A stretch of 64,000 bases of DNA from NCBI GenBank assembly GCA_002269645.1, contig NIVC01001722.1, positions 160,072 to 224,071 on the forward strand. Direction: 5' to 3'. Position 1 is the stretch's first letter, and each line of letters starts with the position of its first letter. The notes beneath the pieces are model-generated. The model ran no database searches. It had not been told where the DNA came from and saw only the letters and a list, made by a program, of their open reading frames with translations. Of this stretch, positions 1 to 64,000 are shown in pieces. Position numbers and translations under genes: made by a program. This DNA comes from Macrostomum lignano (taxonomy: Eukaryota).

Positions 1-3000
1 GAAGAAGCACATTCGTAAAGACTATGTAGAATCCCAATAGGACTGGCGCGATGTAGCGGCCCCAGGAGTCTGGACAGCCGGTCATGTTTAGCCTGCAGGC
101 GTCCGCTGAAAATATGATATAATTTCTATGGCTTATGAAAAGTTTAGCAACGATACGAAAACATCGGGGTCAGGCTGGTACAACGGGGTCAGATGAGACC
201 ATACTGTCAGGGCATGAAACCATACTGTCAGAGCATGAGACCATACTGTCAGGGCATGAGACCATACTGTCAGGGCATGAAACCATACTGTCAGGGCATG
301 AGACCATACTGTCAGGGCATGAAACCATACTGTCAGGGCATGAGACCATACTGTCAGGGCATGAGACCATACTGTCAGGGCATGAGACCATACTGTCAGG
401 GCATGAAACCATACTGTCAGGGCATGAGACCATACTGTCAGGGCATGAGACCATACTGTCAGTACATGAGACCATACTGTCAGTACATGAGACCATCGGG
501 TCAGGACATGTACTGTCAGGAGATGACGAATCAGTGAGTCAGTTGTCGCCAGCAGCTGAGGTCCAGATTCGAACTTACACAGCGTGGAAACTGAAAACGA
601 GTCAAATCGAAGTGATTGAGTTTATTTTTACGGTGCCACAGAAGCCGAGTTATTTAATTTGCGGAAAATCTGCTCTCAAGCTCTCACCTTCGCCGCTGAT
701 GTAGCCAACTTGTAGTTCGCCAAATGACTCAAAGTAAGCCAGCTTGAGCAGGCTCATCACAGCGTCCATCGCTCCGCCCATGTCCGGCGTGGACATTGGG
801 AAGATTGTGCTCCACACAAACACTCCGTAGCCAACAACAAAGACCATGAATATGACCATGAACGGGATGAGGTCCTCAATGATCTGGTTGGAGATGTGCG
901 GGATTTGAGGCGATCAGTTTGAGTCATAGGCCTTCCCTTGTCGTGTGATCTAATAGTCTAATCTGGATGATGAGTCACTAATGATCTGGATGATGACTCA
1001 CTAATGATCTGGATGATGACTCACTAATGATCAGGATGATGACTCACTAATGATCTGGATGATGACTCACTAATGATCTGGATTATGACTCACTAATGAT
1101 CTGGATGATGACTCACTAATGATCTGAATGATGACTTACTAATGATCTGGATGATGACTCACTAATGATCTGGATGATGACTCACTAATGATCTGGATGA
1201 TGACTCACTAACGATCTGAATGATGACTCACTAACGATCTGAATGATGACTCACTAATGATCTAGATTATGACTCACTAATGATCTGGATGATGACTCAC
1301 TAATGATCTGGATAATGACTCACTAATGATCTGGATGATGACTCACTAATGATCTGGATAATGACTCACTAATGATCTGGATGATGACTCACTAATGATC
1401 TGGATGATGACTCACTAATGATCTGGATGATGACTCACTAATGATCTGGATGATGACTCACTAATGATCTAGATTATGACTCACTAATGAACTAGATTAT
1501 GACTCACTAATGATCTAGATTTTTTTATTAGAGGCAGGGGGGTTGTGTGCACCCTGGCGCACTTTAAGCGACATATGGACACAACCGGCGAGAGGCATTA
1601 CTGCCCATTCCGCCGACTCCCCTGAGCAGGCATACAAGCGCGCGGATACGTACGCAGGCACACACTCACACAGGAATGTACAGCGGCCCTAACTTTATAT
1701 TATCGTTAGGCATGTACACTTCACTGCGCCTTGGGGGGTTGGCTCTCAAGGCCGTTAATTGCACGAGCAGAGCCAAGTCGAGATTCCAATTCAGCCCCAA
1801 ATTAATGTGACTGCACTTGGAATCGAGCCTGGGTCGCTGGCACACCAGAGCAGCTGCGCTACCGCTGGGCTACGGCCCCCCTTAATGATCTAGATTGTGA
1901 CTCACTAATGATCTGAATGATGACTCACTAATGATCTAGATTATGACTCTCTAATGATCTGGATGATGACTCACTAATGATCTAGATTATGACTCACTAA
2001 TGATCTGAATGATGACTTACTAATGATTTGGATGATGACTCAATAATTATCTGGATTATGACTCACTAATGACTCACCACAGTCTAACTAATGACTCACC
2101 GCAGTCTAACCAATGACTCACCATGGTCTGAATCATGACCACCTTTGGTCCCAGGTTGACATGCACGGAGAAATTCTGCAGCAGTCGGCAGAAATAGAAG
2201 AACAGCGCCAGGCCGAGCAGGATCCGGCAGATTCGCATCATCTTCACGGAGCCGGTGTCCAGTGCGCTGCCCGAGGTGTCCACGCCGAAGATGGAGTCAG
2301 GCAGGCCGGGCACGAACCGCAGACCAAACACGATGGCAGCAAGAGTGAAAATCGCCATTGAGGCAAAGTCCATCAGGTTCCAGCCTTTAGCCAGGTGGTC
2401 AGCGACTGACTCGCCGCTCACCAGCAGCTGCTTCACGGCTTCAACCATGAAGGACAGCACGAAAACGGCTAGCAGCAGCTGGAGTGGGTTCCACGACTGA
2501 GTAGCGTTGCCCACCGTGAATAGAAGGACGTACGAGTACAAGCATAGGAAGCCTGCGTAAGCAACCTGCGAGTTGGGGAGCGGCGATTGGCTCTCTGCGT
2601 AGATCCAGCTGATTGGCTCTTCTCTCCCCAACTCAATGCTGATTGGCTCTTCTCTCCCCAACTCGATGCTGATTGGCTCTTCTCTCCCCAACTCGATGCT
2701 GATTGGCTCTTCTCTCCCCAACTCAATGCTGATTGGCTCTTCTCTCCCCAACTCGATGCTGATTGGCTCTTCTCTCCCCAACTCGATGCTGATTGGCTCT
2801 TCTCTCCCCAACTCGAAGCTGATTGGCTCTTCTCTCCCCAATTCAATGCTGATTGGCTCTGCTCGTCCCAACTCAATGCTGATTGGCTCTGCTCTCCCCA
2901 ACTCGATGCTGATTGGCTCTTCTCTTCCCAACTCGATCCTGATTGGCTCCGTACTTACTGTAAGTACTAAGTACAAACTCATAAATCTTTAAAAGGCCAG

Positions 3001-6000
3001 CCCAGCCGCATGCGCTCACCGAGGTGTACAGAAAGCGCACCATAGGCGTGGCGTAGAAGTCGTAGGTGTCGCAGACCATCCTGCTGCACAGGCCGTGCCG
3101 CTGCTCTGACGACTTTGGCTTTGCGGCGACGTTCGCAGCTCCGCTGCCCGGCTTTTGCACTTCCAACGGCAAGGCCGAGGATTCCTGCTGAGATTTTGCA
3201 CGCGTTGTAGTCGTACATAAACTTCCATTTCTAACAGTGTTCTCCATTTTCTTGACTTTTATCCATTTCAACCTGATTCTCCCGATGTCAACCTGATTCT
3301 CCCGATGTCTACCTGATTCTCCCGATGTCTACCTGATTCTCCCGATGTCTACCCAACTCTCCCGATGTCAACCTGATTCTCCCGATGTCTACCCGATTCT
3401 CCCGATGTCTACCTGATTCTCCCGATGTCTACCTGATTCTCCCGATGTCTACCTGATTCTCCCGATGTCTACCAGATTCTCCCGATGTCTACCTGATTCT
3501 CCCGATGTCTACCAGATTCTCCCGATGTCTACCTGATTCTCCCGATGTCTACCCGATTCTCCCGATGTCTACCTGATTCTCCCGATGTCTACCCGATTCT
3601 CCCGATGTCTACCCAACTCTCCCGATGTCAACCTGATTCTCCCGATGTCTACCCGATTCTCCCGATGTCTACCTGATTCTCCCGATGTCTACCTGATTCT
3701 CCCGATGTCTACCTGATTCTCCCGATGTCTACCAGATTCTCCCGATGTCTACCTGATTCTCCCGATGTCTACCAGATTCTCCCGATGTCTACCTGATTCT
3801 CCCGATGTCTACCCGATTCTCCCGATGTCTACCTGATTCTCCCGATGTCTACCTGATTCTCCCGATGTCTACCCGATTCTCCCGATGTCTACCTGATTCT
3901 CCCGATGTCTACCCGATTCTCCCGATGTCTACCAGATTCTCCCGATGTCTACCAGATTCTCCCGATGTCTACCTGATTCTCCCGATGTCTACCTGATCCT
4001 CCCGATGTCTACCTGATCCTCCCGATGTCTACCTGATTCTCCCGATGTCTACCCGATTCTCCCGATGTCTACCCGATTCTCCCGATGTCTACCCGATTCT
4101 CCCGATGTCTACCCGATTCTCCCGATGTCTACCTGATTCTCCCGATGTCTACCTGATTCTCCCGATGTCTACCTGATTCTCCCGATGTCTACCTGATTCT
4201 CCCGATGTCTACCTGATTCTCCCGATGTCTACCCGATTCTCCCGATGTCTACCCGATTCTCCCGATGTCTACCCGATTCTCCCGATGTCTACCCGATTCT
4301 CCCGATGTCTACCTGATTCTCCCGATGTCTACCCGATTCTCCCGATGTCTACCTGATTCTCCCGATGTCTACCCGATTCTCCCGATGTCCACCCGATTCT
4401 CCCGATGTCTACCTGATTCTCCCGATGTCTACCCAATTCCCCAACTTCTGTCGACTTTCCTCTCCACCCAATCATCCCCACCTCCCCACCAGCTCTCACC
4501 TGATGGTTCCCACCGTCTCTGCGGCCGCCCGGCCGCCGAACCAGCAGCTGCAGCAGCGGCCCCACAAACCAGGGTGCTGAGCAGCCAACAAGGCCGACCA
4601 GCAGGAACTGCAGTCCGCTCAGGTGACCGACAATCCGGCCGCGCCACATCATGTCGAGCAGATTCTGGCAGCTGGGATGCGCGATGAAGCTCAGCGAAGT
4701 GCCCTCGGCGGCCAGCTCGAAGGAGGTCGCCCCGCCGAAGGTGTGCAGCCGCCTGACAACCGTCATGCTGGCCAGGCGGGCCTCCTCAGCCCAGCAGTCA
4801 TTGAGTACTTCGACAGCGAGCTGCTCGAAGCGGGTGGCCTGCAGGTCGAGCTCCGCCCGCATCTGCACGCTGTCGCAGCAGGCCCGGGCCCGCCGGAGCA
4901 CCAGGGCGGCTAGCAGAGCGGACGGGATGATCTCGCGCTGGTGCAGGCAGAAGGCCTGGGCGAGGCCGAACCGGCCAGTCAGCAGGCACCACAGGGTGGC
5001 CCGCAGGCCGCCGGACAGGCCGGATTCGATGAGGTGGCCGGGCCGGGTCAGCAGGTGCACCGCGGCCTCGACGTCAGCCTGGTTGACCGTGTGGCTGGTG
5101 CTGGCCGAGCTGGGAGACGCTCTGGACCCGCTGCGCTTGGCCACCAGGCGCTTGAAGATGCCGCAGCTCTGGTGGGTTGGGTGGATTGTGGATTGGGTGG
5201 GTTGGGTGGATTGGGTGGGTTGTGTGGGTTGGGTGGATTGTGGCTTGGGTGGGTTGTGTGGGTTGGGTGGATTGTGGATTGGGTGGCTTGGGTGGGTTGG
5301 GTGGATTGGGTGGATTGTGGATTGGGTGGCTTAAGTGGCTTGGGTGGATTGTGGATTGGGTGGCTTGGGTGGCTTGGGTGGCTTGGGTGGATTGTGGATT
5401 GGGTGGCTTGGGTGGGTTGGGTGGATTGGGTGGATTGTGGATTGGGTGGCTTGAGTGGCTTGGGTGGATTGTGGATTGGGTGGCTTGGGTGGCTTGGGTG
5501 GGTTGGGTGGGTTGGGTGGGTTGGGTGGGTTGGGTGGGTTGGGTGGGTTGGGTGGGTTGGGTGGGTTGGGTGGGTTGGGTGGGTTGGGTGGGTTGGGTGG
5601 GTTGTGGATTGGGTGGCTTGGGTGGGTTGGGTGGGTTGGGTGGATTGTGGATTGGGTGGGTTGGGTGGGTTGGGTGGGTTGGGTGGGTTGTGGATTGGGT
5701 GGCTTGGGTGGGTTGGGTGGATTGGGTGGATTGTGGATTGGGTGGCTTGGGTGGGTTGGGTGGCTTGGGTGGGTTGTGGATTGGGTGGCTTGGGTGGGTT
5801 GGGTGGATTGGGTGGATTGTGGATTGGGTGGCTTGGGTGGGTTGGGTGGCTTGGGTGGGTTGGGTGGATTGTGGATTGGGTGGATTGTGGATTGGGTGGC
5901 TTGGGTGGGTTGGGTGGATTGTGGATTGGGTGGATTGTGGATTGGGTGGCTTGGGTGGATTGGGTGGGTTGGGTGGGTTGGGTGGATTGTGGATTGGGTG

Positions 6001-9000
6001 GCTTGGGTGGGTTGGGTGGATTGTGGATTGGGTGGCTTGGGTGGGTTGGGTGGATTGTGGATTGGGTGGATTGTGGATTGGGTGGCTTGGGTGGGTTGGG
6101 TGGATTGTGGATTGGGTGGCTTGGGTGGGTTGGGTGGATTGTGGATTGGGTGGCTTGGGTGGGTTGGGTGGGTTTTGAGGGTTAATGGGTGACTTTAGAT
6201 CAGGTCAGTAAAATCCTTACAAAGTCCTCCGCCATGGACATGCCGTACAGCTCCAGCATCAGCGAGTCCTTCACGTAGGCGTTCAAGCTGAAGCCCTGCT
6301 CCACCATCAGCTCGGCGAACTCCGTCTGGTTGTCCCGCAGAGCCTGCAGCATCAGCGGCTCCAGGTCGTTTTGCTGGAGTGGCGGCGGGTTGAAGAATGT
6401 TTGCATCCGCCCCCGATCCTAATTCTCATCCGCCCCCGATCCTAATTCTCATCCGCCCCCGATCCTAATTCTCATCCGCCCCCGATCCTAATTCTCATCC
6501 GCCCCCGATCCTAATTCTCATCCGCCCCAGATCCTAATTCCTATCCGTCCCCCGATCCTAACTCTCATCCGCCCCCGATCCTAATGCTCATCCGCCCCCG
6601 ATCCTAATTTTCATCCGCCCCCGATCCTAACTCTCATCCGCCCCCGATCCTAATGCTCATCCGCCCCCGATCCTAATGCTCATCCGCCCCCGATCCTAAT
6701 GCTCATCCGCCCCGATCCTAATTTTCATCCGCCCCCGATCCTAACTCTCATCCGCCCCCGATCCTAATGCTCATCCGCCCCCGATCCTAACTCTCATCCG
6801 CCCCCGATCCTAATTTTCATCCGCCCCCGATCCTAACTCTCATCCGCCCCCGATCCTAATGCTCATCCGCCCCCGATCCTAACTCTCATCCGTCCCCGAT
6901 CCTAACTCTCATCCGCCCCCGATCCTAACTCTCATCCGCCCCTAGTTAATGTCTTTATCTGCCCCTAGTTAGTATCCATATCCGCTCCTAGTTAGTATCT
7001 TTATCCGCCCTAGTTAGTATCTTTATCCACCCCTAGTTAGTATCTTTTTCCACCCCTAGTTAGTATCTTTATCCACCCCTAGTTAGTATCTTTATTCACC
7101 CTTAGTTAGTATCTTTATCCGCCCCTAGTTATTGTCTTTATCCGCCCTAGTTAGTATCTTTATCCACCCCTAGTTAGTATCTTTATGCACCCCTAGTTAG
7201 TATCTTTATCCACCCCTAGTTAGTATCTTTATCCACCCCTAGTTAGTATCTTTATCCACCCCTAGTTAGTATCTTTATGCACCCCTAGTTAGTATCTTTA
7301 TCCACCCCTAGTTAGTATCTTTATCCACCCCTAGTTAGTATCTTTATCCACCCCTAGTTAGTATCTTTATCCACCCCTAGTTAGTATCTTTATCCACCCC
7401 TAGTTAGTATCTTTATCCAACCCTAGTTAGTATCTTTATCCACCCCTAGTTAGTATCTTTATCCAACCCTAATGAGTATCCATATCCGCCCCTAATGAGT
7501 ATCCATATCCGCCCCTAATGAGTATCAGCTCACAGTCCATTTCTTGGCATCCGTGAGGATCTTAGTCCTAGCAATGTCGCAGCGATCGATGGACATTGCA
7601 ATGCGCAGCTGGTCCACATTCAAGACCTCCGAGTCTTCGCCCGCGGCTTTTTCGCCGTTGCCACCGGCGTCGTCTCCTGCAGACTGCGGCATTCCCAGCA
7701 GCGAGGCGAGAATCTTGGCGTCGAAGTCGGATGCCATGTCGTCCTCGACTGAGAACACCTCGATGAGGTGCTGCGCGGCGGCGATCTCCATCAGCATGGA
7801 GACCTCCGGCTTCGGGGCCTCCTGATCGCCGCAGAGCCATTTCTGCAGCGTCACGCTGGCGAGGACCTCCGGGCTGGCGGTGCGCAGAGCCGGATTGTCG
7901 ATGCGAATCTCGCCGCTCAGCAGGTCAAGCAGGTAGCAGACCGCGTCGGCCAGGCCGCCGGAGCCGCGAACCAGCACAGCGGAGCAGTGGCGGAGCACCA
8001 GGCATCTGGATGGCGACGGGCGGTAATAGACATTAGATTATTTTCGGAGATTCCAAGAGAGAACCCGAATTTTATAAATAGAAACACGGAGTTCTTTAGT
8101 CAGTATCCAGAATATCCAATCAGAGACAAGAGGAGTGCTATAAATAGAAACACGGAGTTTTCTATTCATTTTCCAGTCTATCCAATCAGATTCAAGTGGG
8201 GAGCTATAAATAGAAACAAAGAGTTATTTAGCACGTAGTCAGTATCCAGCCTATCCAATCGGAGTCAAGTGGAAAAGCTAAAAATAGAAACGCGGGAATC
8301 CCTAGCAAATTTTCGATCAGATGAAAAGTCTGCAAGTATGAAAAGGCTTGAGCATTTAATTCCAACGAATATGGAGCTCGATATGTAGCTCAACAAACCT
8401 ATGCAGGCTGACCACATCGTCCAGCGTTCCGTTGGCCAGGATGCAGCAGGCCGGCGCCTGCGGCATCGATTCGTCTAAGCGGCTGAGCAGGGTTTCAATT
8501 CGAGTTCGAACTTCAACTACCGTGTCGGTCTCGGCGTTGTCGTCGACCATCAGGAAGAAGTTGTGGTTGGGATCAAGGCCAGGCAAAGATCCTGGCACGG
8601 CTGGCGGTGGCTGGTTTGATAAGCCCTGTTTGTTTGAAGTTAAAAAATATAATTTCTTACATTTCTACTTTCAGTAGTTTAATAGGTTTTTTTCAGATTT
8701 TTAAATTAGCAATTATATAAAAGGAAAATTGTAATAAAAATTCAATGCTGACCGTGAAGTCTTTGCTGACTAGTTCGGAACGCGAAGGCACCCATTTCCA
8801 TGGCAACACTGCCAGCAGGCTGATCCTATCCTGTCCGTAGGCTTCATTGTAGTCTCTGACCGCCTTGCCAGCCAGTTTAACAATGCCTTTGCTCAGGCCA
8901 TCCGTCACCACCAGAGAGTCTAAGTAGGGAAATTGAAAGAGATATTGGGCCTGGGGAATCTGTGCAAAGGTTTCAGAGAGACTGTCCGCTTGGTCCTTCA

Positions 9001-12000
9001 ATCATGTAAGCGACAGGGAGACTGTGTCCGCTTGGTCCTTCAATCATGTAAGCTACAGGGAGACTGTGTCCGCTTGGTCCTTCAATCATGTAAGCTACAG
9101 GGAGACTGTGTCCGCTTGGTCCTTCAATCATGTAAGCTACAGGGAGACTGTGTCCGCTTGGTCCTTCAATCATGTAAGCTACAGGGAGACTGTGTCCGCT
9201 TGGTCCTTCAATCGTGTAAGCTACAGGGAGACTGTGTCCGCTTGGTCCTTCAATCATGTAAGCTACAGGGAGACTGTGTCCGCTTGGTCCTTCAATCATG
9301 TAAGCTACAGAGAGACTGTGTCCGCTTGGTCTTTTAATCATGTAAGCTACAGGGAGACTGTGTCCGCTTGGTCCTTCAATCATGTAAGCTACAGGGAGAC
9401 TGTGTCCGCTTGGTCCTTTAATCATGTAAGCTACAGGGAGACTGTGTCCGCTTGGTCCTTTAATCATGTAAGCTACAGGGAGACTGTGTCCGCTTGGTCC
9501 TTCAATCATGTAAGCTACAGGGAGACTGTGTCCGCTTGGTCCTTTAATCATGTAAGCTACAGGGAGACTGTGTCCGCTTGGTCCTTCAATCATGTAAGCT
9601 ACAGGGAGACTGTGTCTGCTTGGTCCTTCAATCATGTAAGCTACAGGGAGACTGTGTCCGCTTGGTCCTTTAATCATGTAAGCTACAGGGATTCTGTCCT
9701 TCAGGCAACTGAGTCTCACTTGAGCAGCCGGCCGCCTTCCAGAAGCCCTTCATAAAGACTTTGTTAAAGTCGGTGCGGGTTGACTGCCCGCCCAAGACCG
9801 TCACAATCATGGAGGGCTGCCGGATGCCCCAGACTTTGTGCAGCAGCCACAACAGCTGGGCGTCTTCGGTGAAGCTGGAGATGCGGACGAACTTCGCAAG
9901 GAGGAAACGGGGATTTGCGATGGTTCAATTGCAGCTGCAGGCAGAATAAACATTGAAAAGTGCACACACTGCACACTGCACACACTGCACACTGCACACA
10001 CTGCACACTGCACACACTGCACACTGCACACACTGCACACTGCACACACTGCACACTGCACACACTGCACACTGCACACACTGCACACTGCACACACTGC
10101 ACACTGCACACACTGCACACTGCACACACTGCACACTGCACACACTGCACACTGCACACACTGCACACACTGCACACTGCACACACTGCACACTGCACAC
10201 AATGCACACTGCACACTGCACACAATGCACACTGCACACTGCACACAATGCACACTGCACACTGCACACTGCACACTGAACACACTGCACACTGCACATA
10301 CTGCACACTGCACACTGCACACACTGCACACTGCACACTGCACACTACACATACTGCACACGACACACACTGCACACACTGCACACTGCACACACTGCAC
10401 ACTGCACACACTGCACACTGCACACACTGCACACTGCACACACTGCACACTGCACACACTGCACACTGCACACACTGCACACTGCACACACTGCACACTG
10501 CACACACTGCACACTGCACACAATGCACACTGCACACCGCACACAATGCACACTGCACACAATGCACACTGCACACTGCACACAATGCACACTGCACACT
10601 GCACACTGCACAATGCACACTGCACACCGCACACAATGCACACTGCACACAATGCACACTGCACACTGCACACAATGCACACTGCACACTGCACACTGCA
10701 CACTGAACACACTGCACACTGCACATACTGCACACTGCACACTGCACACACTGCACACTGCACACTGCACACTACACATACTGCACACGACACACACTGC
10801 ACACACTGCACACTGCACACTGCACACTACACACACTGCACACACTGCACACACTGTACACACTGAGCACACTGCACACACTGCACACAAGAAGTAAATC
10901 GCAGCGCACTTTGGCAGAAAAGTAGTCGGACATCTTCAAGCTGCCGAAAGCGTTGGTGACAACGGGCATCAGGTGGGTCTCGGCCGACCAGCTGCCGACT
11001 TCCAAGGAAACGAGCGAGGAGTGCTCAAAGTACAGGTGCTCGTCCTGTGGCAGTCCGCAGTGGCACAGGCCCTCGGCTCTGGGGTGACGAAGTGACAAGG
11101 AATGATCTGCCACCTGGGCTGCACTGAATGACCTGTCCACTCACTGAATGACCTGTCCAATCACTGAATGACCTGTCCAATCACTGAATGACCTGTCGAA
11201 TCACTGAATGACCTGTCCACTCACTGAATGACTTGTCCAATCACTGAATGACCTGTCCACTCACTGAATGACCTGTCCAATCACTGAATGACCTGTCCAA
11301 TCACTGAATGACCTGTCCACTCACTGAATGACCTGTCCAATCACTGAATGACCTGTCCAATCACTGAATGACCTGTCCAATCACTGAATGACCTGTCCAC
11401 TCACTGAATGACTTGTCCAATCACTGAATGACCTGTCCAATCACTGAATGACCTGTCCACTCACTGAATGACCTGTCCACTCACTGAATGACCTGTCCAA
11501 TCACTGAATGACCTGTCCAATCACTGAATGACCTGTCCACCACTGAATGACCTGTCCACTCACTGAATGACCTGTCCACTCACTGAATGACTTTATCACA
11601 CCCTGAATGACTTGCCCACTCACTGAATGACTTGCCCACTCACTGAATGACTTGCCCACTCACTGAATGACTTGCCCACTCACTGAATGACTTGCCCACT
11701 CACTGAATGACTTGCCCACTCACTGAATGACTTGCCCACTCACTGAATGACTTGCCCACTCACTGAATGACTTGCCCACTCACTGAATGACTTGCCCACT
11801 CACTGAATGACTTGTCCACTCACTGAATGACTTGCCCACTCACTGAATGACTTGTCCACTCACTGAATGACTTGCCCACTCACTGAATGACTTGCCCACT
11901 CACTGAATGACTTGCCCACTCACTGAATGACTTGTCCACTCACTGAATGACTTGCCCACTCACTGAATGAACTGTCCACTCACTGAATGACTTGCCCACT

Positions 12001-15000
12001 CACTGAATGACTTGCCCACTCACTGAATGACCTGTCCACTCACTGAATGACCTGTCCAATCACTGAATGACTTGCCCACTCACTGAATGACTTGCCCACT
12101 CACTGAATGACTTGTCCACTCACTGAATGACTTGCCCACTTACTGAATGACTTGTCCACTCACTGAATGACTTGTCCACTCACTGAATGACTTGTCCACT
12201 CACTGAATGACTTGCCCACTCACTGAATGACTTGCCCACTCACTGAATGACTTGCCCACTCACTGAATGACTTGCCCACTCACTGAATGACTTGCCCACT
12301 CACTGAATGACCTGTCCACTCACTGAATGACCTGTCCAATCACTGAATGACCTGTCCAATCACTGAATGACCTGTCCACCACTGAATGACCTGTCCACTC
12401 ACTGAATGACCTGTCCACTCACTGAATGACTTTATCACACCCTGAATGACTTGCCCACTCACTGAATGACTTGCCCACTCACTGAATGACTTGTCCACTC
12501 ACTGAATGACTTGCCCACTCACTGAATGACTTGTCCACTCACTGAATGACTTGCCCACTCACTGAATGACTTGTCCACTCACTGAATGACTTGCCCACTC
12601 ACTGAATGACTTGCCCACTCACTGAATGACTTGCCCACTCACTGAATGACTTGCCCACTCACTGAATGACTTGCCCACTCACTGAATGACTTGCCCACTC
12701 ACTGAATGACTTGCCCACTCACTGAATGACTTGTCCACTCACTGAATGACTTGCCCACTCACTGAATGACTTGTCCACTCACTGAATGACTTGCCCACTC
12801 ACTGAATGACTTGTCCACTCACTGAATGACTTGCCCACTCACTAAATGACTTGCCCACTCACTGAATGACTTGCCCACTCACTGAATGACTTGCCCACTC
12901 ACTGAATGACTTGTCCACTCACTGAATGACTTGCCCACTCACTGAATGACTTGTCCACTCACTGAATGACTTGCCCACTCACTGAATGACTTGTCCACTC
13001 ACTGAATGACTTGCCCACTCACTGAATGACTTGCCCACTCACTGAATGACTTGTCCACTCACTGAATGACTTGCCCACTCACTGAATGACTTGTCCACTC
13101 ACTGAATGACTTGCCCACTCACTGAATGACTTGCCCACTCACTGAATGACTTGCCCACTCACTGAATGACTTGCCCACTCACTGAATGATGACTGAACCT
13201 AATCCTTGATGTACTACTGTTAATAAAGATCCTGTGATGTGTGTCGAGATTAAGATGGCAAGCGGTGCAAAGTTATGTATTTGACGGTAGAATCAGGAAT
13301 CTTGAGCGCATAGCTCTAGGCGGGGTCTTGAGAGGTTGAAGGGCTGAAACCGAGAGGGGAGCTCTGCGAAAGAAAGAGTATACTGCCATAGACTTACTAA
13401 ACAATAACAAAACGAAAGTTGAGCGAAGCTTAAGTCACATAATACACAACATAGACAGAAAAACAAAAATGCACTGAAGCAATAGGCTGAGCTCTAATGC
13501 ACATCCTGCATTACCTTTCAACAAACCTGCAGCACTCCCTCACATCCAGGCACCTGTGCTCGAAGAAGGCGCTGCTCATCTGCGAGAAAAAAATGGACAA
13601 AATGCCAAGAGGCTGGCTTGATGCACATGCCTGGAGCCTACTTGGCTCGTATAGCGCATGTAGCTGTGAACAGCGAACTTACGGTTTGGTACAGGCTGAT
13701 TAATTTTTTAACCTCACTGCGCTTGTTTGCCAGGTCTACCGGTGTCTTGCCGTCCTGAATAGATTGGAAACCGAGTGCTTATCTGTATGGCATTACGGGT
13801 ACTGTACTGTACACACTCGGAGCACACTGTACTGTACACACACACGGAGCACACTGCTGTACACACACTCGGAGCACACTGTACTGTACACACACACGGA
13901 GCACACTGCTGTACACACACACGGAGCACACTGTACTGTACACACTCGGAGCACACTGTACTGTACACACACTCGGAGCACACTGCTGTACACACACTAG
14001 GAGCACACTGCTGTACACACACTCGGAGCACACTGTTGTACACACACTAGGAGCACACTGCTGTACACACACTCGGAGCACACTGCTGTACACACACTAG
14101 GAGCACACTGCTGTACACACACTAGGAGCACACTGCTGTACACACACTAGGAGCACACTGCTGTACACACACTAGGAGCACACTGCTGTACACACACTCG
14201 GAGCACACTGCTGTACACACACTCGGAGCACACTCCTGTACACACACTCGGAGCACACTGCTGTACACACACTCGGAGCACACTGCTGTACACACACTAG
14301 GAGCACACTGCTGTACACACACTCGGAGCACACTGCTGTACACACACTCGGAGCACACTGCTGTACACACTCACGGAGCACACTGTACTGTACACACACT
14401 CGGAGCACACCATACTGTACACACACTCGGAGCACACTGTACTGTACACACACTCGGAGCACACTGTACTGTACACACACTAGGAGCACACTGTACTGTA
14501 CACACACTAGGAGCACACTGTACTGTACACACACTCGGAGCACACTGTACTGTACACACACTAGGAGCACACTGTACTGTACACACACTAGGAGCACACT
14601 GCTGTACACACACTCGGAGCACACTGCTGTACACACACTAGGAGCACACTGCTGTACACACACTAGGAGCACACTGCTGTACACACACTAGGAGCACACT
14701 GCTGTACACACACTAGGAGCACACTGCTGTACACACACTCGGAGCACACTGCTGTACACACACTCGGAGCACACTCCTGTACACACACTCGGAGCACACT
14801 GCTGTACACACACTCGGAGCACACTGCTGTACACACACTAGGAGCACACTGCTGTACACACACTCGGAGCACACTGCTGTACACACACTCGGAGCACACT
14901 GCTGTACACACTCACGGAGCACACTGTACTGTACACACACTCGGAGCACACCATACTGTACACACACTCGGAGCACACTGTACTGTACACACACTCGGAG

Positions 15001-17625
15001 CACACTGTACTGTACACACACTAGGAGCACACTGTACTGTACACACACTAGGAGCACACTGTACTGTACACACACTCGGAGCACACTGTACTGTACACAC
15101 ACTAGGAGCACACTGTACTGTACACACACTCGGAGCACACTGTACTGTACACACACTCGGAGCACACTGTACTGTACACACACTCGGAGCACACTGTACT
15201 GTACACACACTAGGAGCACACTGTACTGTACACACACTCGGAGCACACTGTACTGTACACGCACTCGGAGCACACTGTACTGTACACACACTCGGAGCAC
15301 ACCATACTGTACACGCACTCGGAGCACACTGTACTGTACACACACACAACTACTACTAAGCTACTAATTTATCACGAATTTGTACTTTAACAGTTGCACT
15401 CACCCTGTTTCTGACCATCCAGTCGAGCCGATCAATCAGGCACAGCTGGGCTACACAGGCCGGGCCGGCCGCTGCGGCCAGGTGGCACGGCGTGTTACCA
15501 TGGCGATCGGCCACCTCGGACTGGCGCGGGATCCGCCTGGCCAGCTGGCGCACCAGGAACGGATTGCCAACCAGACAGGCCAGGTGCAGCGGCGTCTCCC
15601 CGTCCTGAGGAGTCATTTAGAGTGAAGAGTAAAACACTTTACTGTCTATGAACAGGTTTCTTAGAAAGTTTTGGAGGCTTATATGGACAGAGCACCATAG
15701 ACAACAAAAACCATTCTTGCTGAAACCCCTTGAAGAGGTACTGGCGCCTCCTCTGAAGCTGGCACTCCTCTGTTGCTGGCGCCCCCTCTGTAGCTGGTGC
15801 CCCCCCTGTAGCTGGTGCCCCATTGTAGCTGGTGCCCCCCTGTAACTGGTGGCCCCCTGTAGCTGGTGGCCCCCTGTAGCTGGCGCCCCCTCTGTAGCTG
15901 GCGCAACTTTCTGTTAGCTGGCGCCCTTTTCTGTAGCTGGTGCCAACCTCTGTATCTGGCGCCCCTCTGTAGCTGGCGCCCCCCCCCCCTTGGAGTAGCT
16001 GGTGCCCCCTGTAGCTGGTGTCCCATTGTAGCTGGTGGCCCTCTGTAGCTGGTGCCCCCCTGTAGCTGGTGCCCCCCCTGTAACTGGTGGCCCCCTGTAG
16101 CTGGTGGCCCCCTGTAGCTGGCGCCCCCTCTGTAGCTGGCGCAACTTTCTGTTAGCTGGCGCCCTTTTCTGTAGCTGGTGCCAACCTCTGTATCTGGCGC
16201 CCCTCTGTAGCTGGCGCCCCCCCCCCCCCCTTGGAGTAGCTGGTGCCCCCCTGTAGCTGGTGTCCCATTGTAGCTGGTGGCCCTCTGTAGCTGGTGCCCC
16301 CCTGTAGCTGGTGCCCCCCCTGTAACTGGTGGCCCCCTGTAGCTGGTGGCCCCCTGTAGCTGGTGCCCCCCCTGTAGCTGGTGCCCCCCTGTAGCTGGTG
16401 CCCCCCCCTGTAGCTGGTGCCCCTTCTGAAGTTGCAACTCACAGCGGTGAGCGGCGCGGGCTCGCCGGGTCGGCAGTAATCAAGCAGGAGGCTCATCGTT
16501 GTCGGGCTGTCGATAGCAGCGGCCAGGTGCAGCAGGGTGCAGCAGTTGACGGCTGAGCGATTTGGAAGCTGGAATGGACCATATAGCTGAGTTCGTAGAT
16601 AGCTGGGATGTCTGCAGTGTCTGTGAGTGAGGCACAGTGTCTGTGAGTGAAGCACAGTCTGTGAGGGGGGCGCAGTGTCTATGGGAATGAGGTGCAGTGT
16701 CTATGAGAGGGGCGGAGTATCTATGGGAATGAGGCACAGTGTATGTTGAGGGGGAGCGCAGTGTCTATGGGAATGAGGTGCAGTGTCTGTGAGGAGGCGC
16801 AGTATCTATGGGAATGAGGTGCAGTGTCTGAGTGAGTGAGGTGCAGTGTCTATGGGAATGAGGTGCAGTGTCTGTGAGGGGGGCGCAGTGTCTAATGGGA
16901 ATGAGGTGCAGTGTCTGTGAGAGGGGCGCAGTGTCTATGGGAATGAGGTGCAGTGTCTGTGAGGAGGCGCAGTGTCTAATGGGAATGAGGTGCAGTGTCT
17001 GTGAGAGGGGCGCAGTGTCTATGGGAATGAGGTGCAGTGTCTGTGAGAAGGGCGCAGTGTCTAATGGGAATGAGGTGCAGTGTCTGTGAGAAGGGCGCAG
17101 TGTCTAATGGGAATGAGGTGCAGTGTCTGTGAGAAGGGCGCAGTGTCTAATGGGAATGAGGTGCAGTGTCTGTGAGAAGGGCGCAGTGTCTAATGGGAAT
17201 GAGGTGCAGTGTCTGTGAGAAGGGCGCAGTGTCTAATGGGAATGAGGTGCAGTGTCTGTGAGAGGGGCGCAGTGTCTGTGAGGAGGCGCAGTGTCTGTGA
17301 GAGGGGCGCAGTGTCTGTGAGGAGGCGCAGTGTCTATGGGAGTAAAGTTAAAGTCTTTCCACCGTTGACAAAGCGGAGCCTGGAGCGAGGCGCTCACCTG
17401 AATCCGGTCGGACTTGTACATGAAGGACATCTCCAGCATGCCGGCAGCCACCGCGGTCTGCAGTCTGCCTGGGGTCAGCTCATCAGCTTCAATCTCGCTA
17501 ACTACGGCCTGCAGATCCCCGGCGGGCAGATTATTCCCATACTCCTCCAGATCCCGCAGCTTCAGACTGGAGTCGCTGCAGTTGAGCTCGGACATGACTA
17601 AACTCACCGTGTGCTCGTCGGACAT
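1..17625 (-). CDS. TRPM: TRPM-family cation channel with N-terminal ankyrin repeats; 3' end lies beyond the left edge
   Basis: Exons (minus): 17625-17398, 16568-16443, 15604-15404, 13754-13683, 13579-13515, 11078-10910, 9891-9720, 8919-8753, 8625-8399, 8005-7534, 6373-6221, 5168-4500, ~3187-3020 (acceptor could be 3184), 2565-2122, 883-688, 105-<1. All introns are GT..AG and phases are mutually consistent (about 1210 codons). TRPM motifs: RECCRFVE..LCHCG, WSAETH..TNAFG, IVTVLGG, LDPNHNFFLMVDD, LEPLMLQALRDNQTEFAELMVEQG, FIAHPSCQNLLDMMWRG, YATPMVRF, LGPKVVMIQTM, pore YFESFGE, S6 PVLLGFYIVFTNVLL. Ankyrin motifs: TLLHLAA, GETPLHLA, GNTPCHLA, GKTPVDLA. Confidence 0.9.
190..500. repeat. Intronic 21-bp minisatellite (CATGAGACCATACTGTCAGGG)n
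   Basis: About 14 tandem copies read directly. Confidence 0.95.
958..2100. repeat. Intronic 23-bp minisatellite (GATCTGGATGATGACTCACTAAT)n, interrupted by a SINE
   Basis: Tandem copies on both sides of 1520-1881. Confidence 0.95.
1520..1881 (-). mobile_element. tRNA-derived SINE, about 360 bp, inserted in an intronic minisatellite
   Basis: Minus-strand head GGGGGCCGTAGCCCAGCGGTAGCGC...GGCTCGATTCC has pol III A and B boxes; 3' end AATAAAAAAA; flanked by TAATGATCTAGATT at 1508-1521 and 1883-1896. Confidence 0.8.
2608..2950. repeat. Intronic 30-bp minisatellite (GCTGATTGGCTCTTCTCTCCCCAACTCGAT)n
   Basis: About 11 copies; explains the ISIELGREEP repeat in ORF 2074-2982. Confidence 0.95.
3270..4435. 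repeat. Intronic 20-bp minisatellite (ACCTGATTCTCCCGATGTCT)n
   Basis: About 58 copies. Confidence 0.95.
5171..6175. repeat. Intronic G-rich array of GGGTGG(G/C/A)TT and GTGGATT units
   Basis: Fills intron 5169-6220. Confidence 0.95.
6405..7525. repeat. Two abutting related 23-bp arrays (CCGCCCCCGATCCTAATTCTCAT, then CCACCCCTAGTTAGTATCTTTAT)
   Basis: Unit type switches near 6940. Confidence 0.95.
8975..9690. repeat. Intronic 42-bp minisatellite
   Basis: GGGAGACTGTGTCCGCTTGGTCCTTCAATCATGTAAGCTACA, about 17 copies. Confidence 0.95.
9960..10890. repeat. Intronic (CTGCACA/CTGCACACA)n simple repeat
   Basis: Fills intron 9892-10909. Confidence 0.95.
11120..13190. repeat. Intronic 20-bp minisatellite (CACTGAATGACTTGCCCACT)n
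   Basis: About 100 copies. Confidence 0.95.
13800..15345. repeat. Intronic 25/27-bp minisatellite (GGAGCACACTG(C/TA)TGTACACACACT(A/C))n
   Basis: Fills intron 13755-15403. Confidence 0.95.
15770..16425. repeat. Intronic ~16-19-bp array (CCCCTGTAGCTGGTGC)n
   Basis: Includes a 238-bp higher-order duplication. Confidence 0.9.
16610..17340. repeat. Intronic dimeric array based on GCAGTGTCT (GCAGTGTCTATGGGAATGAGGT / GCAGTGTCTGTGAGAGGGGC)
   Basis: Fills intron 16569-17397. Confidence 0.9.
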
Positions 17626-18254
17626 GCCTGCTTGCGGTTGGAGCGGATGACAGAGTGTGCACTACTAGCTGCTGTTTCTGGGAGAGCAGCTCAGTGCAGA
17701 CGTGGCCGGCAGTCAGCCGTATATGGAAGCCCGTGGGAGACCTGATGGGAGGAAAGGGGGCTGCTCCTAGCGATTCTGAACAATGCTTGGCCCGGGAGAC
17801 TCACTTAGAGAATAGAAGCTGCCCCGAGAGGCTGTCACCCCACTGAGCATTTCAGCTCAGCTCAAAAATTAAGTTTACGCTTTGTTGTCTTACGGTTGCT
17901 TGGGACAATTCTCCCACCCCCGTCCCATGGCACTTGAATACTTCTGGTTGAGAATTTCGTTTTGAGTCCGCATTGATCGGCTAATAGTGACGCCTTCTCA
18001 GCAAGCAGCTACTGCTCAAGCATCTCAAATAGCTACTCAAACAGCAGCTCTTGCATGAAAGCATGGAGAGCTACGTGTGTTAGACTTCCGAAACAATGGG
18101 TATTGGGCCTCTCCGGAAAGTTTTGTACTTTTTGTAGTATGAAATTTTGTTATACTGCGGCATATGTATTCCATATATAAAGTGATAAAATTATGATTTT
18201 TTTGAGCAGCAACATTTGTTAAATTTTTGCTTTGTTAGTTTGCAGCAGGCCACT

Positions 18255-19965
18255 ATACTTCGGTTGCTCACTCAACAACTCGGATTGGACACTCAGCAAC
18301 TCTGGTTGCTCACTCAGCAACTCTGATTGGACACTCAGCAACTCGGATTGGACACTCAGCAACTCTGGTTGCTCACTCAGCAACTCTGATTGGACACTCA
18401 GCAACTCGGATTGGACACTCAGCAACTCTGGTTGCTCACTCAACAACTCGGATTGGACACTCAGCAACTCTGATTGGACACTCAGCAACTCTGATTGGAC
18501 ACTCAGCAACTCTGGTTGCTCACTCAGCAACTCTGATTGGACACTCAGCAACTCGGATTGGACACTCAGCAACTCTGGTTGCTCACTCAGCAACTCTGAT
18601 TGGACACTCAGCAACTCGGATTGGACACTCAGCAACTCTGGTTGCTCACTCAGCAACTCTGATTGGACACTCAGCAACTCTGGTTGCTCACTCAGCAACT
18701 CTGATTGGACACTCAGCAACTCGGATTGGACACTCAGCAACTCTGGTTGCTCACTCAGCAACTCTGATTGGACACTCAGCAACTCGGATTGGACACTCAG
18801 CAACTCGGGTTGCTCACTCAGCAACTCTGGTTGCTCACTCAGCAACTCTGATTGGACACTCAGCAACTCGGATTGGACACTCAGCAACTCTGGTTGCTCA
18901 CTCAGCAACTCTGATTGGACACTCAGCAACTCGGATTGGACACTCAGCAACTCTGGTTGCTCACTCAGCAACTCTGATTGGACACTCAGCAACTCTGATT
19001 GGACACTCAGCAATTCTTGTTGTACACTCAGCAACTCGGATTGGACACTCAGCAACTCTGGTTGCTCACTCAGCAACTCTGATTGGACACTCAGCAACTC
19101 TGGTTGCTCACTCAGCAACTCTGGTTGCTCACTCAGCAACTCGGATTGGACACTCAGCAACTCAGATCGGACACTCAGCAACTCGGATCGGACACTCAGC
19201 AACTCGGATTGGGCACTCAGCAACTCTGGTTGCTCACTCAACAACTCGGATTGGACACTCAGCAATTCTTGTTGTACACTCAGCAACTCGGATTGGACAC
19301 TCAGCAACTCGGATCGGACACTCAGCAACTCGGATTGGGCACTCAGCAACTCGGATTGCTCACTCAGCAACTCGGATTGCTCACTCAGCAACTCGGATTG
19401 GACACTCAGCAACTCGGGTTGCTCACTCAGCAACTCTGGTTGCTCACTCAGCAACTCGGATTGGACACTCAGCAACTCAGATCGGACACTCAGCAACTCG
19501 GATCGGACACTCAGCAACTCGGATTGGGCACTCAGCAACTCTGGTTGTACACTCAGCAACTCGGATTGGACACTCAGCAACTCTGGTTGCTCACTCAGCA
19601 ACTCTGGTTGCTCACTCAGCAACTCGGATTGGACACTCAGCAACTCAGATCGGACACTCAGCAACTCGGATCGGACACTCAGCAACTCGGATTGGGCACT
19701 CAGCAACTCGGATTGCTCACTCAGCAACTCTGATTGGACACTCAGCAATTCTTGTTGTACACTCAGCAACTCGGATTGGGCACTCAGCAACTCGGATTGC
19801 TCACTCAGCAACTCTGATTGGACACTCAGCAACTCGGGTTGCTCACTCAGCAACTCTGATTGGACACTCAGCAACTCGGATTGCTCACTCAGCAACTCTG
19901 ATTGGACACTCAGCAACTCGGGTTGCTCACTCAGCAACTCATGTTGTACACTCAGCAACTCATGT
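18255..19965. repeat. Intergenic 21-bp minisatellite (CTCAGCAACTCGGATTGGACA)n
   Basis: About 80 copies; source of the 578/579-aa spurious ORFs. Confidence 0.95.
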
Positions 19966-20504
19966 TAAGCAACATGAACTACACAATGACTGACTGGTTG
20001 GTATCTGATAAGAAAAAATGACACGAACTGAATCCACCGCAGCATTCCCCAAGTCTCAAGTCTAAAGTCAATGTCACAGTCACTGTTGCACGCAAACAGC
20101 CGGCAGTTATGTATATTTATGGAAACAATCTGTAACGGTAATAGCTTCAAATTTTAGACTAAAATACTCCAAATATTACTCATGATTTAGATACTACTAC
20201 TGTCGCAGAGAAAGGATAAATCGAGACGATGAGTCAGCACCAAGTTCAATAGCAATTATGTAAGGCACTGTTAAATTATTATAGTGTAGCGACTGCTCCA
20301 TTAGTCCCTCAGTTAAAGAAGTCATAAAGGTAAAGAATACTTCGTATGGTATTCGGAAATATCCGATGCAAAGAATTCAATTCAAGTTGAGGACAGAGAA
20401 ATGACTGCAGCTTGATCAGAAAAGATGACGAAGGAACAAGTAATTTTGTGTCCAACAACAGGTACTAATATTTGAAACAGTACCGGGGCGAGAGGGCGAG
20501 GAAG

Positions 20505-21058
20505 GGAAAGGAGAGAGGAGAGAGGAGGGGAAGGGGAGGGGAGAGGGAGAGGGGAGAGGGAGAGACGAGTGGGGGAGAGAGGAGAGAGGAGGGGAAGGGG
20601 AGGGGAGAGGGAGAGGGAGGGGGGAGAGGGAGAGAGGAGTGAGGCCTGTGAGGGGTGAGGGGGAGAGGAGGGAGGGGAGAGGGGGAGAGGAGTGGGGGAG
20701 AGGGGAGAGAAATGAGGGGAGAGGGGGAGAGGAGGGAGGGGAGAAGGGCAGAGGGAGGGGAGAAGGGCAGAGGGAGGGGAGAGGGGGAGAGAAGGGAGGG
20801 GAGAGGGGAAGAGGAAAGAGGGGAGAGGGGAGAGGAGGGAGGGGAGAGGGGGGGAGGAAAGAGGGGAGAGGGGGAGAGGAGGGAGGGGAGAGGGGAGAGG
20901 AGAGAGGGGAGAGGGGAGAGGAGGGAGAGGAGAGGGGAGAGGGGGAGGAGAGGGAGAGGGGGAGGAGGAGGGGGAGGAGGAGTAGGGGGAGAGGAGGAGG
21001 GGGAGGAAGATGGGGGAGGGGAGGGGGGAGGGAGATGGGGGAAGGAGGGAGAGGGGGC
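20505..21058. repeat. Polypurine (G/A) low-complexity tract
   Basis: Almost purely G and A on the plus strand, 3' of SDR42E1. Confidence 0.9.
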
Positions 21059-21231
21059 TCGACTTACTTGACTTAGCTGCAGGGCTGTCCCAGAGGGGAC
21101 ACAGCAGGAAGGCGCGGACGCCAGCGCAGGAGAGGGGGAGAGGAGGGCAGAGGGGGCGAAGACAAGGCAGGAGGCGGAGAGGTGCCAGCATAATGACGCA
21201 CAGAGCTGATGGAGGCACAGTTCGCTGTCCC

Positions 21232-23967
21232 TCAAGCGACGCCTGGCAACATGGAGGCGAGCAGGGCGCAGAGGCACAGCGCAAAGGCCAGGCTCAGCAG
21301 CAGCCGCAGGCAGCGGGCGGAGCCGCGAGCTGGGCGGGCAGCAGTCGGGCGGCCCCAGCCGCGCAGGCGAAACCAGGTGACGCACTCGGTCAAATCGTTG
21401 CTAACGGTGGGCTGGTAGCCCAGCGCATCGGCGGCGGCGGCCACGCTAAAATAATGCGTGACGCCGGTTTTGCACACCTCGGCTCTGGTTAGCCAGGGCT
21501 CGAACTCCAGGCCGAGCCGGTTAGCAACGGAGTGGGCCAGTTCGGCTAGCCAGGCCAGGCCATAGACAGCGTGATACGGCGCCGCCAGGCAGGGCGTCGG
21601 GTAGCCGAGGCCGCCGGCCAGCTTGGCGAAGAAGTCGAAATTCGGCGTCGGCGCACCGTCGGAGAGGAAGAAGGCGCGGCCGGCGACGCGGCGATCACCA
21701 AGCAGCAGGCGGTCGGCGGCCTTCACGTGACCCTTCCAGGGCGGCGGGCAGTGGCGGTTTTTGTTAGCGCGATGCTTGCTAAGCCTAATTCATATTTATA
21801 TACAATTTTAACCGGCTCTTTCTTAGAAATGTGCTTTCTTAGAAAATCTCGAAACTCCCCATCTTTTGACGTAGAAAGTAAAACTAAAACCTGACAGCTC
21901 TGGTTTCATAGAAAGGCCTTAAATTTTTCTAAGAAACAACGTTATTCTTTAGTAGAATTTTTTCTAGGCCCCAATTTCTTAGAAACTTTGAACGTCTTCC
22001 GAAATCTCTTTTTTTAAAATAAAAATTATGCATCCGTTTTTCGTAGAAAATTTTGTTTAAATTCTTCTACTTTCTTAGAAATAATCATAAATCAGAGATA
22101 AGTGAATATTCCTAGAAAGTTGCCGCCTCACCTGCACCAAATTGTCGATGTGCAGAAAGTCCACGTCGGCCTGTCGCAGGCCCAGCGCACGCGGAATGCG
22201 CCGACGGCCATGAAACCGACGGCGCGCGGCAGGTGACGCTGCTCGCCGGGGCCATAGACTCCGGCTAGGCGGAGAGCGCAGGTGAGCAGGCCTGAGTTCG
22301 AGTTGGCGGACAGCACCAGCTGCTCAGCCTCGCTTTTGGTTCGGCTGTACGCGTCCACGTGCTGAGCGGGGGCGATAGGGAATTATCAATAGGCGATTTT
22401 ACTAATAGGCGATTTTTCTAATAGGCGATTTTTCAAAATGCAATTTTTCAAGGCGATTTTTCTGATAGGTGATTTTTCTAAAAAACGATTTTTCTGATAG
22501 GCGACTTTTCTAATAGGCGATTTTACTAATGGGGATTTTTCTAATAGGCGATTTTTCTTAAACGGCGATTTTTCAAGGCGATTTTTCTACAAGGCGATTT
22601 TCTGATAGGTGATTTTTCTAAAAGGCGATTTTTCTGATAGGCGATTTTTCTAAAAGGCAATTCTTTCAGCTCGTACATCCAATTTTTATTTTAGGCGATT
22701 TCATAGCCAGCGGTGTTTTTATTAGCCGCTTTTAATTATAGGCAAAGTAGTTCAGCGGTGACGCGGCTGGCTCTCGTCGCAGGTCATTGTAAGAAATTCA
22801 GGACCCCGTGTACACCCCGTGTGAGTGTGTGCGAACTGGCCGTGACTGCTCGCCTCCTCCTTGCTGACTGTCATTAGGCTGTCCGTGCCTCATGGCCTCT
22901 CCGTCCATCGAATTCGACTTCGGCAGCCGCTAACTTAACGATTTCAAAGACTTTTCAATCATAAGCCTGCGAGCTCACCCGATCCATCGGCAGATACGGC
23001 AGGGTCTCGTCGCCGTTGCGAATCTCCTGCCCGCCGAACACCACATTGTAGGTGCTCGTGTACACCAGGGCCTTCACGCCGTGCTTCTGGCAGGCTGCCG
23101 TTTAAATAAAGATTGGCCATTTGCACTGATCTCTCTGCACCCTCGATGACCTGCCCGATCTCTCTGTACCCTCTATGACCTGTCCGATCTATCTGCACCC
23201 TCTATGACCTGCCAGATCTCTCTGCACCCTCTATGACCTGCCCGATCTCTCTGCACCCTCTATGACCTGCCCGATCTCTCTGCACCCTCTATGACCTGCC
23301 GATCTCTCTGCACCCTCTATGACCTGCCCGATCTCTCTGCACCCTCTATGACCTGCCCGATCTCTCTGCACCCTCTATGACCTGCCCGATCTCTCTGCAC
23401 CCTCTATGACCTGTCCGATCTATCTGCACCATCTATGACCTGCCCGATCTCTCTGCACCCTCTATGACCTGCCTGATCTCTCTGCACCCTGACCTTCAGA
23501 TCTCTCCGCACCTTGGTCCTTATACCTTCCTTGCTTTCCGCACGTACCCGCAATGACATTCCGAGTGCCAACCACATTAACAGCGTAGATCTTGTCCTTC
23601 TTCAGCTGCAAGTTGCAACGATATTGAAGTGTTGATACTGAATGGCAACAAAAAAGTTTACACAGGCATCTCCTACCATCTCGCCGCCCGACATGCCAAA
23701 AGAAGCTACGTGGAAAACGCAATCATATCCAGCAGAAACAGCCCGGTCCACGTCTTTGAGCTTGGCGACGTCAACCTGCACGCGCTTGAACTTGCTATCG
23801 TCCGAGCTGAACCGCAAGTCAGCAAGGCTGACAGAATCTCCGCGAGCCGCCAGAACCTGGGCAAGACTTTGGCCAACATAGCCGCCTCCGCCAGTGATAA
23901 GGAATCGGTGGCTGGGCGCCGACAGACGGTTGCTAAGGGCGCTGCTGCTGCGCAATTCGACAGGCAT
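21232..23967 (-). CDS. SDR42E1: SDR42E1-like extended short-chain dehydrogenase (3-beta-HSD family), about 398 aa after correcting one frameshift
   Basis: Exons 23967-23677, 23605-23548, 23094-22979, 22361-22132, 21732-21232. Rossmann motif TGGGGYVG, HVASFGMSG, YTSTYNVVFGGQEIRNGDETLPY, catalytic YSRTK, RLAGVYGPGEQRHLPR, DFLHIDNLVQ, AFFLSDG, VTHYFS, C-terminal hydrophobic helix. Exon 4 is 230 nt and needs one extra base near 22181-22183. Confidence 0.88.
22385..22700. repeat. Degenerate ~17-bp intronic array (TTTTCTAATAGGCGAT)
   Basis: Located in SDR42E1 intron 22362-22978. Confidence 0.8.
22741..22925 (+). mobile_element. Degenerate, internally deleted tRNA-SINE relative
   Basis: A-box-like GTAGTTCAGCGGTGACGCGGCTG and GTACACCCCGTGTGAGTGTGTGC resemble the head and body of the 1520-1881 SINE. 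Confidence 0.4.
23125..23500. repeat. Intronic 29-bp minisatellite (GACCTGCCCGATCTCTCTGCACCCTCTAT)n
   Basis: Located in SDR42E1 intron 23095-23547. Confidence 0.95.
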
Positions 23968-24060
23968 TGTCGAATATCGATTACTTTAAATAACTTCTGT
24001 ACCTTTTGTATTAATTGAAATTTTTCAGCTGAAAATTTTCATTAAGACCATAGTATAAAC

Positions 24061-24852
24061 GTACTAAAGTACTAACGTGCTAAAGTACTAACGTACTAAC
24101 GTACTAAAGTACTAACGTACTAAAGTACTAACGTACTAAAGTACTAACGTACTAAAGTACTAACGTACTAAAGTACTAACGTACTAAAGTACTAACGTAC
24201 TAAAGTACTAACGTACTAAAGTACTAACGTACTAAAGTACTAACGTACTAAAGTACTAACGTACTAAAGTACTAACGTACTAAAGTACTAACGTACTAAA
24301 GTACTAACGTACTAAAGTACTAACGTACTAAAGTACTAACGTACTAAAGTACTAACGTACTAAAGTACTAACGTACTAAAGTACTAACGTACTAAAGTAC
24401 TAACGTACTAAAGTACTAACGTACTAAAGTACTAACGTACTAAAGTACTAACGTACTAAAGTACTAACGTACTAAAGTACTAACGTACTAAAGTACTAAC
24501 GTACTAAAGTACTAACGTACTAAAGTACTAACGTACTAAAGTACTAACGTACTAAAGTACTAACGTACTAAAGTACTAACGTACTAAAGTACTAACGTAC
24601 TAAAGTACTAACGTACTAAAGTACTAACGTACTAAAGTACTAACGTACTAAAGTACTAACGTACTAAAGTACTAACGTACTAAAGTACTAACGTACTAAA
24701 GTACTAACGTACTAAAGTACTAACGTACTAAAGTACTAACGTACTAAAGTACTAACGTACTAAAGTACTAACGTACTAAAGTACTAACGTACTAAAGTAC
24801 TAACGTACTAAAGTACTAACGTACTAAAGTACTAACGTACTAAACTACTAAC
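24061..24852. repeat. Near-perfect 16-bp array (GTACTAAAGTACTAAC)n
   Basis: About 49 copies just upstream of the SDR42E1 start codon. Confidence 0.97.
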
Positions 24853-25490
24853 AGGCGAGACTTACCTTAGTACTTTACAGGATTCTTTACAGTATTCTGT
24901 AAATATAAACTTGTACTAAACTACACAAATTTAATGAAGACAAGACACAGAAGGCAAAACGCTTTTAACTCCAATGGATCGACAAACTGCGGAAAACAGA
25001 AAATGCCGTCAGTTCATGCTTAACAACTAGAGTTGGCCAGCATAGGAAGAAGCAGATTGACTGTTTAAGTTGTATTTATTTGTTGTTTCGATCTTTGCTT
25101 TTCACAATAATTCACAAAGCAACCTGTGGCATACAAGGATGAACAAACATGTAAACCTTTGTATATAGGAACTCAAAATCAGAGCTAAAATATCTGCACT
25201 AGATATTAGAATCCTGTATCATATTCTAGAATTCTGTACCAGACAATACAATCCTGTGCAAGACCCTACAATCCTGTACCAGACCTTAGAACCCATGCCA
25301 GACCCTAGAATGAGACACCAAATACAAGCATGCTAGTTATACTACATAATTCTTTAACCAAAGACCCACACGCAGTTCCCAACAAGACTCCCTAATAATT
25401 CCTCTTCCGTTAGAACAACGCAGGTAATGCCACGAATATTTCTCATTCGAATCAGTTGAGACAGAGAGTCAGTTCCAAAGTCACTGGCCT

Positions 25491-28400
25491 TTATTTGGCT
25501 TCCCCATCAGCTGACGCCTCCAGACCCTTCTTCCTGTAGCGCTTGTGAGGATATTTACGCCGCCAGGCAGTCCGCGACCTCGGCTCCAACATGCTGCGCC
25601 GCTGGTAGCTCTTCACGGCGTCCACAAACAGGTCGCCCTCGGGCCGCAGCTGCCGCAGGCTGGGCGCCAGTTCGTCGGCCAGTTTAAACTCGGCTTCGGG
25701 CTCCTCGAACCTGTGCCGGCCCAGCCGTTTGGTGCCAGAGGCGCGTTCGCGGCGCTTAGCAAGCCGCGCCTGACGCTGACGGTCGCCGGCGGCCAGAGAA
25801 CGGCCAACTTGGCGGCTCAGCTCGGTCAGGCGGTCCAAATCGACTGATTGGCGCTTGCGGCGCTTCAACTCGGCGGCCTGGGCGCGCTGGCGGCGCACCT
25901 CAGCGTTCTGCTTGCTGCTGGTGCGGCCGGCCGGCTGGAATAAAACAAAATTGTTAAAAGAGCAAATTTAGTAACATTGGACTAGCCAATGCGCCCCCCC
26001 TCGGGTGCAAAACTCCTAATGCTGAACTTTAGACCAATAGCAAGACCAACCTAATTAGAATTAGGGACGTAACACCTAAATTTCTTAGAATTGTTTTGAA
26101 GGCCGACTTTATGGAAGAGATGACCTACCATAATAGGAAATACCATAATAGTATTATTATTAGTATTATTTTGTCTTTGGAACTAGTCGTGCGCTTCACA
26201 CCCACTAGTGAGGGCCAATCTTCAAAACACAGAGATCGAGTGTGACATGCCTGAATTTCTCAGGGCCGCTGTACACTCGGGAGTGAGCTTGTATGTTTGC
26301 ATGTGCTTAGGAGTCAGTGGAATTGGCAGTATCGCTGCATTACTGGCTAAAGAATGATGCCTATTATGCTTGTAGGGTGTCCAAGATGTCTAAGGTGTCT
26401 AGTTCTAGAACTCTACAAATCCCATGAGGTTGTAGTGTGAGCATCTTTTGCGTATTCTATTAGTTAGGTTTTGCATTATTGTTATTGAATTATTATTTTG
26501 CTTTAGTTTAGTCATACGTTTTTGGTGTACTTTTTCCTTGTTAGTTAGAATCAATTTTGCGTAAACAGGTTAGAGTTAGACGCCATTTGTGACTCAGCGG
26601 AGGGTTGAGTTTTTCTGCGAACCCCAGCTTTGCGCGGCCAGCCAATCAGAACCGGCCTGGACCCTGGCACGCGGCAAGTTTCAATTCTACCCGGCGCCGC
26701 GGGCACAGTACAATTCGGCTTAGCAAGCGGCCGGCCAGACGACCACCACCCGGCTTGAGGGGGTTTTGAGGGGTTGTGACTCTGACTATATATGAAAGTG
26801 TGTTTGGCAATCAGATCTCGCCTTCCTTTCCGCCTTTCGTTCCCCGGTTCTTGGTTTTGTCCAGCTTCCCGGCCGGTGGCCTAGCTGTTTCCCTTTGGTT
26901 CGCGCTTTGAGGCGTTTTGATTCGTCACCCCCGGTCCATATCTTTGTTCCCTTGCCCAACCGCTTCAGTCTTGTGGCGTAACGCCTACGGCAAATTCCTG
27001 TCTGAAGTCGTCGCTGTCAAGCGCGGTTAGATAGAGACTGTCGGATCTGATCAAGTACGCGGCCTCGACCCCGAGGGCCTCAGTGTTACACTGAAGGGCA
27101 GTGCCGATAGAATTTAGTCGGTACTCCGTTGAACGGTCGGTTCGGCAGGGCTCTCGTTTGAGAGTAGGTTCTGGTTTAGGCCAGGGGTTAGGAGTCTTCT
27201 CCGTGGTCGTGTTCGGTTTTCTTCCTCTTCTTCATCAGCTGAGATCTGCTTGCCAGTTGCGTAATCTAATTATTATTATTAACCGTTATTGTCGTTTTGT
27301 CAACTCTAGTTATCTGCGCCGTTTGAATTTGAATCTTGTAACTTGAAGTAATCAAATTAAATCGTCTAGCCAATTATCAGTTTGTATCACATAGGATTAT
27401 CACTCTCTAAATCTTTCGGTTTGTGTTCCCTCGTGTTCTTTCTTTTCTGGTACTGTACCTGCGGCTATTGGAGAAGACTGGTAGGACTCGCCGACCGGCG
27501 ATAGGCGATTAGGATTAATAGCTTTAAAATCTCTGACGCTCCAAGTAGGTTTGTCTAGGGCCTAAATAATTGCTCACCGTGCATGCTATTTATCTAATTG
27601 CCTTTTTATCACAAGGTGGCCGCGCGATTCGATGGCTGCTTTCTTAGACAGATGGTGTGCAAGTTTAAAAGCTTTAAAGAGAGATTCGCATCGCATTCTT
27701 TACTCGCTACTCGTTAATAGATTGACTTGCACAAAGTCCTTCAGAAACCTACTGGTTCTGAAAGTTTGCCTTTATTATTAAGTTACCTGGTCCGACTTTG
27801 CGACGGGCGGCGGTTCGCTAGGCGTCGAATCGTCCACTTCTTTGTCAACAATGTCATCGCCCTCGCCCTCGCTATCGCTCTCAAACAGTCCGGCCGCCAT
27901 CTCCTTGTCATTGGCGGCAGCGAGCGCCGCCGCGGCGCCAGCTGTACCAGGGAAATGGCGCTCCATCTGGCCGTGAAGCCGCTTGGCCCGGGACTCCTTG
28001 ACCAACTCGGACTGGGTGGCCGCGGCCAGCATGGCCTCGTGATCGGCCAGAGAAGGATTGTATGAAGCGCCAGGCTGGGGCACCGGACAGGCTGGCGCCG
28101 AGCTAGTGCCGGTTCGAAACCGGCGCTTAACAGGCGCTTGACGAGTGCAGCGCATTTGATGCAGCACCAGATCTTTGATATCGGTGTCAGCTGACGACTC
28201 GGGCTTGGGGTCCGAGCCCCACAGGTCCATGGTCTGTGGACCGGCTGCCTTGTCCTGATCGGCAGCGGCCGCATGTTTGACCAGGCGATCCAACGGCCGA
28301 GAATTGAATTTCTTTTGACGCTTCGACTCGGCGACTGGAGCGGAGGCGGCGCCCGATGGCAGCGACTCGTGGCAGCGAAGGCCGGACAGAATCCGCGAGG

Positions 28401-29193
28401 TGGCCGAGGAGCCGCTGCCCTCAACCTTGGCTTGCTGCTGTTGCTGCCGGCTCTGGCGCCGCCGCTGGCCCGGCTCGCCGACGTCAATGAAGAATCCACC
28501 ACTGCGGCGTCTGGAGGCGAAAAATGAAGCATTGGAGCCTTGCTGCTTTGGTTTTTAATTAGTGTTTCACAGATTATAAGCTGGCGCCACATCCAATTTC
28601 CTAGATTTCAGCTGGCGCCACATCTATATCCCTAGATTTCGGCTGGCGCCACAGCCAATTCCATAGATTTCGGTAGGGCCACAGCCAATTCCATAGATTT
28701 CGGTTGGCGCCGCAGCCAACTGCCTAGATTTCAGTTGGCGCCACATCTATATCCTAGATTTCAGTTGGCGCCACATCTACATCCTAGATTTCCGTTGGCG
28801 CCACACCTATATCCTAGCTTTCGATTGGCGCCACATCTATATCCTAGATTTCAGTTGGCGCCACATCTATATCCTAGATTTCAGTTGGCGCCACATCTAT
28901 ATCCTAAACTTCAGTTGGCGCCACATCTATATCCTAGATTTCGGTTGGCGCCACAGCAAATTCTCTAGATTTCGGTTGGCGCCAAAAACCTCTCCCAACA
29001 GATTTCCCGTGAGCTCCATCAACTGAGTTGGAAAACATCAATCAAGAGGTCGCCCCAGAACGCACCTGATCAGCTCTGCCGTGGTCTGTTCTGGCAGCAA
29101 ATTATCAACATCTCGAGACAATTTGCGCCAAGTCTTCTTTTTATTTCTTGATAATCTCAGCCGCTTGGCTGCTGGCTTAGCCGGGTCGGCCAT
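25491..29193 (-). CDS. NOP53: Ribosome biogenesis protein NOP53 (GLTSCR2/PICT1), about 431 aa
   Basis: Exons 29193-29066, 28510-27787, 25934-25491, phase-consistent. N-terminal SRNKKKTWRK, AIM-like GFFIDVG, middle YNPSLADHEAML, C-terminal KRLGRHRFEEPEAEFKLADELAPSLRQLRPEGDLFVDAVKSYQRRSMLEPR typical of Nop53. Confidence 0.88.
26240..26337 (+). mobile_element. Diverged fragment of the same SINE family (3' half)
   Basis: ACATGCCT..AGGGCCGCTGTACA..GTGAG..CTTGTATG..GGAGTCAGTGGAATTGGCAGTA aligns by eye with the 3' half of the 1520-1881 SINE. Confidence 0.55.
26588..27391. mobile_element. Solo-LTR-like segment in a NOP53 intron
   Basis: Bounded by TGTGA...TCACA, with internal TATA-like and ATTAAA signals; no matching TSD found. 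Confidence 0.25.
28580..28985. repeat. Intronic 30-bp minisatellite (TTGGCGCCACATCTATATCCTAGATTTCAG)n
   Basis: Located in NOP53 intron 28511-29065. Confidence 0.9.
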
Positions 29194-30716
29194 GAATAAA
29201 AATTGCTGGAGTTTATTTTTGTTGTCGTGTAATGCTTCTGCCAAATGCAATCTGGCAATCCTCATTTTGTATGTGACAGGCCTAGGGGGATTTGTGTCAC
29301 AGGGCGTGTCGTGACACATCACCTTCAATTTTGGCTACCTGGATTTGGACCCCGGATGCCAAATTAGCACCAGATGGTGATTAGTAGTTTTTGGAATTTC
29401 CTGGAAAAATAGTTATTTTCATCACATAGCCAATGATTGCGTTTGATTGGGGAAAGTAAAGATAATAATTCTTTTAATTTAGCTTGCACTACATGTTACT
29501 CTGCAGTGCATTTCTGCTAGGTAATCTTCACTGCGCAAGATCAAATGCAATCATTGATTTTGTGATGAAAAAAAGATTTTTTCCTTTTACCGCCGTGAAT
29601 TTTTTGCAGCAAATCGGCCTCCAAAAAAACTACACGATCTTTGAGTTTTACGTCCTGTTATACTACTTGTAAGACTTGTATGTGGGCTCAGCAGTGTAAC
29701 TGGTAGGGTAGGGATGTTAGTACTTTATTTGATTTCCAATTTTTGACTGATGCCTAGGACCGCAAAAAGTAGATTAACTACAGATAGATATGTCACTCCT
29801 AGAAAATGCGCTTATCTACTTATTTAGTAGTAATGTTAGTGTTTTTTAATAGAAAAACTATGAGATTATAAATTTTAGTACCTGTGGCTTTACGCTTAAA
29901 AACCTATTGTCAGACAGATAAATAAACAAAAGAATTAAAAGTTTTGATTTTCCAGTTTAACTGAAACCAAATAAACACGCGAATATGGTTTAGCATTAAA
30001 ATATAAAAAAAACGATCAAAGAGTGTTATCCAACGGTAGAAAAAACCTTCGGAACACCAACATAGCTTAGCATAGATAATGTGTATTAAAATCCGTTAAT
30101 GAAGTCATGACGGTGAGTAGATAAGCAGCAAAATCTATTGAAATAAAGCTAACGCATCAATGATCCCAATATACATAAACACTTGGCATTACGAAGGCAC
30201 AGAAACTTCTTTGTGTTTGACGTCGCAAACAAAATAAATAACGGAATGCAGTCTGATAAATAAAATAGAAAATGAGCAGCTTCATTACGCATAATAAGTT
30301 ATAACGAGGCACAAAATTAGCAAGGATAGGACAAAGTACAGCTGTGTGGTTAGAACTTGTGACCAGCTGAAACTGTTCTTGCTTAACAGTTTCAACTGGA
30401 TTTGAACTTGCTAAACTCTTGGTCAGTTTTAAATAAATTTCTCTTAAGAAATAAAGATAACAGTCTGATGGACCGGGTGAAAACGGTGCCTTGGACCAAG
30501 AAGCGTCCCAAGAAGTGTCATTTGCTTCGCCCCAGAGTTGTTTCAGGTAACACAGGTAAAGTAGGAAAGGAAGTGTAAAAAGCGAAAGAAAAGAATATTG
30601 ATTTTTTATTAGTGGATAGCTGAACCTCCTGTCCAGGTCTGTTTGAGTAGTCCATGACAGGCGTCTTGTATGCATCAGCATGGTTCAGAAAAGTACTTTC
30701 ATCTGGATTCCAGGTC

Positions 30717-31163
30717 TCATTCAATTTCCAGCAGAAGATCGGCCTTCCCGTTGTTCTGCTCCACTTTGCTGCACTCGCCGAAGCCGGCAGACTCGCCGTC
30801 GCACTGGACAGACACAGAGCGCGTGCTGTGCTCCTCATAGCCGAATAGGCAGCTATCGATCAGGCTTGAGCAGCAGTACAATGCCACTACTAGGAGCAGC
30901 AATAGCAGCAACAGCAGCAACAGCATCGCTAGATTTGACAGGCCATGCGACCAGCCGAATCGCATCAGGTAGTGCAGCGGCACGAATCGCCATTCAACAA
31001 TATACACTTCGTCTCGTTGAATAGCTACGTTGCTGTGGAGGCCGGCGGATCTGGCTTCCAGAATTAACTGGCGCAACTGGTGGTCCCGCGTAGCGGTGAA
31101 GTTGCGCAGTATAGCCTGCAGAACGCTGCGCGAATCCATGAGATTTGCGGGGGTATATGCTAG
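30717..31163 (-). CDS. Possible terminal exon of an unidentified single-pass membrane protein
   Basis: GC-rich open frame (ORF 30717-31169) after a candidate acceptor, with a strong hydrophobic segment LAMLLLLLLLLLLLVVALYCC. No family recognised and upstream exons not located. Confidence 0.35.
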   Translation of the reverse strand, partial: LAYTPANLMDSRSVLQAILRNFTATRDHQLRQLILEARSAGLHSNVAIQRDEVYIVEWRFVPLHYLMRFGWSHGLSNLAMLLLLLLLLLLLVVALYCCSSLIDSCLFGYEEHSTRSVSVQCDGESAGFGECSKVEQNNGKADLLLEIE

Positions 31164-33139
31164 TAACATACTGTAAACATTAATTTATATTCAGATTTTT
31201 ATAGATTTCTATAAAACTGAACTTGATGGTTTAGCATACATTTGAATTTTCTTCGAAACAAGTTCACACAAGTTTTAAAACTATATAAACTGCACTATTG
31301 TGTCATAAATTGACGGGTTAACTTAATGATAGTGTTGTTCCGCTGGTATTTCTACTATAAGTATGGTATAACGTAAATACTAACTATATTAATATTATTC
31401 TCGTTTTTTACACATACTATCACTTTCAGTAGAGTGGTTAATAAATTATCTGTATAATGTATTATTGATCATGTGACATCTCTGGCTCTAAAATATTATT
31501 TGTGTAGTTTTTCTAGTGGATGCTTTATAATATAAATAAAGCAACTGAGCGCATCTTGCACTTTAACTTTACAATTACAACTGGAAAGCTCCTATATTTG
31601 GCTATACAACACTTACATCAATAGCTTGACAGAATATAACTTGAAACACTTGAGATGCATCTTTTTCTCAAACGGATAACTGTGAAACTTATATAATGGA
31701 CTGAATAGTTTACTAGCAAAATTTTCAACAGATAAATAAATATTAGACTCTAAATTGGAATTCTCATACTTCTTTGAAAAGATCATATCATAATCATATG
31801 TGCACAGACTTCAGAATTTTAGAGTGAATGAAAGAGCTTTTCTTTCTTTTTCTTTTCATTTTTTATGTTTTTTCTTGCTTCATTTTATTTTTCATTCTTT
31901 TGCATGCATACTAGGTCAGCTAGGTGTTGCAAATGTATGAAAATGATTATAATTTTAGACCATAGCTTTTAGATAGACTATATTTCAATAAGCTAGGGTA
32001 AAGAATATCAATTAGGGCCTACTTGTCCCATTCAAAAAATATTAGCTAGGCCTTTGTTCAAATAAATGCCAAGTAGTTATGTTCTACAATACCCTGATTA
32101 TAGCTCTGGCTATATAGAATACTAATACTAAGAGAAAGCAAATACTCTTATAGATATACCCAAGGGAATATTATAGTTAAAAGCTTTTATTATAAATTTT
32201 ATTGGTTTGCAAAAATTAGAAAGCAAAATAAAAGAGAATTATATCATTAATCAAGCAAAAGGTAAAAATAAGTATTTTAGTAATAAAAATAGAAAATTTT
32301 TATTTTACCAAATTTGTCTTGCTATAATATTAATAATGACTATAGCTATAGTATGTAGTAAGCAACCACAAAAATATAGATACTTATAGATATTGGTTTT
32401 TTTTTCATTTTATTTTATAAAAAGTAATTTCCATTTTAAGCAAAGCTGTTGATCTTGGCAGTTTAGGTGGCGTTCTTAGATAAGTAAGTGATAAAAAATT
32501 GGCTTTATTCTGCAACACATATTAGACAAAGATTCTAAGGAATTGCTTGCTGAATAGTTGCTATGTAATCATCTAGAATTGCAATTATAGGCTTCAACAT
32601 CTGATGCAATATAGGCCATGATGATTTGCCAATAATGACATTCTGTATTAAAATCACAAAAATCATAGTGGATCACTAAAAGGAAAAAAATCAATACAAT
32701 TGATTAGATTAACTAATCTTAACTAATTTTGCATATGAATACAGGCACTTAGACACAAGGGTATAGAATTGAGCTATTTTGCTACTTCAAATGTTTTATA
32801 AATTGATTATATATAATTTATTGCTATTGCTATTCCTTCTCCAGTGTTAGGTGTTAGAATCTCTAGTGTCTATCTTTTAAACAACCATGCCGCTCAAATG
32901 ACCACTCCACTACAATTATAACTACCCTCCCCCAGAATTTGAGGACCCCAACAGTTAGAGTAAAACAAGAGAAAGAATTTTGTTGTGATTTGTCTGTGTG
33001 ACTCTCTGGATTTATTCGTGTGAATGCAACACTGACGGGAATTCAAATGTAGAATCTGTCCTTCTTCATTAGTGACAGCAATTGACTTTAATCATCCAAA
33101 AAAACTTTCTCCACTCCTACACCCCATCTCCAGCCACCT

Positions 33140-33398
33140 CATACATGCGCAACTGCTGGCCGACCTGGCCGATCTGGCCACCGTAAATTGTGGTTGCAAA
33201 GTTGCAAAAATGCCTAACCTAAAGAATACAGACAGAGTACTAATTAGATGACGAGGCATTTAGCCATAATAAGACAGTCATAGTTTCTCCTGCCGTTTAC
33301 CCAAAATTGCGTTAAGGTTTCTTTTATAGGTAAGTTGCATTTTTGGTCAAAAAGTAAGTTGCACGGCCAGTGTAAATCAGGGGGGTTGCGCATGTATG
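33140..33398. mobile_element. hAT-type MITE, 259 bp
   Basis: Perfect 14-bp TIR CATACATGCGCAAC/GTTGCGCATGTATG with 8-bp TSD AGCCACCT at 33132-33139 and 33399-33406. Confidence 0.85.
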
Positions 33399-33969
33399 AG
33401 CCACCTCAAAAGTATACAAATTATAGCTACATACATATATAGCACTAAGCAATTTTTACCTAGAGTGAACTAAATTAAATAGCAATTTCTTGGAAAAATT
33501 TATTGAAAAACTGACATTTTTTCACCCACAATCTATGATTTTGTTTAGTTTCATTTTAGGATTCCTATTAAAAATGAATAGAAAGGCAATATAGTTTATC
33601 AAAAGATTGCTATATAATAATTATATTTTATTTCATAATTAGGCCTATCTCATCTCAATAGTAAAATTATATTTATATACTCATATAGAATATAGGGAGA
33701 TCATAGAAAGTAAAAAAATAAAAAGTAGTTTTCCAACTAAACTAATAACTGCTAGTCAGTTAATCAAATCAAGTCAAAACCAACTATAAGTATAAAGGCT
33801 ACATTTTTAAAGATAGAAAACAAATTTAAATTTAATATACCATTGTATCATATTTGTTTTTTATGTTTTTGTGCAGATACATACCTTTTCTTACTTTTAT
33901 CTTATAACCTTATCTCATTATAAAATTTACTAAGAGATCATAAGATTAAAGTGAAGGGCACACACACAT

Positions 33970-34488
33970 GGAAGTGCTTATCCCCATAGTCCCATGTCAA
34001 TAATTTGAATTTTATCCACACAGATCTATGTCAATTTTTTTTAGCTTATCCCTACAGCTAAGGTTATGCAATTGCTTGTATTTATTTTTGTGTACTGATG
34101 TTAAATTGATAGTCATTATTATTATTATTATTACTTATTATTATTACATTTTAAATTTTGAATTTAGTAAATCTCATTTGCCTCAATTTTAGGGTCTATT
34201 TGGTTGTTCTAAGCAAAGCTAGCAGCTAAGCAAATATTTAAAATTAACCTTTTTAATGACAAAAAAGTTTTAACAAAGTACTTGATACTTTTCATTATTC
34301 AGTAGTTTACTTGGAAGATTTGTAAAACAGTGAAAACAAATAGATGGTTTTGAACAGATTCATTTTAAGGTTCTCTATTCCAATAACTTGAATAAGCTAC
34401 AATAGAAATAAGCTGGAAATTATTGACATGAATCAGTGTCAATAAAATTGGAATTATCAGCATGGGACGGTGAGGATAAGCACTTTCC
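33970..34488. mobile_element. MITE-like element, about 520 bp
   Basis: Imperfect ~27-bp TIR GGAAGTGCTTATCCCCATAGTCCCATG / CATGGGACGGTGAGGATAAGCACTTTCC; ACACAT present on both flanks. Confidence 0.45.
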
Positions 34489-35359
34489 ACACATATATCT
34501 ATATAAAAATTTATTTAAAAATAAACATGAGCATAAGCTTATATAGGCCTATTCACTTTATATTTGTGCAGGGCCCCTCCTGATTTCTTTATAAAATAGT
34601 CACCATTTAGTCAATTTGAATTCACGCCAAAACTAAGAAACATATTTTGTTTTAATACTCGTATTTTCTATAATATTTTGCACTAACAAATTTTTGTTTA
34701 AAACTATAGCAAATTTTAGTATAAATAGAAGCATTTTCGGCGGAAGAGAGACCAACCTCGCGCATCGCGGTTTACTAACAAAATAGTTGATAACGAATAG
34801 TAAGAGTTCCAAGAAAATAAGAATTGAAGAAGTGTTTTCTGTGTTGATTCTTTTTAAGAAGTAAGAGTGAAATAGACTGAAGCGTATATACTATTGAGAA
34901 GCAGCAGCATTGAGTAGTAAGAGAATACAAAGTAGATCTGAAGTGATACGTGTAAGAATAACCGGAGGCTGTGACCCTCGAATCTCGGTAACGCCCAAGG
35001 ACTTGCAAAGTACATGAAATACATATACCAGTAAGCCAAAATACTGCTCAGGCCATTATTAAATAGAACGCTACCAGAATAACAGAACGCTACCAGAATA
35101 ATCAGAAGAGTAAAATCTTTCAGGGCTAACAGTTTTTCTAAGAATAATACTCCGACTAAATACTCAGACTAAATACTTAGACTAAATACCAAGATATATA
35201 CTCAGATCAATTCTAAGAAACATTTCTTGGATTATTCTAAGATTGATAAACTCATAATTTATTAATAGGATAATCCTGGTGGCAGCTACCAACTTAAAAA
35301 ATTAGTTTAGCCCTAGTACAACTTTGGTGACAGTGTGAAATTATTATTAGAGACAGAAG

Positions 35360-35690
35360 TAACCCCTGCCACAACTTGGTTACAGCGGTAGGATTTTGTA
35401 TCATACGGGAACACCCCTACCACAACTTGGTGGCATAACGGTGGAATTCTCATAGAGCCAAAAGGCCTGTTACAACTTGGTGGCAGCGGTGGGATATTAT
35501 TAAGAAGAAAGAATCACCCCTGTTACAACTTGGTAGCAATAGTGGGATATTATTCAGAAAAAAGAATCACCCCTGTTACAACTTTGGTGGCATTTAGTAG
35601 GATTCTCAGTGCATAGGAAACACACCTAATACAACTTGGTGGCATAACGGTGGAATTCTTATAGAGAGCCAAAAGGCCTGTTACATATTT
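35360..35690. repeat. Degenerate ~50-bp repeats with a TACAACTTGGTGGCA core
   Basis: Six or seven diverged copies; one ~70-bp block recurs near 35405 and 35615. Confidence 0.6.
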
Positions 35691-36957
35691 TGATATTGCT
35701 TTTAACTTACACTATAAAATGACTAGGCCTAGACGCTAACAAAAATTTGTTAATTTACAAACTATATTTAATTTAATTTACTTTTATGCTATGATCCCCA
35801 TAATTTTTTATAAAAGTGATTGTAAAATGAAATAGATTAAGGCTTATATCTGTATCAGTCTATCACTTGTCTTCTTAGGCCCTAATCATTTTAATACAAT
35901 CTCCCTATTTAAATATTTGTATAATGGAAGTGAATTTATATAGGCTTTATTTATAAAGATATAAGTCAAAACTAATATATGCCTTTATCAATGAACTAAC
36001 TTGATTTCAAGGAATGTTAGTCACTCTTATTGGGGATTGTATAACAAAAACTCCAACTCTCATTTACATTTAGAATATGGTAGGGGATTTTACGATGAAA
36101 GAATGCCAAAATATCTAGAATTTTTATTCCATAGATTAACTTAGTTAATTTATTATTGGTGCAAAAAGTTGGTTTTTTAGCTTGCAGGGGCAAAGAAACT
36201 TTTGCTAAAAGTCTGTGTTTTGACTTTAGTGCACAGGTGAGGCACTGCACTATAGGCCCATGGTACTAGGTAGAAAAGTTATAAACAATCTTTATTTATG
36301 CAAGTCGGAACAATCAATGACTTGCATTCAATTTTATATGTATGATGTACACGTATCTGATAGGGCCTATTCGCCATTCGGTTTTAAAATTCAATAATAT
36401 TCTATTCAACTTATTTATTGCTCTAAACTTAATTTTATAGGTTTTCTTTCAGATTAGTCCCGGTCTATATACTAGGTCAAAGATAATTAATTACTGTTTT
36501 TAAGAGGAGGCTTTATTCGTCAATATTTAAAAAATCCTATATACTAAAAACTTGAAAAACTTTTTCTAAAAATTTTTGGCTTATTCTGAGAAAGCTAGTG
36601 GACGCCAAAAAGTTAAATTCAAAAACAAATGCTAAACTTATGCCTACTTCAAACAAATGTGTCCAAACAAACAATTTTAAAACTGGAATTACTACAAGAC
36701 GCAAATGGATTTCTTGACGTTATATTCAATTTGCATTGCTTAGGCACCCAAATTAGTAGCATTAAACTACTCTTTACAATATGCATCACAGCATAGAGCA
36801 TATACAGCGTACTTGTTCATGTGTAAAGATTTAACAAGCCGTTAACGATCAACAAGTCCTGTAACAATTAATGAGCGCATTAAGAATTCAAAAGTATTTT
36901 AATAATGTGGGATAATATGATATTTCAGTAAAATAGCTGAGACACGGGGAACTTACA

Positions 36958-37382
36958 TGACGGCGAAGATATTGTCTTCTAATAACTTGATGTCACTCGA
37001 CAGGCAGATGTCGCAATCCGGGGAAAGGCTAAATCAATTGGTGGGGTCTCCAGCAGGCCTGCAGTATTACGCAGAAAATAAACTGTTGAGGTACAGCCCG
37101 GGTTGGGCGATCGTAATTGGTTCAGTCATTTCATTCCGAGCATCGAGCACCGAGCAGTCTAACCCGGGGGTGTCCGCGAGTACAGTACCCAGCATCTACG
37201 ATCGAGTACCGAATTAGCATCTGAAAGCCTTCAGATGCGCCGCGCAAATAGCGGTGGCTGATCGAGCGAGCTGTCGGTTGCACATCTGTCCATTAAGGCA
37301 GGTATAATCAATTGTTTTTTATTATAATTTTGTTTTTCTTATTAGTATTCTTCTTCTTCTTCTTCTTTTCTTCTTCTTCTTC

Positions 37383-37434
<52 letters not shown>

Positions 37435-40400
37435 GAGGCGACGAGCTGACGAGTGCGTGCCCATCCGCGCGCCTTATGGGCTCAAGAGTCAGCAGGAAGC
37501 TAAAAGCCTCACCACGGTGGTTTCACCCGACGGCAGTAGGCTAGGCTGGGAAAAAGATCAAAAAATCTCCAGGCTAGCCTGGGAAAAGATCTTCCGTTGA
37601 TCTTTCTTGTATACGTTGCCTGGAAAAAGATCATCTTTGCCTAAATGAATTAAATATATAAGAGCCAATGCAGAAAGAAGCGAAACGCATATTTGCTTGA
37701 TATTCGCTTAAAATGACAGAAGTTTAAATCGAATTTTTTCTCCTAATTTGAATTGTATATTTCTACGAAACTCTGTTTCGAAAATGTTTGCCAACCCACG
37801 CTGGCATGCTATATAGCAAATTCTATTATATTGCAAATAGAAGTTGGATTGTACTTTGTGTAGAAGTGAACTATATACTAAGCATACAAAATGTTTCCAA
37901 AAAACTTCTTTTAATTTTTTTGCATAGCAAGCTCAGTAAAAAAAAAAAAAAAACAATTAGAAAGCACTAACATTAACAAGCTAGCTACTGACTCTATAAA
38001 TTGATGCTATCGTCAATATGAGATATCAATGGCTATATAGTATTTAATTAGTAGCATGCTAGCAATAGACCATATGTCTGGCACTGTGCCACTGTACAAC
38101 ATTCTAAATCCAGTGCTTTAATGTAAAGAGAGCTATATATAGAGTATTACAATTATAAAGCTATACTATTAATAAATTATAATGCCCTGTAGTAGTATAA
38201 AGCTATACTACCATACATAATAGCTGGATACAGTATTGGAATAGCATAGCTGGATAGGCTGTTAATTTATTTGGGCTTTTCGCTTTTATAGCTACAGTTT
38301 CTATTATTAAAAAAATGTTTAGGTATGTAGAAACTACAAGCTATTATATATAGTTGCGGCCCTATATCTCTAAAAACTATATCATAAGCCTAGCCCCATC
38401 CCTAGTCCTGACCCTAGCCCTAGATCTACTTAGCCCAGCCTTAACTTTAGCAGCCATAGCCATAGCATTAGACAAAACTCTAACAATAGTCTTGGCCTTG
38501 GCACTAGCTTGGCTATAGCCCTAGCCTAGCCCTACCCTAGCAATAGCCCCAGCTTAGCCCTAGCTTGAGCTCAAGCCCTAGCCTAGCCCCAGCTCAAGCT
38601 CTAGCCACACCACAGCCCCAACAGCCAGTTAGTATGGTAGCTCAAGCACCAGCCCAGCCTAGCCCTAGCCCTAGCCTACTCTATCCTAGCCCTAGCCCTA
38701 TCCCACTCTATCCCAGCCCCTACTCTAGCCCTAACCCTAGCCGCAGCCCTAGCTCCTCCCCTAGCCCTGGTCTTAGCCCTAGTGCTTGCTATCCCTGCCC
38801 CAGCTCTGGCCCTATCACTATCCTAGCTACAGCCCCTAGGCCTAGCCCCAACCCTATGCCCTAGCCCTAGCCCCAGCCCTAGCCCCTGCCCTAGCCCTAG
38901 CCCTAGCCCCAGCGCCAGCCCTACCCACCCCTAGCCCCGGCCCTTGCCCCTGCCCTAGCCCTATCCCCTGCCCTTGCCCCTGCCCTAGCCCTAGCCCTAG
39001 CCCCTGCCCTAGCCCTAGCCCTAGCCCCAGCCCTAGCCCTAGCCCTACCCCACCCCAGCGCCAGCCCTACCCCATCTCAGCGCCAGCCCAGGCAAACTCT
39101 CCTAGTCAAACCCATCAAGGCAGCCTTCCCAGGCTACCCCTCCCAGGCAGCCCTCCCAGACAGCCCCTCTAGGCTACCCCTCCTACTCTACCCCTCCCAG
39201 GCAGCATTCCCAGGCTGTCCTTCCGATTCAACCTCTCCTAGGCTGCTACCCTTGCCAGACAGCCCTACTAGGCTACACCCTCCTATTTAACCCCTCAGGC
39301 TTCCTCCTTTTCTACCCCTCCCAGGCTACCCTTCCCAGGCTACCCTTCCCAGGCTACCCTTCCCAGGCTACCCTTCCCAGGCTACCCTTCCCAGGCTACC
39401 CTTCCCAGGCTACCCTTCCCAGGCTACCCTTCCCAGGCTACCCTTCCCAGGCTACCCTTCCCAGGCTACCCTTCCCAGGCTACCCTTCCCAGGCTACCCT
39501 TCCCAGGCTACCCTTCCCAGGCTACCCTTCCCAGGCTACCCTTCCCAGGCTACCCTTCCCAGGCTACCCTTCCTAGGCTACCCTTCCCAGGCCACCCTTC
39601 CCAGGCTACCCATCCCAGGCTACCCTTCCCAGGCTACCCTTCCCAGGCTACCCTTCCCAGGCTACCCTTCCCAGGCTACCCTTCCCAGGCTACCCTTCCT
39701 AGGCTACCCTTCCCAGGCTACCCTTCCTAGGCTACCCCTCCCAGGCTACCCATCCCAGGCTACCTTTCCTACTCTACCCTTCCCAGGCTACCCATCCCAG
39801 GCTACCCTTCCCAGGTTCTCTCTCAGGCAATCCTTCCTGGCTACCCTTCCCAGGCTACCCTTCCCAGGCTACCCTTCCCAGGCTACCCTTCCCAGGCTAC
39901 CCTTCCCAGGCTACCCTTCCCAGGCTACCCTTGCCAGGCTACCCTTCCCAGGCTACCCTTCCCAGGCCCTCTCTCAGGCAATCCTTCCTGGCTACCCTTC
40001 CCAGGCTACCCTTCCCAGGCTACCCCTCCCAGGCTACCTTTCCTACTCTACCCCTCCCAGGCTACCTTTCCTACTCTACCCCTCCCAGGCTACCCTTCCC
40101 AGGCAGCCCTCCCAGGCTACCTTTCCTACTCTACCCCTCCCAGGCTACCTTTCCTACTCTACCCCTCCCAGGCTACCCTTCCCAGGCAGCCCTCCCAGGA
40201 TACCTTTCCTACTCTACCCCTCCCAGGCAGCCCTTCCAGTCTACCCCTCCCAGGCAGCCCTTCCAGGCTACTCCTTCCAGTCTACCCCTCCTAGGCAGCC
40301 CTTCCAGGCTACCCCTTTCATGGCAACCACTTCCAGGCTATCTCCTACTTTGCCCCTGCGTACTGTCTCCATTATGTTCGAAATTGAGAAGATTGTTTCG

Positions 40401-40987
40401 CTTCGGTATTATTTAAAAATATAATGCATCATTATTTACTTCAGACGCTTCACTCTCATCATTTCAGGTGCGTACATGCGAGCCAGCTAATGCTGACGCC
40501 GAACTTTGTATTCGGCTTTCCAACGAGGAAAAGTGCGTTTATGAAAGCCAATAGGGATTTGGGATGCCAGAAAAGATATTCTATTTTGCTAGGATCCGAT
40601 AAATGCTGCCGCTTCGGCTGCAGTGACCACCGGCTCAAGCGGAGGACGATCGCAGGACTGCTTGCTGCCTGCCGCTTCGGCTGCAGTGACCGCCGGCTCA
40701 AGCGGAGGACGATCGCAGGACTGCTTGCTGCCTGCCGCTTCGGCTGCAGTGACCGCCGGCTCAAGCGGAGGACGATCGCAGGACTGCTTGCTGCCTGCCG
40801 CTTCGGCTGCAGTGACCGCCGGCTCAAGCGGAGGACGATCGCAGGACTGCTTGCTGCCTGCCGCTTCGGCTGCAGTGACCGCCGGCTCAAGCGGAGGACG
40901 ATCGCAGGACTGTTTGCTGCCTGCCGCTTCGGCTGCAGTGACCACTGGCTCAAGCGGAGGACGATCGCTGCTCCGCGTGCTATCATC
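36958..40987 (+). repeat. Left arm of the large inverted repeat
   Basis: Direct base-level mirror of 46174-50184 with scattered substitutions and repeat-number differences. Confidence 0.95.
40603..40965. repeat. 63-bp GC-rich tandem repeat, about 6 units, at the inner end of the left arm
   Basis: 21-aa periodicity in ORFs 40424-41008 and 40623-41096; only one partial unit in the right arm. Confidence 0.9.
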
Positions 40988-43709
40988 TACGAGTGCTGCG
41001 AGTGCTAAGGGCGAACGAAGGACTAATGAAGGAGCATATTATCCGATTTCCTTCAGAGGAGATCTTTGCCATTTATTTATCTTCGCGTCGAATTAGCAGT
41101 GAGTAAAAAATATGAGTATTATATGCTGCCGCTTATGCACTCTACAATATCATCAGCAGAATACGTAAAATGAGGTCGTTTGAAACAAAAGAGTACGTAG
41201 ATTTTCTGCATGTATTTAGCTTCTTCCTAGGAAAATCAGTGAATTGTTTTGGTCGCGTACATAACCTATTCAGCTTCTCCGCTCATAGTCACTCCAGCAT
41301 CAAGTGCTAACAATGCAGATTAGCTATGAACTGTATTGGAATGCTTTGCATCATGCATTTTCATTTTAAATAAAAGGACTTTTTCTCTTGTTCATTGGCA
41401 GGTGTCGAGATGAGACAAAGCAATGTACATTACGCTGCTGCCGATGCACAGGACGCAAGAGTGCACGCAGGATCCTCGTGAGGTGAAAGAAGACGACAGT
41501 GACGACTACGGCATGGATGACTATTCAGCCACATTGGACAGAAATTAGCTGTTAGCCGACGTAGCCGTATAAATATGTTTGGTCACACTTGTCTGTGCCC
41601 GTGGCGTATGCAACATTTAATCCATGACCTCTTTGCAATATTGCACTACCATCAAACGCTGACGCTCTCTCTGTCGCTCTGTAATGCTGTGATCAGTTTT
41701 TTGTCCCCCCCTGTCGAGCTTTGCTAACCAAACTGAGAGAACTATGCAGCGCATTTTTTTGGCAAGCGTTGGCTATTTATATTTTTTCATTTTCTTTTGT
41801 CAATGTACAGTTTTACGAGTATATACTTAACTGTATATTATAAAAATGTGACTTTGAAATAAAACAGACTGCACTGCTTTTACCTATGCTTTTTACGACA
41901 ATTCACTCTGTCCTGTCCTGAAACATTCCTGTTTTATCGAATTCTCTTTTGATGACACAAATATGGTCATACGACGGTCACAAAGAATAGTGGGAGGTAG
42001 AGCCATAGGCGAGAGGTGTAAAGTATGTGATTTTACGACAAATATATGGGAAGGAGTCTCAATAGTTTATCTGCCCCTCTTGGCCTCCCCTTCTCCTTCT
42101 CGCCCTCTGTCTCTGCAGCACCTGTTGGTTAAAAATGAGAGGAAAGCTCGGCGAGAAAAGCCTCTGTGTAAAAGTCTCGTGCTCCCATAGCCTGACATCC
42201 TGTCACTTTCTAAATAGCCATATGACTTTCCTGGTACATGGACATTTACATTTGTAAGTTGTTTCGATCCGATTGAGACAAATGATATATAATTAGTATA
42301 GGTGGATATTAGTAGAAAAAAATTCAGTCAGTCTTATCGTGTACGAGCAATGGCGGATCTAGAATTTCTTTTTGGGAGGGGCGGTCCAAGTTTGGGAGGC
42401 CAACATGAGTATGAGGGGCACCAATTATGACGGGGCGCAAAAATGCTGGTACTGCTGAAGATAAATTGACCGGGAAACACGGATTGCATGTTATTAATTT
42501 CTTAAATACGTATTTGAATTGAGAAGCACAATATCGGGGAGAAGTTTTGCCTTCTCACTGCTTGGCAAGTGCACATGCACTATCTACATGTACATGTAGT
42601 TATTGCGCAGATTTGAGAGTTGTTTACAGTGGTAGAGGGTTACTTGACTTGGCTGCAGGGTTCCGGGCATCCGGATGCAGCGAGGAGGCGTTGCCTCTTT
42701 AACTTCACGACTACAACTTCAAGCTTCGCCACCAGATCACTCGCCATCCGCATGTTGTCAGCATGATGTCACCGATGAATTGAAGAGAATGTCAGTTTTG
42801 ACGAGCTAACATATAAGTTTTATCCGTTGCTCGAATTTCTACCGAGGAAAAAGCCTCTATTTACTACGAGTACATTAGTGGTTGTGTTCACACAAATAAA
42901 ATTTGTCCGATCGTACGTCAAACCATTGAAACAAACTTGCCTGGTCATACTTCCACTTCCACTGAGAATTCACTACTATAGAGAGTTCTTTGCAGCTGCT
43001 TCTGTCATGCCCATTCTCTTGATTCTGGGCAGCGTTACGCTAACAGTTCTCTGCTTGCGTTTGAGAAGATCCTTGAAAAAAATTCTACGCTCAACTGCAT
43101 GGACCCATGCAGATCTGCTGCGTCGAGTGTCTCGAAGGCTGGCCAACTTCATCTACATGTATAAAGGCATGGTGAGATTCCGAGACATCCAGGCAATCAA
43201 CCCCCGTTTGCTCTCACCGACTTCGCAAACTGAAGCCTTAGCAGCTTAGCTGAATGTTTCTTTCAAACACCTGGGCGATGCTATAACTTTATAGCCATCT
43301 ATGTTTGCCTTTTACAGTTATATACGGAGTTTTCCGATGTTAGCATATCGTACTTTTCAATTGTATTGTACTTTTTGTACTGACTATGTACTGTATTTGT
43401 ACTGTACTGTTTTGTACTGTATTTATTATTTGTATATAATTCTCACCGCCAGTAAGCTGTGGTAGATTTAGACTGCCATTATCTGCCCCTAAATCAGTTA
43501 TGCCAGCCTCGTGTGAGCTAGCGGCCTGAGTGTCGATGTATGAGTTGCATTGTATTACGTTGGCTTAATACTTTAGATGGCGCGTTAGATGCACGCTCAG
43601 TTAATTTGTCTTAACCTTAGACAAAAATGCGTGAAAGGCACGCAAGTTGATTGAGTGTTGCGAAGAAGGGAATAAGAAGCTGTTAAATTAAAATCACTTG
43701 TGAGAGAAT

Positions 43710-43961
43710 ATGGCTGAGCCACCAACTAAAGTCAGACTTCTGAATCTGAGCAAATTTCCAAACGAAATGATTTCCGGCTTGTCCACCAATGAGATTGACG
43801 ACATTCTGAACGAGCCTGATAATCTACCGGAGTCGGCAATTGATCGAAAAGAGGAGGATCTTCTGGAGGCACTTTTCAAGAAGATACCTGACGAAGAAGC
43901 TGAACTACTTGAATTGGAACAGCTCGTTTCCGAAATCGAGGACACCGCTGCTAGTAAAAGT
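43710..43961 (+). CDS. Acidic, probably helical hypothetical protein; candidate first exon inside the spacer of the large inverted repeat
   Basis: ATG-initiated non-repetitive 84-codon frame (MAEPPTKVRLL...EEAELLELEQLVSEIEDTAASKS) followed by donor-like GTAAGA. Unspliced ORF runs to 44039. Downstream exons not resolved. Confidence 0.35.
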
Positions 43962-44529
43962 GTAAGAGTGTGGTTTATAACTTCTACAACACTGTCAACA
44001 ACTGCACGTTCAATTCTTAGAGTGAGTAATAACAATTAGTAATAATTTTCCCACACTGAACTTCCAAATGCAGAACGCCTTCATCCTCATTCGCTTTCCC
44101 TGTCAATGATAGGTAATCGTCTACGCAGTCTACCTTGTTTACACAGTTCCCTGTTATTCGTTCGTTGTACTTGTAGCAGAAGTATACTTATTAAAATATA
44201 CTCACTTTCCGTGCATTACACGCACGCGTTAGACGCACGCTTGTTGCCTTTACTCAGATAGAAAATTGCCATAGACACCTACATTAGACGCACAGTAAAT
44301 CGTGCATCTAACGCGCGCCAGCGTGTTACAATGGCTCGGAAATAAGTGCATTTTGGCATAAATCCAGTAGTGGAATAAAGGAAACTCCAGCATTGGAGCC
44401 TTGCAGACTCCAATACTAGATTGATGGTCGATTTTAGCGTGCAGTTTGGTGCGAAACTGCTCAGCGGCTTGCGTAGTTTTGATTAGTTGCAAGTTTCAGG
44501 ACAGCCGGTTTACTTGCAGAATCTTTACC

Positions 44530-44996
44530 GGCAGCAGGTTGATCAGGTGTAAAATTAGTTTCGCCAAAACCGCAAAACTCCAGTACTGGCTGATACGAGT
44601 ATAAATCCAGCATTGGAGCATAAGAAAACTCCAGCATTGGAACGAGTACTGGAACTGATATAACTGCAGCATTGGAGCCTTGCAGACTCCAACCACTAGA
44701 TTGATAGTCGATTTTAGCGTGCAGTTTAGTGCGACAATGCGACAATTTTATGCTCCAATGCTGGAGTTATATATCGTCCAGTACGGAGTTTCGGCACCGG
44801 AAAAGTGCAAAAACCTCTACTGGACGACCTTCTGGCAGTCTGAGACCGGCGCCAATCGACTCAGGGGGGGGGGGCGAAATCTATCAGAAAATGTTGGTCG
44901 CATAGGCGCGAAAGCCACTCGGAAAATGTCAAAAATTTGTATCCCCCCCCCGGCCTAGGTGCACTTGTAAAATTTACACCTGATCAACCTGCTGCC
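44530..44996. mobile_element. MITE-like element, 467 bp
   Basis: 24-bp perfect TIR GGCAGCAGGTTGATCAGGTGTAAA / TTTACACCTGATCAACCTGCTGCC; no TSD seen. Confidence 0.5.
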
Positions 44997-46173
44997 TGCA
45001 GGCATGCATGGCTGCTTCTCTCGCCACCGCTTCCTTCAGGGCCAGGTACTTAAGGAGCGGTGCGCGGTGTCCCAAGCTCTTCTGCCGCTCAGCAGGCAGT
45101 AAAAACGCAGAATAATTTTACATGTATCTGCCACTACCTGGTCTTCACCACTCACTCACCCCGGGCCAAACCCTCCGACGCTTGCAGGCCAGAGAGCATG
45201 TGCTCACCCGGTACCTCAGCTGAGTTTTCCCCACCGCCGGTGAGGAGAACCGTGCTGCAAGCGAGACTGACAGCCCCCTGAGCGACATCATTTCGATGGA
45301 AGTCATTCATGGTCGCCACGCCAGAGGCTAGCGGAATGGGCGGTCTCCTCCGCCTTCTGATCGCTGCATCCGCCGGATGATGCCCTCTGCAGCTAAGTCA
45401 AACATACTCGTGTGCATACTGGCACTAATCCATGATTGAACATACATGTAGGTAAAATACTTGCGTCAGTGTCAATACGCTCTTGTTCCAAAATGCTTGA
45501 GCTCTTGTGCTAATCTCCATTCTAGCCGTGCTTGCTTTTGCTAGTGCAAGTGCTAGTGCTAGTGTTCATGCAACCCAATTTTAGTGCTATTTTTAAACCT
45601 AGCTTACTCGAGGTAGCAAATAAGCCAGACTATGTGGATAGTTTGCCATTAGCTAAGGATAGTTTAACATTTTGAGCAGAATGAGAGACTTTTCAGGCCA
45701 CCGCGATCCAAAATTCAAACTCTGCGACTTGCGGTCTGGTCAATCCTTTTGCGGGAGCGAAATTTCTGAAATAAAGTGAAAAATACTTGGACGATTGCGA
45801 ACACTTCCAAATCTGCGCGAAAATGCGTGGCGCAACAGCCAAATTACCGGGGTGACATCGATCGAGCAAAAAGCTTTTTTATTTGTTATTCGGACAAAAA
45901 AATTACAGCTCTCAATAAACGCAAAGGTAATGTGCCGCTTGGATAGAATAAATTTTTGCAGCTACGCAAAAACAACTGAAGTAATGCGCGCAACATAGAG
46001 CTGCCCGCAGAAACTTCAGCTACACAGCAACTACAAACCGCTGGTACAGGACTGCGCATCGCCAGGGTGTGAGTCACACGAACGCGCATCACTTCAGACA
46101 ATCGTTCAGGTCATCACTAGTTTATTAACTAACCCTCACTTTGCCACTGTTCGTTAAGGTCGTCGCGGAACCG

Positions 46174-49100
46174 GATGACAGCACGCGGAGCAGCGATCGT
46201 CCTCCGCTTGAGCCGGCGGTCACTGCAGCCGAAGCGGCAGCATTTATCGGATCCTAGCAAAATAGAATATCTTTTCTGGCATCCCAAATCCCTATTGGCT
46301 TTCATAAACGCACAGTTCCCCGTTGGAAAGCCGAATACAAAGTTCGGCGTCAGCATTAGCTGGCTCGCATGTACGCACCATAAATGATGAGAGTGAAGCG
46401 TCTGAAGTAAAAAATGATGCATTATATTTTTAAATAATACCGAAGCGAAACAATCTTCTCAATTTCGAACATAATGGAGACAGTACGCAGGGGCAAAGTA
46501 GGAGATAGCCTGAAAGTGGTTGCCATGAAAGGGGTAGCCTGGAAGGGCTGCCTAGGAGGGGTAGACTGGAAGGAGTAGCCTGGAAGGGCTGCCTGGGAGG
46601 GGTAGACTGGAAGGGCTGCCTGGGAGGGGTAGAGTAGGAAAGGTATCCTGGGAGGGCTGCCTGGGAAGGGTAGCCTAGGAGGGGTAGAGTAGGAAAGGTA
46701 GCCTGGGAGGGGTAGAGTAGGAAAGGTAGCCTGGGAGGGGTAGCCTGGGATGGGTAGCCTGGGAAGGGTAGCCAGGAAGGATTGCCTGAGAGAGGGCCTG
46801 GGAAGGGTAGCCTGGGAGGGGTAGAGTAGGAAAGGTAGCCTGGGAGGGGTAGCCTGGGATGGGTAGCCTGGGAAGGGTAGCCAGGAAGGATTGCCTGAGA
46901 GAGGGCCTGGGAAGGGTAGCCTGGGAGGGGTACCTTGGGAAGGGTAGCCTGGGAAGGGTAGCCTGGGAAGGGTAGCCTGGGAAGGGTAGCCTGGGAAGGG
47001 TAGCCTGGGAAGGGTAGCCTGGGAAGGGTAGCCTGGGAAGGGTAGCCTGGGAGGGGTAGCCTAGGAAGGGTAGCCTGGGAAGGGTAGCCTGGGAGGGGTA
47101 GCCTAGGAAGGGTAGCCTGGGAAGGGTAGCCTAGGAAAGGTAGCCTGGGAAGGGTAGCCTGGGAAGGGTAGCCTGGGAAGGGTAGCCTGGGAAGGGTAGC
47201 CTGGGAAGGGTAGCCTGGGAAGGGTAGCCTGGGATGGGTAGCCTGGGAAGGGTAGCCTAGGAAGGGTAGCCTGGGAAGGGTAGCCTGGGAAGGGTAGCCT
47301 GGGAAGGGTAGCCTGGGAAGGGTAGCCTGGGAAGGGTAGCCTGGGAAGGGTAGCCTGGGAAGGGTAGCCTGGGAAGGGTAGCCTGGGAAGGGTAGCCTGG
47401 GAAGGGTAGCCTGGGAAGGGTAGCCTGGGAAGGGTAGCCTGGGAGGGGTAGAAAAGGAGGAAGCCTGAGGGGTTAAATAGGAGGGTGTAGCCTAGTAGGG
47501 CTGTCTGGCAAGGGTAGCAGCCTAGGAGAGGTTGAATCGGAAGGATAGCCTGGGAATGCTGCCTGGGAGGGGTAGAGTAGGAGGGGTAGCCTAGAGGGGC
47601 TGTCTGGGAGGGCTGCCTGGGAGGGGTAGCCTGGGAAGGCTGCCTTGATGGGTTTGACTAGGAGAGTTTGCCTGGGAAAGCTGCCTAGGAAAGATAGCCT
47701 AGGAAAGAAGGACTGCCTGGGAGGAATTAATGATTAAAGCAGCAAGTAAAAAGCATTCATAAAAATACAAACAGTACATGTGGAGTGCACGGGGTGCAGG
47801 GAGTGTAGGGGTGCAGGTGTGCAGGAGTCAAAGAAGTAGAATTCTGCTGGGGTTGGGGCTAGGATAGTGAAAGGGCCAGTGCTGGGGGGGGGGTCTAGGG
47901 CCAAGGCAAGGGCAGGAGCTAGGGTTGGGGCTAGGGCAGGGGCTAGAGCAGGGGCTGGGATGGGGTAGGGCTGGCGCTGAGATGGGGAAGGGCTGGCGGC
48001 TGGCGCTGGGGTGGGGTAGGGCTGGGGCTGGGGTGGGGTAGGGCTGGGGCTAGAGCAGGGGCTGGGATGGGGTAGGGCTGGCGCTGAGATGGGGTAGGGC
48101 TGGCGCTGGGGTGGGGTAGGGCTAGGGCTGGGGCTAGGGCTAGGGCCAGGGCAGGGGCTAGGGCTAGGGCTAGGGCAGGGGCAAGGGCCGGGGCTAGGGG
48201 TGGGTAGGGCTGGCGCTGGGCTAGGGCTAGGGCTAGGGCAGGGGCTAGGGCTGGGGCTAGGGCTAGGGCATAGGGTTGGGGCTAGGCCTAGGGGCTGTAG
48301 CTAGGATAGTGATAGGGCCAGAGCTGGGGCAGGGATAGCAAGCACTAGGGCTAAGACCAGGGCTAGGGGAGGAGCTAGGGCTGGGGCTAGGGTTAGGGCT
48401 AGAGTAGGGGCTGGGATAGAGTGGGATAGGGCTAGGGCTAGGATAGAGTAGGCTAGGGCTAGGGCTAGGCTGGGCTGGTGCTTGAGCTACCACACTAACT
48501 GGCTGTTGGGGCTGTGGTGTGGCTAGAGCTTGAGCTGGGGCTAGGCTAGGGCTTGAGCTCAAGCTAGGGCTAAGCTGGGGCTATTGCTAGGGTAGGGCTA
48601 GGCTAGGGCTATAGCCAAGCTAGTGCCAAGGCCAAGACTATTGTTAGAGTTTTGTCTAATGCTATGGCTATGGCTGCTAAAGTTAAGGCTGGGCTAAGTA
48701 GATCTAGGGCTAGGGTCAGGACTAGGGATGGGGCTAGGCTTATGATATAGTTTTTAGAGATATAGGGCCGCAACTATATATAATAGCTTGTAGTTTCTAC
48801 ATACCTAAACATTTTTTTAATAATAGAAACTGTAGCTATAAAAGCGAAAAGCCCAAATAAATTAACAGCCTATCCAGCTATGCTATTCCAATACTGTATC
48901 CAGCTATTATGTATGGTAGTATAGCTTTATACTACTACAGGGCTTTATAATTTATTAATAGTATAGCTTTATAATTGTAATACTCTATATATAGCTCTCT
49001 TTACATTAAGCACTGGATTTAGAATGTTGTACAGTGGCACAGTGCCAGACATATGGTCTATTGCTAGCATGCTACTAATTAAATACTATATAGCCATTGA

Positions 49101-49691
49101 TATCTCATATTGACGATAGCATCAATTTATAGAGTCAGTAGCTAGCTTGTTAATGTTAGTGCTTTCTAATTGTTTTTTTTTTGTTTTTACTGAGCTTGCT
49201 ATGCAAAAAAATTAAAAGAAGTTTTTTGGAAACATTTTGTATGCTTAGTATATAGTTCACTTCTACACAAAGTACAATCCAACTTCTATTTGCAATATAA
49301 TAGAATTTGCTATATAGCATGCCAGCGTGGGTTGGCAAACATTTTCGAAACAGAGTTTCGTAGAAATATACAATTCAAATTAGGAGAAAAAATTCGATTT
49401 AAACTTCTGTCATTTTAAGCGAATATCAAGCAAATATGCGTTTCGCTTCTTTCTGCATTGGCTCTTATATATTTAATTCATTTAGGCAAATATGATCTTT
49501 TTCCAGGCAACGTATACAAGAAAGATCAACAGAAGATCTTTTCCCAGGCTAGCCTGGAGATTTTTTGATCTTTTTCCCAGCCTAGCCTACTGCCGTCGGG
49601 TGAAACCACCGTGGTGAGGCTTTTAGCTTCCTGCTGACTCTTGAGCCCATAAGGCGCGCGGATGGGCACGCACTCGTCAGCTCGTCGCCTC

Positions 49692-49755
<64 letters not shown>

Positions 49756-50184
49756 GAAGAAGAAGAAGAAGAAAAGAAGAAGAAGAAGAATAATACTAAT
49801 AAGAAAAACAAAATTATAATAAAAAACAATTGATTATACCTGCCTTAATGGACAGATGTGCAACCGACAGCTCGCTCGATCAGCCACCGCTATTTTCGCG
49901 GCGCATCTGAAGGCTTTCAGATGCTAATTCGGTAACTCGATCGTCGATGCTGGGTACTGTACTCGCGGACACCCCCGGGTTAGACTGCTCGGTGCTCGAT
50001 GCTCGGAATGAAATGACTGAACCAATTACGATCGCCCAACCCGGGCTGTACCTCAACAGTTTATTTTCTGCGTAATACTGCAGGCCTGCTGGAGACCCCA
50101 CCAATTGATTTAGCCTTTCCCCGGATTGCGACATCTGCCTGTCGAGTGACATCAAGTTATTAGAAGACAATATCTTCGCCGTCA
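46174..50184 (-). repeat. Right arm of the large inverted repeat
   Basis: Reverse complement of 36958-40987; carries about 300 bp (about 47677-47985) absent from the left arm. Confidence 0.95.
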
Positions 50185-51263
50185 ACAGTTATTTAGAACT
50201 CATAGATCTTATATATATTCTCTGATAGGCCACTCCCAATGCATTCAATTCAGTAGCAGCAGTTCTTCACACTATAGCTTCATTATTGCTGAAACTTTCT
50301 GATTTTTATCGTTTCTTGTATATTTCGTTTACATTTTCAACTGTTTTGTTTGAATAACGATTTTTCATTCGCTCATCCTCATGGTTCAAGTGAAAATACA
50401 CATCATTTGCAAGAATTATACAAAAAAATGAAAATAGCTATAAATATGCCTTGATACGCGCATAAGCTACTGACCTGATACGTGGTCGCTAAATTTTCCA
50501 AGAAATACAAAGGCTCTATGGGCGCGCCATAGGCGTAAGAACGGGGGGGACAGTAGGGCCATGGCCCCCCCACTTTTTAAAGTTGTAGGGCCAGTATGGT
50601 ATCTGCATGTGGCCCCTCCACATTTTAAATGCAAATTATGTAGACTTTTTGCCTATTTTTTACTCTTCTTTCTGGTTTTGCTGCTTCGCATGAATGCATT
50701 TTGCTGCAGGACGACAAAACATGCGCCAAAATGAGTACCTGCAGCGCCAAAATGAGTGCCTGCGGCGCCAAAATGAGTGCTGACAACACCGATTCTGAAA
50801 GTAATCGGTACATGATAATGTGCATTTCCCATGTAAAAAATAAAAAAATCTTACTCGACGGGGGAGGGGCCGGGGGGCGTGCGCCTGTGGAAAGCCGATT
50901 TTGAGAGAGCTGGATTGGTGAGCCAGGTCGCGGATTAGCTTAATCTCCGGATTAGCTGATGTCTGCTTTTGAAATTCTCGCCGTCTTTTCTTAGCTACCG
51001 CGGGACCTTCGGCTGCTCGCCATATCTATGCTACCCTTGAGGATCACCATCTGACGGAACTGGGAGGCCAGAGCATTAGGTGATCGATTTCTATGCTCTC
51101 AGGTCCGACAAGTTTCCATTCAAGAGCTTAAGAAGGCCGAACCCATCAATTTATTGGTGATGCTGAGGCTGGAGGTTAAAGAATTAAGCAGAAGAATGGG
51201 ATGGAGAGTAGCATTCTTATGCTGATGCTGAAGGTTGACTAAAAATTACCATGCAGTATTTAT

Positions 51264-52556
51264 TAGGGGTGTTCGGGTCGGCCATTTTTTCGGGGTTCGG
51301 GGTTTACCCCGAACCCGGTACCCCTACCCCGAACCCCGAACCCCGTCCCGAACATTTCTTCCAACCCCGAACCCCGAACCCGGTACCAAAACCCGACCCG
51401 ACCCCGAACGTAACCCCGAACATTTTCACGCTTATTTTGGTCAATCATTTTAATAAATTCAGTTTTCAGTTTTCAATTTTTCAGTTTTCAGTTTTGAATT
51501 TCAGTTTTAAATTCAGTTTTATATATTGAGATGTGCCTTAACAGCTTCAACCACTTAGCCTTGTGGTTTTATTTCCCTTAGCTACTCTACAACTAGGAAA
51601 AGAAATATGAAACACTTCTTGCAATGGGATTGGGATTGAGATGGAAGGAATACCAAGACCCAAGATCTAATAGTAAGATACATGAAAGGTCACAACTAAA
51701 ATCAGGACCATTTCGTACCTATACTTACAACGAAATTGCTTTCATAGTAATATTACATCTATGAGTTTATTTAAGCTGCAAAAATAGAGTACAATAAAAT
51801 TAGATTATACCCTGTAGTGTAGATATCAGTAGAGATAGAACTAGAGCGATAAAGAGATAGCACAGATAAAACAATGATGCAATGAAACAGGAGAGTTAAT
51901 CACAAATATATATTTATTTTTACTTTTGATTACAGTTAACAGTAAGTCAGTAGTGGTATAACAGAATTGCTATGTAAAAACTAAAGTGACGTCTTTACAT
52001 AAAATTGTATGCTGATATGAGTAGGTAATCATTGTGATAATTGATTATTGGCGACTGATGCGTGGAGAATAATAGTGTATTTATAAATTTTTAGCTTCCT
52101 CATCCAATCCAGAAGTTCAGACCATGTTACACGTAGCACATGTAAAATTATTACTGAACGTAATTTTTTAAATCATCAACTGCAAGACTGAATGGGTCGA
52201 AAAACGACAATCGTTATTTACCAGAAAGTGTAAATGAATCCATGGTTCTATCTGCTATTTCTGTTTCAAATTGTATGTAAAATATAACTTAAGTTGTACC
52301 TGAAACTCAATGCATATCTTTCGCATTGTGGATTTTGCATAAGGAGTAAAAAAGTGCTTGAAAATACTCTTGAGAATGATATTGTTCAAAACCCCGAAAA
52401 CCCCGAAAACCCGGTGGCCAAACCCGACCCGAACCCCGAACCCGGTACCCCTACCCCGAACCCCGAACCCGACCCGGAACACCTACCCCGAACCCCGAAC
52501 CCGGTACCAAAACCCGACCCGAAACCCGACCCGACCCCGAACCCCGAACACCCCTA
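51264..52556. mobile_element. Non-autonomous hAT transposon, 1293 bp
   Basis: TIR TAGGGGTGTTCGGG / CCCGAACACCCCTA, 8-bp TSD GTATTTAT at 51256-51263 and 52557-52564, dense subterminal CCCGAA/ACCCG motifs, AT-rich non-coding interior. Confidence 0.9.
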
Positions 52557-54191
52557 GTATTTATGCTATTTATTCTGATAAAAAATTTGCTGACCCAGTC
52601 TGGGAAAAGTTTACAAATTGCAATAATAATAATTAATAATGGCCTGGGCTTTTGATCATGCCGATGCCTAGGTGTGCAGATATCTAATTATTGATATAAA
52701 AATAGTGAGCATACCCCATGCAGACGCCTCGTGGGACATAGCTGGATTTAAAATTAAATGGAAGTGACGCTCTTCAAATGCTGCAGCGCATAATAAACCG
52801 TTTTAGACCAATGACTATACTGCCTGGCTGAAAGTGTAATTACCGTATAATTGGCCTGCCTATTTTATTGCAGGCTATACATTTTTTATGTCCGATAAGA
52901 ACACGCATACGAAATTGATTTTTCAGTCTAAGAGCAAGTCCCGTTAAATAGCTTATCTAATTGGCTAGCCTGCGGCATGCCCTTATGACTTTTATCTTGG
53001 AGATAAGATTGCGCTAGACTATACGCAATCGATGAACACTTATATTTTGTCGGCTTCTTCTCGTGAAATCCTGATTTTGTCGAAAGCTGCTACTGCAGTC
53101 TGCAAATTCACTACTAATAGTAAGTAGGACGTCTCTCCTTTTTATTCTTAATTGAGAAGTCTTGACATTCGACATTACATTTGAGATCACTGCTTGAGAG
53201 CTATCTATCCGAGCTGCCTCTTAGCGACTGAAAATAGGGGCCCCACTGACAAATTTTTCCAGGAAGCGGGAAGCCATGCTAATTATGAGCAGGTGCGCCA
53301 ATTGCGCGCGGTCAGTTGTCTCCTACGAGTATATTCGCAATCGAGTGGTTGGTTTCACTTGTGTATGTATCAACTAGATTTATTAATCATAGTAGATTGA
53401 TTTATTAATCATAGCACTTCACAAAAATTATGAAAGAAAATTAATTTAGTTCAATATAAGGTGCAAAACTGCAAACCTTCAATCAACCCTTTGAAACAAT
53501 AAAATTATTTATGATTATATTTAAAAAATACATTCAAATAAATATAAATTAATAAATAGGTACAAGCAACAATTGAAACTAATTGATATTAATTCATAAC
53601 GAGGCTACTTAATTAATCGAAGAATCATCAGTGGCGGCGCAGGCGGGGGGCTGTGGGGGCTGCGCCCCCGTGTGACCACCCTCCCAATCCCAACCCCTGG
53701 GGGAACATTTAAAGATTTAACAACACTAAAAAAACAATGTTAAAACATGCTGCATCGCGTCAAATAATGCATGCCAAACAAAAAATAAGCCGCCAGGTGC
53801 GATAGAAATTTAATTTTTTTATTTTAGTTGAGATGTACATTCGAATTCGAACTGTACTGACTTCAGGTTTATAAAAGTACTTTCACTTCTGTATGAAATA
53901 TTCGAATTTAAATGTTGAAACTTAAGTTAAGAGGATAGTAACGTAGTACGATCTTAACGAGAATTTTCTGGATAGCCTCAGGGAAAAATTCAGCTATGAA
54001 GTAATGTCGGATACTTCAAAGGGTTGGAATATTGTCACGCCTACAAATAAAAAATAAAGCTGAGGACTAACCGAAAAGGACAAAAACAGTCATGACTCAT
54101 AAAGTATATGCTTACTTCGCCGGTACAGTTTAAATTCTTGATTCATTGTCTGTGAAATATTTTCAGGAATTCTTGTTCTTCAATGCTTCAA

Positions 54192-55370
54192 TTAATGTTG
54201 GCGAAAGGCCACCAACGGAGGTGGCGGCAAGACTTCAAAGTAGCCCACTTGGCGAACGGAGCCAAGCCGACGCGTGAGGAAGCGACGCCGTTTTGCGGCG
54301 GGACTCGTGCTGCTTCTGCTGCTGTTGCTTCTGCTGCAGTCGCGCTGGCGCTGCTGAGCAATCACAGGCGCGCGCCGAGAAGCAGTAGAGCGAGTAGGCG
54401 TAGGGCAGGTCGTTGCGTTGAATAGTACCGGTGGCGGCGACCTTCTACTAGCGTGCTGCTGACTCTGCTGAAGGCGTGGACTGCGGCTGCGCGATCGGCT
54501 GGCGATGCGGCTGACCGCCCGGCCGACCAGACGCAAGGCCCGCTGACCAAACGAGGCGCTGCGACTTCGGTTACTGCAGGCTTCCTGTTGTTGCTGTTGT
54601 TGGATCGGCTCAGTCCACGGCTCAACCCACGGCTCCAGTCGCTCGATCCAATTAGTAGGATAAGAGCCGATTTCGTGAGCGAAATCTATTAGCAGGGTCG
54701 ATATGCCATTGATGCGACCCAACAGCTCCATCGTAGCGTCCATAGGCTGAATGAGGCTGGGGCCGAGACAGGCACCCAGATTCGGCGCTGGCATACGATT
54801 GATTTGGCTGTGCGAAGAAACACGCTTCAGAAACAGGCAGAGATAGCGCATGGCTGTAAGTTGGCTACTCGGCAATAGCAGACAGCCGAGGCGAAGAATC
54901 TTGACTTGCTTCTCCAGGGTTCGCCTGTTTGTTGCCTGTAGCAAAATCTTGGACAATTCACGAGGTACAAGGGGCTCTGGAAGCTCTCTCAGCCAGGCTT
55001 TTAGCACCGAACAGACATCGTGAACTGGAGTAGCATCTAGTATAGGCAGTCCCTTGTCCAGCCGCAGTCTTAAATCTCTCTGACGCACCTTCGAGCCTTC
55101 AATTCGAAACAATCCTTCGACTTGTAGATGATCGCTGATAAAGGAACAGCAGGCAACGAGGACAGTCGGGACTTTACCTATTCCCTCAATCTCGGTGGAT
55201 GCCTGCTGCAGCAGAGGTCGTCCAAAGCATTGTGTACTTCGTTCTGTGTAAGCTGGTAGTCTGGCCTTGGGTAGCTGGATGCCTAGCTGAAGCAATTCTT
55301 TAACGGCAAGAGCGCAGACCTGCCGCTGCTTTGCTTCGCTGAGTTTTTCGCAGTAAGTTGTGCCAGACAT
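54192..55370 (-). CDS. ARHGAP11: Rho GTPase-activating protein, ARHGAP11-like, single exon, 392 aa
   Basis: RhoGAP domain: FGRPL..VPTVLVACCSFI..VEGLFRIEGS (arginine finger), VHDVCSVLKAWLRELPEPLVP, LRYLCLFLKRVS..NRMPAPNLGACLGPSL. The N-terminal domain position and motifs recall ARHGAP11A; subfamily call is from memory. Confidence 0.85.
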   Translation of the reverse strand: MSGTTYCEKLSEAKQRQVCALAVKELLQLGIQLPKARLPAYTERSTQCFGRPLLQQASTEIEGIGKVPTVLVACCSFISDHLQVEGLFRIEGSKVRQRDLRLRLDKGLPILDATPVHDVCSVLKAWLRELPEPLVPRELSKILLQATNRRTLEKQVKILRLGCLLLPSSQLTAMRYLCLFLKRVSSHSQINRMPAPNLGACLGPSLIQPMDATMELLGRINGISTLLIDFAHEIGSYPTNWIERLEPWVEPWTEPIQQQQQQEACSNRSRSASFGQRALRLVGRAVSRIASRSRSRSPRLQQSQQHASRRSPPPVLFNATTCPTPTRSTASRRAPVIAQQRQRDCSRSNSSRSSTSPAAKRRRFLTRRLGSVRQVGYFEVLPPPPLVAFRQH

Positions 55371-56236
55371 TTCTCATGCTTTGTCTAAACTAGGATTGAG
55401 AGATTTTTTAATCCTTCGGGTGACTTTAAGAAGGGGGTGACTTTGAGCCAATCCAAAGAGGCGAAACCGGCTCCACCAATCCGGGCCGGGCTCGATTGTC
55501 AGACACCCCTTCCCTCCAGCCAGCCCTAGGGATGGGTTTTTATTCAATCGTAAACAAGGCCTGGCCCACCCAGCAAACAGCAGCTCTCCCCGCCGCCAGA
55601 CAGCCGCCTAAACTTATATTGGTCTTCACACGGGTTTTAATGCGAGATTAAGTAGGCCAGGACCCGGCTTTAAGTTCAGACTATTGTTGCGGCTGGACTG
55701 AAGAGTACTGTATTTTGTAAACAGCTTTATAGACAGCCAGATAGCAACGGCTGGCAATGTAATCTGGGTCTTATGCCAACTATCTTCGCTTTAATTAAAT
55801 CAAAGCTTGAATTTAAACTGAAATTCCTGTCCAGCCCCTGTCTGTGAGTCTATAGTAGGGAATAAAAATACCGGACTTTGCTGAAACCCGGAATTTTGCC
55901 AATACCAGTATTAAATACCGGTTGGGAAGGCAAAGTTCTTGTAAGGATTAGCCTTTAGTTTTTTCTAAAAAAAAAAAAATAAAAACCTGTAACGGGACTT
56001 TTTCCTTTTGTCAAATTTGTTCAAAATTTATTCATTAGGTTTAAACTTTAAATTACAATTTTTACTTTTATTGTTTTCTTGCTTGCTTTGTTTAACTTGT
56101 GCTGTACAGAGTTTTACGTTTTACATAAGACAAATGGGCAGCGGTGGTAAACACTAATTTGGGGGATTTTTGTAAAAAAACGATACCCCACTTTGCGAGA
56201 CCGAGAGACCGATCCCGCCCAGCGCTATTAACAGTA

Positions 56237-57934
56237 GAACTACCAAGAGGGGGGGAAATTCCCCCCCCCCTGACAATTTTTTTCGCTGCGCCAGAACGGA
56301 GCAACGCAAGCACACGAAATTTAAGAAAACGGGCTAACTTTTTGTAGCGCACCTTCTCAAACAAGAATCAAGTCGCCAGCCCTTCGGACCGTCGAGATAT
56401 TCGACGATTCTGCCAGAAGGTCGGATTTTTCCCATATGTGCTTTGTATTCAGTACATCCCTGTGCGCCAATCAGCACTGCGCCTCAGTGCAGCCTTGCCA
56501 AGTCTCCAAATTTCATCAGCACGTCGAACACATGTGTCTGCATCAGTTCTGACTTCGTTGGTCACTAGCCTTCACCCAAGTGGAGCTTCTGGACCCTCAA
56601 CAGCTGTGGCACCAGGTGACTATAGACACCCTGATGCGGATTTCTCTAGTTTCGCCGATCAAGCCTCGAAAGTGGGCAAGAATCAACCGCCAGAAATTCT
56701 CAGCTAGTCTCTCAAGCATTCCGTCATCATCCCGACGCCGTCGGCTCCTTCAACAGATTACACCAGGTGACTATGGACAGCCTGTTGCAAATATGTCAGG
56801 TTTTTCTTATCAAGCTTCAATAATGAGCAAACCTAAACTGCTGGACATCCTCAGCTAGTCAGTCAAGCATTCAGCCATCACCCGGACGCCGTCGGCACCT
56901 TCAACAGGTGGCACCAGGCGAGTAAGGACACCTGAGCGTGATTTTTCATCATGCTCTTAACATTTCTGAATCATTAAAAAATGAAAAAACCGATTGAATT
57001 TACTGGATTCTTAAAAGCATAACCCTTTCTGGATAAGAATTCGGTTCAATTATTATAGTTGAATAAACTAAACAGCTTTTCGAATAAAATTTGTATGTAG
57101 CTCGTATGCATAAAAGTATGTGTAATAATAATATAAATGTACAGCAACATAAGTTCAAGCTTAACTATAGCAATGTCCGTGCTTTAAAAATTTTGAGAGC
57201 TTCAGAAATGTTAAGAGCATGATGAAAAATCACGCTCAGGTGTCCTTACTCCCCTAGTGCCACCTGTTGAAGGTGCCGACGGCATCGGGGTGATGGCTGA
57301 ATGCTTGACTGACTAGCTGAGGATGTCTGGCAGTTGATTTTTGCCCACTGTCGAGGCTTGATCGGCGAAACTAGAGAAATTCTTATCAGGCTGTCCATAG
57401 TCACCTGGTGTAATCTGTTGAAGGAGCCGACGGCGTCGGGATGATGACGGAATGCTTGAGAGACTAGCTGAGAATTTCTGGCGGTTGATTCTTGCCCACT
57501 TTCGAGGCTTGATCGGCGAAACTAGAGAAATCCGCATCAGGGTGTCTATAGTCACCTGGTGCCACAGCTGTTGAGGGTCCAGAAGCTCCACTTGGGTGAA
57601 GGCTAGTGACCAACGAAGTCAGAACTGATGCAGACACATGTGTTCGACGTGCTGATGAAATTTGGAGACTTGGCAAGGCTGCACTGAGGCGCAGTGCTGA
57701 TTGGCGCACAGGGATGTACTGAATACACTAGCACTTATGGAAAAATCCGACCTTCTGGCAGAATTGTCGAATATCTCGACGGTCCGAAGGGCTGGCGACT
57801 TGATTCTTGTTTGAGAAGGTGCGCAACAAAAAGTTAGCCCGTGTTCTTAAATTTCGTGTGCTTGCGTTGCTCCGTTCTGGCGCAGCGAAAAAAATTGTCA
57901 GGGGGGGGGGAATTTCCCCCCCTCTTGGTAGTTC
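56237..57934. repeat. 1.7-kb inverted repeat: 734-bp arms (56237-56970, 57201-57934) and 230-bp AT-rich loop
   Basis: Arms are near-perfect reverse complements (mirrored ORFs 56580/57591, 56438/57709); each has about 2.3 tandem 151-bp units (ACCAGG at 56611, 56762, 56913). Confidence 0.9.
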
Positions 57935-60900
57935 GACGGGCGGAAAAATGGCTTGGTATTCCTACTGTTAAGCCAATCAAACCGGGGGGGGGGGCGGCAT
58001 GTCACCCGCACGTGACCTAGGCAGGCCGGCCACCTCCCCCCCGCAAGCACCACGCCTCACCGGTTTAACACCCAACCAAAGCTACGCATGGTCGGAGCGA
58101 AGTACATGCATATAAAAATGACCGAAAGGATCGAATAAAAAAATCAAAACTCAATTTTTGAGATTAAAAACTAAAAAATCATTCAGAGGAAATCTAAACT
58201 CAATCGCCTTATCAGTTTACCATAAGTATTGCGACAGCTGCTTATGTGCATCTCAATCATCTAAAGTATGATCGATCCGTGAATCTTACTCTAAGAAACA
58301 GGTAGCTGTTTCGCCTTCCACACTAAAAAGTCGTGGCTTTTTAAGCTCTAAGCCAGTGGCGTAGCCAGCATTTTCATCTGAGTGCGAGGGGTCACAACAA
58401 ATTACACTTGTATTTGTCGTATTACTAGTGCGTTTAGTATGAGCAACTTAGTAGAGAACGCATATCGCTGAATGGGGTTTCGCCACTAGTAGACGCAAAT
58501 TCGGTCGAGGAAAATCCGCGCTGGAAAAATCTTATTTACCGCGAGGGGCGAGACCGCGGTTTTTTTTAAATTTTTTAATTACATGCATATAGTTTGTGAA
58601 AACCTGATACGCGTAAGAGTACCTTCGTACCTACTTATAGTAGAAAAAAAGTAAATAACTTACATAAACTATGCTTTGTCTTGTACGAGTTAATGTATCT
58701 TTGATTTGTACGAGTTAAAAATGGAATCACGGTCAGATTTTACTTGTAGTTATTACATGTACAGTTTTAACTTTTCATCTTCAGCAAACAGCAAGGTACA
58801 TCAAACAGATTTTGGCAGGAATAACAGCTAACTTAATATTCCTGCATGACAGAATGTGTGGTGCTTTCACGCGTAGAATGACGCATATAGTACCTGAGAG
58901 TGCTGCTTCCGTTGCAATTGCAACAAGCCTGATGCAATGCAGTGGTGCATTTTGCCGGGAAATAAATGCTTGGATGTATATAGTAAACAAACCTGCCTTG
59001 GTGAATGCGCGTATTAAGCGTTGCGAGAGGAGAAGCAACCAAGAAGCCATATAATAGGTCTGACTGATGCGAACAACAGGATACTGCAGTAGCACACCAT
59101 TGCTACATAAATCTTCGCTGATTACGTATACACATACCGTTGCTGCAGTAACTGGTATGCATATGCTATCTTTCATCTTGATCTGTATACTACTATATAA
59201 ACATATATTCACTTCGGTGTCGTGTGGCTTGGTTTTCAATTGAAGCAGTTTGTTTGACTGTGTACACACTTCGGTAATTGTGCAATTATAACGAGCGCAG
59301 CAGGGCACAATTGTCTTTGTAGTAACAGTGGCAAATTTCTGGCATTTTTAAAAAAATACAGAAAGCATCCAAAGATCGCTTTAGGGACCTCTCAGACCAG
59401 TCAACATGGCCCTTAGCTAAGCATCGATGCTTCACTCGACACGTTTCCTCCAGGACCAGACCTCAGAGGAGCGATGCCCTTTTTGCCGCTCAGGCAGTGA
59501 GACAACGCTGAGCACTTTGTACCTGCCACTATCGAGTTTTCACTCACCTCGGAGCCAAACTCGGTTTTCTCTCACGTTTGCAGGCCTGAGAACATACCGC
59601 TGCTCGCCCGGTACCCCAAGGACAACGGGATGAGCTGAGTCTTCCCCAACGCTGGTAAAGGAGGACCGCGCTGCAGGCGGGACCGCGGGCCCCCCGAGCG
59701 ACATACTTCACTGAAAGTTATTGGTCGGCTGGTCGCTAGGGGCTAGCGGAATGAGAGACTCTCTCCTCCGCCTCCCCGCTGCATCCGCCGGTCGATGCCC
59801 CCCCCCCCACCTGCAGCCAACTCAACTCAAGAATCGCTTGCTCCCAATTCCTAATAAAACTTCATCGCCGTTGTACATGAACCACTAGAAAAACCGGATG
59901 GCATCATTGAATACAATAATTGCGTTAACTAAAGAAATGTTCTATTTCTGTGATTTGCAAACGGCCTTTAAAACTAGTTTCCAAGAAAAGATTGGTATCG
60001 ATCCTTCTATTTATACTGGCGCTTGCCTTTTAATTTACTTTAAAAAGATGGACTCGTATAAGACTGCATGAGGGTCAGTTAGTCGCAATTATAAGCATTA
60101 AGCTAGAATTCTAATCTTAATTTTGAGCCCAGCAAACTGCAGCTCAAAATAATTGCCCACTGTCACTGATAAGACCGAGCTTGCCACTTTGCCCTGTGTT
60201 AAACTAATCGAACTTTACACAAAAGAGCACAATATAATGATTAGCAATTTAGAGCCCCGCAGTGCCAGTCAGCACCAGTCGAATCTTTGAACTGCGATAC
60301 CAGCTACACTGCATGGGTCAAAGTTATGCAGCTAAGATTACCTCAAGCGACCTTCTTTACCGCTATCTCTAATCACTTTAATGTTATAATAACTATAGCT
60401 TATTTATTTGAGTTACTTTCGAGTGCCCGGGTCTATCTGACGGTACTATTACTGCAGAAGACACTATAGAAGAATTAGATAGACCCTCAACAATTTTCTG
60501 CGCACATTCTATATAGACATGAGGCGTCGCGTGCTCAGCACTGACCCTGCGACCTGGTGCGGCCAGCGCGCCCCTAGCGGTGCGGTTAGTCAGACCGATA
60601 TGGACGCATTATCGGGGCCAATGCGGGCCTCAAGTCTCGATAAGGCCGGGGCACATGGGCAGCATCATGGCACAAGTCAATGCTAGAAATGCAAAAGTCT
60701 GGCCCCAAAAGCCAATAGCAGTGATGCCATGCCAGCCCTGTTGAAGCAGCAATCTGACAAACGGACAAGCAGCCACCCCAAGGGAGGGGGGTGGTCGGCG
60801 CTTCATATCGCCACTCCTACGGGGCGGCGGCTTATTTATGCCAGCGCCTGCGGCGGACGCTAATAATACAGACCGGTCTGCCTGAAAGAAGACTAGTTGC

Positions 60901-62054
60901 AGACAATGATAGTCGCGCATTTTACACGGAGCCGAATGAACAATAAGCCAGGATTATTAGGTGAGTTTGCCCGATTATAACAAGCAGCTCGGCAGTGGTC
61001 AGCTGTGTACATTTCCTCCCGAGACTGGCAATAATTTAGCCTCAGACTCCGCACCTGCGCCTATACTATACTCAGGAGGATGTGTGCACAGTCTGTCAGA
61101 CTCTGAGCAATAATCAACTACTGCTAGTAATTAATAAGACTTTTGTTCTTCTTTCGGCGAAAATAAACGCAACCAAACGTATCTGACCTACTGACCTACG
61201 CTATAAAACTATCGCCGCTTGCCTTATTTTAATTTTTAATAAAGGAGCAACAACCAGAGACCCAAACAGGGTAATTATGAATTTATGGCAGAGCTGTGAG
61301 ACACGAAGAGGCCAAAATAAAACAGTGGGCTGCTTTTAATTTTTATTAAACAGCAGAGCTGCAGGGGTCAGCTGCAGCAATACAATGGGCGGCGAATTCA
61401 ACAGCAATTATGCAGAATAGATCGAATTAAAAGATCGAGCTTGCACAGAGACTCGCTGACAGACAGATTGCAAGTAGTATGACAGGGACTTTTTGAACAT
61501 GCTTGATATTGCACAACGTACATGTAGTCAAATACAAGAGATTAATCAGTAAAAGCAATGCATACAACACAGAGGCAACACGTAATCATAGCAGAATAAG
61601 CAAAATTAAAAAGAATAAGATACAAGCAATATTCTAGCGGTTGTCAGCCATGCACTTTAATACATGGCTTTATTTGCAGTTAACCCCAATACATGTTGCA
61701 ATTACACCATGGATTGAATAATAAAAAAATGCGACGCGCCACAATGCATATTGCAACAGTATGAATCGGATAATTAATTAGGCGAGCGAAACTATTTAAT
61801 CGTTAATAAATAAATAAATTATCGACTCCGATTTAATGAGTGCTGCAGTTACAAATTATTATTTATAATATTAATAGAATTAATAGAACTGATAGTATTA
61901 TAAAAATACGACAGAATTCAGAAAACAGCCTGGCGAGTGGCGTTATAAACATTTGACAAAGGTGACAAACGACTGAGAATTTGTGAGTAGCGCATGCACT
62001 GAGCACGACTGTCTAAGAACTGCTGCGATACTGTGAATTTGGGGCGATTTTCCA

Positions 62055-62843
62055 GGGGGGGGGTTAGGGGCGATTCTCTATGGGGTTAGGGGCGATTCTC
62101 TATGGGGTTAGGGGCGATTCTCTATGGGGTTAGGGGCGATTCTCTATGGGGTTAGGGGCGATTCTCTATGGGGTTAGGGGCGATTCTCTATGGGGTTAGG
62201 GGCGATTCTCTATGAGGTTAGGGGCGATTCTCTATGGGGTTAGGGCGATTCTCTATGGGGTTAGGGGCGATTCTCTATGGGGTTAGGGGCGATTCTCTAT
62301 GGGGTTAGGGGCGATTCTCTATGAGGTTAGGGGCGATTCTCTATGAGGTTAGGGGCGATTCTCTATGGGGTTAGGGGCGATTCTCTATGGGGTTAGGGGC
62401 GATTCCCTATGGGGTTAGGGGCGATTCTCTATGGGGTTAGGGGCGATTCTCTATGGGGTTAGGGGCGATTCTCTATGGGGTTAGGGGCGATTCTCTATGG
62501 GGTTAGGGGCGATTCCCTATGGGGTTAGGGGCGATTCTCTATGGGGTTAGGGGCGATTCTCTATGAGGTTAGGGGCGATTCTCTATGGGGTTAGGGGCGA
62601 TTGTCTATGGGGTTAGGGGCGATTCTCTATGGGGTTAGGGGCGATTGTCTATGGGGTTAGGGGCGATTCTCTATGGGGTTAGGGGCGATTCTCTATGAGG
62701 TTAGGGGCGATTGTCTATGGGGTTAGGGGCGATTCTCTATGGGGTTAGGGGCGATTCTCTATGGGGTTAGGGGCGATTCTCTATGGGGTTAGGGGCGATT
62801 CTCTATGGGGTTAGGGGCGATTCTCTATGGGGTTAGGGGCGAT
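62055..62843. repeat. 22-bp array containing a telomere-like core (TTCTCTATGGGGTTAGGGGCGA)n
   Basis: About 35 copies, each containing TTAGGG. Confidence 0.95.
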
Positions 62844-62928
62844 TATCAAGCAGAAAAGCGGTCAAAAAAAGAAAACGCCAACGGACTGCGAAATGCTATA
62901 GGCTGTTTTGTTCATAAAAGTACATCAA

Positions 62929-63276
62929 TCAGTTTTTCCTCATAGGCGGCTTCAGCGCCCAGTTCGGCGCCCCGTCAGGAGGCGGCCGCTGCGACCTGGA
63001 GCGCAGCGGATCCCGGATGCAGCGGCCCAGCTGCTGCTTCTGCTTGGTGGTGGCGCAGTTGTCCATGTAAACCTGGTCAAGCTGGCGTTTCAATCGTTTC
63101 ACTTCGTCCGATTCCCAGGCGAGCTCGCGGACGCGCAGCTGGTCGGAGCCGCCGGAGCCGCACTCCTCGTCGGAGCTGGTGTAGTCCCGGGTGAGGATGA
63201 CGCGGAACTTCTCCAGCTCGTCCGAGCTGAGGCTGGTGGCCACGAGTTCGAAGCTTTTCTGGCGTCGGTTCAGCTT
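62929..63276 (-). CDS. Terminal exon of a C14orf93-like uncharacterised protein; gene continues beyond the right edge
   Basis: Acceptor ttccag|AAG at 63276, frame ends at TGA 62929. Pattern DYTSSDEE...LRVRELAWESDEVKRLKRQLD...SQRPPPDGAPNWAL resembles the MSxEE..WRS..LD..R.P..P.WA pattern I recall for C14orf93-like domains. The upstream intron is filled by a 27-bp array. Confidence 0.55.
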   Translation of the reverse strand, partial: KLNRRQKSFELVATSLSSDELEKFRVILTRDYTSSDEECGSGGSDQLRVRELAWESDEVKRLKRQLDQVYMDNCATTKQKQQLGRCIRDPLRSRSQRPPPDGAPNWALKPPMRKN

Positions 63277-63314
63277 CTGGAAGGTCGACGATGAGGATAA
63301 GAGGTTGGCGGAGA

Positions 63315-64000
63315 ATGTGATTTGGGGACTCTGATGGGAGAATGGGATTTGGGGACTCTGATGGGAGAATGGGATTTGGGGATGCTGATGGGAGAATGGG
63401 ATTTGGGATGCAGGTGGGAGCATGGGATTTGGGGTGCTGTTGGGACAATTTGATTTGAGGATTCAGGTGGGAGAATGGGATTTGGGGATGATTGTGGGAG
63501 AATGGGATTTGGGGATGCTTGTGGGAGAGTGGGATTTGAGGATTCTGGTGGGAGAATGGGATTTGGGGATGCTGATAAGAGAATGGGATTTGGGGATGCT
63601 GATGCGAGAATGGGATTTGGGGATGCTGATGGGAGAGTGGGATTTGAGGATTCTAATGCGAGAATGGGATTTGGGGATGCTGATGGGAGAGTGGGATTTG
63701 AGGATTCTAATGCGAGAATGGGATTTTGGGATGCTTGTGGGAGAGTGGGATTGAGGATTCTGGTGGGAGAATGGGATTTGGGGGATGCTGATAAGAGAAT
63801 GGGATTTGGGGATGCTGATAAGAGAATGGGATTTGGGGATGCTTATGGGAGAGTGGGATTTGAGGATTCTAATGCGAGAATGGGATTTTGGGATGCTTGT
63901 GGGAAAGTGGGATTTGAGGATTCTGGTGGGAGAATGGGATTTGGGGATGCTTATGGGAGAGTGGGATTTGAGGATTCTAATGCGAGAATGGGATTTTGGG
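63315..64000. repeat. Intronic 27-bp minisatellite (GGGAGAATGGGATTTGGGGATGCTGAT)n
   Basis: Runs to the window edge, upstream of the C14orf93-like exon. Confidence 0.95.

Follow-up and report, generated by a model that had tools for sequence, protein, structure and literature searches.

A TRPM2-like channel gene of the flatworm Macrostomum lignano with a predicted N-terminal ankyrin repeat module shared with liver and lung flukes

Introduction

Evolutionary surveys treat TRPM as the sole TRP family without ankyrin repeats and reconstruct an ankyrin-free TRPM/TRPS ancestor (PMC7306681), and a 2026 survey of the domains that TRPM channels have gained and lost mentions neither flatworms nor an N-terminal ankyrin gain. 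TRPM2, the best structural reference for the gene described here, is gated by ADP-ribose and Ca2+, and its solved chains start 30-80 residues before the SLOG region with no ankyrin repeats there. Ankyrin repeats N-terminal of a six-transmembrane (TM) TRP channel are instead found in TRPA, TRPN, TRPV and TRPC.

Two flatworm channels are also among the closest described systems. The schistosome meclonazepam target TRPM_MCLZ (Smp_333650) has N-terminal ankyrin repeat domains (PMC10788528, PMC11731825, PMC12861061); it is functionally characterized, lacks SLOG/MHR1-2, goes by the name 'TRPM-like' and is encoded by a gene of three exons. The praziquantel target TRPM_PZQ is one of the ankyrin-less flatworm TRPM2-like channels, and the sister clade discussed below may include its orthologues. 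The published M. lignano protein Ml.TRPM_PZQ has E1495 in its TRP helix (PMC9910428); it was unmatched among the M. lignano sequences compared here, none of which has a TRP helix near residue 1495. Other flatworm TRPM paralogues have been flagged as uncharacterized and pharmacologically interesting (PMC11731825). Here we analyze a TRPM gene in a 64,000-nt stretch of M. lignano DNA (the window), in which ankyrin repeat exons lie directly upstream of the channel exons.

Structure of the gene

The gene lies on the minus strand and runs from 17625 past position 1, with 16 exons inside the window. The four exons that the initial annotation had assigned to an ankyrin module were verified on this strand in both coordinates and sequence. 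Exon 1 (17398..17625) starts with ATG and comprises 76 codons of an N-terminal segment, whose peptide aligns with the N-terminus of the ankyrin-bearing TRPM (Ank-TRPM) proteins of Clonorchis and Opisthorchis. Ankyrin repeat 1 is encoded by exon 2 (16443..16568; ..CCTLLHLAAAIDSPTTMSLLLDY.., with Ank_2 at residues 80-140), repeats 2 and 3 by the 67 aa of exon 3 (15404..15604; DGETPLHLA.., HGNTPCHLA..) and repeat 4 by exon 4 (13683..13754; DGKTPVDLANKRSEVKKLISLYQT), which aligns with Clonorchis KDPLEISFQ..FLALAQ. Each of these exons has an open phase-0 frame and a length divisible by 3. They are preceded by CAG or TCAG acceptors and followed, in order, by the donors GTGAGC, GTGAGT, GTGAGT and GTAAGT; donors and acceptors match the M. 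lignano cis-splice motifs, a GT[G/A]AG donor and a CAG acceptor (PMC8629364). Pfam searches of the spliced product detected Ank (1.1e-10; 41.5 bits, cutoff 21.1), Ank_2 (1.2e-10) and Ank_5 (1.6e-9) across residues 80-194, and adding the DGKTPVDLA...LISLYQ exon brings the module to about four repeats, in agreement with the three to four originally proposed.

Between the ankyrin and TRPM modules lies a 103-nt, phase-0 intron (13580..13682; GTAAGT...CAG, ending TTTTTTTCTCGCAG), which joins the two in frame, as had been predicted, to give a 302-aa product without a stop. Exon 5 (13515..13579) begins the TRPM module (MSSAFFEHRCLDVRECCRFVE) with the codons ATGAGC, placing an ATG immediately 3' of the acceptor, and ends in phase 2 at the donor GAAAG|GTAATG. 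The junction peptide given earlier, ...CRFVER, needs correction; the exon from 13579 ends at 13515 and joins 11123, which yields ...CRFVES AAQ.... Reading through the 13683 donor adds 15 further codons before a TAG at about 13638. Scanning for poly(A)-signal hexamers from exon 4 to the TRPM start, we found no AATAAA-like signal in the intron; the sole poly(A)-type hexamer was an AATTAA that lies within exon 4 and thus ahead of the stop reached by read-through.

Exon 6 (10910..11123) encodes the Cys-rich N-terminal TRPM segment (..CHCGLPQDEH..TNAFGSLKM..SAK). The LSDAT/SLOG (MHR1/2) domain starts in exon 7 (9720..9891) and continues through exons 8 (8753..8919) and 9 (8399..8625), followed by MHR2/3 in exon 10 (7534..8005), MHR3 in exon 11 (6221..6373) and MHR3/4, with the Pfam TRPM2-like domain, in exon 12 (4500..5168). 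Exon 13 (3020..3187) covers pre-S1 and the start of S1; its acceptor is a NAGNAG (CAG|CAG), and the exon possibly starts 3 nt downstream. Exon 14 (2122..2565) extends from S1 to the S4-S5 region, exon 15 (688..883) contains S5 and the pore region, and exon 16 (1..105) contains the pore loop and S6 (..YIVFTNVLL) and is cut by the window edge, beyond which lie the TRP helix and C-terminus. Minisatellites fill the introns, in a region that is highly repetitive.

The only public model of this locus, the older M. lignano entry A0A1I8FFN3, joins ankyrin exons to TRPM exons; it has many frameshifts, leaves out exon 4 and, within exons 5 and 6, splices at different points. Protein searches found no BOX15_Mlig protein (PAA accession) of the later M. 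lignano annotation that matches the locus, and the 302-aa fused N-terminus used as a query returned generic ankyrin proteins only.

Identity of the channel

Pfam domains identify what follows the ankyrin module as a TRPM. LSDAT_euk matches residues 92-314 of the TRPM part at 5.5e-28 (98.5 bits, cutoff 25.7), indicating an N-terminal SLOG/MHR1-2, and the TRPM2 family PF25508 matches at 4.3e-27, indicating an MHR3-4/TRPM2-like cytosolic domain. Over residues 549-1017 the model aligns to the membrane regions of solved TRPM chains, which marks a six-TM domain of TRPM type whose S6 is cut; Ion_trans did not reach E 0.01 on the window-truncated model and is detected in relatives. Among solved structures, TRPM2 from Nematostella and from zebrafish comes closest, and matches to TRPM2 structures (Nematostella 6co7, zebrafish 6d73/6drj, human 6mix) range from 6.5e-80 to 3e-50. 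The window gene and TRPM2 have in common the Cys-rich N-terminal segment, SLOG/MHR1-2, MHR3-4 (the Pfam TRPM2 domain) and S1-S6, but in the model of the window gene the Cys-rich/SLOG region comes after a stretch of about 210 residues that holds four canonical ankyrin repeats. A TRPA, TRPN, TRPV or TRPC core was considered and rejected, as all strong matches were to TRPM and the solved-structure matches listed were all TRPM chains. The likeness to those families is one of layout, acquired independently, whereas the core and cytosolic domains are those of TRPM.

Compared by description, TRPM_MCLZ resembles the window gene as a flatworm TRPM-type channel with N-terminal ankyrin repeats. The TRPM_MCLZ type is defined by ankyrin repeats and no SLOG/MHR1-2 (PMC11731825), whereas in the window gene the ankyrin repeats are followed by a complete SLOG domain.

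Flatworm relatives with the same layout

A search for proteins combining ankyrin repeats with LSDAT, which the initial annotation had suggested, identified them in M. lignano, Clonorchis, Opisthorchis and Paragonimus. With the frameshifted public model A0A1I8FFN3 as the query for representative sequences, an N-terminal Ank together with LSDAT_euk was present in 3 of the 150 best TRPM-like representatives: Clonorchis KAG5447154.1, M. lignano PAA85706.1 (Mlig003066g1) and Paragonimus KAF8568535.1. Opisthorchis XP_009171463.1 falls in the same cluster as the Clonorchis protein. The proteins of M. lignano (BOX15_Mlig003066g1-3), Clonorchis sinensis, Opisthorchis viverrini and Paragonimus westermani follow the domain order of the window gene, with Ank_2 first and LSDAT_euk, TRPM2 and Ion_trans after it. 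A profile built from four Ank-TRPM N-termini was dominated by generic ankyrin proteins and did not recover its own members. The trematode gene models are automated predictions, and the Clonorchis locus spans 124 kb. Our literature search found no functional study of the Mlig003066, Clonorchis, Opisthorchis or Paragonimus Ank-TRPM.

The ankyrin regions of the window gene and of Clonorchis remain collinear as far as the residue that immediately precedes the junction (57 bits, E 2e-13). Divergence within the group is high: the channel of the window model matches Mlig003066 with 490 bits over about 1000 aa, and the N-terminal 466 residues are 23-29% identical to other members. Intron positions are shared. 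In the Mlig003066 paralogue the ankyrin introns fall in the same alignment columns as in the window gene (its exon 2 is 68 aa, against 67 aa for window exon 3), and one open exon (4771-5022 of that locus) encodes the final ankyrin repeat together with the N-terminus of the TRPM part, as far as an intron at ..AQ|F... This intron site is conserved, the window gene, Mlig003066 and Paragonimus all having the ankyrin-module introns and the ..A[QK]|F.. intron. Mlig003066 differs from the window gene in lacking the WI..REC..CxC segment and the intron at the junction. In Paragonimus, the ankyrin exons and a SLWIP.. TRPM exon are adjacent on one strand within 5 kb, and a phase-0 gtaagt...cag intron separates the modules at about the same place as in the window gene. 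The flukes, unlike the window gene, have a linker of about 30 aa from the last repeat to the TRPM start.

To place the channel, we built a neighbor-joining (NJ) distance tree from 1067 columns with 100 bootstraps. The window channel grouped with the other ankyrin-bearing TRPMs, which were monophyletic in 93/100 replicates. Its sister is an ankyrin-less flatworm TRPM clade comprising long fluke TRPMs, among them a Schistosoma spindale TRPM (2242 aa) and Clonorchis KAG5451156, together with M. lignano Mlig001812. Both clades are TRPM2-like, but only the clade of the window gene has ankyrin repeats at the N-terminus.

One gene or two

We consider it likely that the locus is one minus-strand gene, in which the GTAAGT donor at 13683 would be cis-spliced to the acceptor at 13579, setting about 210 residues with four ankyrin repeats ahead of a canonical N-terminus (Cys-rich segment plus SLOG/MHR1-2) of a TRPM2-like channel. 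We favor one gene because the Mlig003066 paralogue, the fluke models and the clade as a whole show the same layout. The single gene proposed in the initial annotation is thus well supported by comparison, through the paralogue, the collinearity with trematodes and the shared introns, while the junction at the transcript level remains inferred.

M. lignano biology suggests another arrangement, an operon in which an ankyrin-only gene reads through the 13683 donor and a separate TRPM gene is spliced-leader (SL) trans-spliced at 13579, using the ATG there or one at the end of the leader. SL trans-splicing affects 30% of M. lignano genes and 15% lie in operons, where the repeat-adjusted distance from gene to gene is most often near 100 bp, and ATG forms the end of the leader (PMC8629364); at our locus an ATG directly follows a pyrimidine-rich acceptor 103 nt past the previous exon, resembling operon spacing. 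Even so, we regard an operon as quite improbable. The ankyrin frame is free of stops up to a strong GTAAGT donor, an upstream cis donor is expected to favor cis-splicing (a rule quoted in PMC8629364), and the acceptor TCGCAG does not match the enriched trans-splice motif [T/C]TNCAG. From exon 4 to the acceptor there is no AATAAA-like hexamer to end an upstream transcript, only the AATTAA in exon 4, and homologous ankyrin repeats lie within the TRPM frame in three fluke species and, in a single exon, in the paralogue. The 35-nt M. lignano spliced leader is absent from the window, which is uninformative because the leader is added in trans.

The locus could also give rise to two products, the complete Ank-TRPM and a TRPM lacking ankyrin repeats, the latter beginning at the 13579 ATG through internal initiation or occasional SL trans-splicing. 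This would add an isoform and is compatible with the one-gene explanation, but appears unlikely. The TRPM module opens with this ATG, in frame, and the N-terminal segment ahead of the ..REC.. motif is as long as in vertebrate TRPM7. The commonness of SL trans-splicing in M. lignano also speaks for it (PMC8629364), and an ankyrin-less isoform made in this way is possible, albeit disfavored with the 13683 donor upstream in cis (PMC8629364). Relatives, however, do not conserve the Met: the sequence at this place is PKEGSLWIP in Paragonimus and KESTLWIP in Clonorchis, the segment is missing in the paralogue, and N-terminus length varies widely among ankyrin-less relatives. For the same reasons we rejected the idea that the ATG at 13579 is a conserved ancestral TRPM start. 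More improbable still is an in-frame join by chance, with the ankyrin exons representing a gene fragment that is decaying or unrelated. The minisatellite-rich introns, the highly repetitive region and the poor public model would fit such a fragment, yet each of its four exons has an open phase-0 frame between canonical splice sites, the repeats are homologous to and collinear with those of fluke TRPMs, with introns common to the paralogue, and the ankyrin-bearing channels form one clade.

Origin and possible role of the ankyrin module

As one Ank-TRPM gene, the window gene would belong to a flatworm Ank-SLOG-TRPM clade together with Mlig003066 and the genes from liver and lung flukes. Judging from the sequences compared, flatworms have probably had the fusion for a long time; because of the channel tree and the shared introns, we favor a single early gain, in which ankyrin exons were probably added once in front of a TRPM2-like gene prior to the divergence of macrostomids and flukes. 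The architecture is very probably real, little studied and not unique to M. lignano. Its novelty had been overstated, since PAA85706.1, KAG5447154.1, XP_009171463.1 and KAF8568535.1 were already public and the ankyrin repeats of TRPM_MCLZ already described; in the literature we found no paper on a TRPM clade combining Ank and SLOG. Canonical ankyrin repeats regained in front of an intact SLOG, in a clade conserved among flatworms, would illustrate domain shuffling cleanly within a channel family that has been studied in depth. This clade is closely related to flatworm TRPM2-like channels, and TRPM_PZQ and TRPM_MCLZ are validated anthelmintic targets.

The channel core is expected to work as TRPM2-type channels do, conducting cations non-selectively as a tetramer and binding nucleotides through its SLOG domain. 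The ankyrin repeats would sit on the outermost cytosolic domain, where they most likely act as a module for protein-protein docking or tethering, a new pore-coupled sensor being a less likely role; the mechano-, thermo- or ligand-sensing suggested in the initial annotation is speculation. More tentatively, and with considerable doubt, we propose an undescribed subfamily, derived from one exon-shuffling event before the macrostomid/fluke split and sister to the clade holding ankyrin-less TRPM2-like channels, in which the module confers a new property such as tethering or partner-dependent gating, perhaps switched off in M. lignano through the 13579 ATG and SL trans-splicing. Since transgenesis is possible in M. 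lignano, the role of the module is directly testable there. At the other end of the protein, relatives of the window gene appear to carry a NUDT9-like C-terminus: NUDT9-like motifs could be read by eye in the C-termini of Clonorchis KAG5447154.1 and Mlig003066, and the Clonorchis protein has a weak precomputed Pfam match to NUDT9_N.

Ankyrin exons probably joined in frame to a TRPM2-like channel

The initial annotation proposed that ankyrin exons are spliced in frame onto a TRPM channel gene on the minus strand, and we found the four ankyrin exons to be as described. These are exon 1 (17625-17398, with an ATG at its start and a GTGAGC donor), exon 2 (16568-16443; GTGAGT), exon 3 (15604-15404; GTGAGT) and exon 4 (13754-13683; GTAAGT), which encodes DGKTPVDLA..LISLYQ. 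The length of each is divisible by three, the acceptors read CAG or TCAG on the minus strand, and the splice sites fit the M. lignano cis-splice motifs GT[G/A]AG and CAG (PMC8629364). We likewise recovered the 103-nt intron (13682-13580, ending TTTTTTTCTCGCAG) that joins these exons to the TRPM start, and the spliced product contains no stop codon. The following exon 5 begins at 13579 with ATGAGC (MSSAFFEHRCLDVRECCRFVE), as proposed, but the peptide across its donor had to be corrected to ..CRFVES-AAQ.. because the last base of the exon is 13515, with a phase-2 donor that is spliced to 11123. Pfam searches of the spliced product detected ankyrin repeats at residues 80-194 (Ank 1.1e-10, Ank_2 1.2e-10, Ank_5 1.6e-9), about four repeats in all when the exon 4 peptide is counted.

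Guided by open frames and canonical splice sites, we modeled the rest of the gene as 12 more exons from 13579 to position 1, which encode 1017 residues and reach S6 (..YIVFTNVLL) at the window end. This part matched LSDAT_euk (5.5e-28) and a TRPM2-like domain (4.3e-27), and the nearest solved structures were Nematostella TRPM2 (6co7, 6.5e-80) and zebrafish TRPM2; these matches establish the channel as a TRPM2-like TRPM. The domain order is four ankyrin repeats, a Cys-rich segment, SLOG/MHR1-2 (the LSDAT_euk domain), MHR3-4 and S1-S6.

Searching for homologues of the TRPM N-terminus, we obtained two M. lignano UniProt models, A0A1I8FFN3 and A0A1I8FDX0. Both contain blocks 100% identical to window exons, interrupted by frameshifts, and this identity assigns the window to M. 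lignano. A0A1I8FFN3, an older gene model of this locus, spans from 5' of the ankyrin ATG into TRPM, and its support for the fusion is weak because it omits exon 4 and differs in its choice of splice sites. It splices ..FFEHR to AEGLCHCG through a donor at ~13553 in exon 5 (CAG/GTGCC; slashes mark splice sites) and an acceptor at ~11077 in exon 6 (CCCAG/AGCC), dropping the CLDVRECCRFVES.. segment; this join may reflect alternative splicing or an error of gene prediction. The same model treats as an intron a 99-nt in-frame stretch inside exon 1 (17507-17605, minus strand) flanked by GTGAGT...CAG. We retained this stretch as coding because it can be aligned to fluke N-termini, and it could be an alternative intron.

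Comparative support for the proposed fusion

Searched exhaustively against 1.84 billion representative proteins, A0A1I8FFN3 gave 298 matches, and we screened the best 150 for ankyrin repeats, verifying positives with Pfam. Within these 150, three TRPM relatives besides the query carry ankyrin repeats ahead of LSDAT_euk: Clonorchis sinensis KAG5447154.1 (1708 aa), which shares a sequence cluster with Opisthorchis viverrini XP_009171463.1; M. lignano PAA85706.1 (BOX15_Mlig003066g1, 1781 aa), which has two more copies; and Paragonimus westermani KAF8568535.1 (a 507-aa fragment). The window and Clonorchis ankyrin regions are collinear from repeat 1 right up to the junction, including the residue that immediately precedes it (57 bits, E 2e-13). 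The segment ahead of the repeats also aligns, which supports treating exon 1 as a single, uninterrupted coding exon.

Intron positions are shared as well. Exon 2 of the Mlig003066 paralogue encodes 68 aa versus 67 aa for window exon 3, and the introns on either side fall in identical alignment columns (A/DGETP in the window versus S/RRELP; R/DGKTP versus S/SGRSA). Exon 3 of the paralogue (4771-5022) is one open exon that covers the final ankyrin repeat and continues through the TRPM N-terminus to ..GNTAQ/gtgagt, so in this gene a single physical reading frame holds both ankyrin and TRPM sequence. Its next exon begins F-CRV, and the window equivalent is ..FSAK/gtgcgc followed by F-VRI. The Paragonimus locus has ankyrin exons at 5004, 7176 and 8353-8502 and, on the same strand, ..MKSN/gtaagt ... 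tccag/PKEGSLWIP at 10231, a phase-0 intron at about the position of the window's 103-nt intron.

One rival explanation is an operon, in which a small ankyrin gene precedes a separate TRPM gene that is SL trans-spliced at 13579. It deserves serious weight because SL trans-splicing occurs in 30% of M. lignano genes and operons hold 15%, and both the peak in operon gene spacing at ~100 bp and a leader ending in ATG would suit this locus (PMC8629364). However, the ankyrin gene would have to ignore its GTAAGT donor, terminate 15 codons on and be polyadenylated within 57 nt, and we found no AATAAA-like hexamer in that 57-nt stretch past exon 4. The acceptor at 13579 is unlike the enriched trans-splice motif, and an upstream donor in cis should favor cis-splicing (PMC8629364). 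With the comparative data on relatives also counting against two genes, we consider an operon very improbable and favor the fused gene. An extra isoform that lacks the ankyrin repeats and begins at the 13579 ATG, added to the fused gene rather than replacing it, is less far-fetched and still unlikely, as that Met is unconserved among relatives and N-terminus length varies among ankyrin-less relatives.

In a neighbor-joining distance tree (21 sequences, 1067 well-occupied columns, 100 bootstraps), the window gene, Mlig003066, Clonorchis KAG5447154 and the Opisthorchis protein formed one group in 93 of 100 bootstraps. The sister clade includes long fluke TRPMs (Schistosoma spindale, Clonorchis KAG5451156, Echinostoma) together with M. 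lignano Mlig001812 and A0A1I8HSQ2, and no ankyrin repeats were detected in its members. This topology suggests a single gain of the ankyrin exons predating the macrostomid/fluke split, provisionally so because it comes from a distance tree of 21 sequences.

The evolutionary literature describes TRPM as the TRP family without ankyrin repeats (PMC7306681), and a 2026 survey of how TRPMs gained and lost domains is silent on flatworms and on N-terminal ankyrin gain. Schistosome TRPM_MCLZ is described with N-terminal ankyrin repeat domains and no SLOG domain (PMC11731825, PMC12861061), and ankyrin repeat domains also figure in a legend that names the features annotated on schistosome TRPM paralogues (PMC11731825). 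The window gene shares N-terminal ankyrin repeats with TRPM_MCLZ but differs in having SLOG. Ankyrin-SLOG TRPMs are real and conserved, and as a clade they are apparently undescribed. Proteins of this layout are already in public databases; the layout is neither confined to this locus nor categorically new.

Predicted channel properties

The core would be a tetrameric TRPM2-type cation channel with the ankyrin repeats attached to its outermost cytosolic domain, where they would most likely provide a docking or tethering surface; the mechano-, thermo- or ligand-sensing role raised in the initial annotation finds no support in the evidence gathered here. A NUDT9-like C-terminus is likely beyond the window because relatives have one. 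TRPM2, 4, 5 and 8 coordinate Ca2+ via an E-x-x-Q pair in S2. In the window S2 helix (~2440, ..FMVEAVKQLL..), Ala lies three positions ahead of Q, a position occupied by Asn in Clonorchis and Glu in Mlig003066. The Ca2+ site may be altered because Ala replaces this Glu; the S3 N-x-x-D pair is retained (..WNLMD..).

Repeats and neighboring genes

Tandem repeats make up most of the length of the ankyrin-TRPM gene, with minisatellites, one distinct kind per intron, in 12 of its 15 introns (193-17316; periods 7-52 nt, up to 103 copies). The array at 11122-13189 consists of 103 copies of a 20-mer, and an array of 81 21-mers lies just upstream of the gene (18269-19961). A large inverted duplication (~37315-40681 and ~46165-49811) has arms of at least 3.4 kb, 95-100% complementary and carrying the same open frames on opposite strands, around a ~5.5 kb center; candidate explanations are a long-TIR element, a palindrome or an artefact of assembly. 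Another inverted repeat, also hairpin-like (56444-56980 and 57191-57727), has 537-nt arms, 94% complementary and 210 nt apart. Open frames 5' of the ankyrin-TRPM gene mark further probable minus-strand genes at 21235-23985 and 25494-28554, presumably short-chain dehydrogenase/3-beta-HSD-like and NOP53/GLTSCR2-like, respectively, by motif reading, and at 54195-55373, a single 393-aa frame that we take, also from its motifs, to be RhoGAP-like.
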